Part shown: positions 1 through 64,000 of the stretch, one piece after another
Layout of the letters: the number at the start of each line of letters is the position of its first letter
How positions within the stretch are numbered: position 1 is the first letter of the stretch
From: a virus
IMG/VR virus record: IMGVR_UViG_3300032236_000862
Location: 1-64,000 of that record
Strand: one strand, 5' to 3'
Length of the DNA: 64,000 nt
Notes under the pieces: model-generated
Told to the model about the DNA's origin: nothing
Database searches by the model: none
Seen by the model: only the letters and a program-made list of their open reading frames with translations
Position numbers and translations under genes: made by a program

Positions 1-1282
1 CCTTTTCAGCAGACTTTGCTGCAGATTTTGCTACGTCCTTTTCTAATACTTTAGCTTCCTTACCAAACATCTTTTCTATGGACTTCATAAGCAGCTTATT
101 ATTTACGGCATTTACGCCTCCACCCAAAAGACCGCCGCCAAGTTGTGAAAGAACACTTGCAGGTCCGCTTGCTTGTGGGAATGTCTCAAGTATTCCCTTA
201 AGCTTCATTAAGCCATGTGTAACACCTGGGAACTGTTCGGCCATCTTTGTAAGGCCTTCAGTAACGGCAGCAGAAGCGTTAGTTGCAGTATCGTATCCGG
301 CTACTAGTCCGCTTTGAGTAGCTCCAAGAAGTTTATTCTGAGCTGAGTTATTTCTAAAGTTAGCTGCAAAAGGATTGTCTTTGCCCATTCCACCCATAAT
401 ACCTAGGGTGGTATTAACATTGCTAAGATCTGATGCTGCTAAATTTGAACCCTTTTTAGCACGAAGAACCATAGCATCTTGCAACACTGACATGAGTTGC
501 TGATTGCCGCCTGCCAAAGCGCTTAAGCTTTGATAGCCGGTAGAGTTCTGGTTCATAAAGGTGCCCATAGCATCGCTGGCGTTCTTTACGTGCTTACCCA
601 AACGGTTATAGATAGCATTGATAATCGTTGTTGGGTTTTGCAAATCACCGTTAGCATCACGGATATCGCTACGCTTAATACCAGCACGAATCATATTCAT
701 ACCGTTAATGCCGGCAATAGCGCCAGCAGCTTGTTCGTTGCTCATTCCGGTCATGGCACTTAAGCCACCGACCTGACCCATAATTCTTTGAGAGGTTGCT
801 GTGTTGGCCGCATAACCTTGGGAGGCAAGGGCAGCTTGAGCCATAACTGGGCTCATAGCACTTGTGGCTCCGCCGCCTACCTGCTTGTTAGCCATAGCAA
901 TTGCTTGGTTAACACTCATGCCTGAGTAACCGGCATAGGTAGCTGCACCCATATACTGGGTGACAGCTGAGCCCACACTTGGTGCGGCCTGCATCAACGC
1001 AGCACCGCCTGTAACAACGCCCATACCTAACGCACTGGCTGCAGACTTAGCAAAAGATCCTAAGCCAAGTTTGCTACCGCCGCCGCCATTATCGTTAATG
1101 GAGTTGGCGACCTTCTTTGCGTCCTCGCCTGCTTTGCCCATGAGGGAAGCAATCTTTTCAGCAATAGTCTCTACTTTTTCAAATAGCTTTAGGAAAGAGT
1201 CTTCAAACTCCTCATATTGCTTTTCTTTAATAGCAAAGTCGCCAAGACCGCCCTCTTGATCTTCTGGGCTAAACAGGTTCAT
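1..1282 (-). CDS. Tape measure protein, N-terminal part (runs off the window)
   Basis: Hand-translated open frame from ATG 1282 (MNLFSPEDQEGG...) to the window edge; Ala/Gly/Met-rich and helical; directly after tube and chaperone genes. Confidence 0.8.
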   Translation of the reverse strand, partial: MNLFSPEDQEGGLGDFAIKEKQYEEFEDSFLKLFEKVETIAEKIASLMGKAGEDAKKVANSINDNGGGGSKLGLGSFAKSAASALGMGVVTGGAALMQAAPSVGSAVTQYMGAATYAGYSGMSVNQAIAMANKQVGGGATSAMSPVMAQAALASQGYAANTATSQRIMGQVGGLSAMTGMSNEQAAGAIAGINGMNMIRAGIKRSDIRDANGDLQNPTTIINAIYNRLGKHVKNASDAMGTFMNQNSTGYQSLSALAGGNQQLMSVLQDAMVLRAKKGSNLAASDLSNVNTTLGIMGGMGKDNPFAANFRNNSAQNKLLGATQSGLVAGYDTATNASAAVTEGLTKMAEQFPGVTHGLMKLKGILETFPQASGPASVLSQLGGGLLGGGVNAVNNKLLMKSIEKMFGKEAKVLEKDVAKSAAKSAEK

Positions 1283-1285
1283 ACA

Positions 1286-1426
1286 TCACCGCCTTATACG
1301 ATCAATAGCTTTATTTATCCAGTTTATTCGTTCCCTAAAAGAAAGGGTACGAATCTCGTTGTAAGTCCATCCTGGATATTGAAGCGATAAAGCTTCATAG
1401 ACATCCATGAGGGACTCATAGTCCAT
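1286..1426 (-). CDS. Small tail assembly protein (chaperone second ORF, gp51-like), 46 aa
   Basis: MDYESLMDVYEALSLQYPGWTYNEIRTLSFRERINWINKAIDRIRR; GW..EI..L...ER pattern; fills the gap between chaperone and tape measure. Confidence 0.7.
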   Translation of the reverse strand: MDYESLMDVYEALSLQYPGWTYNEIRTLSFRERINWINKAIDRIRR

Positions 1427-1427
1427 T

Positions 1428-2252
1428 TCACCGAAAGATATCCGCCAGGGTTAGTGGCAGCTTTACCTCCTGATTACAAGAGGTACATTCCTTAGTTAGT
1501 TTGTCGAGTTGTGGGCCTGGGTTGCGGTCTGATATCTGTTCTAAAATCTCTCTACGATCTTTTAGGCTAAGGTTCCTTACCTCATCTGTGGTAAGTACCG
1601 GCCTGCCATTAATAGAGATAATGCAATGCTTGAGGAGAATTGTATCCAACTCAGCACTAGTTTTTGTGGCTGAAGCCACAATGGCTTTTTGAGCAGAACC
1701 CTTAGGCAATGAGATAACTACTTCTCCGGCCTTACAAGTCATGCTGAATTCCAAAGGACTTTCAAGCTTCTTTAAAGGAACGTCTTGCTCGAGATCAACT
1801 TCAAAAACCTGCTCTTCACCACACTTTGGGCATGCGCCTGGCCCAAGCTTGATTACAGAACCGAAGGTCTTATTTCTAATCTCTAAAAGAATAAGCTCCC
1901 TATCAGCAGCGTAGAGCTGATCTAGCAAGCCAGGGGTGGCCGCTTCGTCACCGATCTTTACGGTAGCTCGTTCTAAAATTTCCATAAGAGACTTTCCAGG
2001 ATCTGAGATCCTAGCTAAAGCCTCTTCATCTGCCCCATTAAGTTCTCTAACCTCAACGGAGTCTATAGTCATTCCGGTGAACGGGTCTACTATTCCAATC
2101 ATGAGGTTAACTTTTGGGTTAGGAGGAGGGGCCATCTTAGTAGACGGCCTCTTCTCCTCAACCTGTTCCGATTGATTTAAAGCCTCCTGAACTAGCCTGT
2201 TAGCTAGCTCAGGATTGGCTTCCGCATTTATAGTCTTTGTATCTGTAGCCAT
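1428..2252 (-). CDS. Tail assembly chaperone / T4 gp26-like hub assembly protein
   Basis: VRELNGADEE, DRELILLEIR, two CxxC; located between tube and tape measure. Confidence 0.7.
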   Translation of the reverse strand: MATDTKTINAEANPELANRLVQEALNQSEQVEEKRPSTKMAPPPNPKVNLMIGIVDPFTGMTIDSVEVRELNGADEEALARISDPGKSLMEILERATVKIGDEAATPGLLDQLYAADRELILLEIRNKTFGSVIKLGPGACPKCGEEQVFEVDLEQDVPLKKLESPLEFSMTCKAGEVVISLPKGSAQKAIVASATKTSAELDTILLKHCIISINGRPVLTTDEVRNLSLKDRREILEQISDRNPGPQLDKLTKECTSCNQEVKLPLTLADIFR

Positions 2253-2277
2253 TTTGTTTACCCTTTAGTTAGATTGT

Positions 2278-2910
2278 TTAGCGAGTGATTGCTGGAGCTG
2301 TGGTTGCCAAGCTTGGAGCATAAGATACTTCAAAGCCTTCATGAACCAAAGTCATCTCTTCCACCATAAGTGTGTTAGAGCCTGCATCAAGGTTGCTGTA
2401 AGCAAGTGATGTAATCCAGGCATTGTATACCTTGAAACGAAGTGAAGTGTGCTGGGTTGAGTCGCCAAGACCAGCTTGAGTTCCACCCTGGCCTGTTGAG
2501 GCTCCTACGTTAGGGTGTGATAGGACCTGAATGTCCAAATCAACACGGAACTCAGAACCAACATCGTTTGTTCCAGCTGCAAGGGTTGGGGTCAAGACTG
2601 AGAACAGACGTGACATCCAATCCCAGCTACCTGACTGACCGATCATTGAACCACGGGTAAGCGTGATTGGGGTAAATGCGGTCTGACCAGGAATCTGGTG
2701 AACGTTGGTGTTGAAGCCACCTTCACGGTATGCGATTGTTTCTGTGGCGATGCTTAGACCGGAAACAGAGACAAATCCCATAGTTCCAAAGATTCCGCCA
2801 CTTGATGAGCTTAGCTTGCCAGACTTATCGCCTGGTGAGCTAAATGTCACAAGAAACTTAAAATTACGGATTGGATCTGTCTGAACCGTAGATAGTGAGT
2901 ATGTTGCCAT
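2278..2910 (-). CDS. Tail tube protein (T4 gp19-like)
   Basis: DPIRNFKFLV, YREGG, PITLTRG, VYNAW, VEEMTLVHEG motifs; follows the sheath. Confidence 0.9.
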   Translation of the reverse strand: MATYSLSTVQTDPIRNFKFLVTFSSPGDKSGKLSSSSGGIFGTMGFVSVSGLSIATETIAYREGGFNTNVHQIPGQTAFTPITLTRGSMIGQSGSWDWMSRLFSVLTPTLAAGTNDVGSEFRVDLDIQVLSHPNVGASTGQGGTQAGLGDSTQHTSLRFKVYNAWITSLAYSNLDAGSNTLMVEEMTLVHEGFEVSYAPSLATTAPAITR

Positions 2911-2924
2911 TTTCTATATTCTCC

Positions 2925-4685
2925 TTACGCTGTTGCGCTTCCGGTTAGTTGTGACAACTTGACCACAACAAACTCTGCTGGATATTCGAGTGCAACGCCT
3001 ACTTCAATATTCACATATCCATTTGAAATGGATGAGAATGGGTTGATAGTAGAGTCACAGATTACATAGTAAGCCTGCGAGGAATTTGTTCCACGCAAAC
3101 CACCTTGCTGCCAATAAGTAAGCAAGAAGCCACCGATAGCAGACTTGAGCTGAGTCCAAAGATTAGCATCGTTGTTCTCGAAGACGGCAAACTGTGAAAG
3201 CTGTGCGATCTGCTTTTCGATGTAAATCAATGAGCGGCGTAGGTTGATATAGCGGTTGCCTGGGTTATTAGTAAGAGTACGACCACCCATAATAACAATA
3301 CCTGCACCTGGGACGTTGCGGATAGTGTTGACAGGGTTGATAGATGAGTTGAGGCTGTTCAGGTCAGCATTTGTAAACTGGTACTCTGTAGAGAGTGCGT
3401 TTGCAAGCTGGTTCTGAAGACCTGCTGGAGTCTTCTGAGGTCCACGAAGGATATCGGTTGCAATGTATTGTCCTACAACCATTCCGCCTGGAGCCTGTAG
3501 AGAAGTAGTTCCCTGAGACTTAGTTGCATCTGGGACGTAAACCCATGGCCAGTATGCGGCTGCAAGGTTTCCGTAGTTACCGCCAATGTCAGCAACAGTG
3601 TTAACAATCTGGTTCTGAGCAGCTGTAGCTGAACCAAGTCCAGATGGAGTATCAACGACTGCAAATGCATCTGTGCGTGTAGATGCATAGCTGATTGCAT
3701 CAGCGTGCATTTGAGCAGCAGTTGCTGCTGTGCTTGCATATGAAGCATCTGGAGCATAAAGAACCAAAGAGCTTCCTACGCTGTCAAAGTTAGTCCATGC
3801 TGTCTTGTAAGCAGCGGTGTTAGGTGTTGAACCGTCTGTGCCGCCTGCAAGAGTAACTGCTGCGCCACCTGTGTATGGGAACTTAGCATTGTTAATGTTT
3901 GATACTACACCCAAGGTAGTAGAAGTAGCATTGACAATTGAAGCAATATAGTTAGGGTCTGAAGCATTCATGCTGAGATCAGTAAACTGCTCTACAACAG
4001 CGGTGCTTGTGTTTCCGTTAACTGTTACATTCTGAGTTACAGTGATACCAAAACGGGTTGAAGTTCCGCCAGGAACAATCTGAACCTGGTAGTTCTGTGA
4101 CCATGCGCCTGCATTATCAGCAGATAAAGTAAAGCAAACGCCTGGAGTTACAGTAGCTGTGGCAGAAGCGCCGGTTACTGCTGTACCTGTTGCAGCGTTT
4201 GTAACTGTGAAGCTAGTGGTTGTTGGAACTGTTCCAATTAGCACACCGCTCAAGTTAAACGCAGTGGTGCTAAGACCAGTGATGCTTACAGTCTGTCCCA
4301 CAGAGAATCCGTGAGCAGCTGAGGTTGTGTAGGATACTACGCCGCCTGAAGCAGATGCCGCAGTAACGGTTGCTGTAAGGGTTGTAGATCCGTCAGTAAA
4401 CGATGCAGAACCGGTTGTTGCGCCTGTTCCTAGAACACGGTTTACATAAAGGTTACGGCCACCATTTGAGAAGTAGTGATACGCAGCCCATGTTGTTGGG
4501 TAGGAGTTGTTTAATCCACCATAAATATTTTGGAAGTCACGCCAGGTTCCACAAAGTGTTGGAACAACTGGACCCTGTGGTAGGGTACCTGAGAAAGCAC
4601 CACACGCAGCACTGAAGTCTGTTGGTGTGATAGCTTGCTGTAATGCGACTTCTTGGATATACACTCCGGGACGTTGGTATGTCAT
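2925..4685 (-). CDS. Contractile tail sheath protein with an inserted beta domain
   Basis: RPGVYIQE start, YFSNGG, AAYWPW, YINLRR, FENND, PAEFVV. Confidence 0.95.
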   Translation of the reverse strand: MTYQRPGVYIQEVALQQAITPTDFSAACGAFSGTLPQGPVVPTLCGTWRDFQNIYGGLNNSYPTTWAAYHYFSNGGRNLYVNRVLGTGATTGSASFTDGSTTLTATVTAASASGGVVSYTTSAAHGFSVGQTVSITGLSTTAFNLSGVLIGTVPTTTSFTVTNAATGTAVTGASATATVTPGVCFTLSADNAGAWSQNYQVQIVPGGTSTRFGITVTQNVTVNGNTSTAVVEQFTDLSMNASDPNYIASIVNATSTTLGVVSNINNAKFPYTGGAAVTLAGGTDGSTPNTAAYKTAWTNFDSVGSSLVLYAPDASYASTAATAAQMHADAISYASTRTDAFAVVDTPSGLGSATAAQNQIVNTVADIGGNYGNLAAAYWPWVYVPDATKSQGTTSLQAPGGMVVGQYIATDILRGPQKTPAGLQNQLANALSTEYQFTNADLNSLNSSINPVNTIRNVPGAGIVIMGGRTLTNNPGNRYINLRRSLIYIEKQIAQLSQFAVFENNDANLWTQLKSAIGGFLLTYWQQGGLRGTNSSQAYYVICDSTINPFSSISNGYVNIEVGVALEYPAEFVVVKLSQLTGSATA

Positions 4686-4747
4686 TTGAGGTTTCTCCTT
4701 AAGAGATTAGGTTGTTAGAAAGGGTTAGGAATAGTAGGCTGGGTAGT

Positions 4748-5347
4748 TTACGAGGTAAAGGTTGATGTCTGAGTTGTGAACGTGATGTGTGGGTTGTGTA
4801 GTACTTCGTACATTTGGTCTAGCGAATTCTCAAAGATCTCTGCGCTAATGCGAAGATTAAAGACGTTACTAAACAGGCGCTTATCCTGCTCAGTGCTATC
4901 TCTCTTTGAGAACCCTAATACATCAAGACGACGAACAGTGTTGTCTTGAGGTACGTGTAGCTGGCCAAATCTAAGGGGTAGTCTACCAAAGGAAAGCAAA
5001 GATGCGATGATCTGGCGATCATGGCGGGGCTGACGAGCCCAGGTGCTTACCTGGTAGATGAGGTCTACTGGGATAGGGTATCCAGTATTGTATTGAGTGT
5101 TTGGGTCTAGGGTAACCCCAGTATCAGGCAGATAGCTGATTGGGATGTAACCACGGTGGGCACGAGAAGTATCTTCTCTGATCCCTACAAGATCCACAGT
5201 GATATATGGGTAAGACTGCTGACGGAGTTCCTTATCAGGTTGTCCATAGTAAACAGCTACAGGGCGTGAGCTATTGCCGCCATCTGAAACGGTAATCCCA
5301 GACAGTAGGCTCTTTAGAGCAGCGTCTTCATTTAAAATAAAAGGCAT
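4748..5347 (-). CDS. Tail completion/terminator-like protein
   Basis: Immediately upstream of the sheath; YPYITV and PVDLIYQV motifs. Confidence 0.6.
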   Translation of the reverse strand: MPFILNEDAALKSLLSGITVSDGGNSSRPVAVYYGQPDKELRQQSYPYITVDLVGIREDTSRAHRGYIPISYLPDTGVTLDPNTQYNTGYPIPVDLIYQVSTWARQPRHDRQIIASLLSFGRLPLRFGQLHVPQDNTVRRLDVLGFSKRDSTEQDKRLFSNVFNLRISAEIFENSLDQMYEVLHNPHITFTTQTSTFTS

Positions 5348-5348
5348 C

Positions 5349-5615
5349 TTAGCTCCCCATCATAAAAGTGCGCATGGCAGGATTTGGGGGAGTATCTTGA
5401 GTTCCATACTCCAGAGTAAGGATCTGATCCTCTAGGTGCTCTGGGTAGGTAATCTTATGTTGCTTACCGTCATGCTTGAGAGAAACCTGGGAGACGATGT
5501 GCGAAGGCCAACCATAGTCAGACAGATGGCTGCGAAGTTTATTGGTGTAAGCAGGAGTAACTGATTTCTCCACACGCCTAATTGAGTCTTTAAAGATAGA
5601 TGAGAATTTAGCCAC
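5349..5615 (-). CDS. Putative neck/tail protein
   Basis: LEYGT..PP.P..R motif reminiscent of HK97 gp10-like proteins; position. Confidence 0.45.
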   Translation of the reverse strand: MAKFSSIFKDSIRRVEKSVTPAYTNKLRSHLSDYGWPSHIVSQVSLKHDGKQHKITYPEHLEDQILTLEYGTQDTPPNPAMRTFMMGS

Positions 5616-5772
5616 GATTGCTGAGTACCTTCGAAAGCAAGTAGCCTACCGCAACAGATGAGAGAACCTTTTTGGTTCCTGATCCCGGCAATAGTCCCGA
5701 TGCTCCACGAATGAACTCAATCTTATCGGCGTCTGTCTCTTGTTCGAGCAGGCGCTTAGCAAGGTAAATCAT
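5608..5772 (-). CDS. Hypothetical protein, 54 aa
   Basis: MIYLAKRLLEQETDADKIEFIRG...; GGAGG RBS; stop overlaps the next start. Confidence 0.6.
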   Translation of the reverse strand: MIYLAKRLLEQETDADKIEFIRGASGLLPGSGTKKVLSSVAVGYLLSKVLSNRG

Positions 5773-5847
5773 CAGATCCTCCTAAAGAGGCGTAGGGGTA
5801 CTTCTGCAGGGTTCCAGATCTCTCTGGCGTCAAGGCAATAATAAAGG

Positions 5848-5870
5848 AAAAAGCCCCCTCGTGGGGGGCT
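5848..5870 (-). terminator. Rho-independent terminator
   Basis: AGCCCCC-CACGA-GGGGGCT followed by a T tract on the minus strand. Confidence 0.75.
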
Positions 5871-5876
5871 AAATCT

Positions 5877-6056
5877 TTACTTCTTTTTCTTAACCTTCTT
5901 GGCCAAGGCCTTATCCATCTTTTCATCTTCTTTGCGAGAAGGCTTCTTCTTGTCCATCTTCTTGTCCGCAGCCTCGAACTTCTTCTTCTGAGCTGGGGTC
6001 ATGCCCTTTTCAAGCTTCTTGTCCTGCTCTTTATCGGACATCTTCTTTTTAGACAT
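5877..6056 (-). CDS. Lys-rich small protein, 59 aa
   Basis: MSKKKMSDKEQDKKLEKG...KKVKKKK; TAATG coupling with the upstream gene. Confidence 0.7.
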   Translation of the reverse strand: MSKKKMSDKEQDKKLEKGMTPAQKKKFEAADKKMDKKKPSRKEDEKMDKALAKKVKKKK

Positions 6057-6145
6057 TACTTGCCTTTCTTAGGTGTTGACTTGGTCTTCTTGCAAGCGCC
6101 CTTGCAGGCAGGCTTTGAACAGCCGCATCCACATGCTTTACACAT
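6056..6145 (-). CDS. Cys/Lys-rich mini-protein, 29 aa (metallothionein-like)
   Basis: MCKACGCGCSKPACKGACKKTKSTPKKGK; tightly packed between its neighbours. Confidence 0.6.
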   Translation of the reverse strand: MCKACGCGCSKPACKGACKKTKSTPKKGK

Positions 6146-6147
6146 AT

Positions 6148-6339
6148 CTACTTACCCTTCTTGTGAGCCTTGTGCCACTGACGGCCAGCGGCAATACCAT
6201 CTTTCACAGTCTTAATCTTAGCATCTTTTTTGGTCAAGTCCATAGTAGGACCTCCACCATCTGGATGGCTTACTATAACGTCACCTTTTTTGTTCTTAAC
6301 AAATTTATGGGTTTTTCCGGCAATCTTTACTTTTGCCAT
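6148..6339 (-). CDS. Basic small protein, 63 aa
   Basis: ORF track; Lys-rich; coupled to neighbours. Confidence 0.7.
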   Translation of the reverse strand: MAKVKIAGKTHKFVKNKKGDVIVSHPDGGGPTMDLTKKDAKIKTVKDGIAAGRQWHKAHKKGK

Positions 6340-6506
6340 TATCCGACCTTCTTGAGCCTTGGGTTCTTCTTCTTGGCTCCCTTTGAAGCTCCTCGTGAAG
6401 ATGCTGCCAAAATTCGGTCTGCCGCCTTTTGGGAGACGCCTTCCTTCTTAGCAATCTTTGCAGAAGCTTTTTCAAAGCCGGGATGTTTCTTTGTACTTTT
6501 AGTCAT
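6339..6506 (-). CDS. Basic small protein, 55 aa
   Basis: MTKSTKKHPGFEKASAKIAKKEGVSQKAADRILAASSRGASKGAKKKNPRLKKVG; TAATG overlap. Confidence 0.7.
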   Translation of the reverse strand: MTKSTKKHPGFEKASAKIAKKEGVSQKAADRILAASSRGASKGAKKKNPRLKKVG

Positions 6507-6511
6507 GGTAA

Positions 6512-7015
6512 TTACCCTACGTTATAGATTGTTAAGTTAGCTGACGGGGAAGCTGGACGGGTTGGGTTTGTACCCGCTGCTGTAGCAAGAAGGGACATTC
6601 CTGATGCGCCAGACCACCAGTGAAATTGAATGTAGTCATTTGGCAGCACAGAAATAGGAGCTTCAATGTTTGCTAAAACCTGTGAGCCCTGCGCACTAGC
6701 TGTGGTAAAAGTAAAAGCAGAGGATGGAACTTGAACGCCGTTTTTAGAGAACCAAGTTGTGATGTGATAATCACTTGTACCGCCAGTGAAGTTAAACTGA
6801 CCTAAAAAGTTAAGGTTGTATGTTCCTGGGTTTGTAAAAACAACCTTACTTTTATCCGATGGGTTGAGGGTCATACCCCTGCTGATATTGGTTGTGTCCC
6901 AAGTAATAAGGTTATCTGTGGTGGTTCCTCCGCTAGCTTGATTTGTGCTTAAAGCAAAGTTGCCATAGTAAAGAATGGCTGCGGGAATTACAGGGGTGTT
7001 TAGACGGATGCTCAC
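6512..7015 (-). CDS. C1q/BclA-like beta-sandwich virion protein
   Basis: ITWDT, FTNPGTYNLNFLGQF, WFSKNG, NDYIQFHW pattern. Confidence 0.55.
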   Translation of the reverse strand: MSIRLNTPVIPAAILYYGNFALSTNQASGGTTTDNLITWDTTNISRGMTLNPSDKSKVVFTNPGTYNLNFLGQFNFTGGTSDYHITTWFSKNGVQVPSSAFTFTTASAQGSQVLANIEAPISVLPNDYIQFHWWSGASGMSLLATAAGTNPTRPASPSANLTIYNVG

Positions 7016-7317
7016 TTTAATACCGCCAGTACAGATACGCTGGATGAGGCAGATGAGATTGCGTAAATTAACTCATTAGGTGCTAGGTTGTCAATTGATA
7101 CAGAAGTTCCTGGCAGCAAAGTAAGGCCATAGGATGATGAGGTTACTGAAGAAGAACCTACATATACTGTAGCGACAAGATCTACATTTTGAATAACAAT
7201 GCTCATGTTATTCCATGTTGGGTAGTTTTCCCCGTTAACAGTTAGGGTCGGATCTGCCGGGGTAAGAGATACTGGAGTTGAGCTGTTTAAAGCTACAACG
7301 TTATGTGATAGTGCCAT
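7012..7317 (-). CDS. Small beta-rich virion protein
   Basis: IVIQN..VYVG...YGL.L.PG pattern; in the structural operon. Confidence 0.5.
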   Translation of the reverse strand: MALSHNVVALNSSTPVSLTPADPTLTVNGENYPTWNNMSIVIQNVDLVATVYVGSSSVTSSSYGLTLLPGTSVSIDNLAPNELIYAISSASSSVSVLAVLK

Positions 7318-7326
7318 GGTATTTCC

Positions 7327-7902
7327 TTAGTAGGTCGTAGGGTCAAAAGCAGAGTAGTTTGCATAGTGCTGGAACTGTGGATCGTTTACCAACTCTTCTG
7401 CGTTCACCTGCTCACAGATAACTCTAAGCAAGGTGTAGTTAGCCCCGATTATACCTTCAGGCAGCACCCTAGTAGGGGTAAATACTTCATTACGGAATAT
7501 GATGCGGTCACGTAGATAGAAGTCAGGGTTAAGCTCTACGTTGGCTAGCTCTGGCACATTGTTTGCGTTGGCGCCGTAGAAGTTCAGGCTATTCTCAATA
7601 ACGTCTACGTTAACAATAAGGGTAAGGCGGTCGGTGTTATAGAAACCACGGTCTGACTGTACGGTAACGCCCTGCTCTAGTTGGGCGCTTACTACAGGAA
7701 TAGTTAGTGGGTTCTTCCAGACACGTCCGCCGCTTACTGCACCTGTGTCATAGACCGGGTCCACCACGGTATTGGCAGAGTCAAAAAGCCACCAAGCTAC
7801 GCTAGTGCCTACAGTCTTCTGAAGCTCTACGGTGGTTCCGGACACGAAAGAGGCACGTTCGGACAGAACGCTAAATCTACCTTGCCTATTTTCTCCACGC
7901 AT
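7327..7902 (-). CDS. Head closure / neck protein
   Basis: DPVYD, DRGFY.TD, LRDRIIF motifs; position. Confidence 0.55.
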   Translation of the reverse strand: MRGENRQGRFSVLSERASFVSGTTVELQKTVGTSVAWWLFDSANTVVDPVYDTGAVSGGRVWKNPLTIPVVSAQLEQGVTVQSDRGFYNTDRLTLIVNVDVIENSLNFYGANANNVPELANVELNPDFYLRDRIIFRNEVFTPTRVLPEGIIGANYTLLRVICEQVNAEELVNDPQFQHYANYSAFDPTTY

Positions 7903-7931
7903 AGGAGTAGTCTACCTCTCGGTTAGGGGGA

Positions 7932-8921
7932 TCACCTATTAAACTCTTTAGGGATGTACCCCTCTTTAAATGGCCCGTACTTAAGGTTGATCTTTGTGTA
8001 CCTGCAGAACCGGTCAACCTTGGCCTTGTTAGCCGGGTTAGTTACGTACTTTACCCAGTTGTCCCTAATATTGTTGTAGTACTGCTCATTAGGAAGTATC
8101 TTAGGGTTGGCTCCACTTACCCTGTAGGTTGGGTGCAGTACTTGATCAAAGTCTGTATTATTTTGAAATAGATGAGATAAAGGAACGGTCATGTTTGGAA
8201 AGACTAAAGAAAAGCCAGCCTCTAGCAAACTCATGGTTTGAATGATCTCTTCTTCCCAGAAAATAGTGTCTATATCTAAGCCGGTATTACCAAAATAATG
8301 CTTGTTAGAGAAGACAAACTGAGCGTTAAACTTAACAGCAGGTACATATAGATCGTCTGACCTGTACATGTGCGAATCAGGACCGGCCAACGGTTCGTCT
8401 TTCCAAGCAGGAATTCCTGTATTTACCCATGTCCTAAACAACATGATGGGGTACTGGGCAAGCTTATCGTGCCTTAAAGGAACACGCTCACCGTTATCTA
8501 GATGTTTAAACCCAGGCAAATAAGCTGTCATAATTGTTTTTGGATTTTGAGTAGCTTCTAGGGCACCCTCGTACATCTTAATAAGCTTAGTATCCCAATT
8601 TCTTTCAAAGAGTGTATGGGAATCTACTTGAAGAATATAGTCTTCCCCGTCATACATAGATAGGGCTTGATCTCGACCAAAACCGATAGACGGTTCATAC
8701 TCCCCTACCTTAAACCTCTTAAACTTAACTTGGGAGAATTCAAGTAGCTTCTCAATCTTATCTTTATAGTAGAACTCATAGTCTACATTTGAATGGGCAG
8801 TCTCCATAAGAACAAGGCCTATAGTTAAGTCGTCTGGATTAGCGGCGCTTTGGATAGCCTCAAATACGGTAAAGGGAACCTGGTTATCATACATGGTTGG
8901 GATAGCAATATAAATAGACAT
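7932..8921 (-). CDS. Glycosyltransferase, GlcNAc-transferase (GT60/Gnt1-like) family
   Basis: SIYIAI start, YILQVDSH..F..WD, TAYLP, F.EEE motifs. Confidence 0.75.
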   Translation of the reverse strand: MSIYIAIPTMYDNQVPFTVFEAIQSAANPDDLTIGLVLMETAHSNVDYEFYYKDKIEKLLEFSQVKFKRFKVGEYEPSIGFGRDQALSMYDGEDYILQVDSHTLFERNWDTKLIKMYEGALEATQNPKTIMTAYLPGFKHLDNGERVPLRHDKLAQYPIMLFRTWVNTGIPAWKDEPLAGPDSHMYRSDDLYVPAVKFNAQFVFSNKHYFGNTGLDIDTIFWEEEIIQTMSLLEAGFSLVFPNMTVPLSHLFQNNTDFDQVLHPTYRVSGANPKILPNEQYYNNIRDNWVKYVTNPANKAKVDRFCRYTKINLKYGPFKEGYIPKEFNR

Positions 8922-8922
8922 A

Positions 8923-9084
8923 TTAATCCTCTAGGTCTACAAAGGTTGGGTTATTTAAAAACAGGGATGCCAATCTAGCACTGTTTACTGCGAAGACTTC
9001 TACAATCTCTCCGTCTATTACTATACCTAGACGTATAGACCTTACCTCAGCAACTGGCTCGGCTTCCTTTTTCTTTTTAAACAT
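8923..9084 (-). CDS. Small protein, 53 aa (paralog of 16210-16452)
   Basis: MFKKKKEAEPVAEVRSIRLGIVIDGEIVEVFAVNSARLASLFLNNPTFVDLED. Confidence 0.7.
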   Translation of the reverse strand: MFKKKKEAEPVAEVRSIRLGIVIDGEIVEVFAVNSARLASLFLNNPTFVDLED

Positions 9085-9767
9085 CATGAATACTCCTTTG
9101 GCTTACGCCATCGTCTTTTATAAACACCTGTTGTAGAGCGAAGAGTGCTGCTTCTTTCCACTTGATTATCTGTCTCAGTGTAGTCTTGGACGGATACCCA
9201 CTTATCCCTTTTAATGGGGATTAGCTGGGCAATCGGTGTTCCTGCAGGTATTGTACCTGTCCAACCCTCTCTTATGAAAAAGGGTACGTTACCCCAACCA
9301 GTAAACTCTTCGCTGTCAACAATCCCAGACATAGTAGTGAAAGGTAGGTCAAATCTATTTATTGGGTGCGTTAAAAGTGCGCTATATCCTGGAGGAACTT
9401 TCCAACCCCATTGACAGTTCCATGCAAGGTGGTTGTGGGCATGTCCAGCAGGACGTGGAATAGTATGGCCTGTCAAACCAAGTCGTTCGGTTAACACGGG
9501 GAAGCCTGTCTCTTCCCAGCTTAATCTAGATAGGCCCTCTTCGTCTAAAGTTACTTCTACATCAACGGGGGTAACCAACATATAACCAGAAATCATTGCG
9601 TCTAGAAAAGGTACACAGACTTTTAAGCCGTCGTATTTGACGCCATGCTTATCATAGTAATGACGCTCAGCATTTTTATACCAGTCTGGGACTTCGCTCT
9701 TTGCTGGTACTGGCGGTTTATGTTCTTTTTTTACACCAGGACTAGGTACAAACCTAAAGACCTTCAT
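9084..9767 (-). CDS. DUF6065-like (dUTPase-fold-like) protein, copy B
   Basis: K.C.PF.D...GY, W.W..P.G.S.L.THP.NR.DLPF, GTP.AQ.IP.KR; strongly similar to 15500-16192. Confidence 0.6.
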   Translation of the reverse strand: MKVFRFVPSPGVKKEHKPPVPAKSEVPDWYKNAERHYYDKHGVKYDGLKVCVPFLDAMISGYMLVTPVDVEVTLDEEGLSRLSWEETGFPVLTERLGLTGHTIPRPAGHAHNHLAWNCQWGWKVPPGYSALLTHPINRFDLPFTTMSGIVDSEEFTGWGNVPFFIREGWTGTIPAGTPIAQLIPIKRDKWVSVQDYTETDNQVERSSTLRSTTGVYKRRWRKPKEYS

Positions 9768-9786
9768 GCGCTCCTCCGTAAACTTT

Positions 9787-11052
9787 TTAACCTGTGATCG
9801 TGGCCGTAAAGTAACCTAAGGTACTTCCCTGAGCTTGATCCGACGTAGTCAAAATTATACCAGCTTTTGTTGCGGTAGGAGAACTGCCTAAAGTGGTTGT
9901 GGCGGTACCTACGCTAGTGGTTTGTGAATTATCGCTAAACGCTGTGGCGGTAACTGAAGTACCGTGAACTACAACCTTTAGAGAAGCTAAAATACCACTT
10001 AGGGTGGTGGTGGCAAGCGTGGAAACTGTTCCGGCCACTGATTGGTAAATTTTAAGCAAATACCGGATGTTCGTAGTTGTGGCAGACCCTGTTGCTGTAT
10101 AGGTAGATGAAACAGTATAACTACCGGTAGACGAGTAGGTTCCGGAATAGTATGGAGAGTAATTTGTGTAGGATCCTAGTGAACTATAAGAGGTGTAAGT
10201 TTGTGCTGTATATGGACTACTTACATCGCCAGTATTAGCTACAGCGTTGTTATATGAGGTGTAGGTTGGTTGAACATACGTGCTGTAGGTACCGTATTGA
10301 ACTACATACCGCTGTGAACCAACATATTGTCCGCCACCTATGTAAATATATGGTGCCTGGTATACACCAGGGTTTGCGGCGTAATACTGGTAGGTTCCGT
10401 GATCCCAATACCCTGCAGTAACATAGTTATACACGGTAGAGTATACGTATGCTCCGTCCCAAGAATAGTTGGTTCCTGAAACATAGTTTCCTGTACCTTG
10501 ATAAACAGTAGAGTAGTAGTAAGTGGTTCCGCTCGCATAATAACCTAGTGGCGTACCTGAGGTATATGGGGTGGCGTAGGTGTATGGGGCTGCATATGTG
10601 TACGGGGCAGTATAAGAATATGAGTACGTAAAGTAAGTATCGCTCTCAACACCCACAGCAGCAAGCCAGTTATTAGCATCAGTAACTAAAAAGGCAATAC
10701 CACTACCTAGGCTTACGTCGGCAGCAGTAGCGGTTATGTTTGGGTTACCCATATCTGTAGTAGATAGGGTGTTGTTTGAAGGAGAATCATAAGTTACTGC
10801 TTTTCCTGTAGCAGCAGCCCAGGTTCCCTTAAGAGAGGTCCAAAGACCTCCGCTTGAAGAGGTTCCTAGAAATGGCCCACCACGATTAAAAGTATCGGCA
10901 AATGATCCAGTAAACCACTGATGCCAAACGCCACCAATTTTAACCCAACCAGATGTTACAGAGTGCCAGCTTTGAATACCGCCGGTTGTCACCTTAGTTA
11001 GAATACTACCAGCTGTACGCCAAACCCCGCCTACTTTGACTTGACCACTCAT
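9787..11052 (-). CDS. Tyr-rich virion appendage protein B
   Basis: N-terminal KVGGVW repeats, F.DTFNR...LGTSSSGG.W scaffold, Tyr/Thr/Ser-rich insert. Confidence 0.65.
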   Translation of the reverse strand: MSGQVKVGGVWRTAGSILTKVTTGGIQSWHSVTSGWVKIGGVWHQWFTGSFADTFNRGGPFLGTSSSGGLWTSLKGTWAAATGKAVTYDSPSNNTLSTTDMGNPNITATAADVSLGSGIAFLVTDANNWLAAVGVESDTYFTYSYSYTAPYTYAAPYTYATPYTSGTPLGYYASGTTYYYSTVYQGTGNYVSGTNYSWDGAYVYSTVYNYVTAGYWDHGTYQYYAANPGVYQAPYIYIGGGQYVGSQRYVVQYGTYSTYVQPTYTSYNNAVANTGDVSSPYTAQTYTSYSSLGSYTNYSPYYSGTYSSTGSYTVSSTYTATGSATTTNIRYLLKIYQSVAGTVSTLATTTLSGILASLKVVVHGTSVTATAFSDNSQTTSVGTATTTLGSSPTATKAGIILTTSDQAQGSTLGYFTATITG

Positions 11053-11987
11053 TATACATACACCAACCAGACATCGCCTTCAATGCCTTGTCCAGAGGTT
11101 GGGGTAGAAGTGCTTACCCACGTATTGCGTACCACGTTAGAGGATGCTGTTACTGTAGATGCTGTTGTGACTGATCCGTTAGTCTGAGAGACGTATGAGG
11201 TTGTAGGTGTCTGCCAAGCAGGTAGGCCAGCAACCACTGTAAGAACTTGTCCGGTAGATCCGATACCCAAGCGTGTGTTTCCGCTGTTATAGATATGAAG
11301 GTCGCCGTTTGTTGTCAAAGTGCTTGTAGGAAGATATGAAGGTAGGGTAGACCAGGTTGGGATACCCCCAGAAACGGTCAGATACTGCCCTGTAGAGCCA
11401 ATACCTATGCGGCCTACAGTAGATGACCCAGTACCGTAGATAAGGTCTCCAGCGGTCGTTACAGTCGAAAGAGGGACCTTTGTAGCGATGGAGTTAGGCA
11501 GGGTTGTTGTAATAGATGTATTTAGGGAGTTGTAGTCAGTGCTGCCCACATAGAGAACGTTGCTTCCGCTTACCTGTGGAATACCCAAATAGCTTAAGGT
11601 AAACCCTGCTGTAGTAAGAAGGTTATTGGTTCCAGAACCAGTAGTTAGGGTGAGGCCCACACCGCCAGCAGAACTGGTAAGGATGGTGCTGCCGCCAGTT
11701 TTAGATACATACGGAGCGTTACCTACGCCATAGATCAGACCGTTTTCAATGTTTGCAAGACGCTGAGCTAGGGTAGTCCAGGATGTTGTACCTGTGCTAA
11801 AAGCTGTAGATGATGTGAAGTTAGATACAAGAACGCCGCCTGCAAAGCCGTCAGAAGGAACTCCGAGGCCTGTCTCAATAGCTCTGACTTCTTGCTGCAG
11901 AGAGTTTACGTCATTAGCTACAACAGTATCCTGAAGATCTACACGAGCTGTGTAGGGATAGACTGCACTAGGAAAACCGACTGTCAT
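11052..11987 (-). CDS. Tail fibre-like protein
   Basis: A.DVN.LQ.E..AIE start; two TT.GDL...R.GIGSTGQ.LTV..G.P.W repeats; C-terminal GD.W. Confidence 0.7.
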   Translation of the reverse strand: MTVGFPSAVYPYTARVDLQDTVVANDVNSLQQEVRAIETGLGVPSDGFAGGVLVSNFTSSTAFSTGTTSWTTLAQRLANIENGLIYGVGNAPYVSKTGGSTILTSSAGGVGLTLTTGSGTNNLLTTAGFTLSYLGIPQVSGSNVLYVGSTDYNSLNTSITTTLPNSIATKVPLSTVTTAGDLIYGTGSSTVGRIGIGSTGQYLTVSGGIPTWSTLPSYLPTSTLTTNGDLHIYNSGNTRLGIGSTGQVLTVVAGLPAWQTPTTSYVSQTNGSVTTASTVTASSNVVRNTWVSTSTPTSGQGIEGDVWLVYV

Positions 11988-12043
11988 ATAAACTCCTTCG
12001 CTTAATGCCCCCCACGATACCTGAAAACTACGGGATTGTCTGC

Positions 12044-12478
12044 CTAGCCAACTAGGTACTTGGTGCAGACCCCATAGATACCCTCAAAGATAGTTAAATC
12101 TTGGGGCTCTGTTAAGACCACGATTGACTTGTTGGTCAAGGTCTTGCCTGGGTAGGTCCAGATATATCCATTACTTGTCAGGGTGTGGTCGTCATTCTGG
12201 TGCCAGAAGAACCTGGCATCCGGGATGTTGTTAGAAAAATAGCCTAGGGCTTCTATGTTCTTGCAGTGGAACCAGGCTTTATCTTTAATAGAGTTGATAA
12301 ACTCCTCGTCAATCTGGTAGAAGGGTTCGTCATGTCCTAGGAACATACCCTCCGGATTCATCCAGACGTCCACTTCTACGTCATAGCCTTGAGCAATAGC
12401 AGAGATCACATCAACCGGGTTATTCTCCCCGTCTTTGTTCTCCCCACGGACCATACCCCTGTGGGCAATCTTAATCAT
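12044..12478 (-). CDS. GDPD/PLC-like phosphodiesterase-fold protein
   Basis: IAHRG, EN, GYDVEVDVW, LGHD.P, W.HCKN. Confidence 0.75.
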   Translation of the reverse strand: MIKIAHRGMVRGENKDGENNPVDVISAIAQGYDVEVDVWMNPEGMFLGHDEPFYQIDEEFINSIKDKAWFHCKNIEALGYFSNNIPDARFFWHQNDDHTLTSNGYIWTYPGKTLTNKSIVVLTEPQDLTIFEGIYGVCTKYLVG

Positions 12479-13829
12479 TGTTGCTCCTCAAATAGTTGTT
12501 TAGATCCTCTGGAGTTCCAACTCCCCACATCTTATTAACATGCATAGCGTAGACACGCTTCCCGTCATTAATAGCTTCATTAAATACTGGGGCAGTGTAG
12601 AACTCTCCGTTGACAGTGATGTTCTTTTCAATCATCTGCTGAGCATACTTAACAAAGTCTGACCCATGCTTCCAATAGTAGATGCCCACTGTAGCGTGAT
12701 TACTAATAGGCTTCTTCTCAGCAACCTCTAAGACAAGGCCGGTATCGGAAGCGACTCTTGCATACGACCACTTAGGGTGGGTAGAGGTAAAGGTGGCAAT
12801 ACCTGCGTCAGCATTCTTGACATGCATGTGGTACATAAACTCTCTGCTATCCCAGTCAACTATCTGATCTGAGTTAGCTATGATGAGAGGGGCATCCATA
12901 TCAATGAAGTCTTTTGCCAATAAGCAGGTCTGTGCAGCCCCGCCTGTGAGATAAGGTGTTCCGACCAAGGTGCAGCCGGGGGTCATCCTATCTAACATGA
13001 ACATAAGGTTATACTTCTCAATGTGTTCTTGCAAAGACACATAAATATACTTAGCCTCTATACCAAGGCTTTCAACTACACGCTCAATCATAGGCTTGCC
13101 ATTTACCTCAATTAAGGGCTTGGGGAAGCTGTAACCAGCCTCAGCAAAACGACTACCTAACCCTGCCATAGGAATAAGGACGTTTAGTTTCTGGTCTTTA
13201 AAAGAAGAGGTCTTAGAAAGATGTTCAATAGCCATATCAATCTTTTCCTTTGTTAGGTCCGCCCTATTTTTGACCTCTATTAGATGGGCTCCGCTATCCC
13301 TAGCAGCAAGCTTACCTACAAAGCTATCTTCAAAAATAACTACCTTCTCTGGAATAGTCCTAAGGTGGCTCATCACAGCCCAGTACATCTCTGGATGGGG
13401 CTTGGGATTTTCAACGCTTTCATTTGATAAGGCAATATCAACATAGGAAAGTACCCCTAACTTAGTTAGGCAATCCCTTACTGTGTTGCCGATGCTATTG
13501 CTAGCAACACCTATCTTAATTCCTTTTGAGGCAATAAGCTCAAAGTATTCAATAAGGCCATTATCTTCTAAGACTTCAGCAAACATCTCAGTCGTGTACT
13601 GCTGCTTTAACTCCCAGATTAAAGGGTGAACTTCTTGAGATAACCCTTTATTTTCTGATAGTAAAAATAGCTTTTCTTTAGTAGGAAGGCCTTCGTATAT
13701 GTTAGTGTGCTCAAAGGGGCTAATCACACTTTCTGGGGATACATCTGCCAGCGCCTTGTTTAGGGCAAGAAAGTGAATATCCTTGCTGTCAATCAAGACA
13801 CCATCAAGATCAAAGATTATGACTTTATT
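12471..13829 (-). CDS. HAD phosphatase fused to a sugar nucleotidyltransferase (GT2_BcbE-like)
   Basis: FDLDGVL, KPHP, FEDS; then IPMAGLGSRF, PKPLI, IANSDQ, HPKWSY, EFY; likely start MNKVII. Confidence 0.85.
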   Translation of the reverse strand, partial: NKVIIFDLDGVLIDSKDIHFLALNKALADVSPESVISPFEHTNIYEGLPTKEKLFLLSENKGLSQEVHPLIWELKQQYTTEMFAEVLEDNGLIEYFELIASKGIKIGVASNSIGNTVRDCLTKLGVLSYVDIALSNESVENPKPHPEMYWAVMSHLRTIPEKVVIFEDSFVGKLAARDSGAHLIEVKNRADLTKEKIDMAIEHLSKTSSFKDQKLNVLIPMAGLGSRFAEAGYSFPKPLIEVNGKPMIERVVESLGIEAKYIYVSLQEHIEKYNLMFMLDRMTPGCTLVGTPYLTGGAAQTCLLAKDFIDMDAPLIIANSDQIVDWDSREFMYHMHVKNADAGIATFTSTHPKWSYARVASDTGLVLEVAEKKPISNHATVGIYYWKHGSDFVKYAQQMIEKNITVNGEFYTAPVFNEAINDGKRVYAMHVNKMWGVGTPEDLNNYLRSNND

Positions 13830-14836
13830 CATGCGGATAACCATGCTTTCAAGAAGGAATCGTTTTCAATAGTACTTATGACTTCTTCAGAGCTTCTATT
13901 TAAGTTAGGAATTGATACATACCTATGCCCCAAACGAGCAGCCATTAGATGGTAGAAGTGATGCATCTCTTCCGTTCCTACAGAAGGAGGTTCAGTAACC
14001 CCATTGCCCACTTTAGTAAACGCAATTAATGGAGTGGTTAGCTCTAATACCGCAGACCCTGGAGGCATAAATGCTGCGTTGACAAGTCCAGAACTAGTGG
14101 TGGATGCAACCAGCTTAGCCTTACTAAAATAGCTGATCTGGGATTCAAAGGTTTTAAACTCATCTGGAGCCACAATCTCAAACCCCAAAGAAGCAAAGTA
14201 TTCCTCTACCTTGCCCTCATCGTCCATGCGATCATCGTCTTCATAGGGAAGTCGTCCCTTAATCAAAGCTTTTAATGACCTACCCTTATAATTTTTTCTT
14301 GATAGGTATACCTTTTTACCGTCTGCAATATTTACATCCGGGGTAACAAATTGTTTGGACATCTCATGAATTCTTGGCCACGGGTTGTTAACCTCATAGG
14401 ACTCAACATTAAGATCCCTGAAGTACAGGTTATTGACATTAAACTTGTTCATAACCCTAAGATCTACAGGGGCATAGTCTACGTTGTTCTTGTTAAGAAA
14501 CTTAAAGAAGTTCTGGATATAGGTAGGCAGTGGATCCCTATCTACAACTCCGGTGATGTCAATAACGAACAGAGCGTCAGGAGTTAAGGCGTACTGAGCT
14601 AAAAACTCTCCCAGGTCTTCATGCATGAAGTGGTAGAAAGATGCCCCAAGATATACAAACACCTTCATCTGATCTGAAACAAGGTCTTTTACATGCTTCT
14701 CTTTTTTACCAAACTTAGGGTGGACCTGAAAAATATTGATGTTATTGGCCGCAACTAACCCTACTTCTTCTGGGGCAAAGCGGTAAGACGTTTGATACGA
14801 CGTATGGTTTAGCGTAGTTGTGCTAGTAGACTTCAT
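13829..14836 (-). CDS. Glycosyltransferase family 61-like
   Basis: FYHF, KVYLSR, GFEIV.P, F..QI..F..A, SGL.N..FM.PG..VLEL. Confidence 0.8.
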   Translation of the reverse strand: MKSTSTTTLNHTSYQTSYRFAPEEVGLVAANNINIFQVHPKFGKKEKHVKDLVSDQMKVFVYLGASFYHFMHEDLGEFLAQYALTPDALFVIDITGVVDRDPLPTYIQNFFKFLNKNNVDYAPVDLRVMNKFNVNNLYFRDLNVESYEVNNPWPRIHEMSKQFVTPDVNIADGKKVYLSRKNYKGRSLKALIKGRLPYEDDDRMDDEGKVEEYFASLGFEIVAPDEFKTFESQISYFSKAKLVASTTSSGLVNAAFMPPGSAVLELTTPLIAFTKVGNGVTEPPSVGTEEMHHFYHLMAARLGHRYVSIPNLNRSSEEVISTIENDSFLKAWLSA

Positions 14837-14838
14837 TG

Positions 14839-15114
14839 TTATCCCTCTATTATTTTTGTCAAATCATCTTCTGTGAGTTCCCTATCAAAAGGGAGATCCG
14901 GAGTTACCCACTTGTTTAGTGGGCAGGTGGCGTCTTGGAGCTTAACTTTAGCATTCATTATGCATCCGCATTCACGGCACTGGTGGGTTAGCTTGATAAA
15001 CCGCTCACAGCCTTTGCAGGTATTAAGCCTGTTTTGGGCAATAGCCGGAAGTGCACGCTCCATGTTCTTGTTTAACATGTCCCATGGCTTTACTTCCCTT
15101 GGGGCATCAGACAT
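14839..15114 (-). CDS. Cys-rich small protein (DUF6171-like)
   Basis: RL..C..C...C..CGC...K......CP..KW. Confidence 0.65.
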   Translation of the reverse strand: MSDAPREVKPWDMLNKNMERALPAIAQNRLNTCKGCERFIKLTHQCRECGCIMNAKVKLQDATCPLNKWVTPDLPFDRELTEDDLTKIIEG

Positions 15115-15500
15115 TACTCTGCACCTCTTCGGGTCACCCCTTGTACATTAAACGGCTCAAACTTACCGTCTTTATACATAGATCCAATAGTTGGGCGTTC
15201 ATCACCCTCATTGACCGGTGCAAATACTGGGCCCTTTAAAAGAATATCCGCAAAACCCTTTTGAACATTCATGACATCTACAACCACATCATCTAAGACA
15301 ATGGCTAAAGAAACTACCTCTATACCGGTAGGCTGCTCATTTACTGCGCATTCGGGACCGTGCACGTGCTCCGCAGGGGCATGGTTGTGCTCATGGCTGT
15401 GCTTCTTTTCCCTACGCTTGTTCTTTAGGTACTTAGCAAACTCTTTAGTGCCCATAGGCTTAATCTCTGGAACGTCGTAGTTCCTAATGACTTTATCCAT
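15114..15500 (-). CDS. His-rich protein with a C-terminal domain paralogous to 16210-16452
   Basis: HSHEHNHAPAEHVHGPEC then LAIVLDDVVVDV...P.F; start taken from the TAATG overlap at 15500. Confidence 0.6.
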   Translation of the reverse strand: MDKVIRNYDVPEIKPMGTKEFAKYLKNKRREKKHSHEHNHAPAEHVHGPECAVNEQPTGIEVVSLAIVLDDVVVDVMNVQKGFADILLKGPVFAPVNEGDERPTIGSMYKDGKFEPFNVQGVTRRGAE

Positions 15501-16192
15501 TATTCGTAATCCTTCTTGACCCACTCAACGTTTTTATACTTGTATTGTTCGACACGTACATTTGCAGACTTAATTTTTCCCAAAGCCGTAAGACCTACGT
15601 CTACGAATGACCTCCACGAGTCTCTCTTTACGGGAATAATTTGAGCAAATGGGGTACCGGCAGGAATAGTTCCAGTCCAACCTTCTTTTAGGTGGAATGG
15701 GATATTACCATTAGTAAAGAACTTATCACTGTCAATAGTAGCAGACATAGTTCTAAATGGAAGATCGCCCCTATTAAAAGGGTGAGTAACAATAGTACTC
15801 CAGCCCCTGGGGGTTTTCCAACCCCACTTAGATGACCATACTAAATGGTTCTTGCGGTGCCCGGCAGGAATTGGAATAGTTGCTCCAATAGCCCCAGGAC
15901 GTTCCCCCACAAATCCAGCCCATTCATCTGGGCCATCCCACTTCAAACCGATCTTTCCATTTTCATCTTCGGTCACGTGGATATCAAAGGGTATAAGGAG
16001 AAAATACCCTCCGATCATTACATCAATAAAGGGTTTACAGGTCTTAAGGCCGGCTTGGTTGTTGCCGTTTTCATCAACCCAATGGAACTCGCCGTCCCTA
16101 TACCACTGAGGTACATGCTTCTTGCATGCCGCAGGTTCGAGCAACATCTTTTCTTTGTCTTCAATTTCTGGAACAAATCGTATTACTTTCAT
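15500..16192 (-). CDS. DUF6065-like protein, copy A
   Basis: Same motif set as 9084-9767. Confidence 0.6.
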   Translation of the reverse strand: MKVIRFVPEIEDKEKMLLEPAACKKHVPQWYRDGEFHWVDENGNNQAGLKTCKPFIDVMIGGYFLLIPFDIHVTEDENGKIGLKWDGPDEWAGFVGERPGAIGATIPIPAGHRKNHLVWSSKWGWKTPRGWSTIVTHPFNRGDLPFRTMSATIDSDKFFTNGNIPFHLKEGWTGTIPAGTPFAQIIPVKRDSWRSFVDVGLTALGKIKSANVRVEQYKYKNVEWVKKDYE

Positions 16193-16209
16193 AGTCGCCC
16201 TCCCAAATA

Positions 16210-16452
16210 CTATGCCTGTGCTGGTGGTGGTGTAAAGGTATCGTTCTCGTAGAGGAACCCAGGGTCAACATATAGTGTCTTAGGGATCTGTACAAATGTA
16301 GGGTTAGAAAGGTAGCGAGCAGCATCTGTAGTGTCTAGATTAAACACTGTGTGCACAACGCCGCCAATTACCATGGCAACCCTATAACGACCTGTTGTTT
16401 CAGGCGCCGTTGGTGGTACTAGAGGTGGAACTGGTAGCAAATCGTCAGCCAT
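16210..16452 (-). CDS. Small partner protein (possible fibre assembly chaperone)
   Basis: VAMVIGGVVHTVF...LSNPTFV; directly after the Cys/Tyr-rich gene. Confidence 0.55.
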   Translation of the reverse strand: MADDLLPVPPLVPPTAPETTGRYRVAMVIGGVVHTVFNLDTTDAARYLSNPTFVQIPKTLYVDPGFLYENDTFTPPPAQA

Positions 16453-16463
16453 GTATTATCTCC

Positions 16464-18215
16464 TTAGTTTGACTGGGAATTGAAGTCGTCTAGTTGATTA
16501 CCTTGAACGTAATCAGAAGGTCCTAGGACGATTCCAAACTTAGTGGCTATTGTAGCACCTGTTGCTGTATATGTGAGGTCGGAACCTACTTGGGTGGTCA
16601 AAGCGGTATTTGAGTATGGGCGGACAGTAATAACCTTAGTTACAGCATTGGTAATTACCTTAAAAGCTGCAGCAAGCTGGGATAGGCTCCAACGGGTAAT
16701 CTCAGATACAACGTTTCCTGAGGACTGGATAAGTCGGATATATCCTGGGAAGCAGGTCTGGCAGTTACAAGAGGTGTATCCGTATACTGGGCTGGAGCAA
16801 TATGGGGCATAGGTAGAGTAATAAACCGTACATACTGGGCCATAATAGTTGTTTGTGTAAGAGTTGCAGTTAGGTCCAGAGTAGCTTACTATGCCGTAGC
16901 CGGCTACGTTAGGTCCAGAATAACTGACAATTCCGTAGTTGGCTAATGGGCCAGAGTAGCTAGTAAGTCCGTAGTTAGCATTTGGGCCAGAATAGCTGCT
17001 GGCTCCATAACCGTTACAGGTTGGGCCATTATAGCTTGAGATGCTATAAGAAACGCAAGTGCTTCCCGCATACACAACGCAGCTATAGCTTGCTACGCCA
17101 TATGCAGCGCAGCTATAGTAGGTTGAGTACGCCAAACAACCCGATACATACGCAGTACAGCCGTAGTTGCCCGAGCTTCCCTTAATGTAATAGTTGCCGC
17201 CCTTGTAGTAAACGTTGCTATAGCTTGTTACTCCATAGGAGCCACAGGCACCAGAATAATAAGTGGAGCATGCCCCACCAGATGAGTAAGATGAACAGCC
17301 GTAGTTATTTTGATAAGCAACACATTGAGGGGAGTAAGCTCCACAGGAATAGTTGGCCGAATAGGAATACCCTCCGGTACAGCCGTATCCAGTAATAGCG
17401 TACGAATAGCTGCTTACCCCATAGTTTGCTGCGTATGAGTAAGAAGAGATGCCGTAGTTTGTAGCATAGGAATAGGATGTTGCACCATAGTTAGTGGCGT
17501 AGGAGTATCCTCCGGTACAGGATGCGCTTACATAGTAGGCATAGTTACCACAGTAGCTTCCGGTAACATAGTTGGTAAATCCTGCACAAGAGTATGTAGC
17601 ACAAGTAGAGCAGTTACATGAGGTGTTGGTTGAACGGCCATAGGTTACGCCCCACCAGTTACCTGAGTCAGTAACCCATAGGGCAACTCCCGCACCACCA
17701 TCATTATTGCGGGTGGCAACGTTAGTAATGGTTCCTGTGGTAGGGGCTATGGTGGCCTGTACTTCAAGGGTAATCTGGCTTGAGCTATCTACAGAAACGA
17801 TCTGAATATCGCTATCTGATCCCAATGATCCGGTACCAGCTGTGGCTGAGATCCATTGTCCAGGTGCAAGTCCTCCTGTAGAACTAAGACCTGTAATAAC
17901 AACCGTATACCCACTAGTTGTGGCCGTTACGGTGGAGATAGTTCCTGAGGCAGAGAAGACAAAGGTAGATCCAACAGAGATTGATGAGGTATTGTTGCTG
18001 GAGGTCATATTGATATCAGCAAGGGGGAATGAAGATGCTGCTGTGGCAGTAGTAGCAGAGTATCCGTTGGCGCTCCAAACGCCACGCTCTGCGTTCCAAG
18101 CACCGCCTGAGCTAGATGTTCCTAGCGAACCTGAGGTGGTTCTGTTAAAGTTATCCGAAAAGGTAGCAAACGCCGTTTGGATAAAGTTCATTAACCCTTG
18201 AAAAATACCAGACAT
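16464..18215 (-). CDS. Cys/Tyr-rich virion appendage protein A
   Basis: FSDNFNR...LGTSSSGGAW scaffold shared with 9787-11052; 24-Cys insert. Confidence 0.7.
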   Translation of the reverse strand: MSGIFQGLMNFIQTAFATFSDNFNRTTSGSLGTSSSGGAWNAERGVWSANGYSATTATAASSFPLADINMTSSNNTSSISVGSTFVFSASGTISTVTATTSGYTVVITGLSSTGGLAPGQWISATAGTGSLGSDSDIQIVSVDSSSQITLEVQATIAPTTGTITNVATRNNDGGAGVALWVTDSGNWWGVTYGRSTNTSCNCSTCATYSCAGFTNYVTGSYCGNYAYYVSASCTGGYSYATNYGATSYSYATNYGISSYSYAANYGVSSYSYAITGYGCTGGYSYSANYSCGAYSPQCVAYQNNYGCSSYSSGGACSTYYSGACGSYGVTSYSNVYYKGGNYYIKGSSGNYGCTAYVSGCLAYSTYYSCAAYGVASYSCVVYAGSTCVSYSISSYNGPTCNGYGASSYSGPNANYGLTSYSGPLANYGIVSYSGPNVAGYGIVSYSGPNCNSYTNNYYGPVCTVYYSTYAPYCSSPVYGYTSCNCQTCFPGYIRLIQSSGNVVSEITRWSLSQLAAAFKVITNAVTKVITVRPYSNTALTTQVGSDLTYTATGATIATKFGIVLGPSDYVQGNQLDDFNSQSN

Positions 18216-18811
18216 TACGTAAGCCCATTTCCGCTAATCATCCAAATAGTTGAGGCAATCTTTAATAAGGTTGCTACACCATATGCTGCTAAAGTTCTGC
18301 TTCCTGTAGCACCGGTTCCTGCTTGAAGTAGCGTATCAGAGGTAATTGAAACTGTCATAGTTACTCCACTAGCTGCAACCAAGGCTACTGAAGTTCCTAC
18401 AGGAAAACTTACAGAAGTATTTGCTGGAATAGTAACTGTGCCGCTACCTGTGAAGTAGATGTGCTTTCCAGCATCGCTTGCAGATATTGAGTATGACCCA
18501 AGTTGTAAATTTTGTGGCATACCTGTATAGCCCAAACCAGCAGCTGCACTTGTTATGGTTGCAGACGTTGGGCTAATGCTTGCTGCTAGAGTACCTGCGG
18601 TTATGTTTGAGGCAGGAAAATAACCCGAGGTAATTGTACCTAGGGTAGTAATTGAAGAAGAACCTGAATAGCTGGATGGGGAAAACGATACGCCATTTAT
18701 AACTAAAGAGCCCAGGCTTCCAGACCCGCCAATGTTTAAAGCGCCATCTACGTTTAGAGATGAAACTTTAAGCGGGTCTATATACCTGTGTTCTAGCTTA
18801 TTTAAAGCCAT
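18215..18811 (-). CDS. Virion/fibre-associated protein
   Basis: D.GK.I, TVTIP, FPVGT, A.L.K....W...G.L C-terminal domain common in phage fibres. Confidence 0.6.
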   Translation of the reverse strand: MALNKLEHRYIDPLKVSSLNVDGALNIGGSGSLGSLVINGVSFSPSSYSGSSSITTLGTITSGYFPASNITAGTLAASISPTSATITSAAAGLGYTGMPQNLQLGSYSISASDAGKHIYFTGSGTVTIPANTSVSFPVGTSVALVAASGVTMTVSITSDTLLQAGTGATGSRTLAAYGVATLLKIASTIWMISGNGLT

Positions 18812-18829
18812 TGGTAATCCCCCTCTAGA

Positions 18830-21800
18830 TTAAGCCTGAGCTTCTGTCCAAGATACACGACCGTATACGGTCGCAGAAGATGATGGAGATAGGTTGGTAA
18901 CTACGATAGTAAGAACGTCTGGGCCATCTGGGTAGATACCTGTATTTGCCACGGTTGTTCCGCCACCGATAATAGAGTTACCTAGATCACGGATCTGAGA
19001 CAAGTCAGAGGTACCAGTACCTGATACGAAGAAACCACCGGTCTTTTCACCGCCTGAAAGGGTTACTGAAGCTCCAGCGTAGTCAGCAATCTGGGCAAGA
19101 GAAGAGTTAGGTACGTTTGCCGCACCTGACACTGCGTTTGTCCAAGTAGTTGCTGCAGAAGGCACACCGTTAAGATAAGCCAATACCAACAGGTTAGCTG
19201 TTGAGGTATTAAGAATTGAGATATCCAGTGTGGAGAGCGTCAGCTGCATTCTATTGATAAGTTCACGAGTACCAAAGGCTGCGGCAATACCGTTATCCAC
19301 AGATGGTGCGCAACGGATTGAGAACAATGCCTTAGTGTTAACTACGCTAAAGCTAAGTGTTGCTCCAACCAAAGTAGTAGCGATGTTCTGGTTAATAGTG
19401 AAAGTCGTGCTGCTATTAACTGTGGTGACCACTGAACCAGCAGTCAATGCTCCAGTACCGCCGGTAACAGTGACCGTCTGACCTACTACTACGTTAGCGG
19501 TAGAGGATACGGTAATTTGAGCTTGACCGCTATTGCCTGATGCGCCGGTAATCGAGAACACTGCTGAAGGTCCAAGACCGGTTGAGTTAGTCTGACCGTA
19601 AGTAAAGAGGAGGGACTTATCGCCGTCAAAGCGACCATCCATAATTACCGATGTTCCCCAGTGAGAAATAGCTGGGGCAAAGGTTGGATAGGCAAACTCT
19701 ACAGAGATAGGAGAGGTAGACGAGTAGGAGAACGCAGCTCCAGTAGAAGTTACAGCTCCACTTGAACCTGTAGTAAAGCCCATAGGAGGGACAACAACTG
19801 TGGATGTTGATGCAGTAGCTGCCTGGCTCAAAGTAAAGGTGTTTGCTCCGCTGTTGATTGAGCTGATATATGTTCCATCTGGGATGGTAGTAGCAATAAC
19901 TCTCTGACCAACTTGAAGTCCAGCAGTAGCACCTGAAGCAACTGTAGCAACGTTTGAACCAGAAGCAAGAGTTACAGAGAGGGAAGTATTTCCAGCCTGA
20001 CCACGAGTTAATCCTGTAAAGGTTGTAGATGTGGTTCCTGTGTAGTTTACAAACTCTGTAACAACAAGGTTAGCTGTTGCAGTAGATGTAGAGCCTGTTG
20101 CAGTGCTGGCTACAGTAAAGTTAGTGTTAGCTGTCACAGAAGCAATAGTATACAGGCCGTTAAAGGCAGTATTTGTTGCGCCTGAGATAGAAACTACGTT
20201 TCCAGCAACAATTCCAGTAGTATTGCTTGTTGCATAAGTTACTACTGATCCAGAAGCTGTGATTCCGCTAATTGCAATTGCTGTAGTTGTATTACCACGA
20301 ATTGACAGAGTTCCAGAAGTTGGGAACTTAGAGGTATCAGAAACTGTAAGAGTTGTATCTGATGCGGCTACGCCAGCAGTTAGGTTGGTAACTGAAGGGG
20401 TTGTTGAGGTTTCATAACGACCAGGTAGGTTACCTGAACGCATGTAAGCTTCTGTGTTTACGTTGTTGTTAGCCATCTTATGGACATAGGTAACGTCACC
20501 GCTAGGTCCACGAAGACCCCAGCGAACGAAGCCCGCACCATACCAGGTGTAGTCAACATAGAACATCTGCATCTTGGTAAGATCAAGAACATAACCTGAA
20601 GGTCCTGTTCCATCCATCTTGTCAAGATTCCACTGAGATTGTGGGATCTTAAAGTCAACGGTCTTTGATAGAACTACGCTTGAGGCAGTTGACCCACGAT
20701 ATGCAGGGCTGATAGTCAAGCTTGTATCAGACTGAATATCTGTTACACGGTACGACTGGCCACGAAGAACAATGTAGTCTCCAGGGATCAGCTGACGGGA
20801 GAAGTAAGTTGGGAAGGATGAGATAGTCTGCTGAACAGTATTTGAACCGTTAACTACAGATACCTTTCCTGAAATTTGGTAGGTTGAGTTACGACGTACC
20901 GCATAGATAGTGGTTCCGTCAAACTCAAAGAACAAACCGTTTTGCTGATCAAAGATTCCAAGGCGGCTAGCTGCACCAAACCACTGGCTTACTGAGAGCG
21001 TATAGTTACCTGAGGCTACAGTAGCTGAAGGTGTGGTTGCTGCAGTATATGTGAACTGATTCCAACCAGTTACAGAGGTTACGGTAAAGTTTCCGTTATA
21101 TGCGGCTTCATTAGCTCCGCTAACGTTGATAGCAACACCTGGGGTAATATTATGGCGTTCCTTTGTCTGTACGGTAACAGTTGTTCCTGAAGAGGTAATA
21201 GAGTCAAGGTTAGCATAAGGCTTCAAGATTGTTCCTGAAGACATCTGGATACCCTTACCAGACTGGTAGCGGAAGTAACGGCGGGTCTGACGAATAGCCT
21301 GCTCGTAGTTTGAACCACCATTGCTTGAGAACAGTACTCCACCGTCAAATGCTCGGTGAGCAAACTGGCCTTGAGGACGTACGTATACTGTAGCAGAGGT
21401 GGCAACAAGTGTTCCACCGGTAATTGAAGCTGCTGGGTAGACAATAAATGAGGTTGGGTTAAGCACAGTTGAGACGACAAATGAACCATTAGGGTTAGTT
21501 CCAGTAGCTCCAGTAATACCAATAATTGCTACTTCATTGCCAATAGCTAATCCGTGAGGGATAGTGGTTGTTACTGTAAGAGCGTTAGTTCCAGCAACAT
21601 ATGAAACAGTAGGTGCTCCACCAATTGCAGCATTTGAGTAGACGTTGCCTTGATATATGGCTGTCTTATTTGGGTCAAAAATCGAGGTAAAGGCTGTGTT
21701 ATTTGCAGCCCTAGCTGTGTAGGTAAAGTTTGTTCCCGCAGAAACAGTTTCTACAATAAAGTTACCGTTTGCAATTCCTAGGTATGTATCAAGAACAGAC

Positions 21801-22582
21801 ACAGGAGTACCGACTGTTGGAGGAGTAGCAGTAAGCACTGTAACTGTCCTAGAGCCTGAGGACATCTGAACATCAGTAACGTTTTGAATTGTGTACTGGT
21901 TCTGATATGCATATGGGCGGTTGTTAATCATGGCTAGATTTTCCCACTTAGAAACCTGTGTGCCATATTCAAAGTCAGTATCAATAAGCGCTTGCGGAGA
22001 AGATGTGCGCATCTTGTTTGTTGGATCTACTAGAGTCTGATCAGGAGTAATCTTTTCAGCATACTCATCAATAGTGATCTGAAGCTTATCTGTAGCAGAC
22101 ATAGCTGAAGTATTGTAGTTAAGTACGATTACTGTGTTTGCGGCAGCTGTAATAGTTCCGCCAGAAATCCAGGTAGTTCCAGAAGTCAAATAGTTGTTTG
22201 TTGCGGTCTGGGTTGCAATAGTAAAGCTTGAGGCGTTTGCTGTAGCGATTACGCCTGTGATATTGAAGGCGTTTGGAATTGCTCCAGTGATGGTAACAGT
22301 CTGACCTGCTAAGAATGAGTTAGGTGCTGTGACGGTAGTGATTGTTCCTACTGTGGCTGGGGTTACGGTCATGCCGCTTGCGTAGGCAACTAGCTGGCCG
22401 TCTGCGTAGCTTCCATATGTGGTAGCAAGTAGCGATGGATCAGAGAAGTTATAGATTACCTTGTTTTTAGTAACGTTTGTAATAAGGACCAGGCGTTCCT
22501 GCCCAACATACCTTGGAATTACGACTGTTTTTGTTGACGGTACGAAGGTATATCCCGTATCAAATAAGATCTTTCTTGCCAT
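18830..22582 (-). CDS. Large virion structural protein with repeated beta (FCCH-like) modules
   Basis: 1250 aa, Thr/Ser-rich; LIDTDFEYG.Q..KWE, RQTRRYFRYQSGKG; repeated HG...G..V.I.G...NG.F modules. Confidence 0.7.
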   Translation of the reverse strand: MARKILFDTGYTFVPSTKTVVIPRYVGQERLVLITNVTKNKVIYNFSDPSLLATTYGSYADGQLVAYASGMTVTPATVGTITTVTAPNSFLAGQTVTITGAIPNAFNITGVIATANASSFTIATQTATNNYLTSGTTWISGGTITAAANTVIVLNYNTSAMSATDKLQITIDEYAEKITPDQTLVDPTNKMRTSSPQALIDTDFEYGTQVSKWENLAMINNRPYAYQNQYTIQNVTDVQMSSGSRTVTVLTATPPTVGTPVSVLDTYLGIANGNFIVETVSAGTNFTYTARAANNTAFTSIFDPNKTAIYQGNVYSNAAIGGAPTVSYVAGTNALTVTTTIPHGLAIGNEVAIIGITGATGTNPNGSFVVSTVLNPTSFIVYPAASITGGTLVATSATVYVRPQGQFAHRAFDGGVLFSSNGGSNYEQAIRQTRRYFRYQSGKGIQMSSGTILKPYANLDSITSSGTTVTVQTKERHNITPGVAINVSGANEAAYNGNFTVTSVTGWNQFTYTAATTPSATVASGNYTLSVSQWFGAASRLGIFDQQNGLFFEFDGTTIYAVRRNSTYQISGKVSVVNGSNTVQQTISSFPTYFSRQLIPGDYIVLRGQSYRVTDIQSDTSLTISPAYRGSTASSVVLSKTVDFKIPQSQWNLDKMDGTGPSGYVLDLTKMQMFYVDYTWYGAGFVRWGLRGPSGDVTYVHKMANNNVNTEAYMRSGNLPGRYETSTTPSVTNLTAGVAASDTTLTVSDTSKFPTSGTLSIRGNTTTAIAISGITASGSVVTYATSNTTGIVAGNVVSISGATNTAFNGLYTIASVTANTNFTVASTATGSTSTATANLVVTEFVNYTGTTSTTFTGLTRGQAGNTSLSVTLASGSNVATVASGATAGLQVGQRVIATTIPDGTYISSINSGANTFTLSQAATASTSTVVVPPMGFTTGSSGAVTSTGAAFSYSSTSPISVEFAYPTFAPAISHWGTSVIMDGRFDGDKSLLFTYGQTNSTGLGPSAVFSITGASGNSGQAQITVSSTANVVVGQTVTVTGGTGALTAGSVVTTVNSSTTFTINQNIATTLVGATLSFSVVNTKALFSIRCAPSVDNGIAAAFGTRELINRMQLTLSTLDISILNTSTANLLVLAYLNGVPSAATTWTNAVSGAANVPNSSLAQIADYAGASVTLSGGEKTGGFFVSGTGTSDLSQIRDLGNSIIGGGTTVANTGIYPDGPDVLTIVVTNLSPSSSATVYGRVSWTEAQA

Positions 22583-22585
22583 GTC

Positions 22586-23743
22586 TTAAAACGCTCCTAT
22601 TAGTAAATCCGCTGCCTTAAACGGATAGGTTGTGCTTACGGCTGTTACGCTGCTTCCGGGCATAAGTCTACCACTAAAAGAGGACCCTGCAGGAACAACT
22701 TCAGAAAATGCCAGATATCCGTCGTCATCTACCCTTAAGCCGTCCGGCTTTAGGGGAGAATCCCATACAACCACCGATTGATCTATTGACTGAACTATAC
22801 CATTAACAGTGATAAGAAGTCTCAGTGGATTGGTAATAGCTACCTGGGTTCCCTGGTAGGTGGGAACAAACCGGCTTTCAATTCCATCAAACTGGTACCT
22901 AAGGTCATCAAACGGGGTGATGTCTTGAATTGGGGCGTAGGTAGTGCTTGCCGCAGTTTGGGTAAGGTATGTAGAGCTAGCTGCAGTCTGGGCTAAATAC
23001 GTGGATGCAGCTGAGGTTTGACTCAAATAGGTTGAGGTAGCTGAAGTCTGACTTAAATAAGTTGAGGCAGCTGTTGTCTGGCTTAGGTAGGTAGAGGTTG
23101 CTGAAGATTGAGTTAGATAGGTGGACGCAGCGGCACCTGTGGTCAGATAGGTTCCTGAATCCAGGGTTCCATCGCCCTTAACAAATTGGCTAGACGTTCC
23201 ACCAGTAGTTATATGGGCGGGTGCTGTAATGTTTCCAGAAACGTCTACTTTAGAAAGAACCCCAGAGGTGCTATTTTGCCACTGTTGTAGGTCAGAAGTT
23301 TGTCCAGAGCTGAAAGGCTTAACAGCCAAAGCAACGTAGTTTGTATTAGCTGCATAGACGCCTAAAGAATAACTTGCGCTATTCAATTCAAGACGGGTAG
23401 CATTACCTGCATTTGAGGCTACAATTCCTAGCTTGACTGTGCCGGAAAATACGTTGGTGTTTGTAAAAGTATTAGTTCCAGCCAATTGAGGAACAACAGT
23501 GGTGTCAATCGCTAAAGTTCCTGAAGTGGTGATGGTTCCACCAGTTAAACCAGTTCCTGTAGCTACAGAGGTTACTGTTCCAGTTCCACTAATTGTTACC
23601 CACTGCATTCCTGTGCCAGTGGACTTTAGGAACTGACCTGAAGAACCTGTTGACCCACTGGCAGAGATTTGAGGTACCGTTAGTACGTCGGTAGCAGTAA
23701 GCGTGCCGGCTACACTAACCGGGGATAAAAAAGCCAGTGTCAC
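22586..23743 (-). CDS. Tail fibre-like protein
   Basis: GTVTSVATGTGLTGG, QFVKGDGTLD and 10-aa repeats. Confidence 0.7.
   Translation of the reverse strand: MTLAFLSPVSVAGTLTATDVLTVPQISASGSTGSSGQFLKSTGTGMQWVTISGTGTVTSVATGTGLTGGTITTSGTLAIDTTVVPQLAGTNTFTNTNVFSGTVKLGIVASNAGNATRLELNSASYSLGVYAANTNYVALAVKPFSSGQTSDLQQWQNSTSGVLSKVDVSGNITAPAHITTGGTSSQFVKGDGTLDSGTYLTTGAAASTYLTQSSATSTYLSQTTAASTYLSQTSATSTYLSQTSAASTYLAQTAASSTYLTQTAASTTYAPIQDITPFDDLRYQFDGIESRFVPTYQGTQVAITNPLRLLITVNGIVQSIDQSVVVWDSPLKPDGLRVDDDGYLAFSEVVPAGSSFSGRLMPGSSVTAVSTTYPFKAADLLIGAF
22931..23152 (-). repeat. Seven degenerate 30-nt coding repeats (TYLxQTxAxS)
   Basis: TYLTTGAAAS, TYLTQSSATS, TYLSQTTAAS and further units, with diverged codons. 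Confidence 0.85.
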
Positions 23744-23755
23744 TTACTGGACCTC

Positions 23756-25381
23756 TTATCCGAAGACTACTACACGAATTTGGTTTGTTGTAGGTGCTGT
23801 TGAGAAGGCAACTGTAACGGTTGTAGTAGAGGTGTGGGTAACGTCCGCAAGGTATTCAGCGTTAGTTGTGGTATCGTAAAGTGTGACCTGAACGTCCTTT
23901 GTACCCAAGTTGTGAGTAACAACGTAAGAGAGGGTTGCTCCATCACCAATTGATGTAGCGTACTTTCTGACCACTACTGTGGTGTCAATAGCAACTGTGC
24001 CAGTGCTTACGACGATACCTGCACCAGCTCCGACAGCTAGGCCAGAAGAGGTAGTGCCGAGACCTGAGTTAGTAGCTAGGAGGATCGAAGCTCCTGAGGC
24101 ACCTGTCTGCAAACCACCGGTTGAGAGTGGGTTAAATGTAAAGTTAGATCCTGTGAGGGTTACGCCGTTTGAAGCAGTGTAGGTACCGGCACCAGAGAAC
24201 TGAGAGAACTCAATGTTATCTGTACCAATTTTAATTGCTTTTGCAGGAGTGGTAGCAGTACCTGTGTCAATCTGAGACCAGCCCTGTGCTGTCTGAGAAG
24301 TGGTTCCAGATACACCAGATACGAAGACAAAGTCACCGGCAGTTACCTGACCAGGGATATGGTTGTCTGCGTCGGTTGCACGAGTAAGAACTGTTGATAC
24401 ACCAGTAGTACCAGCTGTAGTAACTGTGTAAATACCGTTTTGAGTCTTGGTAGTCTGGTTCTTTACAAGCACACGGTCATTGAGCTGAAGTGTGTAGCTA
24501 TCAATTATTGATGTACCAGTTGTGCCGTTTGTAAGAGTTGCGCCAACACCGGTACCTTGTGAAGCATCTGCAGAACCGTTAGCGTAGGTCCAACCTGTAA
24601 GGTTTACTGTAGTAGCAACAAGTGCTGAGTCGTGGACGTTAAGTCCCTGAGCAACACCGTCTACGTAGTTCTTTGTTGCAGCATCTTGTGCGGCAGTTGG
24701 GTCAGCAAGACCTGTAATCTTTTGTGCGTTAAATGCTACTGCAGAGGTTGGAACGCCAAATGCAGATAGTGCAAAACCGCTAGGAGCAAAACCGTGGACG
24801 TGGTCATCCTTAGCTGGAGCAGTTCCAGAACCGTTGGCTGCAGTTGTTGTAGAGATATTTGTTGCAGCATTTGCTGAAAGAGAAGGCGTACCGTGAGTGT
24901 GGTCAGAGTGAGCAACTGTTGTGGCAGAACCTGTTGCTGATGCAATACCATAAGTGGTAGCGGCTGTTACTGCAGCAAAACCTGGGCCTGCGTGAGAGTG
25001 GTCTGCACGGGCATAGTTAGTGGATGTTCCGTCAGCTTGAACTTGAGCTACGGAAGCTGCGGTTGAAAGACCTGTACCAAAAGCGTGGGTCTGCTGCCAA
25101 GTGGTTCCGTTAGAGTAGTAAACTAAGAAGTTATCAGTAGCATAATAGAAGGTGCCTGATGCTACAGCAGTCGCAACTGGACGAGAAGCAAGTGCACCTG
25201 CGCTAATTCCGTCAGCAGAACCCCAAGCAGTACCATTCCAGATATACAAACCATTAAGAGCAGTGTCGTAGTAGATCTGACCTACTACTGGAGATGAAGG
25301 CGCCGTTGCAAGGTTTTGAATTCGAGCATTTTGAAGCTCAAGCTTGCCTAAATCAATTGGGGTTAAAAACTTACGTGCCAT
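23756..25381 (-). CDS. Fibre/decoration protein
   Basis: ARADH.H repeats, ITGLADPT..QDAATKNYVD, DRVLVKNQ...NGIY, HNLGT. Confidence 0.7.
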   Translation of the reverse strand: MARKFLTPIDLGKLELQNARIQNLATAPSSPVVGQIYYDTALNGLYIWNGTAWGSADGISAGALASRPVATAVASGTFYYATDNFLVYYSNGTTWQQTHAFGTGLSTAASVAQVQADGTSTNYARADHSHAGPGFAAVTAATTYGIASATGSATTVAHSDHTHGTPSLSANAATNISTTTAANGSGTAPAKDDHVHGFAPSGFALSAFGVPTSAVAFNAQKITGLADPTAAQDAATKNYVDGVAQGLNVHDSALVATTVNLTGWTYANGSADASQGTGVGATLTNGTTGTSIIDSYTLQLNDRVLVKNQTTKTQNGIYTVTTAGTTGVSTVLTRATDADNHIPGQVTAGDFVFVSGVSGTTSQTAQGWSQIDTGTATTPAKAIKIGTDNIEFSQFSGAGTYTASNGVTLTGSNFTFNPLSTGGLQTGASGASILLATNSGLGTTSSGLAVGAGAGIVVSTGTVAIDTTVVVRKYATSIGDGATLSYVVTHNLGTKDVQVTLYDTTTNAEYLADVTHTSTTTVTVAFSTAPTTNQIRVVVFG

Positions 25382-25392
25382 TTACTATCTCC

Positions 25393-25746
25393 TTATGATA
25401 GGTAAGCGTGTCCACTGAAAGCCGAAGTAAATGTTAGCACAAGACTGTTGGGGTCTAGGTAGTTAACTTCGCCCTCTACTTGACTACCCCCAGAGTCTAC
25501 AACAGTTATGTTTGGATAAAAGTTCAAATTGTGAACAATCCTCCAGGAGGAGGCTGGGGAGTTCTGTACGTAGGTATAAGCTACAGCCTGTACAGGGTTT
25601 GACAGGTTGGTAAGGGTAATTGGGGCTGGTTCTATGATAGATATGGCAGCACAGTTACCGCAAGTACATGTGCTTGTACTGCTACATTGGTAGACTACGT
25701 TAGTTACCGCTGAGGATCCATTGGGACCCCATACTATTGGGCTCAT
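25393..25746 (-). CDS. Small virion protein
   Basis: Q..PAS.W.I.HNL..YP.ITVVD, F...FSG.AYL. Confidence 0.6.
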   Translation of the reverse strand: MSPIVWGPNGSSAVTNVVYQCSSTSTCTCGNCAAISIIEPAPITLTNLSNPVQAVAYTYVQNSPASSWRIVHNLNFYPNITVVDSGGSQVEGEVNYLDPNSLVLTFTSAFSGHAYLS

Positions 25747-26840
25747 ACGACACCATATCCTGACGAGTTAGTTACTGAAGGGAAGGTATAGACCTTTCCT
25801 CCAAAGTAGGTTTTAATCTTGCCGGAAGTATCCGTAAGACGCAAATCATAATAAGCGGTCTTTGGAAGGGTGCTAGTTACGCTTCCTGGAAGACTTAGGG
25901 CCAAGATAGTTGGGTAGCTCTGTCCCGCAGCGTTAACCTTACCTACTGTAAATGTACCCAAAATAACTGGGCCAACCTGAGAGAACTGACTGTTCTGGTA
26001 GAGAACAATCTCAGCCTTTGGAGTGAAGTTAGTGAGGTCAAAGCTAAAGCCGAAGTCTTGTACGAAGTCGTCTCCAGAGTACATTTCCAAATCCTGAACC
26101 AAGATAGGCTCTGGAGGAGTCTGATCCCCGTAGGTAGGTACTGGAAGCATAACTCTTTGTGGGAGAGACCAGTCATCAATTTCTTGTGGCTTGTAGATAG
26201 GGATGTAGCGGTTTGTAAGACGGCTGATACGTCGAAGACTTGATACCTCAATACGGTAAAGTCCAATACCTAGCATTGAGCATAGCTCACGGTATTGTTG
26301 CTGACGAGTAGTCATCATGCTCATAAGCTGGCTGTAACGTTCAGAACGTGGGATACTGACGCCATCTGGAGACATGATATTGATATCAAAAGCGGAGTCA
26401 TTGGCTAAAGTATAGAGGGCCAAGGTAGTGGCTAAAATAACCACTGGATATTCTTCTACAGCAGGTAGGAAAGCAAGCTGGGTTATTGAGCTGCCCAAGC
26501 TAGTTGTCTCTCCACGAGTATGCTGGGCAAAAGCTGTGTTGACATAGTAGGCAACTTCAGAGTCAGTAAAGTAACGATACGCCTGTCCAGCAACAGTGAC
26601 GATTGCATTGTTTGCTGGGGCTGCGGCCAGGGTTAATACGCCTGTGCCTTCTTCAATAATGGCCGTAGCCGATACGTCCGTAGAACCAACTTTAACTACG
26701 ATTGTAGATCCCTGGATAGGGGCTTGAGAAAGTTGGTAACGGATAGTAGAGCCGTCACCTGTGTAGGTATCCACAAAGGTTCGTGCTGTGTCGCCAAGTT
26801 CTGCCCGAAGTCGGTCAGAGAGTGCTTGTAATGTTGCCAC
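25743..26840 (-). CDS. Head-tail adaptor/neck protein with extra beta domains
   Basis: RLRAELGD, YFTD.E, PDGVSIPR.ERY; GTG start with GGAGG RBS. Confidence 0.6.
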   Translation of the reverse strand: MATLQALSDRLRAELGDTARTFVDTYTGDGSTIRYQLSQAPIQGSTIVVKVGSTDVSATAIIEEGTGVLTLAAAPANNAIVTVAGQAYRYFTDSEVAYYVNTAFAQHTRGETTSLGSSITQLAFLPAVEEYPVVILATTLALYTLANDSAFDINIMSPDGVSIPRSERYSQLMSMMTTRQQQYRELCSMLGIGLYRIEVSSLRRISRLTNRYIPIYKPQEIDDWSLPQRVMLPVPTYGDQTPPEPILVQDLEMYSGDDFVQDFGFSFDLTNFTPKAEIVLYQNSQFSQVGPVILGTFTVGKVNAAGQSYPTILALSLPGSVTSTLPKTAYYDLRLTDTSGKIKTYFGGKVYTFPSVTNSSGYGVV

Positions 26841-26897
26841 AAATCCTCCATCAGATAGTGTGCTAATCATCTAACAAATCTTAAGATTAGTCAGGGT

Positions 26898-26940
26898 AAA
26901 AAAGGCCCCCATAGACAGGAGGGCGGGTGTCTATGGGGGC
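26898..26940 (-). terminator. Rho-independent terminator
   Basis: 13-bp stem GCCCCCATAGACA/TGTCTATGGGGGC followed by CTTTTT. Confidence 0.8.
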
Positions 26941-26956
26941 GGCCTAGGGGTGCGAC

Positions 26957-27325
26957 TTAGAGGCGGTCGTACAAATAACCTTTTTCTTGTAAGTGAGTCG
27001 CTACATGCTTTGGAACTTTGTACTTTTTACCTGTTTGGAATGAATAATTGTTTCCAGCGCCAATAGTAACCATGTCTAGGTTCTCTGCTACTCGAATGAC
27101 AACCTGGTCGTCTGCAAGGCTTACGCCCACGCTTTCGATCTCGTCAATTACTGTTGGGTTTTCTGGGTTCTGAGTAAGGTCAACAACTTCAGTCTCATCT
27201 TTGTGAGCCTTTGTTTGTGTTGCCATTGAGATTTCATTAGCACGTTCTGCCAATGCCTCTGCGTTAGCTGCTAATAGAGCCTCACGCTGACGCCCTGTAA
27301 CGTCTGTAACTTTTGCTTTTGCCAC
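26957..27325 (-). CDS. Hypothetical protein downstream of the capsid gene
   Basis: ORF track; AGGAG RBS. Confidence 0.6.
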   Translation of the reverse strand: MAKAKVTDVTGRQREALLAANAEALAERANEISMATQTKAHKDETEVVDLTQNPENPTVIDEIESVGVSLADDQVVIRVAENLDMVTIGAGNNYSFQTGKKYKVPKHVATHLQEKGYLYDRL

Positions 27326-27392
27326 GATATTTATTCTCCTGTTAGATTAGTTGGGGTGGGGGAGGGTTTCAAGGCCCTCCCCCGGTATTAAA

Positions 27393-28469
27393 TTAGTTGG
27401 TTTCTGCAATAACTACAGACTGATCGGTGATAAGACCGAGGCCGTAGATAGCGTACCATGCAAGAGCGTGCTCACGACCGAAGTCAAGAATACCGCCGTC
27501 ACGAAGCTCAACTGGAAGTGAGATAGCGTGACCGAATGCGTTGTCTCCAATGAAGATAGCTGAGTAGCGATCGTTTGAACCGTTACCTGTAGCTGTTACT
27601 GGAGTTGTGTAACCTCCGCCAGTTGGATAGGCGATTGATCCTGGAGCCACTGCTGTATCTGTGGTGTAGTTTGTACCAGCACCGTTGGTGACCTTTGAGA
27701 TCTGAGTTGTCTCAATGAAGACTGTGTCGTAGAGACGACCGATTTCACCGAGCATGAAGTTACCTGGAGCAGCGTACTTTGTTACTTCGATGAACTCTGG
27801 GAGGTCACGAAGACGACGGCTCTGGTGAGGGTGAACGAATGCGACGTAAGTCTCGCCCAACCTTGGGATGTTCTTGGTAGCCAAGGTCTCGACAGCGTCC
27901 TTAACGGTACGTGTTGAGAGGTATGAAGCACCGGTCATAGAAGCACGTGATGTAGCTGCTGTACCGTATGCATACCAGTTGTTGACTGCTGAGAGGTTTG
28001 AACGATCTTCACCGTAGATGACAGAAGATGCTGCCATGAGTGTGTCACGAGCCTGGCCATCAAGGTAGAGAGCCATGTTACGTCCAAGAAGACGTGAAGC
28101 TGATGCCATAACGTCATCGAATGATGCGTTGAGGAGAAGCTCGGATACTGCGATTGCGTAACCTTGCTCAGCAACAGTGATTGAGAACTGCTGTGCTGTC
28201 AATGCGTTTGTTGACATACGGACACCTTCAGTAAGTGTTGAAGCGAATCCGAGGTTGTTGTAACGCATGAAGTTGATCTGGAGACCAGGAGCTACGCCGA
28301 GTTCTGTCTTCTTGACTGCGAACTGCTCGAAGCGCAAGATAGGCATTGACTGGAATAGAATTTCCTTAGACCAGATGGTCTGAATTGCTTGTGTAAGCTG
28401 GCTGTTAGCGCCAGAATACGCTGTTGGGGCAGCGGCGAGATTACCGGTACCTGTTACGGCTGATGCCAT
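27393..28469 (-). CDS. Major capsid protein (N4-gp56-like)
   Basis: LTEGV, VHP.Q..LR, GEIG....F.ET, DFGR; follows the scaffold. Confidence 0.92.
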   Translation of the reverse strand: MASAVTGTGNLAAAPTAYSGANSQLTQAIQTIWSKEILFQSMPILRFEQFAVKKTELGVAPGLQINFMRYNNLGFASTLTEGVRMSTNALTAQQFSITVAEQGYAIAVSELLLNASFDDVMASASRLLGRNMALYLDGQARDTLMAASSVIYGEDRSNLSAVNNWYAYGTAATSRASMTGASYLSTRTVKDAVETLATKNIPRLGETYVAFVHPHQSRRLRDLPEFIEVTKYAAPGNFMLGEIGRLYDTVFIETTQISKVTNGAGTNYTTDTAVAPGSIAYPTGGGYTTPVTATGNGSNDRYSAIFIGDNAFGHAISLPVELRDGGILDFGREHALAWYAIYGLGLITDQSVVIAETN

Positions 28470-28521
28470 TTTGGTGTTACTCCTTGTTCATATATGTTAG
28501 GTTAGTAAAAATGGGTAGGTA

Positions 28522-29298
28522 TTACCCGAAGATTCCCTTGTTACGATCATCGGCTGTTTTACCTAGCAGACGTGATCTATTTTTTGCGTAATCAGCTACC
28601 GACATTGAAGCAATCTGCTCCGGTGTAAACGATTGTGAGTCCGAATTGTTTTCGAGGGTTGGTGGCAAGGTTGTCCTTGTACCGGTCATATCACGACGCT
28701 GGGCCTGAATAGCCTGTTGCGCCGACTCCAAGAGCTTTGAGGTCTTATCCTTCAGCTTGGAAATACTCTTTTCGATTTCATCAACATTGTTGCCAGAAAT
28801 CATATCAATAAGTTCTGGGGCGATGTTGTCCTGCTCTTCGCTAATGCGGCGATTGAGATACTGTGTTAGTTCAGCATACTCACGTTCACGCTCTAGCAAA
28901 GCAAAAGCACGTTCACGCTCTAGGCGCTCAGATTCAATTTTAGCAGCCCATTCCTTTTCCTTCTGTTCAAGAAGGCTACGGACGTCCATCTCAGATTCGA
29001 GCTTCTTACGCTCTGCCTCTGCGGCGGCTTCTGCTGCTGAACGAGCCTCAGCTAGGCGTTCTTCACGATCCTTCTTAAGAAGATTTAGCTCTTCCTTAAG
29101 AGAATCAATCTGTGGATATAGTTTTGACTTTTCCTGCTCACGTACACGGTGCAAGTCTTGTTCCGTGTAGCCCTTAGCTTCAGAAAACTTACTCTCTGAA
29201 ACCGGTTCTTGCTGTGCAACTGGTGCTGTGCCGTTAACTTCTGAAGCAAAAGCTTCTTGAGCTACTGCACTTTCTACTGCTGTTGAGTTTTCTGACAT
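28522..29298 (-). CDS. Capsid scaffolding protein
   Basis: Coiled-coil, Glu/Arg/Lys-rich; C-terminal MS..DY...R; between portal and capsid. Confidence 0.8.
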   Translation of the reverse strand: MSENSTAVESAVAQEAFASEVNGTAPVAQQEPVSESKFSEAKGYTEQDLHRVREQEKSKLYPQIDSLKEELNLLKKDREERLAEARSAAEAAAEAERKKLESEMDVRSLLEQKEKEWAAKIESERLERERAFALLEREREYAELTQYLNRRISEEQDNIAPELIDMISGNNVDEIEKSISKLKDKTSKLLESAQQAIQAQRRDMTGTRTTLPPTLENNSDSQSFTPEQIASMSVADYAKNRSRLLGKTADDRNKGIFG

Positions 29299-29409
29299 GC
29301 TTATTCCTTTAGGTTAAGAGGTCGTTGTCCGATGTAGTGCCACGATGACCTGCGGGTTTGTTTAGGTGGTATATAGCCTCGCAAACTATTACTAGTTTGT
29401 CAGCCTAAA

Positions 29410-31128
29410 TTACTTAGATTCCTCTTCTGAACTAGGGCTATCCTTTTGTCCAGGAGTTTGTCTTCCAGGTAATCTAGTTCCATATGCTTTAGTGACAAGG
29501 TCACTTTGCATCTGAGCTAAGGTTTGTTCCTCAAATGGGGTGATGACTCCAGGTTGTCCTAGAGGACCAGGTCCCATACCGTCTGCAGGTGCAGCGCCAG
29601 GAGGAAGGCTTCCATCCGGCATCATACCAGTTAGTGAGGTAATTGCTGAAGCGATCTGCTGCTTTACAAGAGCTAGGGCGCCATCGGCCTTAGCATCATT
29701 AATAAGCTCTGCTCTGATCTCTTCGAGCTTCTCGTCAGGGAATTCTTCGCCAAGCTGGCGTAGGGCGCCTTCACGAGATTCAAGGTTCATAGCCATCTTG
29801 GTCTGGATTTCCTGAAGTGTAATCAGCTTATCTAGAGGAAGTGGAGGTGGGAAGTGGACTACAGACTCGTATGTTAGAGAGTCTGAGATATCCAATAGAG
29901 GTAGTTGGCCATTCTTAATAGGGCCGTTAACATCAGGGTTGTAAGCAAAGACTTCTGGCTCTTTAAATGCCAGGGTAAGAAGAACTAGCTCATTGATCCT
30001 ACGAAGACCCTCAGAGTATTGAACAATCTTCTGGTGGTAGCGGTTCATCAAAGGCTGGTACTGAATAGCTAGTGCAACACCAGAGGTGTTAGAAATAGGC
30101 TGAACTTGTCCGAGAGCTGACTCTGGTACGCCAACCATTTCATGCATAGCAGTCTTAACGATCTTAAGGTACTCAAGAGCGCCTTGTAGGCCTGCTCCGC
30201 CGCCTTCTAGGTTCTCTACACGAGCATCCTTTGGAAGACCGCCCCAAACCTTCTTAGGGCCCTTTTCAAGCGCTGAAGCCTTAGCTCCGATAATAACTGT
30301 TACTGGGGCTGCGTGGTAGTTCACGATATCAGCGATATCTGTGGCTACTTCGTTATAGTTACGGTTTAGAACAATAAGGTCATGGCAATCAGAGAGCCCC
30401 CAAGGAGAACCCGAGACACGGACATTGGGGATGTGAATAATAGGCACAACCCCGATAGGATTAGGGCGAGAGTCAATGAGTTCATCATTAATGTACTCCT
30501 CAATACGGTCGTCAGTCAGAATTTCAGTATATGTGTAGACCTGACGAGTTCCCTCAATAGATGTACCCCAGAAACGATACTTAAGCTTGAAGCGAATCAA
30601 ACGTGAGCGATCGTGTGGGTGGAACTCTGGGAAGCAGAAAGATGAGTTAAGTGGAAGGATGCGAACCTTACCTGGATGAGGACGGCCAATAGAATCTTCA
30701 AAGCCTTCTTCATAAGCTACTTTAACAAAGCAATCTCCTGATACGCCGCCTTGCTGGCCCATCTCCCAAAGTGTTCCGTGCTTATCATTATCAATTTCCC
30801 ACACACGCTTTAAGACGTCAGGAATGATCGCCTCTGTTGCTTGAGGGCTTCGGAATGAAACGCCACGGCTAAAACAAAAGTTAACTATGTAGTCTGTGAA
30901 CGCACGGTAATAGTTGTATACCATCTGCGACTCACCAATTTCACGGCGATATGACCAGTGATGTCCGAGATACATTGCCCAGTTAAGAGAGTAACGGTTT
31001 AGACGTGGACCGTGTACTTCAAACTCTTCATCAGCAAGTTCTACAAGACCAAGAGGAGAAATCGAAATGGTTAAGTCTGACGACGCCGCCCTATAGGACG
31101 GAGGTGAAAAGTCAACACCACCACTCAT
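29410..31128 (-). CDS. Portal protein
   Basis: 572 aa; VPIIHIPN...WG.SD, SGVAL..QYQPL; after the terminase. Confidence 0.9.
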   Translation of the reverse strand: MSGGVDFSPPSYRAASSDLTISISPLGLVELADEEFEVHGPRLNRYSLNWAMYLGHHWSYRREIGESQMVYNYYRAFTDYIVNFCFSRGVSFRSPQATEAIIPDVLKRVWEIDNDKHGTLWEMGQQGGVSGDCFVKVAYEEGFEDSIGRPHPGKVRILPLNSSFCFPEFHPHDRSRLIRFKLKYRFWGTSIEGTRQVYTYTEILTDDRIEEYINDELIDSRPNPIGVVPIIHIPNVRVSGSPWGLSDCHDLIVLNRNYNEVATDIADIVNYHAAPVTVIIGAKASALEKGPKKVWGGLPKDARVENLEGGGAGLQGALEYLKIVKTAMHEMVGVPESALGQVQPISNTSGVALAIQYQPLMNRYHQKIVQYSEGLRRINELVLLTLAFKEPEVFAYNPDVNGPIKNGQLPLLDISDSLTYESVVHFPPPLPLDKLITLQEIQTKMAMNLESREGALRQLGEEFPDEKLEEIRAELINDAKADGALALVKQQIASAITSLTGMMPDGSLPPGAAPADGMGPGPLGQPGVITPFEEQTLAQMQSDLVTKAYGTRLPGRQTPGQKDSPSSEEESK

Positions 31129-31236
31129 TGATTAAGTCCTAACATTAGTGTGCCCCACAATACCTTCTCGAAAGTTAAGTCCACCAGCCCCGGAGAAAGG
31201 GAACGGGGCTGGGGACCTGTATATTGTATCTTACTT

Positions 31237-31644
31237 TTAGTCGTTTACTGAAGCAGGGTTCATGCGCTCCTGGCGTGAGCCACTGCGGATGACCTCTTCG
31301 ATGACCACTGTTGAGTGATCTCCGAAGTTACCTTGTGCAAACTCACCAAGGAATGTTGGTGCTTCTACCCAAGCTGCTGAACCGACGTGAGCACGCTCAC
31401 GCATGGTCTCATCAGCATACTTCTCAAAAACGTTCTGGTTGTGGTTTGGACGGCCGTCTGGTGTTTCGTAGCCTTGATCCAAGCCAACCTGGAAATCATT
31501 TGGGACGTCAGTGTCTGATGCAAGACCTTCTTCAAAACGAAGTGGACCACGTAGGCCTGGTGTTGCTGGTGACATCTTGCGCTCGTATGAGTTGCCAGGG
31601 CGCTCAGGGTACTGAGGTGCTGGTGCGATATTTGGTGTTGCCAT
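31237..31644 (-). CDS. Hypothetical protein between terminase and portal
   Basis: ORF track; AGGAG RBS. Confidence 0.65.
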   Translation of the reverse strand: MATPNIAPAPQYPERPGNSYERKMSPATPGLRGPLRFEEGLASDTDVPNDFQVGLDQGYETPDGRPNHNQNVFEKYADETMRERAHVGSAAWVEAPTFLGEFAQGNFGDHSTVVIEEVIRSGSRQERMNPASVND

Positions 31645-31724
31645 TGTTATATCTCCTATAGGATAAGGGATTGAGGTTCCTCAGGGTTAATTCTGTCTGG
31701 TAGAGGGGGTTTTGTCATGGTAAA

Positions 31725-33296
31725 TTAAAAGAAAGGACTGGAGCTTACTTCCACTGTAGGCATAACCATGTCCTGTGTTAAAGAGCATGCAAGGGCCAAA
31801 GAGTCCACAAAATCGTCGTGAGCATGCACTTCATCAGGTGCGGCCACTAAGAAGTTAGGTCCCTTGTACTGAACCTCGGCATCTGTCATTTGCTGGTAGA
31901 ACTTCTTCCAAATGCGAAGTCGTCTGGTTTTTGCATGTGAAGGCCACGAAACCATCTGACGCTGGATTAGCGCCTGTAGGTGCTTCCATCGCTTAGATTG
32001 CTCTGTAGGGCTGGAGGTAACCGGTACTACTTCAGCACGGGGCATTAAAATCTTTAGGCGTCCGGCCACTGCATCACCTACACCGTTGGCATCTACTCCG
32101 ATAGCAAGCACGTCATAGTTTCCTAAGAACTGCTGAATCTGGAAGTACTGTTCTTCCCAGTCATCTCCCTGTAGTTCCAACCAGTTAAGCACCCTATGAT
32201 CATAGTAACCGTACTCATCAGGACGATCCCAGTCTACCCAGACCACTGTGACCACTGTGCTGTCCATTTTACGAGCTGGGTCAATTCCAACCACAACAGG
32301 TGAACGGTGCCAAGATTTTACAATTTCTTGTGAGGTATCTCCAAGATCATCCATGATGCTAGATGTGACGAACATACCACGCTCAAGGAGCCACTTACAG
32401 TTGTAAGCCATCTGAAATTCATCAGAGTCTTCACCGATACGTAGCATCTCTTTTCTAATGTACTTATCATAGTTAGGTTGGATCTTAGCTACATCTTTCC
32501 AGTCCCACTGAAAATGGTTCTGCTTAGCATTACGGCCTTGAGTCTGACGGCGCTTGTTAAGCTGGATAGATCGGTAGAAGCCGTTCTTAGATGTTGTAGG
32601 AGTACCTGTCTTAACCATAGTTGCGTTGTAGTAAGCACCCATAGGCGCAATTGACTTAGATACTACAAAGTCATCTGCTTCTTGACACTCATCTACGATA
32701 ATAAGGTGGAATGACTTAGATTCGATCTTAGCTCTTGGGTTAGCAGTCATCATCATCAATGTACTGCCTGACTTCTTTAATTTTAGGTTTCTTACTACGC
32801 CCGGTGTCTTGGTAGGCATATCATCAATTTCCGGATCACCGAAGACTTCCATAGCTCTTTCAGAGGTAAGTCGGGACACTGTACGAGAATAAAGTGTTTC
32901 AACCTGGTTTTGAGTAGGGGCAAACATACCTACCCAGATACCATCGCCAAACTTTCCAAGCAGCTCGGGGTACATTCTGGCTAAACGAGGGAGGATAACC
33001 ATAAGTGTGGCCACTGTGTTGGCGATGGTTTCTGACTTTCCTGACTGACGTGAAGCCAGTGCAGTGATCTCTTCACCATCGTTGATGAGAACTGATTCAA
33101 TAACTCTGCGTGCCAGAGGCTCTTGATAAGGGTGTAGGTTATGTCCTACAAGCATTTCCATAAACTGCATGATCTTTTCGATGAGAACTTTAACAAATTC
33201 TTTAGACAGCTCATCAAGCGTGTCCACTTCCTCATCTTCTGGCAGAGGACTGTAATATTCGTCCTCCGGCAGATCTACCTCATCAAATTCACTCAC
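31725..33296 (-). CDS. terL: Terminase large subunit
   Basis: Walker A SRQSGKS, Walker B LIIVDE, GIDPAR, HDDFVDS. Confidence 0.95.
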   Translation of the reverse strand: MSEFDEVDLPEDEYYSPLPEDEEVDTLDELSKEFVKVLIEKIMQFMEMLVGHNLHPYQEPLARRVIESVLINDGEEITALASRQSGKSETIANTVATLMVILPRLARMYPELLGKFGDGIWVGMFAPTQNQVETLYSRTVSRLTSERAMEVFGDPEIDDMPTKTPGVVRNLKLKKSGSTLMMMTANPRAKIESKSFHLIIVDECQEADDFVVSKSIAPMGAYYNATMVKTGTPTTSKNGFYRSIQLNKRRQTQGRNAKQNHFQWDWKDVAKIQPNYDKYIRKEMLRIGEDSDEFQMAYNCKWLLERGMFVTSSIMDDLGDTSQEIVKSWHRSPVVVGIDPARKMDSTVVTVVWVDWDRPDEYGYYDHRVLNWLELQGDDWEEQYFQIQQFLGNYDVLAIGVDANGVGDAVAGRLKILMPRAEVVPVTSSPTEQSKRWKHLQALIQRQMVSWPSHAKTRRLRIWKKFYQQMTDAEVQYKGPNFLVAAPDEVHAHDDFVDSLALACSLTQDMVMPTVEVSSSPFF

Positions 33297-33523
33297 TTAG
33301 GGAATCTCTCTGACAAAACATCTAAAATAGCGTGGATAGACTCTGCGGCTACTTTAGCCTCTTCTAAGTTGAACTGATCTTCTGTTTTCTGCCAAGTAGA
33401 TAGATTACGACCAATAGAGTAGATAACTTGGTCAGACCAAGCCAGCAACTCAGGCGTAGAGAGCTTTGCTACTCTTTTTTCTATGCGAGTCTTAGGACGC
33501 TCTTCTTTTTTCTTAAACATCAT
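33293..33523 (-). CDS. Hypothetical helical protein
   Basis: ORF track; likely start MMFKKK; overlaps the terL start. Confidence 0.55.
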   Translation of the reverse strand: MMFKKKEERPKTRIEKRVAKLSTPELLAWSDQVIYSIGRNLSTWQKTEDQFNLEEAKVAAESIHAILDVLSERFPK

Positions 33524-33803
33524 ATTCTTCCCCTCGTACTGTATCCCAATCAAATTCGCCTTGGGCCACTGGTCTCCCAGCAATTGCGTTTGTTAACGCC
33601 TGGCTTTCCTCATATTGTGCAACCCATTTACCTATGACAATAGAAAGGCGGGTAAGTGGAAGTCTAAAGACTAGGCCACTGCCAAACCTAAAAGGGTGTT
33701 CGATTTCTTGAGTAGTTGACTTCTCTACTACAACTTTAGGTTTTAACGGATATACCATAAAGTGCCAGAAGTATTTACTTCCAACATCATGCGTCTTGGC
33801 CAC
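33513..33803 (-). CDS. Hypothetical protein
   Basis: ORF track, tightly packed. Confidence 0.55.
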   Translation of the reverse strand: MAKTHDVGSKYFWHFMVYPLKPKVVVEKSTTQEIEHPFRFGSGLVFRLPLTRLSIVIGKWVAQYEESQALTNAIAGRPVAQGEFDWDTVRGEEYDV

Positions 33804-34062
33804 TGCCTTCTCCCTCTTGACATTCGTGGTCTGGAATTTCGTGCTCTAATACTAACATAGAACAGTCCCGACACTTGAACACCTTAGGAGGGCGGAAATT
33901 GTTTTGTGCGGTTGCACCCTCTAAAATTTCATCTCCAGGCCTGGCGTAGTTATTAATTACCTCAGGCCTAAAAAAGATTTCAGGAGGAAATGGTCCCCTA
34001 GCACCATGTGAAGATTTAGGTACAGGATGACCTTGTTTTGTTTCTACCCTCTCAATGGACAT
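33787..34062 (-). CDS. Hypothetical Zn-finger protein
   Basis: C..C...H.C at the C-terminus. Confidence 0.55.
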   Translation of the reverse strand: MSIERVETKQGHPVPKSSHGARGPFPPEIFFRPEVINNYARPGDEILEGATAQNNFRPPKVFKCRDCSMLVLEHEIPDHECQEGEGSGQDA

Positions 34063-34349
34063 TATTCAGCCGCTGGTGTTTCAGCCACTGCTTCAGCCAC
34101 TGCCTCATCGGCCACTGCCTCAGCTACTGGAGCTTCGGATGTTGTTGCCTTTTTAGGTGCAGCTTTCTTTGCTGAGGCCACTGCCTCTTCGGCCACTGTC
34201 TCGATCTCAGTTGTCAAACGTACAACGAAGTCAGGAAGAATTTCATTAAGATCATATGGTAGGTGCATGTTGCAGAACACTTGGTGAACAGCACCTGGGT
34301 ACTCAACTCGGAAGCCTGCTTCTGCTGTGCAATTTAGGCATTGTGCCAT
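34062..34349 (-). CDS. Hypothetical protein with a Zn knuckle and Ala/Glu tail
   Basis: C..C...C..H; EAVA repeats; AAAGGA RBS. Confidence 0.6.
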   Translation of the reverse strand: MAQCLNCTAEAGFRVEYPGAVHQVFCNMHLPYDLNEILPDFVVRLTTEIETVAEEAVASAKKAAPKKATTSEAPVAEAVADEAVAEAVAETPAAE

Positions 34350-34409
34350 TTTATGGTCCTTTCGGGTATTTTTAAAGAATATCGGTATATCTTACACCAG
34401 GTTAGGCGT

Positions 34410-34438
34410 TTGCACACCCCTGTATTTACGGCTATACT
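34410..34438 (+). promoter_or_regulatory. Sigma-A-type promoter
   Basis: TTGCAC-17 nt-TATACT upstream of the transglycosylase gene. Confidence 0.7.
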
Positions 34439-34576
34439 ATTACCAGGAGCTAAACCTCCAACACTAAAAACGAAACAAAAGAGTTACAACTAGCTTGGCA
34501 GACCGATGCCGGGCTATCTTTACCTAAGTGACAGTTACGTAAAGATTCGGGTTGGCTCTCTAGCCTAGGAGATAGT

Positions 34577-35098
34577 GTGAATTTATATGACAAAAGGAAT
34601 TATCTAATCCTTGGGCTTGTAGCCCTCCTATCATTTGGGAACCTAATAGCTGCTCCAGCAAAGGCAGCAGCCCCCATTATAGAAAAATGCCTAACCCCAC
34701 TAGGCGAGTACAGACTAGCCAAAAAATTAAACCCAAAGCAGCTTTACCAGGTATTGCAGCTTGCGGGGTTTAAAGGTCATTCACTTAAGGTGGCCTGGGC
34801 TGTAGCCATGAAAGAAACTCATGGAAACCCTATGGCACACAATTACAACCCTCGCACAGGAGATAACTCCTATGGGGTCTTCCAGATTAACCTTTACGGG
34901 GCTTTAAAGGGCCGTGTGAAGGAGTTTGGGCTTAGGTCAGCCAATGACTTACATGATCCGGTTACAAACGCTCAGATCGCCTACAGGATGAGTTCTGGGG
35001 GTAAGAACTGGACCCCTTGGCATGCAGACCCGGGTGAGCGAGATCACTGGCTAGTTCAGCAGTGGATCAAGCTCTGCCCTCAATATCTAAAGGCTTAG
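34577..35098 (+). CDS. Secreted lytic transglycosylase / lysozyme-like (SLT) protein
   Basis: Signal peptide; AWAVAMKE..GNP.A.N, GD.SYGVFQIN, DP.TNA..A, W.PW. Confidence 0.85.
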   Translation: MNLYDKRNYLILGLVALLSFGNLIAAPAKAAAPIIEKCLTPLGEYRLAKKLNPKQLYQVLQLAGFKGHSLKVAWAVAMKETHGNPMAHNYNPRTGDNSYGVFQINLYGALKGRVKEFGLRSANDLHDPVTNAQIAYRMSSGGKNWTPWHADPGERDHWLVQQWIKLCPQYLKA

Positions 35099-35391
35099 GC
35101 CTTCTTACCAGCTCTGCGCTTGTTCTCCTTGGCAGTATTCTTGCCATGCTTGAGCGGGCGCAGATTGCTGGAGGAATCATTATCGTGGTTATTGTCTTTA
35201 TGGTCTACATCTGTACCACGAGGTAGCTTGCCGTGCTTCTTTTCATACTTTGCACGGGCAGCATTCTTAGAGGTAGTGTGCCACTTGCCGTTCTTATCTT
35301 TGTAGTGTTCAACGATAATCTTACGGCCACCGTTAGCAGCAGAGCCTTTATACTCTTTGCCGCCAGCTACCTCTTTTTTCTTAGCGGTCAC
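35095..35391 (-). CDS. Basic protein with an HNH-like motif
   Basis: DVDHKDNN..N..NL.......N. Confidence 0.65.
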   Translation of the reverse strand: MTAKKKEVAGGKEYKGSAANGGRKIIVEHYKDKNGKWHTTSKNAARAKYEKKHGKLPRGTDVDHKDNNHDNDSSSNLRPLKHGKNTAKENKRRAGKKA

Positions 35392-35556
35392 TTATTTCTT
35401 CTTCCCTTTAGATACAGCCATATTGTCAATTAGGTTTGGATAAGGACGCCCGGCAGCTTTAGCACGTGCTTTAGCGGCAGATTTCTTTTTAGCAGATAAC
35501 TTACTGTGTTTACCGCCATCAGGATCTTTTTTATCCCATACTTCTTTTTTAGCCAT
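35392..35556 (-). CDS. Basic small protein
   Basis: MAKKEVWDK...AKARAKAAGRPYPNLIDNM. Confidence 0.65.
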   Translation of the reverse strand: MAKKEVWDKKDPDGGKHSKLSAKKKSAAKARAKAAGRPYPNLIDNMAVSKGKKK

Positions 35557-35831
35557 TAGCAACCGCAATTCCACGCACGAAGCGATTTATTGATGCGGCT
35601 GTTTGGATCATTTGCAGTTTTAGAGGATGTGTTGTGCTTCTTCATGCCCTGCATGCGAGCACAGAAAGACTTATGGCGCTTGTTCTTAGTATCCTTGCTA
35701 GGAGCCTTAAGATCATGGCCTTCTTTCTTAGCAGAGGCACGTCCCTTAGCGTTTAGACCGCCGTTAGGGTTCTGACCCTCTTTGCGAGTCCACGCAGCAG
35801 ACTTGTGATGTGTCTTTTTCTTAGTCGTCAT
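35556..35831 (-). CDS. Basic phage protein (DUF6321-like)
   Basis: GGLNAKGRAS, SFCARM, RINKSLRAW.C. Confidence 0.7.
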   Translation of the reverse strand: MTTKKKTHHKSAAWTRKEGQNPNGGLNAKGRASAKKEGHDLKAPSKDTKNKRHKSFCARMQGMKKHNTSSKTANDPNSRINKSLRAWNCGC

Positions 35832-36099
35832 TCATATGCTCCTGATGATCTTTGTGTGTTTTAAATCTACCACATTCATTGCAAGTAAGCCTCTCATGCT
35901 CTTCTAAAGATCCCATGGACTCTAGTGCATTTTCGTGGGCTACGGCCTGAGTATGACTGTTAATAGCTGCACCATAACGCTGAGCCGCCTCAACTACCTC
36001 TGGATCGTTCCAGGGCCTAGCTGAAGGAGATTTACGGTTAGCAACAACCTGACGGTTGGAGTAGGTGCCATAAAAGATCTGTTTTCTTTTACCGGCCAC
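35821..36099 (-). CDS. Hypothetical protein
   Basis: ORF track. Confidence 0.55.
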   Translation of the reverse strand: MAGKRKQIFYGTYSNRQVVANRKSPSARPWNDPEVVEAAQRYGAAINSHTQAVAHENALESMGSLEEHERLTCNECGRFKTHKDHQEHMNDD

Positions 36100-36278
36100 T
36101 AGTTACTCGATTCGCCGCTTGCTCCACGCCCAGGACGTGCAACAAAAGTCTCCTTGTTAGGATCTTTTTGATAGCGAAGGCCTAGCGACCAGGTCCTAAA
36201 GGACCCAGCGCCATTCCTTAAATTTGGTGCCTGGCGCTGAGCTTTTGGTTGGTCCCTAAAATGATTTAGGCGTCCCAT
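36099..36278 (-). CDS. Basic small protein, 59 aa
   Basis: Hand-translated MGRLNHFRDQPK...; fills the gap. Confidence 0.5.
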   Translation of the reverse strand: MGRLNHFRDQPKAQRQAPNLRNGAGSFRTWSLGLRYQKDPNKETFVARPGRGASGESSN

Positions 36279-36283
36279 AAGGA

Positions 36284-39200
36284 TTAGTCCTCGTCTTTAA
36301 ACTGAGACTTATCACTAGGTAAAGATCCAGAACTTACCTTAAGTTCTAGAGCCTCAGACTTTGAGATATGTCCAGCAGCTCTTGCAGCATCAATATCAGT
36401 GTTTGCCGCAGGTCTTCCAGAAAATCCAGCATTTCCTAGGTTCTTACGAGCCTTTGTAGCACCTGCGGAAGTGCTCACATCAATGAACCTACCTTCAGAC
36501 CTGTCAGCCTTAGGAAGAACTTCTTGTCCTTCTTCATTTAGGTTCTTGATACCAGAGTCAACCTTTGGAACAATCTTTCCGTTAACCATGATAGCTGCAG
36601 ATTCAGCTGTAGGGGCACGTTCTGGACCCTCAGCTTCTCCAGCTCTAACAGCAAGGTTATGGGACATAATCTTGGCGTCAAGTGATTCAGGATCAAATGC
36701 ACTTGCAGCATCTCTTGAGTTAGCTCTAGAGTTTGCACTAGATGTCTTACTACATGCTGGGCAAGTAGGGCTGTTGATGCCGTTAGCAACGTGATTCTGG
36801 TGATCTGGTGATGGAGAGGTAAAGCTTTGTAGAGGCCCATCTTGTCCGGCTCTGTAAGTAATCTTAGAGCCTCGCTTGAGGGAACCAATCATCCTTCCAA
36901 ATGAGCGGCCCTTCTTGATAGCATCCTTGTATACATCTCCCATATGGGTGGCACCTGTTACGTCGTGCTTTTCAAATACACGGTGTCCTGCTTCATCAGT
37001 ATATGGGTGCCAGCCTTGATGCCAGTACTCTACTGATCCGCCTGCTGAACCCTTACCTACAACTCCATAACCTGTAGGACGAATTCCCTTAGGATCATTA
37101 GCATCTCCGTGGAATCCTTGGAACCTAGACTCAGAACCAGTTAATTCTTCTCCAGGATGTTCTGGGTGTGAGGTGTTAGCAAGGCTAACCTTTTCCCCAG
37201 ACTTTGTCCTAAAGTAATCTGTTGTAGGATTCAAAGTACCATTAGCAGCACTATAGGTAGTTTGTTTTCCACTCTTGAAGCGCTCTTGCTCATTAATGGT
37301 TTGATAAGCCTCATGTAGATTTGCGGCAAAGTTGGCTTCGTTTGTTCCTGTAAACTTTTTAAGGTGCTCATAATCAGAAGTACCCTCTTTATCCTCTGCA
37401 ATACCTGCATGGTGCATGACATATGCAGCCTTAGCATGAATGCCTGTTTCAAACATAGGATCGTTAACATCCACGTTTGGATCTAACTTCTTAGCAAGGC
37501 GCTTACCACGCTCGATGATTTCAGGGCTATTGCGGCTAACAAATGTACCAGTTGATACACCGGTATTGATTTGTCCTTGGAACTTACCTTTACGGATAAG
37601 CTCCTGCTCCTTGGATTCCCCTGGAGTAGCAGCACCTGGAAGCTTATTTTGGTCTAATTGGTGAACACCAGCAACATTTACTCTGCTTGCTCTACGAGCC
37701 TCATCTTCATTCTCGATGTCTTCGATAGACCTGTCCCTATCACCTTCAGTGGCTGTAGAGATATTAACAATGTTGCGGGCTGATCCTGCACGCTCTTCTT
37801 TAGGTTCGGCAGGAACAGAAAGAGGTGAAGCAACAGTCTTAGTATCCTTGTATGCCTTGGCACCTTCTTCGTTAAAGTACCCGCCTTCTGGCTCTTTATG
37901 CATCTCTTCTACGGCAGCACGCTCATTCATGTGCCTTATGCTAAGGCCACGAAGGTGCTGGGAAGAGGCATCCATAGGAACTGAGGCACGCTCTGCTTCA
38001 TGCTTTTCATTAAGGGATGCGAGAGCTTTGTTACGAGCCTTAAACATCTTCTCATGTGTTGGAGACTTAAATGTAGGGGTATATTCACTAATAGTAGTTG
38101 TAGCCAGTGGATTTGCACCAGGCTTAACAGGCTGACCCTTTTCATCAAAGTGGTCACTATTGATGTCGTATTCAGGCTTTACATTGCCTTCTTCATCCCA
38201 AAGATCTTGTTCACTCCAGTCTTTGGCTGGCTTAATAGCATTTGCATTGGCATCAAATTCACCCTTTTTATTGGAACCTGCAATTTGAGCAGAACGCCAA
38301 GCATCTTTTGCACCGTACGCAGTAAGTGCCTTATCAAGACGATCCTGACGCTCAGCACGTGTGAGCATGCGAGGAGTACCGTCTGGATTCTTTTCTTCTT
38401 CATGGTGTGTGGCGTAGGCCCAAGACATAGGTGGGGCATACGGTGCAGAGTTTTTAGCGGCAGAGTTGGTGAATCCAGCACCGGCCCAATTAGCACCCTT
38501 TTTATCTTTACCCTCATCATTTGAGTTTTCTTTATTGTCTTCTTCTCCACCCTCATGATCTTCAAGCCCAACAGTTTCAGGATTAACGGATGTGTCTACC
38601 TCTTCACCAGGACTTGCATCAGCTGAAGACTCTTTAGCTACTACATCTTTACCTGAACCAGAACGAATTTCATCATCTTCATTGCTTGAAGGTGCGCCGG
38701 ATTCTACTGCCTCGTTGTATCCACCACTGACCTTATCAAGTGTTGCACGCTCGCCTCTAACAGCGCCTGTGCTCTCACCTGGACGTTCAGGACGATCGCC
38801 AACAGGTGTACCCTTGTTTGCATTTCTACTTTCAGGTATAACTGACTCAATAGTTTCAACAGGTGCGTTTATTTCAGAAAACTTCTTATGTGGGTCAGTC
38901 TTCTTCTCCTTCTCAGGACTTGGCTTCCACTTCTGACTTGTAGCAGAGAGTACGTCTTTTCTTAGGTCAAGAAACTCTGATGTAGTTCCTGCTTCTGGGT
39001 GTTCATAGCTCATTCCGCCTTCAGAACGAAGGGTGCTACCCTCTGCCCGCATCTTCTGATTAAATTCACGTTCTCCGGCCAGAAGATCTTCACGATTTTC
39101 GTCGTATGCTCTATCCCTATATGCAGCTTCAGGGTCAACACCCATAGCAAATCCAGTTAGACGTGCTGAGTTTCCTGGTGCTCGAGTCTGTGCAATTCCA

Positions 39201-39655
39201 GTAGATTTTTCAATGGCTGTGCGTACAGAACGATCTGGTTCAGGAGCTGCAGGTCCAGTAGGGCGTAATGTCTCATCTGTATCAACAGCTTCGCCGTTAC
39301 GTTCACGCATAGATGTGGTCAACAAGTCTTGCTTCTGTTCATTTGCTACATCTTGCAAAGCTTCTTCATGAGCAACGTTTACAGCGTCTTTTCCACGATT
39401 ACGTGTTACTGCTTCACGTACTCTGTTCTTACTACGGTCAGACTTAATCTGTTGAACAATAAGACCGGAATCTCCACCAAAATCAGCAGTAGCGCCTCCG
39501 CCTGTGCGGTTAGCCTCTTCTTCTGGACTAACTTGTGCTCCTGACATAGGCAGAGCAAGTTGCGGTGTCTGACCCTTCTTAGTAACAGCTACTGGTAGCT
39601 CTAAAGCGTTGCGTCCTCCGGCAATGCGCTTCTTAAATGCATCAAATTGACCCAT
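36284..39655 (-). CDS. Large hydrophilic low-complexity protein (candidate internal/ejected virion protein)
   Basis: About 1120 aa, charged, probably largely disordered; start MGQFDAF with AAGGA RBS. Confidence 0.6.
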   Translation of the reverse strand: MGQFDAFKKRIAGGRNALELPVAVTKKGQTPQLALPMSGAQVSPEEEANRTGGGATADFGGDSGLIVQQIKSDRSKNRVREAVTRNRGKDAVNVAHEEALQDVANEQKQDLLTTSMRERNGEAVDTDETLRPTGPAAPEPDRSVRTAIEKSTGIAQTRAPGNSARLTGFAMGVDPEAAYRDRAYDENREDLLAGEREFNQKMRAEGSTLRSEGGMSYEHPEAGTTSEFLDLRKDVLSATSQKWKPSPEKEKKTDPHKKFSEINAPVETIESVIPESRNANKGTPVGDRPERPGESTGAVRGERATLDKVSGGYNEAVESGAPSSNEDDEIRSGSGKDVVAKESSADASPGEEVDTSVNPETVGLEDHEGGEEDNKENSNDEGKDKKGANWAGAGFTNSAAKNSAPYAPPMSWAYATHHEEEKNPDGTPRMLTRAERQDRLDKALTAYGAKDAWRSAQIAGSNKKGEFDANANAIKPAKDWSEQDLWDEEGNVKPEYDINSDHFDEKGQPVKPGANPLATTTISEYTPTFKSPTHEKMFKARNKALASLNEKHEAERASVPMDASSQHLRGLSIRHMNERAAVEEMHKEPEGGYFNEEGAKAYKDTKTVASPLSVPAEPKEERAGSARNIVNISTATEGDRDRSIEDIENEDEARRASRVNVAGVHQLDQNKLPGAATPGESKEQELIRKGKFQGQINTGVSTGTFVSRNSPEIIERGKRLAKKLDPNVDVNDPMFETGIHAKAAYVMHHAGIAEDKEGTSDYEHLKKFTGTNEANFAANLHEAYQTINEQERFKSGKQTTYSAANGTLNPTTDYFRTKSGEKVSLANTSHPEHPGEELTGSESRFQGFHGDANDPKGIRPTGYGVVGKGSAGGSVEYWHQGWHPYTDEAGHRVFEKHDVTGATHMGDVYKDAIKKGRSFGRMIGSLKRGSKITYRAGQDGPLQSFTSPSPDHQNHVANGINSPTCPACSKTSSANSRANSRDAASAFDPESLDAKIMSHNLAVRAGEAEGPERAPTAESAAIMVNGKIVPKVDSGIKNLNEEGQEVLPKADRSEGRFIDVSTSAGATKARKNLGNAGFSGRPAANTDIDAARAAGHISKSEALELKVSSGSLPSDKSQFKDED

Positions 39656-39659
39656 AGTA

Positions 39660-40739
39660 TTATTCCTTTTCCTGTCCTGCGCTGAACTCGCCAATGCGAG
39701 TAGAATCACCAAACGTATTTAGACCGGCTTTACGATGCACCTGCTCTGCAGACATGCTGTAATTTCCTGTGCCAGAACCAAATGAGTTGTCACCCATGTG
39801 ATCATTTGCTTCTTCATCTGTAATTAGGCCTGCGATATGTGCTTGAGCAACATCATACCTAGATGCTTTGTGTTCTGGTGCGTCAAATGGAGAAGGTGTG
39901 CGTGTAGGTGCGGGCTTAAATGCTTCACCAAGAGATGGAAGCGGTGAACCAAACACTGGCTTGGATGGCCCGTTATGAGCACGGTCTATCTCAGCATCAC
40001 TATCTGGGGAGTCTTTTAAAATAGGGTTAAAAATTCTTGCATGAGCAGGACTTAAATCGGCTGCTTCACCCATGGTGATGTGTCCACCGGCAAATGCTTC
40101 AGATACTTCATCTGGGTGTGGTGTTGATCCATCAACAGCAGCTGGGGCAGAAAATGCTTTAGCTCCTGATGCTGCGGGTGTTACCTCTTCAAATTGATTT
40201 GGTGTACGTGTTGGAGGAGTATTATCATCTTCTACATCAGTAACATTCTCAGTGCCTGTCTCTTTATCAGCACCCTTTGTAACTTTAGTAGAGTCGTACA
40301 TTTCCTTTTGAAGGTTAGCTCCAATAATACCGTTACCCAAGCTACCTTTATCTAAACCTGCTAGCTGTGCATGTTGCCAGTGTGCTTTAGCTCCTGCAAG
40401 TTTTGCTGCTTCAAATTCAGGAGTACCCTCTTTATGTCCAGAGGCACGAGCAGCGGCAAGGCCGTAGTGCTCACTATTTTGTTCAAAATTAATACCTGCA
40501 CCAGCTAATGGGGCGGCTACCTTGTAAACTTCTTTATTCTTGTTCTCAGTGTCCCTATGCTTATGAGCAAGTTCGTCACGTTCGATACGCTGTTGTTGGC
40601 CGTAGTCCATGACAAGCTTCTGTAGGGCAAACTTTTGCTTGACAGATCGGTTACTACCCCGAGCCCCTCTAAGCATACCTAGGTAGTTAATACCACCTGG
40701 TTGAACAATGTTCTGTCCGCCGGCGCTATTCAGGTTCAT
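39660..40739 (-). CDS. Hydrophilic hypothetical protein
   Basis: ORF track; shares a short motif with the next gene. Confidence 0.6.
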   Translation of the reverse strand: MNLNSAGGQNIVQPGGINYLGMLRGARGSNRSVKQKFALQKLVMDYGQQQRIERDELAHKHRDTENKNKEVYKVAAPLAGAGINFEQNSEHYGLAAARASGHKEGTPEFEAAKLAGAKAHWQHAQLAGLDKGSLGNGIIGANLQKEMYDSTKVTKGADKETGTENVTDVEDDNTPPTRTPNQFEEVTPAASGAKAFSAPAAVDGSTPHPDEVSEAFAGGHITMGEAADLSPAHARIFNPILKDSPDSDAEIDRAHNGPSKPVFGSPLPSLGEAFKPAPTRTPSPFDAPEHKASRYDVAQAHIAGLITDEEANDHMGDNSFGSGTGNYSMSAEQVHRKAGLNTFGDSTRIGEFSAGQEKE

Positions 40740-40944
40740 CTGAGGTTCCTATCTGTTCCGAGAGCAAAAGTTTAGCAACTCCGCCTTGTTCTGTAAGGGC
40801 TTGAGTGTTTTTATTATAGTGGTGCAGGCAAAAGGCCAAATCCCCATATGGAAGGGATACTACAACCTGGGCCCTAGCAGAACAGCCGTCACACTGGATT
40901 CTGCCCTGAGAGGGGGTTTCAACTTCCAGAACGGTCTGAGTCAT
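40726..40944 (-). CDS. Small Zn-binding protein
   Basis: CDGC...FC.HH; leaderless start. Confidence 0.65.
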   Translation of the reverse strand: MTQTVLEVETPSQGRIQCDGCSARAQVVVSLPYGDLAFCLHHYNKNTQALTEQGGVAKLLLSEQIGTSDEPE

Positions 40945-40967
40945 GGGGCTATTCTACCCGTTAAAGC

Positions 40968-40994
40968 AAAAAGCCGGGAGCGTTAACTCCCGGC
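40968..40994 (-). terminator. Rho-independent terminator
   Basis: GCCGGGAG/CTCCCGGC stem followed by TTTTT. Confidence 0.8.
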
Positions 40995-41011
40995 CAATTG
41001 TTTTTAGGCTA

Positions 41012-41992
41012 TTAGGCCCAAGGTGTGATTGTAACTGCGGTACCTGCTGCAATTGAAGCTGCACCGGCTGCGACGCTCTGGGTCTTGATTGTTCCAGTTG
41101 TACCAGCGACTGTACCAGCAACCAAGCCTGTGAGGGCAAGAGCTGTTGTACCGCCAGATACGAATGAAACTGTGTTAGTTGCGTTAGCTGTTACTGTCCA
41201 AGTACCGTTAAGTTCAGTACCTGAGTTAGTAAGAGACGCAACTGTAATCTTTGTACCAACTGGGAATGCTGCACCAGCACCTGTAGCGGTGAGTGTTGCA
41301 GTTGCTGAGCCAGCAGTACGTGAAGCGGCTGTTACTGAGATTGGTGTGTTTGTAGCAGCTGTAGCTGTTGTTGGTGCCAACTCAATGTTGGTTAGCTCAG
41401 CTGTAGCATTAGCTGTTGTCTGTCCAAGAACTGATAGGACAGATACATAAGCAACGCCGCCAACGTATGAACCGTCTGAATCAGCAGCACCAGCACCAAG
41501 CTGTGCGATAGCTGTCTGACCTGTGATTGATACGCCTGAACCAGCTGCGTTAGTTACTGTGAACTGATAAGCAGTAGCTGTAGCGATTGTTGCGTTTGTT
41601 AGGTTAAATGCTGAGTTTGTGCAACCAGTGATGGTTACGTTCTGTCCTGGTGCAAACAAGAAGTTAGGGTTCTGAGCTGTGTAGGTTACGGTTGTTCCGT
41701 CGCCCTTAGCAGCTGTTACACGAAGAACAGGATCTGCAGCAATAAATCCTGGGTGACCTGAGTAGTCAGCTTCTACGATAGCGTGGCTATCATAAGCATA
41801 GTTAAGAAGGGCTGAGGCTACTGTTGAAGTATTTGTCCAACCAACGTTCTGTGAACCGCCAACGGTTACAGTTGCTGTTGGTGTACCGGCTGTACGCTGA
41901 TCATTTGGCTGGATAGGGAAGTTACCCCATACAAAGTCAACTGCTACGTTACCGGCATCGTCAAGGCGATTGCCTTCGAGGCTATTTGCCAT
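41012..41992 (-). CDS. Ala/Thr-rich virion protein with a split PASTA-like domain
   Basis: V.SVLG.T...A...L....L and GTIK.QS.AAG...G.AV.I, with inserted beta modules. Confidence 0.6.
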   Translation of the reverse strand: MANSLEGNRLDDAGNVAVDFVWGNFPIQPNDQRTAGTPTATVTVGGSQNVGWTNTSTVASALLNYAYDSHAIVEADYSGHPGFIAADPVLRVTAAKGDGTTVTYTAQNPNFLFAPGQNVTITGCTNSAFNLTNATIATATAYQFTVTNAAGSGVSITGQTAIAQLGAGAADSDGSYVGGVAYVSVLSVLGQTTANATAELTNIELAPTTATAATNTPISVTAASRTAGSATATLTATGAGAAFPVGTKITVASLTNSGTELNGTWTVTANATNTVSFVSGGTTALALTGLVAGTVAGTTGTIKTQSVAAGAASIAAGTAVTITPWA

Positions 41993-42062
41993 TATGTTAC
42001 CTTTTTCTCTAGAGAGGGTTAAAGTCCCATGCGCTTGGGACTAGAGAATAGTAACAGAGAGA

Positions 42063-42629
42063 CTAGCCTTCTTGTACGTAAGTGTGAATTTCTCCGCCCG
42101 AATAAATGTCATGTTTGATGGCAATTTCAATTGCTTTCTTTAAAATCTTCTCGGCAGCCTCAGGAGTTGTAGCTCTTGTATAGTTCAAAGCTTCCAAAGC
42201 ACCCAGTGCTAGGTCTCCGCCGCTACCTGAGTAGTATACGTTACGAGCTTCACGGTCCCAGCTGTAGTCATTGAAGATAGGGTAGATGACGCCACAGATG
42301 GATACGATTAACTGAGAGTCATGCTCTGCAGCCGCTCCATCATCTTTACCTTCATAGCCTGCATCCTGAAAAGCTTTGCGTAGTGAAGGTATGAACTTAT
42401 TTGTCATAAATAAGTCTAGGTTCTCATTGACACGGGGTTTTGGGGCTTTCCAACCGAATTGTGCAATGTTGCCACCACGAGATGCGCCGGATACTGCAAT
42501 AAGGGCACCGTTGTTCTCTACGATCTTATGAGTAGCAAGATCCATAAAACGTCCACCCTCATCGGATGCACGTGAGTCACAGCCTATAACGGACCAACCA
42601 TCACCTTGGATTGCGGCAAGCGTAGTCAT
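42063..42629 (-). CDS. Ntn-hydrolase protease (HslV/proteasome beta-like)
   Basis: M-T-T start, D.R, K, GSGG..ALGAL, D..SGG. Confidence 0.85.
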   Translation of the reverse strand: MTTLAAIQGDGWSVIGCDSRASDEGGRFMDLATHKIVENNGALIAVSGASRGGNIAQFGWKAPKPRVNENLDLFMTNKFIPSLRKAFQDAGYEGKDDGAAAEHDSQLIVSICGVIYPIFNDYSWDREARNVYYSGSGGDLALGALEALNYTRATTPEAAEKILKKAIEIAIKHDIYSGGEIHTYVQEG

Positions 42630-42664
42630 AGTTCCCTCTCGTCGTGGTACCTAATGGTAGCAGG

Positions 42665-43057
42665 TTACTCTTCAAAACCCAACTCAAAGTTTTGGCTGCG
42701 GGTACGTGGGAGATTGCCGTAATTGACTACTTGCCATGGCCAATTAGCTAGAACTGTATCTACGTAGTCGTTGGTAGACACGGAGTTTACTAGGATTGAC
42801 CACATATCGGGGGTTACCTGGTCGTATTGGATCCAGGTGTAGTTATCCCGCATGATTATCACTAAAGTTTCGTTGTTTGGGTTATACCCAGCCTTCATAG
42901 CTCTAGGACGTGGGCCACCAGAGGTAGGGGCGTATATCTCCTCATAGCCGGGCCCAAAGACCCGACTACGATTCGCATCACGATCAATAGCGGATATAGT
43001 CGCAGCGTAGTCCTCATAGCTTGCTGGTTTATACCGGCTGCTTCTATATCTATCCAT
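42665..43057 (-). CDS. KTSC-like protein
   Basis: GYN....L.I..R...W.QY..V....W..L....S. Confidence 0.55.
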   Translation of the reverse strand: MDRYRSSRYKPASYEDYAATISAIDRDANRSRVFGPGYEEIYAPTSGGPRPRAMKAGYNPNNETLVIIMRDNYTWIQYDQVTPDMWSILVNSVSTNDYVDTVLANWPWQVVNYGNLPRTRSQNFELGFEE

Positions 43058-43071
43058 AGGGACAGTTTACC

Positions 43072-43233
43072 TTACTGTCCACCCCAACCGCCGCCTTTAA
43101 AAACGGCGGGGGTCGCTTGAAAAATTTTACTCATAGATTGCTGGCAGCAGACAGGAACGGTGCTATCACCGAACTGTTGGTAGATTTCTTGTACGCCTCC
43201 ACAGACGTTGCACTTATAGTCGTAGTTTGGCAT
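43072..43233 (-). CDS. FmdB-family zinc ribbon protein, 53 aa
   Basis: MP.YDYKC..CG...M.K......FKG.GW. Confidence 0.8.
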   Translation of the reverse strand: MPNYDYKCNVCGGVQEIYQQFGDSTVPVCCQQSMSKIFQATPAVFKGGGWGGQ

Positions 43234-43445
43234 TAGCGGCACTTCATGCATTTCGTATCAACACGGACTTCTCCGTAGTTTACCCAACTCATCTGACCAC
43301 AATGGTTGCAGCGGACTTCTACAGTACCACGCTGTTCAACTTCTTCCTTGTAAGTCTTTCTTGCATGAGGCGAAGCAAACACAAGCCACCCCCAAGCCAA
43401 CAACATCCCACTAATCACACCCAATGTATACATGTAGTTCTCCAT
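43233..43445 (-). CDS. Membrane-anchored Zn-ribbon protein
   Basis: N-terminal hydrophobic segment, two CxxC. Confidence 0.55.
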   Translation of the reverse strand: MENYMYTLGVISGMLLAWGWLVFASPHARKTYKEEVEQRGTVEVRCNHCGQMSWVNYGEVRVDTKCMKCR

Positions 43446-43474
43446 CTTTTTCGGACGCCGGACCGGTGTCAGTA

Positions 43475-43639
43475 CTAATCGTGTATCTGCTGATCCCAGT
43501 AAGGGATTCCATTCTCATCGTAGTCGCCTAGCTTCTCTAGGAGTTCTGCATGCTCTTCCATAGTTCTACGGATAGATTCTGCTAACTTCTTATCCCTACG
43601 TGCGTTATCAATAGCTTCTTTTGCTTCTTCGTTATCCAT
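43475..43639 (-). CDS. Hypothetical protein, 54 aa
   Basis: Hand-translated MDNEEAKEAIDNARR... Confidence 0.5.
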   Translation of the reverse strand: MDNEEAKEAIDNARRDKKLAESIRRTMEEHAELLEKLGDYDENGIPYWDQQIHD

Positions 43640-43720
43640 CGTTATCTTTCTAATATCAAGAAGCCCCTAGCCACGTATTCGCCGTAGAAACTAGGGGCTC
43701 TGCTAATAGTATAGCGTATA

Positions 43721-44233
43721 TTACTTGATCTTGATTACCTTTGGTTGAAGAGCTTCGGGTAGCTCCTGCTCTAGGGTAATACGAAGCAGACCGTCCTTAA
43801 GCTCTGCTCCCTTGACTACGACGTACTCCGCCAGTACGAACTCTTGCTTGAAGTCACGGGTAGCGATTCCCTTATGGATCGGCTCCTTCTTAGATGCCTC
43901 TAATTGGCCTTCTACGGTCAGCTGGAGCTCTTTCACGCTAATGGTGATGTCATCCTTACTAAAACCGGCTACAGCCAGTTCTAGGACGTATGTGTCCTCA
44001 TCCTTGTAGATGTTGTATGGAGGATAGCTTGCTGCCTTAGCTTGGGCTGCGACATGCTTGAATGTATCCAATAGGGGATCAAATCCGATTGCCCATCGGT
44101 TGAACTGTGGGAATAGCGAAGTAATGGTTACTTCTGCTGGAGTTGATACCTTTGGATAGGACTTAGGTGCCCATGGATCTGGAAAACGATCGCTATGTGG
44201 GTCTTTGCCTGGGTTTTGATATGGGTGTGCCAT
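43721..44233 (-). CDS. hsp20: Small heat shock protein Hsp20
   Basis: YPPYNI, ELAVAGF, HKGIA.R.F, L.DGLL.I, I.I tail. Confidence 0.95.
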   Translation of the reverse strand: MAHPYQNPGKDPHSDRFPDPWAPKSYPKVSTPAEVTITSLFPQFNRWAIGFDPLLDTFKHVAAQAKAASYPPYNIYKDEDTYVLELAVAGFSKDDITISVKELQLTVEGQLEASKKEPIHKGIATRDFKQEFVLAEYVVVKGAELKDGLLRITLEQELPEALQPKVIKIK

Positions 44234-44305
44234 GATTAATTTCTCCTTAGACGAAATTAGTTAAGATAGGTAGCCATCCGGCCTACCTGTATATAGTATA
44301 GCCGA

Positions 44306-44857
44306 TTATTCACCAAATTCGCTAACTAAAGCCTCAATACTGGTTCTATCGTTCTTGGTTGCCAGATCAGTGACACCAGAGTCAATGAGCCACCTACCGG
44401 TAGACTCAGCCACCTTTAGGTCCTCCCAATCATCCTTGCTCACCCCAGCATACCTAATGAATGGCGGCTCCCCGGCATTTGACGAAATTCTATTACCTAG
44501 CCCATCTTTGATGACTAGAGTAGGTGCTCTGAAGACTATGACTAGTAACTCCGCAGCTGCATTGTATGCACACTCGATAGCACGGTTTCTCTTATCAGCT
44601 TTCTTTGACTTATCGCTGGTAGGAGCATCAATTACCTCGAAGGAGGATGGCCAGAAGTATCTGCCTTGATAGGTGCTGTAGTTAGCGTTGTACCCACCTA
44701 GGACGTCAGAACTGTTATCAGCATCTGATTCAGCTGCTTGAGCTTCCCGTTCAGCACGCTCACGAGCTGTGCGATCTAGGAGTGACTCACGCTTAGCTGG
44801 ATAGAGCCTACCATTCTTACCTCGATAGTAACCCTCTGGAATGTTATCTTCTGCCAT
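44306..44857 (-). CDS. KTSC-like protein (paralog of 42665-43057)
   Basis: APTS...RA...YN....L.I.FR...Y.GV....W..L....STG. Confidence 0.55.
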   Translation of the reverse strand: MAEDNIPEGYYRGKNGRLYPAKRESLLDRTARERAEREAQAAESDADNSSDVLGGYNANYSTYQGRYFWPSSFEVIDAPTSDKSKKADKRNRAIECAYNAAAELLVIVFRAPTLVIKDGLGNRISSNAGEPPFIRYAGVSKDDWEDLKVAESTGRWLIDSGVTDLATKNDRTSIEALVSEFGE

Positions 44858-45210
44858 GGTGTAACTCTACCACAGGCCACTGCCTGAAGTTATAGTTTCC
44901 TGAGAATTATAAAACCTAGCACCTCTAAAACGTCTCCCTATGATCATAGGACGCTTGGAATCCCCCGCCAATTTTTTAAAATGTAACATGCGTCACTTCG
45001 GCCACTGCCCACCTGTATATAGTCTCAACCCTCCGTCTGGTCTGCCAAAAGCACTAGGCGACGAAGTTTAACCATAGGGGTATCCCATAAGGGGCAGAAG
45101 GAAAGGAAAGAGACTCTCTCGCTCCCTAGCATCAGGTGGTGTTAGCCGTTCGAATCGGTACTAGGGGCGGAATAAGGGAAGTGTAGTACCTTATCCAGAA
45201 AGGTAGACCT

Positions 45211-45717
45211 ATGTCTACAATTCTAGAGGCGTTTCAGCCTATCGCCAAGATAGCCAACTCGTATGAGGAGACTATCGTGTCAATGTCCGCCAAGGCATTT
45301 GCGGATTACCCGCTTGCTAATGTCGGAGATGTTGCTGGTCTATTCAAGACCAAGTCAGCCGTTGACCTAGTCTGGGCAGGTTATATCTGCTCTAAGGCTA
45401 CCAATGCTCAGGGTACACACCTCTCATACGCAGAGGTTAAGCCGTATCTTGAGGCGATTCGGCAGTTCCGCTCGCAAATCACCATTCACGATTCAAGCGT
45501 GATGATGATTGCTGAACTCATCACTTGGGATGCCCAAGTGGTTGAGGCAGATGTAGTGCTTGACCGCCAGTTGAGCACTATCAAGAACGCTCTTGTCAAG
45601 GCTCTTGACGAGACCGTTACGAAAGACCCAGCGAAAGTGGCTCAACTCCGCCTTGACATCTTGGAATTGCTTCCAAAGGTGTTCGCTGTTGAGGCTGGCG
45701 TTCTTCAGAACGCTTAG
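45211..45717 (+). CDS. Hypothetical protein, first plus-strand early gene
   Basis: ORF track; GAAAGG RBS. Confidence 0.7.
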   Translation: MSTILEAFQPIAKIANSYEETIVSMSAKAFADYPLANVGDVAGLFKTKSAVDLVWAGYICSKATNAQGTHLSYAEVKPYLEAIRQFRSQITIHDSSVMMIAELITWDAQVVEADVVLDRQLSTIKNALVKALDETVTKDPAKVAQLRLDILELLPKVFAVEAGVLQNA

Positions 45718-46021
45718 TCTCTAGGAGAGTATGGGGTGTAACGCCCCATACCCTTCCTATGTTCATAGGTAATTGCTATCTATGAGCATAGGTGGGGGAA
45801 TCAGATGGCTTTATGCCTATAACCTGGTGACGTATGTCTGCCACACAGTGCTATGGAACGTTAGCACGCCCCAGAGAGAGTCTCTAGTCCTTTATTCAAC
45901 GAATAGGCCACTGGCCGTATAGCCCTTCCGCTGTGTAGGCGTAAGACCAGGCTATACGGCTGGTGGCTTGTCTATTATCAGGTAGTTCCAAGAACCAACT
46001 ATCTACCTGAGGAGGTAAGAA

Positions 46022-46144
46022 ATGGGTGATAACTGTTATCACTGTGGTGATGTATGTACCTGTTCGATTCGGGATTGGATGTGTGCTGATTGTCAGCGCA
46101 ACGCCTTCTCCTGTGAGTGCGGGTCATATGAAGATGAAGACTAA
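46022..46144 (+). CDS. Cys-rich mini-protein, 40 aa
   Basis: MGDNCYHCGDVCTC...CADC...CECG; GGAGG RBS. Confidence 0.55.
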   Translation: MGDNCYHCGDVCTCSIRDWMCADCQRNAFSCECGSYEDED

Positions 46145-46164
46145 TGCTCAGAAAGGAGCAAACT

Positions 46165-46386
46165 ATGAAGATGATCTATCTCGCATATATCTATGGCTGG
46201 GCTAGTGGAGAGCCATACAACAAGATGCTTGGCGTTTATAGCACTCGTGAGAAGGCTGAGCGTGCCATTAAGCAGTATCTTGCTAAGTACCCTAAAGACT
46301 ACGATGGTGAAGCCTTCGAGTCAGATGTATTCCCTGAGGTGCTGGACTCTTATACAGCCAAGGTAACAAAGGATATGATGCTATGA
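46165..46386 (+). CDS. Hypothetical protein
   Basis: GVYST.EKAE motif; AAGGAG RBS. Confidence 0.65.
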   Translation: MKMIYLAYIYGWASGEPYNKMLGVYSTREKAERAIKQYLAKYPKDYDGEAFESDVFPEVLDSYTAKVTKDMML

Positions 46387-46525
46387 GCCTCCTAGACCCT
46401 ATGCAATCAGGTCTGCCTATCACTATCTTGTGGTTGGGTAGTACCTCTTTCTTCCTCTATGCCTGGTTCACAAGGAATAAGTAGGTTGGGAAGTCCCCGC
46501 CGATTTTTTCAGAAAGGATGCACCT

Positions 46526-46726
46526 ATGGAATGTACTGAGTGCGGTACACCTGTTGACCCTGAGAGATGGGCGATAGGTAAGGACACCTGTCCACCCTGT
46601 GGTAGTGCGCAAGCCAACCACCAGATTAGATCCAATTACAACCTTGTCCTTATGCCTAAGCAAGGCTTTGGCATAGTCACGGCAAATAGCCCTGACTTAC
46701 TCAATGGAAGGAGTTCCGGACGATGA
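46526..46726 (+). CDS. DksA/TraR-like C4 zinc finger protein
   Basis: C..CG..V..ER......C..C. Confidence 0.6.
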   Translation: MECTECGTPVDPERWAIGKDTCPPCGSAQANHQIRSNYNLVLMPKQGFGIVTANSPDLLNGRSSGR

Positions 46727-46941
46727 GCACAGAGAACTGGATTGAACCATACGAATGTATGGAGGATTACCAAGGCCACAACTTCATTGAGTTGGATGGC
46801 AACACCGGCACTATGTTCTGTACCCGATGCCGGATGCGTACCTATGTAGATATCTGTATTGGTATCTGTGGTAAGTCTATTGACCCACGTGATACAGATA
46901 TTGAGCGTGACACTATCTATGTATGGCACACCGCTTGCTAG
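46723..46941 (+). CDS. Cys-rich hypothetical protein
   Basis: ORF track; ATGA overlap. Confidence 0.55.
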   Translation: MSTENWIEPYECMEDYQGHNFIELDGNTGTMFCTRCRMRTYVDICIGICGKSIDPRDTDIERDTIYVWHTAC

Positions 46942-47177
46942 TGCTCCCAACATAAACATTCCCCGCCCATTTTTCCAGGCTGTAGTCTTTGAGAGATACA
47001 CAGGTCGCCACGTGCTGGCGTAAAGGTATTCCTGTGTGTCTCTTACCCTCTACAGAAAGGAAATACTATGTTCGGCTGGCTTATCACCTTCCTGCTTGCA
47101 GGTTGGCTCGTAATGACCCTTATCAACAAGCAGTATGAAATTGACCAAGAAGACTACGATTTTAGAGAGGAAGGACG

Positions 47178-47492
47178 ATGAATGGTAACAACATCGCAGT
47201 ACTCACAGAGCGGAACGACCTATCTTGGCACGATAGGGCTAGTTGCGTGGGAATGGACACGGAGTTATTCTACTTTGAGCCTAAACTCAAAGGGCAAGCG
47301 AAGCGAGATAAAGCACGTATCGCTAAGGCTATCTGCGCAGGTTGTCCGGTCAAACTCCAATGCCTCGTTGACGCTGTCACCAGAGATGATAGACACTCTA
47401 TTCAGGGAGGTACTACCCCAGAGGAGCGAGGTTCTCTCCACGAGAGCGTTGCCTGCTGGCCATTAGAAAAGGTGCTAGCGTGTATCAAGTAA
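47178..47492 (+). CDS. whiB: WhiB-family transcription factor
   Basis: W...A.C...D..LF, AK.IC..CPV...CL, GG.T..ER; the usual GVWGG is here SIQGG. Confidence 0.9.
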   Translation: MNGNNIAVLTERNDLSWHDRASCVGMDTELFYFEPKLKGQAKRDKARIAKAICAGCPVKLQCLVDAVTRDDRHSIQGGTTPEERGSLHESVACWPLEKVLACIK

Positions 47493-47728
47493 TCACACAG
47501 ACCAGCACATATGAGGTCAACACAAACAACCGCACATTCCGCCGTATCCCAGACAAAGGCCCTGGCCTAGTTAGGGATTTAGAGTGGACACCATATATCA
47601 GCATTAAGCACCCATTCATTGGCCAACCTATGACCATAGAGTGGTCACTCAATGGCTCCCGCAAAATTCGTACCACAACACCCGTTGTGGACATAGACCT
47701 ACTGGAAGGAGGGGACGATGAAGGCTAG
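47480..47728 (+). CDS. Hypothetical protein
   Basis: ORF track; T..STYE...TTPV pattern. Confidence 0.6.
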   Translation: MYQVITQTSTYEVNTNNRTFRRIPDKGPGLVRDLEWTPYISIKHPFIGQPMTIEWSLNGSRKIRTTTPVVDIDLLEGGDDEG

Positions 47729-48251
47729 ACACAAGACTTGGCAGTTTAATAAGTTCTGGATATCTGTTGGTATGAGCAAGCAGTTTGCTATCAGTATCTA
47801 TATCAACGAGTTATTCGCAGGCATTGATATTGGATGCTTCTACTTCTCCATCGAATACTAATCTTATGTGAGGAGGCGGGGTTGAGCGTGTGAGGGTACG
47901 CTCCCCCGCCTGTTTTTCTGTGTGATGCGATGCCTCCACAGCACACCCGATGAAAATCTCTGTGCTGTGCTGGCTTCGGATTACATAGGTAATCCAGGGT
48001 CATACACATCCGCACAAAAGAAAGAGCGTGGTAGGCGTTGAGCTAAGGCTCCGAACGAAATAGTTCCGGCTATCTCTAATAGGGCTGAACCCATCGGGCC
48101 GATCCCCTTGTCCTCGTAAGACTTCGTGGGCTTACACGGCATTGTGCTGCTATCGAGTACTGCGGAATAGTATGCAAATGAACTCACAACGCACGGAGAG
48201 TATAAACCGTGTATGCACCAACACAAACAACTACACAAAGGAGGGCCAGTA

Positions 48252-48665
48252 ATGGCTAGAATCACCAACCTCATCAACAAGGCTGATGCTCTCAAGCAGT
48301 TAAACGCTGCACTGAAGAAGGCTAACGCTGAGTACGATAAGGACTCCAAAGCATATGTGGCCGCTAAAGCCATCTATGACAAAGAGATAGTTGCATACAA
48401 CAAAGCCGTTGTTGCAGCCGGTATCGCATACCTAAAGTCTGTTGATACCAACAAAGCAAATCAATTCAGTGCTAGGTACGGAAGTACCATAACACACGTT
48501 GACTTCAACATCAACATTGGATTGAAAGAACCAAGCCTAGACAAGGCACAGCCGTATAGAAATATGATTGAGCGTATTGAGAAGCAGATTCGTTCTGTTT
48601 CAATTATGTCCGGCGAAACCTTCAATGCCAGCATGTTGCATGACGATTTCTTCAACTGCTTGTAA
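48252..48665 (+). CDS. Hypothetical coiled-coil protein
   Basis: GGAGG RBS before MARIT. Confidence 0.65.
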   Translation: MARITNLINKADALKQLNAALKKANAEYDKDSKAYVAAKAIYDKEIVAYNKAVVAAGIAYLKSVDTNKANQFSARYGSTITHVDFNINIGLKEPSLDKAQPYRNMIERIEKQIRSVSIMSGETFNASMLHDDFFNCL

Positions 48666-48749
48666 TACGGGTAACGCCGGTTGGTTTCTAAAGTTCTTCC
48701 TGAGGTAAAAGAACTCCTGTCCTAAGCATGACAAGGCTAAACTGCTTAC

Positions 48750-48822
48750 GCCCTCATAGTTCAATGGATAGAACATCATCGTCCTAAGGTGAGTGTTGCC
48801 AGTTCGATTCTGGCTGAGGGCA
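48750..48822 (+). tRNA. tRNA-Arg(CCT)
   Basis: Acceptor GCCCTCA/TGAGGGC, D arm GTTC/GAAC, anticodon stem TCATC/GGTGA with loop GTCCTAA, T arm GCCAG-TTCGATT-CTGGC; CCA not encoded. Confidence 0.9.
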
Positions 48823-48919
48823 CGGCACGGAGTGCGGGATGACTTGTAGTCAGAAAACCTCCCTCGCCAAGAGCTGAGCATCTCTATAAACTGCTCATTA
48901 CTAATAGAAAGGAGGAACT

Positions 48920-49186
48920 ATGGAACCGGAAGACTTGCACGGTAAGTTTGAGTATTCAGCCACACCAGAGCACAAGACCAACATCTTGCCACTCAGGTGG
49001 TTTGCCAATGCTTGCAATCATCTATCAAGTTTTGCGATAGAGCGAGCATTAGATCATGAAGACTTTGCCCATTACAACGGCACTGAACTATCACGAGCAG
49101 GATATAGATGGTGGAAGATTTGGGCCATCATCAACATTCCCTACGATAAGTGGGGCACAACCTATCTAGTAGATTGGCATAAATAA
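48920..49186 (+). CDS. Hypothetical protein
   Basis: AAAGGAGG RBS. Confidence 0.65.
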   Translation: MEPEDLHGKFEYSATPEHKTNILPLRWFANACNHLSSFAIERALDHEDFAHYNGTELSRAGYRWWKIWAIINIPYDKWGTTYLVDWHK

Positions 49187-49419
49187 TGCAACCAACACAA
49201 ACAACCCTCTCACAGATAAAAGCCGAAGCCGCAAGCCGAGGCAACGTCGTATTCATTGATGATTCCCTACTTGAATCGGCCAAACGATTAGAATTCATTG
49301 TAGATGCAGTTGCCCACAAGGGACTCACCTACAAGGAAGCGTCAGCCTTATGGGCTGATGGCATTGACACTCTGCACACAAGTGTAGAGACAATAACAAC
49401 CTCCGAAAGGGGCCTATAA
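49186..49419 (+). CDS. Hypothetical protein
   Basis: TAATG coupling. Confidence 0.55.
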   Translation: MQPTQTTLSQIKAEAASRGNVVFIDDSLLESAKRLEFIVDAVAHKGLTYKEASALWADGIDTLHTSVETITTSERGL

Positions 49420-49420
49420 A

Positions 49421-49693
49421 ATGGCAAAAGGTAAAGGCGGAGCACCAGCTCCTAAAGCAAACACAGCAGGCGAACGCCAGAATGGCAAAGCCCGCAAGAA
49501 AAACCCAGGACCAGCACAGCCAGAGAAGACCAACTTCACACACGTGAATGGTCGTTCGGCTGCTAGTCACGCCAAGCGTGAGGCTTGGAAGGCTGCCGGT
49601 GGTCGTGCAAACCACGAGTCAATCCCTCACTGGAAGACCGGCAAGGTGTACAAGGCACCGGTCTATTCAGTATTTGCTAAGGCACTAGTGTGA
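49421..49693 (+). CDS. Basic hypothetical protein
   Basis: ORF track; RBS. Confidence 0.6.
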   Translation: MAKGKGGAPAPKANTAGERQNGKARKKNPGPAQPEKTNFTHVNGRSAASHAKREAWKAAGGRANHESIPHWKTGKVYKAPVYSVFAKALV

Positions 49694-50013
49694 GCAAGAA
49701 GATAAAGCGCAAGCACGTTGTTGCCACACTTGAGCAACAGATACTCGAGGAGCACGATGACCTGCATTGGGATGACCATCAGCATAGTCGTGCATATCAC
49801 AGCGGGCTTATGGATGGCTTGGGGTTTGCCCTCAAGTTACTCAAGCCTGATTCAACTGTGCTTCCCCTCACATCCGTGTGGTTCGATGAGGAACCAACAC
49901 AAACATCCGAGCGCCAGCGTGAACAACTCATCGAAATTCAGTATGTTGACATGGCCGATCCTATTCCTGTAGCCTGTTATGCAGGGTTGTTTGAAACAGT
50001 GGAGGCACCATGA
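49690..50013 (+). CDS. Hypothetical protein
   Basis: GTGA overlap. Confidence 0.55.
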   Translation: MSKKIKRKHVVATLEQQILEEHDDLHWDDHQHSRAYHSGLMDGLGFALKLLKPDSTVLPLTSVWFDEEPTQTSERQREQLIEIQYVDMADPIPVACYAGLFETVEAP

Positions 50014-50765
50014 GTTATAAGTTACGTTCATACCAATACTGGTGTGATTACTTAGAGGGCGGGCGTAAGAAATATATACGCCCACTCTATGAGTATGGCA
50101 TGACCATCGAGAAAGCTAGCAAGTTTCAGCTTCCCGGTGGTGACCTACACATTAAGGCTAATTGGGCCGGTAATTACCCATTCATCATTGTTCACAGTGA
50201 TGACTCATTCACCCTACAAGGTGGTGTCATTAACAGTTATTGGGGTGGGAGCTGGAACATACTGAAGTCACAGGGTGTTCGCTATCGCATCTGGAAGTAC
50301 ACAGGCGTAAACGTCTTTCAACGTAACTATGAAATCAAGGTTATAGATGAAAACGCAGGTCTTACCCCATCCAAGATACAAGGTTGTCGCCAATGTAAGC
50401 AAACAGGTAAACAAGACGGTTGGTGTAGTCCAACTACTTGTTTTGATGGCGACTTCTATGACACACCTAACGGAGATTCTGTGTATGCATGCCCTGAACA
50501 CCCTGATGCCCAATCACCACATGGATCGTGGCACAGGTTTCACCTTATAGCGTGCACCCACGGACAAATGAAAGGCCACACACTACCACGAAGCCAAGAG
50601 TGTTATTACTGTAAGGGTTCAGGCAAGCGTGACTATGGCAACAAACCGATTTCTTTACTCTGGGATGGTTCCCCACTTAGGGTAAAGGATAAAAAGATAG
50701 TAAAGAAACCACTAACCGAACTAGAAAGGATACTAGCCAATCATGTCCAATCGAGTAGCGTATGA
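50010..50765 (+). CDS. Hypothetical protein with DnaJ-like CxxCxxxG motifs
   Basis: CRQCKQTG and CYYCKGSG. Confidence 0.6.
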   Translation: MSYKLRSYQYWCDYLEGGRKKYIRPLYEYGMTIEKASKFQLPGGDLHIKANWAGNYPFIIVHSDDSFTLQGGVINSYWGGSWNILKSQGVRYRIWKYTGVNVFQRNYEIKVIDENAGLTPSKIQGCRQCKQTGKQDGWCSPTTCFDGDFYDTPNGDSVYACPEHPDAQSPHGSWHRFHLIACTHGQMKGHTLPRSQECYYCKGSGKRDYGNKPISLLWDGSPLRVKDKKIVKKPLTELERILANHVQSSSV

Positions 50766-51207
50766 CATGGCAGAACCAATCAACGGAATGATAAATCACT
50801 CTGTTGCTGGGAATATGCTAGACCACGTAATTGCTCTCAACAGCATGCAGTTACCGGGTAATTTTCTAAATTACACGAGTAACAACAGCAGTTATCGAGA
50901 TGCAATCCTCAATCGCTTGATTGAATCGCCTGTGTATGCATTGCAACTAATGCTTGCAGGTGTTAGGTCATCTAAAAACAATACAGACAACCTGCGTATC
51001 TTTAGCGAGTATGCAGCCGCTCTGTCCTATGTTGCAGGTGATACGGAACTAGCCGGAGAGATTATCCTCCGCAATGATCCATCAACAAATAGTCCTCTGC
51101 TCAGGAGCATTGCAGAGTCACTATCAGTAGGCGTCAGCTCTGACACCTTCAAAGAGTTACTACGTGCTAGCACAACACAGGCAGCCCAACTGCTTGCTAA
51201 TGCGTAG
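50743..51207 (+). CDS. Hypothetical helical protein
   Basis: ORF track. Confidence 0.55.
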   Translation: MSNRVAYDMAEPINGMINHSVAGNMLDHVIALNSMQLPGNFLNYTSNNSSYRDAILNRLIESPVYALQLMLAGVRSSKNNTDNLRIFSEYAAALSYVAGDTELAGEIILRNDPSTNSPLLRSIAESLSVGVSSDTFKELLRASTTQAAQLLANA

Positions 51208-51249
51208 CCAACACAAACAAACCAACAGCCTGAGAAAGGGAACCGTTCA

Positions 51250-51561
51250 ATGGCAATAGATGGACCAGTTAATCCTTGGTCAGACCAGATGCCCGCCCAA
51301 GACTATATAAGTTGTGATAGTTGCGGTCATGGTATCGGTAAGACTCAAGCATTCACACAAATCTACAACCTTAGATATCGTGCAAATCAGTATTTCCATG
51401 CCGACCATCTGGGTTGTTCTGCAGCTACTCAACTCAAGAATAGCCGCCCACGTATAGTGCTCAATCGTTACCGCAAAGGCATCATCAGCGAGCTGATGTA
51501 TGGCGGAGATGGTGGCGAGGGAGACAGCTATGCCGATAAGGTTGATGATCTTGTCGAATAA
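51250..51561 (+). CDS. Hypothetical protein
   Basis: ORF track; RBS. Confidence 0.55.
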   Translation: MAIDGPVNPWSDQMPAQDYISCDSCGHGIGKTQAFTQIYNLRYRANQYFHADHLGCSAATQLKNSRPRIVLNRYRKGIISELMYGGDGGEGDSYADKVDDLVE

Positions 51562-51755
51562 GTAACACCGTTGTTGGTTGGTCAAGCCTACTTCAAGCAT
51601 ACTTGATCGAACCTAGACCAGAGTAATTTAAAGGCTCACGCATTAGTAGTACGTGATAACTAATGTATGCGAGATGAGAAGATAATGTGCGGAGGCATCC
51701 AGTCCCTGTGAGCATCAGGGGTAGGCCAACCAACAACCCTTACTAAGGAGAGCAT

Positions 51756-51995
51756 ATGTGTCACGAATGTGGCGATGAAAACTACGGAGATATGAATCAG
51801 ATTCCACCTGAAGAGATGGAAGAGTTCATTGACTTCGCATGTCTGCAAGTATCTAAAGTAATAGATAAAGCAGAAGATAAAGGATTCCTTTACCAACTCA
51901 TTACTGAGTGGCCAAGGGAAAGGCAAGCGGCATTCGCTCTTGCTACGATACTAGAGGAACGATTAAACTCGTCCTGGCAAGAAGAAGGGGAATAA
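51756..51995 (+). CDS. Hypothetical protein
   Basis: AAGGAG RBS. Confidence 0.6.
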   Translation: MCHECGDENYGDMNQIPPEEMEEFIDFACLQVSKVIDKAEDKGFLYQLITEWPRERQAAFALATILEERLNSSWQEEGE

Positions 51996-53384
51996 ATGGA
52001 CATCTCAATGTTCGTTGAATCGTACGAGCCTACTATGGGCAACCACCGTCGTCAGATATTGGTGGTTCCATACAAGGACGGCATCAATCTCTACTCTCGT
52101 GTGACTGATGGTACTAAGGGCACTCACAATAAGTGGGAGCCAACAACCCTAGACACACTAACAAGTGAGGTTAAAGATAACGAGCAAACAACTCGTCGTC
52201 CTGTAGGTGTGTACGTAACATCTGCTGATGTGCGTGCCATTGATAGCAAGGGCTATTCTCCAGTCCTAACTACCAAGGCAGTAGGCGCACATAACAAGTC
52301 CATTGCAGAAGTTAAATCCGATGTGATGGATATCGTAACAGGCTTCTACTCTCAAATCGAGGTAGGAGATGACCAACTGGAGGAATACGTGATAGATAAC
52401 CGAGCAACAACTAGCCCGCTAGTCGTTCCCGTGCCAACACAAACACTCGATGCTCCGGCCCAACAAGCCGCTCCTGCATTCAATGTGTCGTTGGCCACAG
52501 TTCCACCATTGCATCTAGCACAACGCTATGTGCATCGCAAGGTCTACAACGTTGAAGACTTTGCTATCTTTGATACCGCTCGTGCTGATGGTATCAACGT
52601 GCTTATCTACGGCCCAACCGGCCCTGGTAAGACAACAGCTGTAGAAGCGTGGGCCGCTGATCGTGGCTTGCGTATGGCTACAGTATCTGGCAACGCATCT
52701 ATGGAGTCACGCCAGTTGTTCGGTGGCTTCATTCCTGACGGCAATGGTAGTTATGGCTGGATTGACGGTCCAGTAACTGACGTTGTCCGTAACGGTGGTG
52801 TTCTACTACTGGACGAGATGAACTTCATCAGTCCTAAAATCTACACCACACTCTATCCACTAACCGATGGTCGTCGTACTATCACTCTGCTCGACCATAT
52901 GGGCGAGACAATCACAGCGCATCCTGATCTTACGATCTTTGCGACTATGAATCCTGACTACGTAGGTACAACACCTCTCAACTATGCAATGCGTAACCGC
53001 TTTGATATCCAGTTGATGTGGGATTACGACGATGCTGTCGAGGAGAAGCTTGTTAGTAGCAAGGCTCTTCGTACACTAGTCAAGTCTCTTCGTACTGAAG
53101 CAGCTAAGGGTCAGTACGATACTCCAATCTCTACTAACATGCTGATCGAGTTCAGTGACTTTGTAACCAAGCTTGGTTATGACTTCGCAGTTGAGAACTT
53201 TATCGCTCACTTCGGCTCTGACGAGCAAGCGTCTGTACGTCTGGTCTTCCAGACACATCAGTACAACATCCAATCTGACTTCGGTATTGCACCGGAGATC
53301 AAGAACGATGAGTCAGAATCAACACAAACACAATCTGATCGTTTAAAAGCATGGGTCGCAACAGCCAATTCAATGACGGTCTAA
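51996..53384 (+). CDS. MoxR/CbbQ-type AAA+ ATPase
   Basis: GPTGPGKT, W.DGP, LLLDEMN, ATMNP.Y.GT, A.RNRF. Confidence 0.9.
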   Translation: MDISMFVESYEPTMGNHRRQILVVPYKDGINLYSRVTDGTKGTHNKWEPTTLDTLTSEVKDNEQTTRRPVGVYVTSADVRAIDSKGYSPVLTTKAVGAHNKSIAEVKSDVMDIVTGFYSQIEVGDDQLEEYVIDNRATTSPLVVPVPTQTLDAPAQQAAPAFNVSLATVPPLHLAQRYVHRKVYNVEDFAIFDTARADGINVLIYGPTGPGKTTAVEAWAADRGLRMATVSGNASMESRQLFGGFIPDGNGSYGWIDGPVTDVVRNGGVLLLDEMNFISPKIYTTLYPLTDGRRTITLLDHMGETITAHPDLTIFATMNPDYVGTTPLNYAMRNRFDIQLMWDYDDAVEEKLVSSKALRTLVKSLRTEAAKGQYDTPISTNMLIEFSDFVTKLGYDFAVENFIAHFGSDEQASVRLVFQTHQYNIQSDFGIAPEIKNDESESTQTQSDRLKAWVATANSMTV

Positions 53385-53395
53385 GGAGGTGGTAA

Positions 53396-55225
53396 ATGTT
53401 TGACGACAATCTAAATGAGCGTTATATGGAACAGCGTGATGAGGAATCTCAATTACGCTCTATCAGATTAAACGCTCTATGCCGTGTCTACGAACAAGCT
53501 GACAGGGTTATTACCGGTGATCCGGTTCTAGTCCACGTGGTGCCTGATGGTCCTGCGCCTGCTTGGTCTGATGGCCAGGCTATCTACATCAACGCTAGTG
53601 AGATCGAAGACATTGATCTTGAAGCGTTATCTCAGGTCAATGGCCTGAACTTCCACGAGCTAGCTCACCATCTGTATACTCCCCGCAAGGGAACAGTATT
53701 CATGAAGGAAGTTATCAATCGTGGACTAATGCAAGCGGCCAATATGCTGGAGGACCAGCGTATCGAGACGTTGCTTGTAGCCCGCTATCCATCAGTAGCG
53801 CCGTTCTTAACTGCAACGTGCGCTCGTTATCTAGGTAGTACCCCTGAGGAAGCGGAAGGTGCTTATATGCTCCTACGTGGTCGCAGGTATCTACCTATTC
53901 AGATACGTGAAGCATTCAGGGACTTGTTCTATGAGCCTAAGCTCATCCCTGTAATTGCTGACATCGTAGACCAGTATAGGTTGCTTGTATTCCCCCGTGA
54001 TTACGACAAAGCAATCGAACTCATCCAACGTTGGAACGATGAGGTAATCGGCCAGTTGCCTAACCCACAGAATCTTCCTAAGGGTATGACCGGCTGTACT
54101 GATCGTGATGCCGTAGGTAAAGGTCGTCCTGAACCTGGCAAAGCCCAGGAGAAAGACGCTGAACGTGCCAAGGGTATGGGTAAGGCGGAATCAACTACGC
54201 CCAACACAAACAAACCCACAGCACCTGCACCAACAACACAGCAAGAAGCACTTGATATGGCAAATGCTAAGCCAACAAATGGTGAAGCATCGCCCCCATC
54301 AATCACTCCTGGTACAGGCCATCATGAAAGCCTAGGTGGTATCCCAGACAGTGTGCACGACATGCTAACGGATGTTATTGACACCGTTATGTCTAGCAAG
54401 GAAGTGCTTCAAGATCTAAAAACCAAGCAAAAGGTAATTGTAGGTGGTGACGGTAAGCATACCGATACCATCAAGCGTGGTCGTTATGACACAGCGCCTG
54501 TTCCATCAGACGCAATGGTTACCTATCGTAAGTTCGCACGTGAACTAGAACGCTTACGTGATGAATGCGAGCCTGCTTGGCACAAGGAGGAGGCTAGTGG
54601 CAAGCTCAATGTCCAGCGTGTTATTCGTGGATGTGAGATTGATGAAGCCTTTGACCGCTGGGATGAAGGCACGGACGGCACTGATGTGGAGGCTGTGATC
54701 CTCGTGGATCGCTCAGGCTCTATGTCCGGTGGCAATGACCGTGGCGCATCCATTGCGTCTTGGACTATCAAGCGTGCACTAGAAGGCATCGGCGCTCCGG
54801 TGACCGTGTACTCGTTTGATGACGAGACGGAGTTGGCTTACAATCGAACAGAACTAGCCAACAAGACGCACTACAAGTTCATCTACGGCAGTGGTGGCAC
54901 AGAGCCTTATAGTGCCTTGCTTGCTGCAGAGCAAGTTCTTCTATCATCTCGTAAGAAGAACAAGATGTTGTTCATTGTTACTGATGGCGCCTTTGGTGAA
55001 AAAAGTGACGAGGTTATCGAACGTATGGGTAAGCGTGGCATTCTTACCGCTATGTCCTTAATCATGGGCGACAATGACATGAAGTTCTACCAAGAACGAT
55101 ATGGCTACAGTGACGATACGTTTAGACACGGTGTAGAAATCTATGCCCGTATCAATACGGCTCGTGACCTGCTGCCATTTGCTAGATCAGTAGTTACCGG
55201 AGCAATCAGAAAGCGAGGAAGATAA
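53396..55225 (+). CDS. Metallopeptidase-like / vWA domain protein
   Basis: HELAH, N.LED.RIE, SG.L, MIDAS DRSGS, GGT, TDG. Confidence 0.85.
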   Translation: MFDDNLNERYMEQRDEESQLRSIRLNALCRVYEQADRVITGDPVLVHVVPDGPAPAWSDGQAIYINASEIEDIDLEALSQVNGLNFHELAHHLYTPRKGTVFMKEVINRGLMQAANMLEDQRIETLLVARYPSVAPFLTATCARYLGSTPEEAEGAYMLLRGRRYLPIQIREAFRDLFYEPKLIPVIADIVDQYRLLVFPRDYDKAIELIQRWNDEVIGQLPNPQNLPKGMTGCTDRDAVGKGRPEPGKAQEKDAERAKGMGKAESTTPNTNKPTAPAPTTQQEALDMANAKPTNGEASPPSITPGTGHHESLGGIPDSVHDMLTDVIDTVMSSKEVLQDLKTKQKVIVGGDGKHTDTIKRGRYDTAPVPSDAMVTYRKFARELERLRDECEPAWHKEEASGKLNVQRVIRGCEIDEAFDRWDEGTDGTDVEAVILVDRSGSMSGGNDRGASIASWTIKRALEGIGAPVTVYSFDDETELAYNRTELANKTHYKFIYGSGGTEPYSALLAAEQVLLSSRKKNKMLFIVTDGAFGEKSDEVIERMGKRGILTAMSLIMGDNDMKFYQERYGYSDDTFRHGVEIYARINTARDLLPFARSVVTGAIRKRGR

Positions 55226-55416
55226 TGTACACAATCTATGACAGCCTAACGGAGACCTTGATAGAGGTATTCAATGACTATGAATCAGCCCAGATGTTCC
55301 TGCTTCATATATCAGATGAAATCAACGATGGTGGGGCTAACCTATCTATCGAAGCTATCACTCCAGCACACGAGTGGGCTCAAGATAATGGCATCATGTT
55401 GGCATCATTAGCATGA
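55225..55416 (+). CDS. Hypothetical protein
   Basis: TAATG coupling. Confidence 0.55.
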   Translation: MYTIYDSLTETLIEVFNDYESAQMFLLHISDEINDGGANLSIEAITPAHEWAQDNGIMLASLA

Positions 55417-55565
55417 CCACTCGTCAAGAAGATCCGGCAGCATGGCTCAGTGAGATGTTGAGGCAGAGGGAACTTGACCTGCTCAACACAAACAAAGCTA
55501 TCGTACGCAACCTACTAGTCAAGCATGGGGCTGAAGATCTTATCCCTATGCTGTTGGAGGACTAA
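55413..55565 (+). CDS. Hypothetical protein, 50 aa
   Basis: Hand-translated MTTRQEDPAAWL...; ATGA overlap. Confidence 0.5.
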   Translation: MTTRQEDPAAWLSEMLRQRELDLLNTNKAIVRNLLVKHGAEDLIPMLLED

Positions 55566-55677
55566 TGATCAAATGCAATCTATGTAAGAACGTATTGGGC
55601 CAAGACGACTCGTACGTAGTTCACAGTCAAACAGCAACGTGCTGGGACTGTTACTTCGGAGAAGACACGGGAGAACG

Positions 55678-56130
55678 ATGGTAAATACATTCCTGCCATA
55701 TGCAGACTTCAAGCAAGTGGCGCAATCCCTAGACGATAGGAGACTCGGCAAGCAACGTGTAGAGGCGTTGCAGATTCTGAGGGCCAACCTGGGTCTAACT
55801 GTGGGATGGCGCAATCATCCGGCTGCTGTAATGTGGCGGGGGCATGAAGGTCTACTAGCCAAATACACCATAACAATCTGTAATGAGTGGACTAAGCGTG
55901 GCTATGTAGACAATACCAAGCAGCAAGTGATCGAACTAATGAAGCAGTACAACCTAAAGCCAATCAAGAAGCCTTGGTGGCTTGGGGCAAGCACGTTTCA
56001 TGAGAGTCATCAGTCTAACCTCAAGCGTAAGCTTCCAGAGCATTACGACTTTGATGTAGCTGACGACATGCCATACCAATGGCCAACCCCTGAAGGTACG
56101 TTCCGAACAACTAAAAAGGAGAAAGAATGA
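55678..56130 (+). CDS. Pyrimidine-dimer DNA glycosylase-like protein (MSMEG_6728/DenV family)
   Basis: TFLPY.DF...A..LD..RLGKQRVE, HPA..MW.G, EW..RGY, P.WLG. Confidence 0.85.
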   Translation: MVNTFLPYADFKQVAQSLDDRRLGKQRVEALQILRANLGLTVGWRNHPAAVMWRGHEGLLAKYTITICNEWTKRGYVDNTKQQVIELMKQYNLKPIKKPWWLGASTFHESHQSNLKRKLPEHYDFDVADDMPYQWPTPEGTFRTTKKEKE

Positions 56131-56582
56131 TAACTACAACCCGCAAAGAAGCAATCACCTTGATTGAGGAAAGCATCAACAATGTTATTCCCCTGCAAGA
56201 TGACAGGCTTGAGAAGGTCATTTATGCAGTTAACAATGACCTCGCAGTCAGGGACTGGGTCTTGGGTATGCCTAATAGGTTTACCCTTGAAGAGTCTATT
56301 GACTTTGTACGTTATATGGCCGTGCACACCACAGCATTGGATAGTGTGCCGTTCATCACAATCAATGCCGTGTTTGAGTATGAGCGTGGCAATTCAGACA
56401 AGGCTCTGTTAATGATTGACTATGTCAATGCGGTTAATAATAACTACCCATTGGCTAAGCTAATCACCAGGACTTTTGATGCAGGTTGGGCACCAGAAAT
56501 GTTTGCTCAAATGCGTCAAGAGCTGGACGCCAAAGTAATGGCGGACTGCAATGAAGAACCAATCAGAGAGGAAGACAACTAA
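56127..56582 (+). CDS. Hypothetical helical protein
   Basis: ORF track; loosely similar to 50743-51207. Confidence 0.55.
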   Translation: MITTTRKEAITLIEESINNVIPLQDDRLEKVIYAVNNDLAVRDWVLGMPNRFTLEESIDFVRYMAVHTTALDSVPFITINAVFEYERGNSDKALLMIDYVNAVNNNYPLAKLITRTFDAGWAPEMFAQMRQELDAKVMADCNEEPIREEDN

Positions 56583-56714
56583 TGTCAGACAAAATCATAT
56601 GGCAAGCAGCAATAACAGCAGATATGGTAGAAGACTGGACGGAAGATGAGATTGAAATGCTCATAGCTGACCTAGATGACGCAGTTAAATCAACCTATGA
56701 AGATTGGGAGCTAC

Positions 56715-56891
56715 GTGACTAAATACAGAGTAACTATCCATGAGCACATTATCAGTGATCTTTGGGTGGAAGCAGACAACCAAAGTGATGCCAGAGACAT
56801 AGCCGAGGAGCACATCAGCGAAGGCTTCAACGGATGGGTTGTGGATGAGATGGCCGGTTGGATCGAGACCGGTGACATCGAGGAGGTTTGA
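56715..56891 (+). CDS. Small acidic hypothetical protein
   Basis: Y.V.I.E......VEA....A pattern. Confidence 0.55.
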   Translation: MTKYRVTIHEHIISDLWVEADNQSDARDIAEEHISEGFNGWVVDEMAGWIETGDIEEV

Positions 56892-56935
56892 CCAACACAA
56901 ACAACCGAGTTATACTATATACAGAAGGGAAGTAA

Positions 56936-57163
56936 ATGAGCGATGACAGTGACCTATATGACCTGCGCCTTACCTTTAGGGTTAAACTAAAGAAATGGCG
57001 TGTAGACGACCAGCATGATCGTAACAATCAAGAGTGGTCTCTAAGATTCTGGGATAGAAACCTAGAGGAGTGGAAGATCGCTAACGAGTCGGATCTAAAT
57101 AGGCCAGGTGAGCAGGGCTATATCGAAAGCATACAAATCATTACTAATAAAAAGGGAGGGTGA
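56936..57163 (+). CDS. Hypothetical protein
   Basis: TATACT promoter and RBS upstream. Confidence 0.55.
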   Translation: MSDDSDLYDLRLTFRVKLKKWRVDDQHDRNNQEWSLRFWDRNLEEWKIANESDLNRPGEQGYIESIQIITNKKGG

Positions 57164-57170
57164 GCATGTA

Positions 57171-57407
57171 ATGCAATTTGCACAGTTTACAATCAAAACC
57201 AAGGAGATAAAGAAACTGGTAGACGCCTTAGAGACAGCCGGATTAGAGGTCAGCATGACCAACGGCAAACACCATGTAAAGGTAGTCAATCCAGGGACTA
57301 AGAAAGTAGTCTTCTTTGGACCGCAATCTCTGGGCGACCCCAGAGCTGGTAAGAACATACTAAGGGACCTGAAGAAGGTCGGATTCAATCAACAAATAAA
57401 ACTATAA
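57171..57407 (+). CDS. HicA-like (dsRBD-fold) protein
   Basis: IKKLV..LE..G..V.....GKHH.K...P, NI.RDL...G. Confidence 0.65.
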   Translation: MQFAQFTIKTKEIKKLVDALETAGLEVSMTNGKHHVKVVNPGTKKVVFFGPQSLGDPRAGKNILRDLKKVGFNQQIKL

Positions 57408-57417
57408 GGAGGGCCTC

Positions 57418-57693
57418 ATGGCCAAGGTAACTAAAACACTAAAGGCAACACTAACCAAGAACTTGTCAGTAGAAAAGGGTGGAGCATGGCTTCTCACCAT
57501 CACTGAGAGTCATCTATCTGATAGGCCTACACATTCTGCATGGGCCAACCCATCTGCTGCAAAGCGTTTCTTGAAGCAGTGGGTTATTGAGAACACACCA
57601 CGCAAGTCAATCAAGATGGTAGTTGGGGCCACAAATGACCTAGGTAAGCCAACCCATCTATCAGGTGAGCTAACATGGAAGGCTGATGCATGA
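57418..57693 (+). CDS. Hypothetical protein
   Basis: AAGGAGG RBS. Confidence 0.65.
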   Translation: MAKVTKTLKATLTKNLSVEKGGAWLLTITESHLSDRPTHSAWANPSAAKRFLKQWVIENTPRKSIKMVVGATNDLGKPTHLSGELTWKADA

Positions 57694-57816
57694 TGGACAT
57701 GGAGACTGTACTACCCCGTACCTGCAATATGTGTCATGGTACGGGGGTCGTTTACTGGGAATCAGATGACGACTTTGATGTAGAACAATGCGAGTGCCAA
57801 TACAAAGGAGAAACAA

Positions 57817-58026
57817 GTGCCTAAGTTCCGTGTACAGTTTGATACAACCCGCCAAGGTACATTTATCTTTGATGCTGAAGATAAGGACCACGCAATAGAA
57901 ATATATACCGGCCTAGTCGAGGGTACGACATACCCCGATGAAATTGATGGCTATGAGGATACAGAGGTATCAGACAGCACATACTATGAGCTAACCGATA
58001 ACTCAGGTAAGCACATAGCTGACTAA
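57817..58026 (+). CDS. Small acidic hypothetical protein
   Basis: AAGGAG RBS. Confidence 0.6.
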   Translation: MPKFRVQFDTTRQGTFIFDAEDKDHAIEIYTGLVEGTTYPDEIDGYEDTEVSDSTYYELTDNSGKHIAD

Positions 58027-58035
58027 TAGATAACC

Positions 58036-58071
58036 AAAAAGCCCCCGGCTCTTAATTGAGTCGGGGGCTTT
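58036..58071. terminator. Bidirectional terminator between convergent regions
   Basis: AAAAA-GCCCCCGGCTC...GAGTCGGGGGC-TTT. Confidence 0.85.
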
Positions 58072-58095
58072 ATGTTTGTGTTGGCCTTTTTTGGC

Positions 58096-58230
58096 CTACT
58101 CGATAGGGTCAGTAATGTCGTTTTCTAATTCGTCAAGGTCATCCTCATCGAAGTCGAAGTCATCAAAACCATCTTCGAAGTCATCTTCGAAGTCTTCGTC
58201 GTATAGGTCTGGGTTAATCTCGTCTGACAT
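58096..58230 (-). CDS. Hyperacidic peptide, 44 aa
   Basis: MSDEINPDLYDEDFEDDFEDGFDDFDFDEDDLDELENDITDPIE; AAGGAG RBS. Confidence 0.7.
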   Translation of the reverse strand: MSDEINPDLYDEDFEDDFEDGFDDFDFDEDDLDELENDITDPIE

Positions 58231-58238
58231 GTTTCTCC

Positions 58239-60269
58239 TTAGGCGTTATCTTTGATTAGTTTTACTTCACACGCATCTGTAGTGCAATAGGCCTCACCGA
58301 TTGCATCAAATGCCATGCCTGCATACACACCGCTCAAATCAATTGGGAAGTGGGTCATGCGGGCTTCTTCGTACTCTTCAGCATTACTCTGAGTGTAAGG
58401 CATCTGAGGATATAGCGTATCATCCATGGCTAGGAAGGATACGGTCTTTAGTTGACCATCATACATATGCAATACGGTTCCGATTGCATCAGACTCGGTC
58501 TTTGGGTCAAACGATACGGTAACAGAAACAGAGTTATCTGACCAGTACCTCTGAGCAGTGGCAGCGATTGCCATCTTCTCATAGATAGAGACTTCCTTCT
58601 CAGAACGCATAGCATCTGACTTCACTGGGAAGTATACAACAGATGTTCCGTCCGGATCTGAAGCTGACGGCTCAACCTTGTAGTTAGCCATCTTGAACAA
58701 TGGGAGCATAGGGTCGCTATTAGAGAACCTAATTGTGCGCATAAAGAACTTACCGCCTGGAGTCCAGTGAACTCCTGGGGATTCTCCCGCTAGGATTGAG
58801 ACTGTGCCGGATGGCTTTACTGTGGTCATCTTGATTGACTCACGGATACCAAGCCATTCGGAGTAACTCTTATCATAGCCTTGGATGACTGCATAGCCGT
58901 CGTCCATCCAGGTACGAAGCAAGGGAAGACCCTTCGTATCTGCAAAGTTTGCGATACCGGAGATTGAAGTACCGATGCGGCGGTTGCGCTGCATGATGGC
59001 GTTTGTCTCTTCCCAGTGGGTAGGGATGAGAGTTACAGTCTTGGCATAGAGATAGGCGAACTTGAGCGTGCGCTTAAAATCTTCCAGGCTGTCGTGGCGC
59101 CCAATGTAGGTCTCTACCAATGTACAGCACTCCATTGATTCCAATGATTGTTCAGCACATGGGTTGTACCCGGCCGCTCTCCAGTCCTTGTTGTTGATCG
59201 GATCAGCTAGACGCCCGTACTTACGGGTGGTGTCCATCCAGATCACGCCAGGCTCACCATTGCGGGCAATACCCTCAATGATCTTTGATAGGTCTTGGCC
59301 AACCTCTACCTCAACGGAGTTGTTGGACATCCAGCCCCAACCAGGATTGGCAGGATCATAGGAGTTACGCTCTGGGAACATCTCGGCGTTCTTAAGATTA
59401 ATAAACTCTTCGTCATCCAAACGGCCAATTAGGAGCTCGGCTGAGCGACGGACGTTACCGGAGACTACACACACGCCGATTAGGTTACCGATGTCTGCGA
59501 TGTCACGGCGAGTCAGCTTTTGGCCAGCTCTGTTATCAAAGATCTTAGCTAGTTGGTCGTGGAGTTTGATGAGCGGATCGGGTCCAGCCGCAGTACCTCC
59601 GAAGGTCTTGATTGGAGTTCCGTATGGTCGGATTGCCGAGTAGTCAAATGTAGGCTTCTTCGTATCTGGCTTAAGGTAGCTATTGATGACGGCAGCCGTA
59701 GATTCGTACCAGCCTTCTCTGGTGTCGGGGATGACATAGGTGTCTCCTTCTGTAGGTGCATAGATAGTGAAGTCCTTGTCTGCACCCTTGTCATCGAATC
59801 CTACGCCTACGCCCAGCATTGATGCCTCCATCAAGAAAGAGAAAGGCTTAGCCGGATCGTTCTTAGTCATAGCATTTGTAGATACAAAGCTGCAGTTCTG
59901 CAACGCTGCAGAGTTTTTCTGTTCATTAACCTGAGGAGTTCCCATCATCCATAGGCCTCGGCCAGGTGGGGTCCACTTCAGGTTAAATAGTCGGTCGAAA
60001 GCTTCTTTGGCTGAAGTAGCAGCCTTGATATCAGACCAAGGCAGGCGGTTCTGCTTGGCATGGTCTTTTTGGAGAGAGTACATGCCGTTGATGACACGCT
60101 CACATACATCTGTCCAAGTCTCTTTGGTACCGTCCTCTTTAAGACGAGAGTAGGTACGCAAGAAAGTAATTTCCCCAAGAGAGTTGCCAGCAGCATCCTG
60201 ATAACCCCACGGGACCTTCTTTGACCGGTACGGAGTTACAAAATCATCTGCGAGTTTAAACGAAAACAC
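58239..60269 (-). CDS. nrdJ: Class II (B12-dependent) ribonucleotide reductase, monomeric RTPR type
   Basis: RTYSR, PPGRGLW, GNVRRSA, NPCAEQ, TTVKPSGT, C-terminal C...AC. Confidence 0.95.
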   Translation of the reverse strand: MFSFKLADDFVTPYRSKKVPWGYQDAAGNSLGEITFLRTYSRLKEDGTKETWTDVCERVINGMYSLQKDHAKQNRLPWSDIKAATSAKEAFDRLFNLKWTPPGRGLWMMGTPQVNEQKNSAALQNCSFVSTNAMTKNDPAKPFSFLMEASMLGVGVGFDDKGADKDFTIYAPTEGDTYVIPDTREGWYESTAAVINSYLKPDTKKPTFDYSAIRPYGTPIKTFGGTAAGPDPLIKLHDQLAKIFDNRAGQKLTRRDIADIGNLIGVCVVSGNVRRSAELLIGRLDDEEFINLKNAEMFPERNSYDPANPGWGWMSNNSVEVEVGQDLSKIIEGIARNGEPGVIWMDTTRKYGRLADPINNKDWRAAGYNPCAEQSLESMECCTLVETYIGRHDSLEDFKRTLKFAYLYAKTVTLIPTHWEETNAIMQRNRRIGTSISGIANFADTKGLPLLRTWMDDGYAVIQGYDKSYSEWLGIRESIKMTTVKPSGTVSILAGESPGVHWTPGGKFFMRTIRFSNSDPMLPLFKMANYKVEPSASDPDGTSVVYFPVKSDAMRSEKEVSIYEKMAIAATAQRYWSDNSVSVTVSFDPKTESDAIGTVLHMYDGQLKTVSFLAMDDTLYPQMPYTQSNAEEYEEARMTHFPIDLSGVYAGMAFDAIGEAYCTTDACEVKLIKDNA

Positions 60270-60309
60270 ACATCACCCATTTCTATAGTTTTTGGCTTGT
60301 TATCAGGTA

Positions 60310-61779
60310 TTACTTATTTAGATTGTCATCTATGATCTTGCTGACTTCACCCTCATTGAGCCCACCGTTGGGGATCTCCCGCAGTGTATTCGCCCGGTCT
60401 CCGAAGAGAGCGGAAAGCATACCACCTGAGGATTGCCGCTGAGCTGTGATCTGGATGAACTCCTTGTTTTCCTCTAACTTCTTGACTTCTCCTACCAATT
60501 TAAATAGGCGGTCAATTTCCTGACCGGTGTTAGGATCTGGGTACCCACCGTTCAATTCTTCAGCAAAACGTGCAAAAGCGACCCTAGCACCCTGCATTTC
60601 GATAACTGCGTTGAGCAAACCCTTCAGCTGTTCTTTAGTCTTTACTTCGACTGGGAGGTTAAACGCACAACTGTTGTTAGGTTTGAACGCCGGACAATTC
60701 GCCGCAACGAAGCAAGTATTGCATTGCCTGAACGATGAGGTCGTACTTTTAAGGACCGGTACATCACTGATTACATCCCTTCCTAGGTCATCTTTTTCCA
60801 TGATGGTCTTGTTTGAAACGCCAAAAACGGGCAGCGTCATGGTCTCATTTGGGTCTCTAGGCGTGAATTCTTTCCGCACCTCAACCCCCCTGTTATCAGG
60901 TTCCACACCCCTGGTTTCCGCTAAACCTGGATCATCCATTGCACCACTGTTATCAGATAACTTCTTACTATTCAAGGACTTCTCCAACTGCAGGTAGGAC
61001 CAAATAGCGAGGCGGGTTACCTCGTTACTATCATCATTCATAATCTTATCGAAGTCGAGTCCGGCCTTCTCGATGATCGCCTTGTAGCGAGGACGAGCTT
61101 GGTCTTTCTGCTTCTTCTGATACCGGACAAGTCTAGTGCCGTCCCAGACAATAGTCTCACCTCTCATCATTGGGCTAAGCCATGAGAGAGTGCTGGCGGT
61201 TGCCAACGGGACTTGTCGTAGATTATCTGGTTTAGCACAGGCAACCCCGTGAAACTCTAGATCTGGGAACTGAGCCAGAAATGCCCTAGAACGTGCTGAC
61301 AGGCTGGTGTCGTCCTCTAAGGACTCTCCAAGCAGTGCGACGTTGGGATACTGGGATGCCAAGGCGTAGAGACCATTGTGGCCCGTTTCCTGGTGCCATA
61401 CCACAGCATACTTGTCTAGCCCAAACTCCTCGCCAAAGGTTTTCCTCTGGTAGTTGATCCAGGTAGATCCAAGAGCTTTGGCATCCAACTCGGTAGCCAT
61501 AGTGATCCTATCGGCATTGATAGCCAGGAAGTCCTGGTAATCAGCCGCATAGTCCTCGAGCTCTCGCTCTGTCATGTTCAGGTCGTTGACGTTATGGCCG
61601 CCGCCATCCAGGTAGATCTTTACATCATCTGGGAAGCGATCGGCCAGAATATAGTCCTTGGTCTTTGGCAAGCCACGCTTGACTAGACGCCAGTAGTTGA
61701 TGCTTATGTGTTTAGCCCCTACAGAAGTAAGGAGAGTTCTATGACTGGGTACTTCTCCGCCCATGAAGACTATGTTCAT
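60310..61779 (-). CDS. TGT/DpdA-like TIM-barrel protein with a Cys-rich C-terminal domain
   Basis: IYLDGGG, ELD, VVWH, FHGVA, STLSW resemble degenerate TGT-family motifs; C..C...CP...C. Confidence 0.4.
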   Translation of the reverse strand: MNIVFMGGEVPSHRTLLTSVGAKHISINYWRLVKRGLPKTKDYILADRFPDDVKIYLDGGGHNVNDLNMTERELEDYAADYQDFLAINADRITMATELDAKALGSTWINYQRKTFGEEFGLDKYAVVWHQETGHNGLYALASQYPNVALLGESLEDDTSLSARSRAFLAQFPDLEFHGVACAKPDNLRQVPLATASTLSWLSPMMRGETIVWDGTRLVRYQKKQKDQARPRYKAIIEKAGLDFDKIMNDDSNEVTRLAIWSYLQLEKSLNSKKLSDNSGAMDDPGLAETRGVEPDNRGVEVRKEFTPRDPNETMTLPVFGVSNKTIMEKDDLGRDVISDVPVLKSTTSSFRQCNTCFVAANCPAFKPNNSCAFNLPVEVKTKEQLKGLLNAVIEMQGARVAFARFAEELNGGYPDPNTGQEIDRLFKLVGEVKKLEENKEFIQITAQRQSSGGMLSALFGDRANTLREIPNGGLNEGEVSKIIDDNLNK

Positions 61780-62240
61780 TCGAACCTACTAGTCCTACTC
61801 CCGAGGTGGGCATCTAGCAACGCTAGTCTTTGCCGCTCTACCTCGTCACGAAGGGCATCCCATTGTTTTACTTGGCGCTTTGAGCGCACGAACTTGGGAG
61901 ATGCAAACATTATGGATGGGACGCCTTTAGCCAGAGCTTCAGCACAGTAGTCAGCATCCGCATCTACGAATAGCTCTACCCTGCCCTTGCTCATAGCATA
62001 ATCGAGCTGGCGCATCCTTAGTTCTTGGCCCTCAAAGAAGTACCTATCATCATAGACATCGCCGTAACCAAAGATCATATTACTACGAAGCCAGTGCTCA
62101 GTCTTTGCCTGTGTCATGTCAGAGGTAATGACAACACGGTAGTGCTCAGCTAAAACACGGAAGAGGCGTACGCCATCAGGGATTGGATCCCCTACTTCCG
62201 TCATTAGCACTCCCTCTAGGGAGACCAGTGCTGTTGCCAT
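61776..62240 (-). CDS. HAD-fold protein with a degenerate motif I
   Basis: LVSLEGVL, PIP.G, T..WL, LFVD. Confidence 0.55.
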   Translation of the reverse strand: MATALVSLEGVLMTEVGDPIPDGVRLFRVLAEHYRVVITSDMTQAKTEHWLRSNMIFGYGDVYDDRYFFEGQELRMRQLDYAMSKGRVELFVDADADYCAEALAKGVPSIMFASPKFVRSKRQVKQWDALRDEVERQRLALLDAHLGSRTSRFE

Positions 62241-62356
62241 TTATATCCTCATCTTCGTCCAAATGCTTCTGCTCGCAATGTCTTGCTAGAGAAGCGACCA
62301 CGTATACCTTGTCACACAGTGCGCATTGCCACGGATTAGCCATGGCCTAAGTATAG

Positions 62357-62467
62357 TTACTTATACTTGTTTTCGCTCTTCAACTTCTTCTGCTCACGCT
62401 TCTCTTTAAGGCTCATCTTTGCCTCTTTTTTATCGTTTGCGTTACCTTTTTGTTCTTTATTGGCCAC
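62357..62467 (-). CDS. Basic peptide, 36 aa
   Basis: MANKEQKGNANDKKEAKMSLKEKREQKK...; AGGAG RBS. Confidence 0.5.
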   Translation of the reverse strand: MANKEQKGNANDKKEAKMSLKEKREQKKLKSENKYK

Positions 62468-63377
62468 GAAGTGCTCTCCTAACTAGTGTATTTGTATCGG
62501 GTAGCTCCATGCCATAGAGCTCTTTCTGTTTACCGGCATTAAATGCATTTTGGTTATCCTTGATGGAGCGTAACGCCTGGATAGCACCGGAGCGTTTGCC
62601 TGCCTGCCAACGATAGTTGTTGTAGTCGGCGTAACCTTCTCCAACCTTGCTAAAGGCAACATGCCTGCTCTTATGAATATCATCATAGAAGGCAATAGCC
62701 TGTTCCATAGCAAGCTTTAGCTTACGCTCTGCGTTAACTTTGTACGCAGGGTTAGTGGAGTTGCGAACCTCATTCAACGCATCAGTGTAACGCTTTACCA
62801 TTTCGGTAGCGTTATCGTGGTCACGCTGTGTTCGTTGTTCCCAAGCCCTGCTGTACGGAGGTTGTGGATTTAGATCTGGCTTTACAGTCCAAGTATCTGT
62901 GGTTAGGTCGTAGGCAGCATACGGGTTGATATCACGTATGTCTGACTGAGGATTAACATAATAGGTAAGCTCATAGCCTTCCCAATTAGAAGTCTTAGGC
63001 ATCAACTCTCTATTGAATCCCTCATTGAATTCTTTTGCAATCTCTTCATCAGAGAAGCCTGAGAACTCTGGATTACTTCTACGGAAGTTAACGTAGTTGA
63101 TGCCCACTAGACAATCTAAATCACCGGGTTGACGTGCAGCTTCCCATTGGTAAGATACGCCGGATCCGGCTAACCAGACATGTGTCCAAGAACCGGGAGC
63201 GTTGTACTGAGTGCCAAGGTAATCAAAGAGCATAGATAGGATACCCATACGGACCCAATGCTTTAGCTCTTCACCCTGAAATAGGTTGGGATCTAGCTCT
63301 CGAGAAGGAGCGCTGAAATAGGAAGTAGACCCCGGTGTAATCACCGGGGCTACATCTGAAAAGTCTCCATAATCCAT
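62457..63377 (-). CDS. Pol-beta superfamily nucleotidyltransferase-like protein
   Basis: hAGS...GDLDh motif and later E.TYYV; likely leaderless ATG at 63377. Confidence 0.65.
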   Translation of the reverse strand: MDYGDFSDVAPVITPGSTSYFSAPSRELDPNLFQGEELKHWVRMGILSMLFDYLGTQYNAPGSWTHVWLAGSGVSYQWEAARQPGDLDCLVGINYVNFRRSNPEFSGFSDEEIAKEFNEGFNRELMPKTSNWEGYELTYYVNPQSDIRDINPYAAYDLTTDTWTVKPDLNPQPPYSRAWEQRTQRDHDNATEMVKRYTDALNEVRNSTNPAYKVNAERKLKLAMEQAIAFYDDIHKSRHVAFSKVGEGYADYNNYRWQAGKRSGAIQALRSIKDNQNAFNAGKQKELYGMELPDTNTLVRRALRGQ

Positions 63378-63425
63378 AAGCGTATTCTCCACCCTAATCG
63401 TCGTTACGTCACGGCATAGAGCAGA

Positions 63426-63713
63426 TTACGCTGAAGGAGTTGCGTCCTCGACTGGTGGCTGCTGTGCTGCAGCAAGGCGTAGAGATACGTATTCTGCGGC
63501 TGACTGAGCCTGTAGATCCATAAGGATTTCTGATGTGTAACGGCGAACCTCGATAAGGCTTGCCTCACGCTGAACCGGAACTGTTATGATACCTGGGTTG
63601 CGCTCTACATATACATTACCGTCTTCGGTAACTAGTACTGCATAACCAAAGGCAATAGCTGGCCCTGTTGCTTCAGCAGTGTCGTGTGTGTGGTCTGCGG
63701 TCTCTTCTGACAT
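63426..63713 (-). CDS. Hypothetical protein
   Basis: ORF track. Confidence 0.6.
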   Translation of the reverse strand: MSEETADHTHDTAEATGPAIAFGYAVLVTEDGNVYVERNPGIITVPVQREASLIEVRRYTSEILMDLQAQSAAEYVSLRLAAAQQPPVEDATPSA

Positions 63714-63721
63714 GTTATATC

Positions 63722-64000
63722 CTATTCGTATAGTCCGGCTTTTTTACGGTTTTGTTCAACTACAAAGGTCTTAGCAGGGCAGAAATCACACAAGTACACC
63801 GTTGTACTTGCAGATTTCGCTGCACTCTCAAGACCAAGATCTTTGCGAAGCTCGTCTGTACCCTTAGGAACTAGACGCTTGTTCTTATTCTTCCAGTCAT
63901 AACATCCCTCTACTGGACGCAAGTGAAGGTTAAAGCACTTCATGGCATCTTCATAGAAGGTTGCCTTAGTAGTATAGTAGTCAGGATCAATATCTGCAAG
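63722..64000 (-). CDS. Hypothetical Cys-containing protein (partial)
   Basis: Frame open to the window edge; YLCDFCP. Confidence 0.55.
   Translation of the reverse strand, partial: LADIDPDYYTTKATFYEDAMKCFNLHLRPVEGCYDWKNKNKRLVPKGTDELRKDLGLESAAKSASTTVYLCDFCPAKTFVVEQNRKKAGLYE

Follow-up and report, generated by a model that had tools for sequence, protein, structure and literature searches.

A candidate cysteine-ladder stalk projecting from a lectin-like domain in a probable actinobacterial myophage

The fact that a single phage gene confines all 24 cysteines of its 583-residue product (P0001) to residues 200-488, and orders them on either side of a central loop almost as mirror images, raises the question of what such an insert builds. 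The gene lies on the minus strand of the window, by which we mean the whole stretch of 64,000 nucleotides analysed (positions 1 to 64,000 of IMG/VR record IMGVR_UViG_3300032236_000862); a plus-strand frame across the insert was rejected, stops being present throughout. The reading we favour, to which we give a probability of roughly 0.68, is that of a lectin-like sandwich bearing an antiparallel hairpin stalk with 12 nested cysteine pairs, in a fibre-associated protein of an actinobacterial myophage. The features discussed below are collected in Table 1.

Table 1. Features of the gene and its neighbourhood, with positions in the window.
Feature	Length or residues	Position	Strand	Basis
Whole gene, lectin-like protein with putative cysteine-ladder insert	583 aa	16464..18215	-	ORF list and translation
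Base domain, N-terminal part	residues 1-199	17619..18215	-	AF2 pLDDT, ConA/CBM66-like fold, invariant columns
Insert, 24 Cys	289 aa, residues 200-488	16752..17618	-	Cys positions and gap-shuffle test
N arm (ascending), 12 Cys, CNCSTC at start	residues 200-324	17244..17618	-	Cys positions, arm display
Four ~11-aa units of the N arm, C233 to C279	residues 234-278	17382..17516	-	Arm display
Central tip loop, YYKGGNYYIKG	28 aa, residues 325-352	17160..17243	-	Cys positions, arm display
C arm (descending), 12 Cys, CNCQTC at end	residues 353-488	16752..17159	-	Cys positions, arm display
Four ~12-13-aa SGPN units of the C arm, C400 to C450	residues 401-449	16869..17015	-	Arm display, DNA comparison
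Base domain, C-terminal part	residues 489-583	16467..16751	-	AF2 pLDDT; VIA alignments reaching residue 582-583
Paralogue, same base, Cys-free Tyr-rich insert at the same position	421 aa	9787..11052	-	BLASTP, Pfam
Upstream fibre-like gene	198 aa	18215..18811	-	Weak PHROG matches, synteny
Small partner gene, directly downstream	80 aa	16210..16452	-	37 of 53 related loci
DUF6065-like partner	230 aa	15500..16192	-	47 of 53 related loci; dUTPase-like fold
His/Lys-rich relative of the small partner	136 aa	15114..15524	-	25 of 53 loci

An earlier note on this DNA had counted the cysteines, listed their spacings and recognised the two bounding motifs, and all of this was reproduced exactly from the translated ORF: CNCSTC occupies residues 200-205, CNCQTC residues 483-488, and the gaps between successive cysteines read 1, 2, 4, 11, 10, 45, 11, 6, 8, 8 and 7 on the outgoing side, 28 across the central loop, and 6, 8, 9, 7, 12, 49, 11, 10, 9, 1 and 2 on the returning side. 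When the arms are displayed, the 45- and 49-residue gaps indeed hold the expected four repeat units each, ending in NYG in the N arm and containing SGPN in the C arm, where the units are still about 81% identical in DNA. The insert is made largely of Tyr (60 residues, 21%), Ser (53) and Gly (40), and is devoid of Asp, Glu, Arg and His, so that its charge is limited to two residues of the central loop, K338 and K345; the statement that lysine occurs only at the tip is thus correct for the insert and incorrect for the whole protein, since the C-terminal part of the base has three more (519, 527 and 559). The differences between mirrored gaps sum to 17, whereas 200,000 shuffled orders averaged 122.6 and never fell below 21 (p<5e-6), and a direct-repeat model of the gap order fits less well (43). 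The CxCxxC motif that opens the insert recurs at its end in direct, not mirrored, order, which puts C202 and C485 out of register by one and counts against a ladder. No inverted DNA repeat was found in the gene; the symmetry therefore exists at the protein level only, and a DNA palindrome as its origin was rejected.

The proposal that the insert projects from a beta-sandwich was borne out, for it interrupts a single one. The N-terminal part of the base opens with a conserved F-x-D-x-F-N-R...SSSGG-W pattern and closes with a conserved TDSGNWW strand immediately before the insert. AF2 modelled the base at pLDDT 80-90 (block means of 72-90 over residues 41-190 and 80-94 over residues 491-570), and VIA aligned it with CBM66 (4b1m; Z 15.4, 152 residues aligned, rmsd 2.8, covering residues 19-582), with a baseplate chain of mycobacteriophage Douge (8zdo_a; Z 14.4) and with the C-terminal, receptor-binding domain of TM4 gp23 (9n6a; Z 14.2), each alignment taking in both base halves. 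Lectin, CBM and GH-accessory domains followed by the dozens at Z 9-14, and Foldseek with the whole model against the PDB gave weak matches only (E about 0.01). The resemblance to ConA-like lectin/CBM66 sandwiches and actinophage receptor-binding domains is one of fold (152-175 residues aligned, rmsd 2.8-3.5), with a sequence identity to 4b1m, 8zdo_a and 9n6a of merely 9-11%. On these models, residues 1-199 and 489-583 are confidently predicted to form one ConA/CBM66-like sandwich resembling actinophage receptor-binding domains. The Douge and TM4 domains are host-binding parts of actinophages; to our knowledge, a long Cys-rich insert has been described in none of the three.

The insert itself was not modelled (pLDDT 24-48). 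AF2 did pair two 29-residue strands, 205-233 and 453-481, at the putative stalk base, at pLDDT below 50, and a complex prediction with the arms as separate chains (200-338 and 339-488) scored 0.02 against a mark of 0.34, which counts neither for nor against. That no structural model backs a stalk further out than its base counts against one. The aromatic residues of the insert display no period-2 pattern, their strongest lag being 5; mirrored gaps often differ by 1 (range 1-5 residues) and odd rung periods are common, which obliges the arms to be bulged or irregular and lends no support to a regular, flat beta-ribbon. Of the giant antiparallel hairpin with nested pairing put forward in the earlier note, the two-armed antiparallel course and a nested, as opposed to local sequential, pairing are favoured by the homologues described below; no such support extends to a single regular hairpin.

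Homologues were gathered by a word-index search (58) and by an exhaustive HMMER search (262 representative clusters), and the family statistics refer to 200 full-length metagenomic relatives. The number of cysteines per protein is even in 189 of these, and each of the 11 odd members owes its oddness to one isolated cysteine lying 24-122 residues upstream of the insert; within the insert, the number is even in all 197 members that have cysteines there, the remaining three being Cys-free. Taken modulo 4, the count leaves 0 in 94 members and 2 in 92, which means that an arm often contains an odd number of cysteines that cannot be satisfied within that arm. Of 180 members, 123 have a mirrored gap order that surpasses shuffled orders at p<=0.01 and 163 have one that surpasses the direct-repeat model; long Cys-free gaps always fall at mirrored positions (e.g., 45/49, 91/91, 38/38). 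It had been suggested to check whether homologues gain or lose repeats in both arms together, and relatives do change repeats and cysteines in both. The closest ones (67-87% identical) have 4+4, 3+3 or 2+2 units, or one additional cysteine per arm near the tip, and, among disjoint nearest-neighbour pairs of equal cysteine number, gap changes of at least 4 were tracked by the mirror gap (346 events, r=0.85, 220 concordant versus 30 opposite). The putative stalk varies fivefold in length among these roughly 200 phage relatives while its arms stay matched, from 2 to 23 rungs and from 28 to 136 residues per arm. The correlation of arm lengths (r=0.985; contrasts r=0.91) was not relied on because evenly spread cysteines yield the same value trivially, and the gap-order and mirrored-gap tests were used instead. 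In both arms, aromatic residues are enriched around the cysteines (fraction of 0.33-0.37 at +3 and 0.25 at -2; background 0.16).

Pfam, PHROG and NCBIfam have no model for the protein, its base halves or 40 diverse relatives, save for fn3 matches in three relatives (one also with a marginal PKD_4) and a few unnamed PHROGs; the gene found no match among the cultured phages of INPHARED at DNA or protein level, a pattern scan of GTDB recovered no cellular relatives, and the matches in the ESM Atlas were unnamed viral clusters only.

The surroundings of the gene are those of a virion structural block. It is placed between capsid-side genes (27393-31128 and 23756-25381) and the sheath gene (2925-4685), in an order kept in related contigs, and the gene just upstream weakly matches PHROGs of minor tail and tail fibre proteins in their C-terminal parts; many homologues are preceded by related upstream genes of 204-767 aa. 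This position beside fibre-like genes is consistent with membership of the virion or tail-fibre module. Together with the small protein and the DUF6065-like protein, the gene constitutes a conserved cassette. The 80-aa partner has no family match in Pfam or NCBIfam. For the DUF6065-like partner, the best 22 fold matches all belong to the dUTPase or dCTP-deaminase superfamily and no dUTPase match was seen at the sequence level; cupin-type and 2OG-hydroxylase assignments were rejected, such folds being absent among the matches listed. The paralogue, which aligns to the two base halves by BLASTP (E 9e-8 and 6e-6), also precedes a DUF6065-like gene (9084..9767). Genes for a GT61 enzyme, a PF11397 GlcNAc-transferase and a HAD-nucleotidyltransferase occur in the same block, and PF11397-type transferases are found nearby in 27 of the 53 loci. 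As to the identity of the phage, three of its genes encode WhiB proteins and its capsid protein shares 72-74% identity with that of Streptomyces myophages; whiB is usable as a host marker (PMC6802176). These signals point to an actinobacterial host for this uncultured, 100-kb probable myophage. RVT_1 had no match in the complete 100-kb genome, and variation driven by a diversity-generating retroelement (DGR) was rejected for a genome without reverse transcriptase.

We propose the following architecture. In this structural-region and probably fibre-associated protein, one inter-strand turn of the sandwich would be replaced by the 289-residue insert, which would run about 125 residues outward, turn through the 28-residue loop and come back antiparallel over about 135 residues. 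Twelve nested cysteine pairs would bridge the arms and fix their register, the first being C200-C488 at the base and the last C324-C353 at the tip. The sequence evidence supports such an antiparallel hairpin with nested pairs, most plausibly disulfides, which would most likely close once the particle reaches oxic water. A Y-x-C-x-x-Y-type motif would surround each rung, reading in the same direction along the chain in either arm, as the local two-fold symmetry of an antiparallel pair leads one to expect, and the arms would change in concert because each rung needs a partner, so that repeat units and cysteines can be gained or lost in matched pairs only. The stalk would be rigid, at most some 40 nm long when fully stretched and probably shorter given the bulging, and may serve as a length-tunable, fast-evolving probe or adhesin for the host surface, presenting the tip loop and the Tyr/Ser-rich flanks. 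Further observations weigh on the other side. The Cys-free paralogue and the three Cys-free members indicate that an insert is possible without cysteine, which counts against a ladder. Synthesis takes place in a reducing cytoplasm, the protein has no signal peptide, and neither a thioredoxin nor a glutaredoxin was recognised among the phage genes; oxidation would therefore be spontaneous or depend on some other factor. A search for Erv1 was uninformative, its controls also giving no match.

The same reducing cytoplasm, and the invariant CxCxxC motif that bounds the insert on either side, with a spacing reminiscent of metal sites, could speak for paired arms whose matched cysteines hold Zn, Fe or Cu ions or clusters, in the manner of the HxH-iron sites of T4 gp37. 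We regard this as improbable: cysteine numbers leaving 2 modulo 4 are as frequent as multiples of four, against Cys4 sites as the general unit, rungs are mostly single cysteines 5-12 residues apart, and the insert offers no His, Asp or Glu to fill the sites. It has neither the dense CxC/CC pattern nor the aromatic-poor composition of a metallothionein-like protein, with 21% Tyr, and the lack of His likewise excludes it from the gp37 type. Improbable to much the same degree is a ladder between chains, in which the outgoing arm would pair with the returning arm of another chain through interchain disulfides, giving a domain-swapped or trimeric needle. Such a needle would suit a gene that belongs to a fibre-like module and follows a fibre-like gene, as well as the conserved DUF6065-like partner with its dUTPase fold, dUTPases being typically trimeric, and phage fibre tips such as that of T4 gp37 do go out and back as trimers. 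The sandwich predicted for the base is nevertheless made by one chain, both ends of the insert join that one domain, and an intrachain hairpin accounts for mirror order and even counts without extra assumptions.

If the cysteines were instead joined to neighbours near in sequence, the insert might form a beta-helix-like solenoid similar to the Tenebrio antifreeze protein. Regular cysteine periods of 5, 7 and 11-12 residues in a Thr/Ser/Asn/Gly-rich sequence, and an aromatic period of about 5 instead of 2, would fit a rod of this kind; yet a solenoid predicts a direct repeat order, contrary to the great majority of members, and accommodates neither the odd-Cys arms of half the family nor the invariable mirroring of the long Cys-free gaps, which makes it quite improbable. 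We hold it very improbable that the insert is a flexible, sugar-coated, Ser/Thr/Tyr/Asn-rich spacer with cysteines for occasional cross-links. The very low AF2 confidence and the transferase genes of the block agree with a disordered glycosylated linker, whereas disorder leaves the mirror order, the always-even cysteines and the concerted arm changes unexplained; glycosylation could also be added on top of a structured stalk.

The antiparallel hairpin with nested pairs finds partial counterparts among known systems. Theta-defensins, protegrins and tachyplesins also consist of two antiparallel strands with nested cross-strand rungs and cysteines mirrored about a turn, with 2-3 rungs in about 18 residues at a strict period of 2, whereas here 12 rungs with bulges and periods of 5-12 would lie inside a folded domain and vary greatly in length. 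The T4 gp37 needle, an interwoven trimer stapled by HxH-iron sites, similarly takes its chain out to the tip and back, matched outgoing and returning motifs cross-linking a thin rigid rod for host recognition; here there is no His, cysteine is used instead and the hairpin, apparently intrachain, springs from a lectin-like domain. The analogy to antibody stalks drawn in the earlier note holds loosely: bovine ultralong CDR H3 loops are long two-stranded projections from a beta-sandwich, with variable cysteine content and presumed binding at the end, but their disulfides lie in the knob above an unstapled stalk and their diversity is somatic, whereas here the rungs belong to the stalk itself and diversity arises in the germ line by gain and loss of repeats in matched pairs. 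The Tenebrio molitor antifreeze beta-helix shares Thr/Ser/Asn/Gly-rich repeats of about 12 residues and evenly spaced disulfide rungs along a rod; its coils contain local disulfides and repeat in direct order, in contrast to the mirror order and the often odd number of cysteines per arm seen here. Our literature search returned nothing on DUF6065, phage cystine ladders or Cys-rich structural proteins of cyanophages and actinophages, and no description of a comparable matched-arm cysteine-ladder stalk was found.

A bolder and more tentative view, to which we lean slightly less than evenly, is that these phages have arrived at a new building principle, namely a rod tens of nanometres long, grown from one turn of a lectin-like domain, in which 2 to 23 cystine rungs bring the arms into register by themselves; its length would evolve freely by matched gain or loss of repeats and cysteines, and it would act as a hypervariable host-recognition probe of aquatic actinophages. 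The paralogue might then exemplify Cys-free, Tyr-zippered versions, and the small protein and the dUTPase-fold DUF6065-like partner may aid folding or maturation. Should the ladder prove real, no other cystine-ladder hairpin known to us would come near it in length, and nature would offer a rod with a genetically determined length that changes by discrete, matched increments; for protein design it would represent a modular, covalently stapled nanorod, and for the rules linking sequence to structure a case on which predictors at present fail. The roughly 200 natural variants make a ready test set, the always-even cysteine number and the mirror rules giving sharp and cheap predictions. For phage biology, the proteins form a large family that evolves fast, lacks annotation and belongs to the fibre region of actinophages that are abundant but uncultured, with likely relevance to host range.

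The cysteine-rich feature described in the earlier note has the coordinates given there but is encoded on the minus strand, the plus-strand frame being full of stops, and it forms part of a 583-aa protein, hereafter the ladder protein. All 24 cysteines, bounded by CNCSTC and CNCQTC, fall within an insert spanning residues 200-488, with the gaps that had been reported (1,2,4,11,10,45,11,6,8,8,7 in the N arm, 28 for the central loop and 6,8,9,7,12,49,11,10,9,1,2 in the C arm). The insert contains 60 Tyr, 53 Ser and 40 Gly, is devoid of Asp, Glu, Arg and His, and has its two Lys residues within the central loop, in agreement with the claim that they sit at the tip; each long gap likewise holds four repeats, those of the N arm measuring about 11 aa and those of the C arm, still ~81% identical at the DNA level, about 12-13 aa. 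The mirrored gaps of the ladder protein differ by 17 in sum, a value that none of 200,000 shuffled gap orders reached (mean 122.6, lowest 21), and a direct-repeat reading fits more poorly (43). No inverted repeat was found in the insert-coding DNA, so the symmetry of the arms resides in the protein. Both flanking CNC(S/Q)TC motifs are encoded by a 17-nt direct repeat with copies 94% identical, and recombination between them would remove the entire stalk in frame.

Relatives were collected by word-index search (58), exhaustive HMMER (262 representative clusters) and from 53 IMG/VR loci, and 200 full-length members were combined from these sources. Members have between 0 and 46 cysteines, an even number in 189 of the 200; each of the 11 odd members has one isolated cysteine 24-122 residues upstream of the insert, and the count within the insert is even in all 197 Cys-bearing members. 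Of the 180 members that could be tested, 123 have a significantly mirrored gap order (permutation p<=0.01), and those that fail include uniformly spaced ladders on which the permutation test is powerless; mirror order fits better than direct order in 163 of the 180. Among disjoint nearest-neighbour pairs with equal cysteine number, gap changes of at least 4 residues were matched by the mirror gap (346 events, r=0.85; 220 concordant, 30 opposite, 73 one-sided), while relatives 67-87% identical carry 4+4, 3+3 or 2+2 repeat units, or one added cysteine per arm beside the tip; homologs do alter both arms together, as the earlier note had anticipated. In distant members, gaps at mirrored positions measure 91/91, 38/38 and 48/51. 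The correlation of arm lengths was set aside as support, since evenly spread cysteines give the same trivially. The ladder gene of two related viral contigs (L023 and L024) is broken inside the insert, giving one ORF of about 174-196 aa and another of 160 aa; a frameshift, a stop codon or misassembly of the repeats could explain the break.

How the cysteines are joined deserves consideration. The count modulo 4 is 0 in 94 members and 2 in 92; with half of the family having an odd number of cysteines per arm, pairing within one arm cannot be complete, and the same split argues against a rival in which metal staples the pairs at Cys4 sites. Pairing between chains is the other rival. Disulfides seem the most economical reading, given that the cysteines are invariably paired, that the insert lacks further metal ligands, which also speaks against metal stapling, and that the particle would be exposed to oxic water. 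The ladder protein lacks a signal peptide, and neither a thioredoxin nor a glutaredoxin could be recognised in the phage; oxidation is assumed to occur after lysis or via some additional factor.

Mirror order and concerted change lead us to accept, from sequence comparison, that the insert would form two antiparallel arms with nested cross-arm cysteine pairs; this part of the proposed giant beta-hairpin stands, and its regularity is not supported. A period-2 aromatic signal is absent from the insert, where peaks occur at lag 5 and lags 11-13, rung periods are frequently odd, and mirrored gaps differ by about one residue per unit, the extra residue lying around SGPN in C-arm units, so that a flat regular ribbon fits badly. 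Aromatic residues occur at +3 (0.33-0.37) and -2 (0.25) from cysteine in both arms, against a background of 0.16, with Tyr/Phe at +3 for 16 of the 24 cysteines of the ladder protein. This motif keeps one chain direction in both arms, which on antiparallel arms suggests a local two-fold symmetry, as do the CxCxxC motifs at the insert ends, which are direct and unmirrored. AlphaFold2 gives the insert a pLDDT of 24-48 and draws, at low confidence, 29-residue strands at its base (205-233 and 453-481). A fully extended stalk would reach ~40 nm (~125-135 residues x ~0.33 nm), and its real length is probably lower.

The base (residues 1-199 and 489-583) is modelled with 35 homologues at block-mean pLDDT of 72-90 (residues 41-190) and 80-94 (491-570). 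No sequence model matched it; a fold search against 48,161 PDB representatives returned CBM66 (4b1m, Z 15.4), a mycobacteriophage Douge baseplate chain (8zdo_a, Z 14.4) and the receptor-binding domain of TM4 gp23 (9n6a, Z 14.2). All three leading alignments cover both halves, hence the insert interrupts, and would project from, one ConA-like sandwich, consistent with the beta-sandwich that had been proposed.

The virus record (100,328 bp, direct terminal repeats, GC ~46%) is that of a myophage with recognised sheath, portal, terminase and major capsid genes. Two findings indicate an actinobacterial host: the capsid protein shares 72-74% identity with its counterparts in Streptomyces myophages, among them LuckySocke and BRock, and three genes belong to the WhiB family, which is used to mark actinophages in freshwater viromes (PMC6802176). 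Within the structural block, the ladder gene has capsid-side genes on one flank and the sheath gene on the other; in cultured relatives this interval is occupied by a tailspike together with a few small genes. Ahead of the ladder gene are a 198-aa gene, which weakly matches the C-termini of tail-fibre proteins, and the gene of a 1250-aa structural protein. The latter shares 43-48% identity with virion structural proteins of the T4-like cyanomyoviruses (S-RSM4, S-PM2) and appears to be common to phages of different host phyla.

Coordinates of the ladder gene, its neighbours and related features
Feature	Sequence	Positions	Strand
Ladder protein ORF	window	16464-18215	-
Cysteine-rich insert	window	16752-17618	-
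17-nt direct repeat	window	16761-16777, 17610-17626	
1250-aa structural protein	window	18830-22582	-
DUF6065-like gene	window	15500-16192	-
DUF6171-like protein	window	14839-15114	-
GT61 glycosyltransferase	window	13829-14836	-
HAD + nucleotidyltransferase fusion	window	12471-13844	-
Fibre-like gene	window	11052-11987	
Ladder-protein paralogue	window	9787-11052	-
Second DUF6065-like gene	window	9084-9767	-
PF11397 GlcNAc-type transferase	window	7932-8921	-
WhiB-family gene	G000:C1 (whole phage genome)	47226-47435	+
WhiB-family gene	G000:C1	74713-74934	-
WhiB-family gene	G000:C1	84751-84939	-
Split ladder gene	L023	9887-10977	
Split ladder gene	L024	6905-7929	

Downstream of the ladder gene, the 53 loci encode a small protein of ~80 aa (37 loci), its ~110-150-aa relative (25), a DUF6065-like protein of ~230 aa (47), often a second one, and a PF11397 GlcNAc-type transferase (27). 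The DUF6065-like model (AlphaFold2 pLDDT 93.5) has the dUTPase/dCTP-deaminase superfamily for all its 22 best PDB matches (Z 9.0-5.0), followed by one unrelated chain at Z 4.5 and then 2.9. No dUTPase match was obtained at the sequence level; segments such as IDSD and AQ-I-P may correspond to dUTPase motifs III and IV. A paralogue of the ladder protein, preceded by the fibre-like gene, shares the base and carries, in the same place, an insert of ~195 aa that is rich in Tyr and free of Cys; the paralogue also has its own DUF6065-like gene, so the partners would not be Cys-specific. The PF11397, HAD-nucleotidyltransferase and GT61 genes, all inside the structural block, suggest that sugars are activated and virion proteins glycosylated, the Ser/Thr/Tyr-rich inserts being possible targets. 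Between the genes of a 136-aa His/Lys-rich partner and the GT61 enzyme lies the gene of a Cys-rich protein of 91 aa that resembles DUF6171 (Pfam E 4e-6); the four closest loci have at this position a 91-aa ORF (88 aa in contig L005) with no BLAST match.

The ladder family has no model in Pfam, PHROG or NCBIfam, no cultured-phage member in INPHARED, no cellular relative in a pattern scan of GTDB, and we found no description of it in the literature. Neither small cystine-ladder hairpins nor phage adhesins of the lectin-like type are new, and the base of the ladder protein is itself lectin-like; what is unusual here is the scale of the ladder and its evolution in matched pairs. It is tempting to regard the stalk as a putative rigid, length-tunable probe of the host surface, a tentative reading to which we give a probability of about 0.4, in view of the resemblance of the base to actinophage receptor-binding domains, the position in the fibre module, the combination of a conserved base with a hypervariable insert, and the Tyr/Ser/Gly-rich composition of the latter. 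As the phage genome contains no reverse transcriptase, the stalk would vary by ordinary gain and loss of repeats under selection for matched arms.

Follow-up and report, generated by a model that had tools for sequence, protein, structure and literature searches.

The early gene block and its repeated word

The window analysed here comprises 64,000 nt (positions 1 to 64,000) of the IMG/VR virus record IMGVR_UViG_3300032236_000862, a phage with a genome of 100,328 bp. The phage belongs to a large family of uncultured lake phages, the ~100-kb freshwater actinophages. Its genome contains a single block of plus-strand transcription with about 30 mostly small genes, among them genes for WhiB, tRNA-Arg, a CobS-like AAA ATPase, a VWA/CobT-like protein, a DenV-like glycosylase and a HicA-like protein. 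Outside this block all genes lie on the minus strand. The phage encodes its own primase, helicase, polymerase and RecA-like protein, and it also encodes a 1142-aa protein without a match in Atlas, PDB, Pfam or PHROGs. The WhiB gene indicates that the host phylum is Actinobacteria, as for the Cluster A mycobacteriophages. The block and its terminal operon are delimited by the following features:

45123..58026, plus strand: the genome's only plus-strand transcription block (ORF maps, Pfam/PHROG and tRNA search); bears all co-oriented sites
56888..56916, plus strand: promoter TTGACC-17-TATACT, the top promoter match in the region, leading into a conserved operon of five small genes (56936-58026)
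58038..58071, no strand assigned: bidirectional intrinsic terminator hairpin, where two converging transcription units meet

The 11-mer CAACACAAACA occurs in 12 exact copies on the two strands of the whole genome, ten on the plus strand and two on the minus strand. A genome-wide map reproduced the originally listed coordinates as well as the gaps of 701 to 1409 nt between the plus-strand copies and of 1180 nt to the inverted copy. The naive expectation of about 0.03 copies was matched by dinucleotide-preserving shuffles, which yielded 0.03 copies on average and never more than one. One-mismatch variants are almost absent from the genome, and the block and its vicinity hold a single one, CAACATAAACA. 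The word is G-free, and the complementary strand is GT-rich. The sites are listed below, together with the strand ends discussed later from sequencing runs X1 and X10 (the caret marks the break).

46948..46958, plus strand: variant site CAACATAAACA with C at position -1; the array's first site, used as a bona fide site in L010, L011, L012 and L042
47518..47528, plus strand: site 1; 5' end at 47521 (CAA^CAC), an X1 contig start with the TruSeq adapter fused before it
48219..48229, plus strand: site 2, 22 nt 5' of the Shine-Dalgarno-led start codon at 48252; 5' end at 48222, an adapter-preceded contig start
49193..49203, plus strand: site 3, 6 nt past the stop codon of the upstream gene; no break in the contig rows displayed
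49895..49905, plus strand: site 4, within a 107-aa gene whose stop codon follows about 110 nt later; position kept in relatives
51209..51219, plus strand: site 5, 1 nt past a stop codon, with the next start codon 30 nt further on; 5' end at 51212 in runs X1 and X10
52435..52445, plus strand: site 6, deep inside the CobS-like gene, at +439 nt, within a hypervariable linker; position found family-wide, including in L017 with its own spelling
53320..53330, plus strand: site 7, in the CobS-like gene, 54 nt from its end
54202..54212, plus strand: site 8, deep inside the VWA/CobT-like gene, at +806 nt, within a low-complexity linker; 5' end at 54205, with the adapter before the contig start
55484..55494, plus strand: site 9
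56893..56903, plus strand: site 10, the last co-oriented site, 1 nt past a TGA stop codon; fills the spacer of the sigma-70/sigma-A promoter, likewise in most relatives
58073..58083, minus strand: the single inverted site, flanked by the RNR gene's stop codon on one side and the terminator hairpin on the other
27212..27222, minus strand: isolated exact 11-mer within a structural gene; G at position -1

Neighbouring sites in the array are about 1 kb apart, and their spacing is more even than random placement would give (CV 0.28, P ~1e-4), in agreement with the quasi-regular intervals originally described. Every copy lies on the locally coding, transcribed strand. About half of the sites are intragenic, with all three reading frames represented, and the distance from a site to a start codon varies from 10 to 36 nt. 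The mixture of intergenic and intragenic copies in different frames had likewise been noted correctly. The inverted site stands directly beside the terminator shared by both converging operons, and the plus-strand terminator owes its U-rich tail to the complement of this site. Because the copy at 27212 is preceded by G where the other sites have C or T, it is probably not a true member of the array, judging from its sequence.

Conservation and extent of the element

About 55 related IMG/VR contigs retain the same site layout. The co-oriented copies number 10-12, next to one inverted copy. In 109 non-redundant sites, position -1 is always C or T, the information content falls to background one base beyond the 13-mer, and the flanks are not conserved. 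The full element is thus 12-13 nt long, Y-CAACAYAAACA-(A/T), with sharp edges. The spelling is specific to each lineage and co-varies among its sites (for example CAACAT, CGACAC, CAACGT, CGCAAC and CAAGGC). In nearly all relatives one inverted copy follows the array and is spelled as the array of its lineage; in L003 the inverted copy reads CGACAC versus CAACAC at the plus-strand sites. The adjoining terminator hairpin is also kept. In the long genes the sites are squeezed into protein linkers. These deep intragenic sites appear to be under selection at the nucleotide level, because they lie in hypervariable linkers and in three frames, and one of them persists in L017 despite its different spelling.

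A search of cultured phage records for near-identical sequences gave no match, and the cultured relatives are only distant Gordonia and Brevibacterium phages with 26-36% identity. The Gordonia phage DalanDe has no comparable array, and in distant relatives without the motif other repeated words form local tandem clusters, none of them an array of this kind. The literal motif does not occur in the phage literature. The original prediction was of a functional, polar and strand-specific signal on the early block, with absence from close relatives named among the observations that would speak against it. This part of the prediction is upheld by the conservation and co-variation of the sites in relatives.

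It is extremely improbable that the word is a polar DNA signal of the Chi or KOPS type read by the host, one of the analogues originally listed. Such a signal would be consistent with the polar copies and with a GT-rich complementary strand. However, the word is not enriched in the 306 actinobacterial genomes searched, including small Nanopelagicales-type genomes, where it occurs in 0-5 copies per genome versus 0-3 for a reversed-word control. This null result stands independently of the unpublished genomes G020 and G276. The few copies examined in these genomes are mostly antisense within genes, and the sole cluster found (G235) is a repeated coding module. Moreover, the word is missing from 87% of the phage genome, with the sites spanning the other 13%. 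A nut/box type of antitermination site, also listed originally, would call for more than the word itself, and neither a conserved adjacent hairpin (boxB) nor a boxA-like sequence or other conserved flank was found at the sites.

Sites are often located immediately after a stop codon and ahead of the following Shine-Dalgarno sequence, or immediately 5' of a tRNA gene or terminator hairpin. Many copies before Shine-Dalgarno sequences or tRNA genes, or after hairpins, would suit a phage-specific promoter or transcription start signal, and exact conservation with lineage variants is also seen in the promoters of phage RNA polymerases. This explanation is nevertheless highly improbable. At several sites the word runs straight into the Shine-Dalgarno sequence, and a start site downstream of the word would not fit; some sites are deep within genes; no -10 element occurs at a constant distance; and the inverted copy would fire directly into the terminator. 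In addition, no RNA polymerase or sigma factor was found among the ORFs scanned.

Strand ends at the repeated word

The evidence from fragment ends consists of assembled contigs rather than raw reads. Run X1, with a coverage of ~500x, is probably the source sample of the phage record. In this run, four of the seven contig junctions over 12 kb coincide with positions 47521, 48222, 51212 and 54205, each precisely three bases after the start of the word, so that the contigs begin at its fourth base, CAA^CACAAACA. All four adapter-bearing loose ends among those listed precede these positions, with the TruSeq adapter fused directly to CACAAACA, and among the loose ends listed none matches on the opposite side of the four breaks. 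Contigs that bridge the sites are also present. These breaks affect four of the ten exact plus-strand copies, the other six being without a demonstrated break. In the independent run X10 (2012), two contigs are separated at site 5, the first ending at 51210 and the second beginning at 51212. Additionally, L029 derives from an independent IMG/VR contig whose first bases are CACAAACA, at a homologous array site, and two more contigs terminate no more than 11 nt from a nick position. Site breaks were not seen in runs X2 and X6. In public contig collections, adapter sequence fused to CAYAAACA was found in 27 contigs, a chance-level number that includes none from this phage family.

The word-bearing strand of the phage DNA in the sample, as represented by assembled contigs, therefore has a discrete 5' end between A3 and C4. 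Library fragments that start at a fixed base on the plus strand only indicate a site-specific nick, and the one-sidedness of the adapter-bearing ends indicates a nicked strand after end-repair instead of a double-strand cut. Based on this evidence, the word is probably the target of a site- and strand-specific DNA-nicking activity of this phage lineage, acting on the non-template strand, and the sequence that this activity recognizes is likely to be 5'-Y-CAA^CAYAAACA-3'. Such a nick was outside the list of mechanisms originally considered. From that list the polarity of the signal has stood, while stoperators, nut/box sites, Chi/KOPS and an mRNA tag are not what the DNA ends point to.

One-sided ends could also arise if they were double-strand cuts used on one side only, as in serial packaging starts, or if they were the starts of DNA chains formed by priming or strand displacement, instead of standing nicks. 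Both pac-type packaging and nascent strands give such ends, the primase, helicase, polymerase and RecA-like protein mentioned above are phage-encoded, and 11-12 nt is the length of a DnaG primer. Still, this origin of the ends is improbable. Packaging from eleven alternative starts over 11 kb, with a further inverted one, would be without precedent, and priming sites would not be confined to 13% of the genome. The contig depth shows neither a step nor a doubling, whether downstream of the sites or in the interval from the last plus-strand site to the inverted one. A related arrangement, staggered nicks at 56896 on the plus strand and 58080 on the minus strand that would make a 1.2-kb terminal repeat, was rejected for now, as there was no doubling of depth and no contig break in that interval.

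A DNA-binding protein that recognizes the asymmetric sites in the manner of the stoperators would make them an operator at the 56.9 kb promoter and orientation-dependent roadblocks to elongation elsewhere, thereby shutting off the early block. The sites are asymmetric, 12-13 bp long and, on either strand, point in the direction of local transcription; short intergenic gaps hold many of them, and one lies in a consensus promoter spacer in most relatives. The site in the promoter spacer would also fit a DNA-binding regulator. The host phylum is also shared with the Cluster A mycobacteriophages. In contrast, binding leaves the one-sided fragment ends at a fixed base unaccounted for, the sites cover only 13% of the genome, and they are invariant, lacking the graded strengths usual for operators. 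The genome has neither an integrase nor an HTH_3 protein, and the first gene of the block, upstream of all sites, cannot encode the reader. As a replacement for nicking, binding of this kind is unlikely. It could instead be an added layer, should the nickase or a catalytically inactive reader remain on the sites.

Finally, the word could act in mRNA as a G-free single-stranded tag for an RNA-binding protein or endoribonuclease of the phage or host, with a role in processing, decay or antitermination. This is quite improbable. While the word is strictly sense-strand and frequently occupies the positions described above, next to stop codons and Shine-Dalgarno sequences or before tRNA genes and terminator hairpins, a tag would not account for the DNA ends, its distance to start codons ranges from 10 to 36 nt, and the deep intragenic sites would lead to destruction of the two largest mRNAs. 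The terminal operon carries the HicA-like gene, and its own transcript would be without the word. However, this gene was not found in four near-complete (98-100%) array-bearing genomes.

Several candidate readers were considered. A HicA fold is supported for the HicA-like protein (Pfam E 3.7e-4; the top Foldseek match is HicA3, with a probability of 0.92), which was rejected as a universal reader because its gene was not found in the four genomes. The first gene of the block was dismissed because its product is so divergent, with 16-22% identity, among phages with an identical word. The TGT/DpdA-like gene beside the inverted site is conserved, but it is present in motif-less relatives too. Its product has no sequence match in PDB, and the observed break is on the G-free strand. 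Pairing of a guide RNA with the inverted copy is unlikely in view of an A-C mismatch in L003. The annotated genes include no recognisable nickase, whether HNH, GIY-YIG or of another type, most of the small genes being without annotation. Sigma factor, NusG, HTH_3, integrase and RNA polymerase families were not found among the ORFs scanned, in which three large proteins match nothing. Tyrosine and serine integrases were not found in the phage, a six-frame search yielded no HTH_3 domain, and no regulator was recognised among the 80 proteins scanned.

Possible roles of the nicks and comparison with known systems

If the word is a nicking target, the layout of the sites would have specific consequences. 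The sites occur on the sense, non-template strand only, with eleven in the 13-kb early block and one inverted on the sense strand of the converging operon. RNA polymerase would still read early genes across a non-template nick, while the same nick would be a template-strand break for anything reading in the opposite direction. Early transcription would therefore tolerate the array, which would yet be polar. Candidate purposes include torsional freedom of the first-expressed DNA, a barrier to antisense or read-through transcription, and an entry point for recombination-dependent replication.

More tentatively, and with considerable doubt, the nicks may be a programmed polar device and not a by-product. 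With the non-template strand broken at intervals of ~1 kb, early transcription could proceed freely and without torsional constraint. Early transcripts would then meet a fail-safe run-off stop at the inverted nick, which lies 9-10 nt beyond the terminator hairpin. Plus-strand nicks would halt read-through from the converging operon, and head-on forks broken at them would feed recombination-dependent replication. If true, this would provide a function for the nicks of phage genomes, a question that dates from the 1960s.

The Cluster A mycobacteriophages possess operators and stoperators that are bound by L5 gp71 or the TipsytheTRex repressor (PMC9283540, PMC6550527). Like the present sites, these are asymmetric actinophage sites of ~13 bp that are oriented with transcription and often intergenic, with one overlapping a promoter and spellings that co-evolve between lineages. 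Despite these similarities, Cluster A phages are temperate, and their sites are distributed genome-wide and bound by a two-domain HTH repressor without DNA breakage. The phage described here has no integrase or recognisable repressor, its sites are confined to a 13-kb block and one boundary copy, and physical strand ends are found at the sites.

Site-specific one-strand interruptions have been known for ~50 years in the coliphages T5/BF23 and later in phiKMV-like and tf-like phages, with no accepted function and no enzyme identified in the cited literature (PMC3517423, PMC11780129). The T5 nicks, five of them major and many minor, follow a loose consensus, and the nicks of phiKMV-like phages were reported on the non-coding strand (PMC3517423). 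In contrast, the sites described here are all identical and on the coding strand.

The closest likeness is to Pseudomonas phage tf and the LUZ24-like phages (Bruynoghevirus), whose localized single-strand interruptions occur at 5'-TACT/RTGMC-3' (WACTRTGAC in Rembedalsseter; PMC3517423, PMC11780129). The statistics of the present word agree with those of the nick motifs in tf (PMC3517423) and in Rembedalsseter and 60 relatives (PMC11780129). In this group, as here, a short exact word occurs 9-14 times on one strand with near-variants almost absent, and it is concentrated in one region, the genome as a whole having two converging gene sets. The copies lie within and between genes, mostly on the coding strand, at positions common to relatives and with spellings that co-vary by lineage, and the break is at a fixed base within the word. 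In contrast, the present word is unrelated and has 12-13 nt versus 9, the nick is deduced from assembled sequencing data versus gels, ligase tests and primer extension, and the phage has an Actinobacteria host and a genome of ~100 kb. The host phylum and the longer motif are new for phage nick motifs. Adapter-fused contig ends in public assemblies can expose nick motifs of uncultured phages, and the dozens of natural spelling variants would allow the nickase to be found by covariation. Overall, the informative difference is the layout: sites strictly on the non-template strand of a single 13-kb early operon, evenly spaced at ~1 kb even within long genes, with one obligatory, conserved inverted copy at the converging terminator. 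Neither even spacing nor confinement to a single operon has been reported for the known nick systems, and this layout turns the purpose of the nicks into specific tests of transcription polarity, topology and replication restart.

The repeated word and its gene block

The original prediction placed 12 copies of the 11-nt word CAACACAAACA in the window, and all 12 are present exactly where it reported them. A map of the whole 100,328-bp genome indicated that these 12 copies are the full set. In dinucleotide-preserving shuffles, the mean was 0.03 copies and the maximum was one. One-mismatch variants are nearly absent genome-wide; within or close to the gene block described below, the single example is CAACATAAACA at 46948 on the plus strand. 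From the genome and its relatives 156 sites were collected, of which 109 were retained after keeping those with dissimilar flanks. In these 109 sites, the conserved unit is 12-13 nt long: C or T is found without exception at position -1, the 11 core positions hardly vary, A or T predominates at position +12, and the information content is at background directly outside. At 27212 the base at position -1 is G, and this copy probably arose by chance or has decayed. The word itself is built as a tandem repeat of CAA(A)CA (CAACA-CAAACA), and its variation within and between genomes consists almost entirely of transitions, at positions -1, 2, 5, and 6.

IMG/VR classes the 100,328-bp record, whose first 64 kb form the window, as complete with terminal repeats. 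Its phage genes include those for terminase, portal, virion proteins, family A DNA polymerase, a RecA-like protein, DnaB-like helicase, DnaG-type primase, SNF2 helicase, and ribonucleotide reductase. The WhiB gene and the VWA protein, whose sole cultured relatives are from Gordonia and Brevibacterium phages, point to an actinobacterial host. The genome apparently has three WhiB-like genes, two of which (74632-74970 and 84733-85080, both minus strand) rest solely on BLAST cross-hits to the WhiB genes of relatives. All genes are on the minus strand save one block at ~45.1-58.0 kb, and the eleven co-oriented sites (46948-56893) are all within this plus-strand block. Given the placement of the block and of the inverted site, every site is on the local sense (non-template) strand. 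The features of the region are as follows.

47178-47492, plus strand: WhiB gene (Pfam E 2e-16)
56936-58026, plus strand: conserved operon of five small genes, driven by the promoter TTGACC-17-TATACT and ending at the bidirectional terminator
57171-57407, plus strand: HicA-toxin-like protein of 78 aa (Pfam HicA_toxin E 3.7e-4)
58038-58071: bidirectional terminator hairpin, where two transcription units converge
58073, minus strand: inverted site, between the ribonucleotide reductase stop codon and the terminator hairpin
60310-61779, minus strand: TGT/DpdA-like gene (PHROG queuine tRNA-ribosyltransferase, E 8e-56)

The block also contains a gene for a DenV-like pyrimidine-dimer DNA glycosylase (55639-56130, plus strand; Pfam Pyr_excise E 1.4e-20), a DNA-incising enzyme that is absent from several array-bearing loci. 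Two further minus-strand genes lie toward the beginning of the long minus-strand unit, one proteasome-subunit-like (42063-42629; Pfam Proteasome E 3.8e-7; 78% identical in the relative L065) and one for an HSP20 small heat-shock protein (43721-44233).

Neighbors among the eleven sites are 570-1409 nt apart (coefficient of variation 0.28), and random placement was as even in about 1 of 10,000 trials. Even spacing is likewise found in most relatives. About half of the sites are intergenic, often 1-2 nt past a stop codon and 10-36 nt ahead of the next start, and about half are intragenic, where all three reading frames are used. Deep sites are found at +439 nt in the CobS-like ATPase gene and at +806 nt in the gene for the VWA/CobT-like protein, in both cases at a conserved position within a hypervariable protein stretch. 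That these sites keep their place in such stretches shows that selection acts on the DNA word and not on the peptide. The conserved deep site in each of these two long genes also shows a pressure against long gaps. The last plus-strand site occupies the spacer of the promoter TTGACC-17-TATACT, the best sigma-70-type match in the region, and this arrangement is found again in most relatives. The operon downstream encodes proteins of 66-75 aa, a HicA-like protein, a protein of ~91 aa, a 44-aa CxxCxGxG zinc-ribbon protein, and a protein of ~70 aa.

Conservation and candidate readers of the word

The word is exact, oriented, and evenly spaced on the sense strand, and it is both conserved and co-varying among relatives. 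IMG/VR was searched first with the VWA protein, then with a VWA alignment, yielding 77 loci. The original prediction named absence from close relatives among the results that would refute it, and ~55 of the 77 loci do carry the array, with 4-12 co-oriented copies. These loci usually possess exactly one inverted copy, adjoining a terminator hairpin 1-3 kb past the last copy. In five relatives of 89-100% estimated completeness, copies are found in the array and at the inverted boundary, with at most two elsewhere. Where a lineage has another spelling, its plus-strand copies and its inverted copy share it, and the 3' half AAACA is unchanged across all spellings.

Lineage spellings of the word in IMG/VR relatives
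L012, L042: CAACATAAACA
L013: CGACACAAACA
L044: CAACGTAAACA
L045: CGCAACAAACA
L017: CAAGGCAAACA

The VWA protein of L017 is only 31% identical, and the CobS-linker site is kept there in L017's own spelling. The same locus (L017:6849-13379) has five copies of GATTGACGAG and four of TTTACCTGATAGT, on the plus strand only. In some relatives (L010:3413, L011:6449, L046:8555, and L065:14322), a GC-rich terminator hairpin follows a plus-strand site within 1-3 nt, an order that matches the inverted site; the stems of L046 and L065 reach into the AAACA half of the word.

A host signal of the Chi/KOPS type, as originally suggested, would be expected to be frequent in host chromosomes. Across 306 actinobacterial genomes, small Nanopelagicales-type ones among them, counts of the 12-mer are 0-5 per genome, close to the 0-3 of a reversed-word control, so the suggestion is not supported for the genomes searched. 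Two of these genomes (G020 and G276) are unpublished, and the result is independent of both. The actinobacterial copies inspected are mostly antisense and inside genes. The sole cluster, seven co-oriented copies of CCAACACAAACA in 45 kb of an actinobacterial chromosome (G235:C1:2854728-2899637), lies inside repeats of 4.6-kb periodicity, with flanks near-identical over at least the 133 bp read. It is a repeated coding module, probably a modular gene, and is unrelated to the phage element.

A phage promoter is a poor fit as well. No RNA polymerase or sigma factor gene was found among the phage ORFs scanned, the word has no fixed -10 element, a Shine-Dalgarno sequence abuts it at several sites, and the inverted copy would fire into the terminator. 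Similarly, neither an integrase nor an HTH_3 protein was found in the phage, which argues against a lysogenic repressor. The first gene of the block, which is upstream of all sites, was also rejected as the reader because it is only 16-22% identical among phages with identical words.

The word might instead be a tag at the RNA level, with the HicA-like protein as its reader. An AlphaFold model (alpha-beta-beta-beta-alpha) supports the HicA fold; its top Foldseek match is HicA3 (4p78_C; probability 0.92), with an invariant His, and the conserved 91-aa protein that follows may be its partner. Most array-bearing relatives have the HicA-like gene, but it was not found in four near-complete array-bearing genomes, which led to rejection of this reading.

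In every relative, the TGT/DpdA-like gene lies 1-2 genes past the inverted site, and in L068 and L078 it directly adjoins that site. Its identity stays at 51-63% even in cases where that of the VWA protein is only 31-34%, and its product has no sequence match in the PDB. Three TGT triplets occur in the complement of the word, corresponding to the UGU context read by tRNA-guanine transglycosylases. The observed break is on the strand opposite these triplets, so any link between this gene and the word is conjectural.

Strand ends at the word

No RNA runs containing phage sequence were found. DNA runs were compared over 46500-58500, with strand ends read from contigs and not from raw reads. In run X1, which has ~500x coverage and is probably the sample of origin, eight contigs span the region, and four of the seven junctions are at 47521, 48222, 51212, and 54205. 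All four coincide with base 4 of a site, CAA^CACAAACA, and the contig before each junction extends 29 nt past it, as expected where a k=31 graph branches. At these places, four listed loose ends have the Illumina TruSeq adapter ACACGACGCTCTTCCGATCT, in full or as just the final 13 bases, abutting CACAAACA on the plus strand. No other end among those listed bears adapter, a further 35 loose ends being outside that set. Because the adapter is fused in front of CACAAACA, many library fragments must start exactly at base 4 of the word. No mirror-image ends opposite the break positions were present among the loose ends listed. X1 contigs also cross the sites, and six of the 10 exact plus-strand copies have no break among the X1 rows listed.

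Two independent hints point the same way. Run X10 (2012, ~8x) has a contig end at 51210 and the next contig start at 51212. The IMG/VR contig behind the relative L029, from a different metagenome, has CACAAACA as its first bases, at one of its array sites, and the ends of two more contigs lie no more than 11 nt from a nick position. Runs X2 and X6 have no break at the sites. Discrete plus-strand 5' ends at word position 4 are found, then, at four sites in X1, at one of these in X10, and, in a relative, at a single homologous site.

When DNA breaks near a nick, library end repair should set one fragment end where the nicked strand has its 5' terminus and leave the partner fragment with a variable end, while a double-strand cut is expected to yield two-sided ends. 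From this standard chemistry, a plus-strand nick between A3 and C4 would produce exactly the one-sided ends seen here.

Probable localized interruptions and known nicked phages

Based on this evidence, it is reasonably likely that the array represents a new form of the localized single-strand interruptions of phages. The original prediction of a polar, functional signal holds, but most likely none of the mechanisms it listed applies, as the 5' ends at position 4 favor a nick. Among these mechanisms, a stoperator-like DNA-binding role (PMC9283540) is consistent with the orientation rule and with the site in the promoter spacer, and it could coexist with nicking, but it leaves the strand ends unexplained.

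If the sites are nicked, a phage-specified nickase would cut the sense strand. Nicks in the non-template strand let RNA polymerase pass, whereas breaks in the template strand stop it, and sense-strand placement may have been selected for this reason. More speculatively, the array might make the early block torsionally free and act as a polar barrier. The inverted nick, 9-10 nt past the terminator hairpin and in the template strand of the early transcripts, might serve as a fail-safe stop. The plus-strand nicks might likewise stop read-through from the converging operon, and by breaking head-on forks they could feed recombination-dependent replication.

Comparable words are known from two groups of phages. 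Phage tf has 14 top-strand nicks within 5'-TACT/RTGMC-3'; this word is confined to the top strand, and its single-substitution variants are almost absent. Two gene sets converge in the tf genome, and 11 of the 14 lie in its left half (PMC3517423). Relatives of tf have similar nick-word positions with a slightly altered spelling (PMC3517423). In Rembedalsseter and 60 related phages, WACTRTGAC is found on one strand, in and between genes, mostly on the coding strand and concentrated in one genome region, and the authors call the function of the nicks unknown (PMC11780129). The statistical properties of these motifs are the same as those of the word studied here, for which we infer the nicks from contigs. 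In contrast, the actinophage word is longer and unrelated in sequence, and the host is probably actinobacterial. Its sites are also evenly spaced and restricted to a single operon, with an obligatory inverted copy at the converging terminator.
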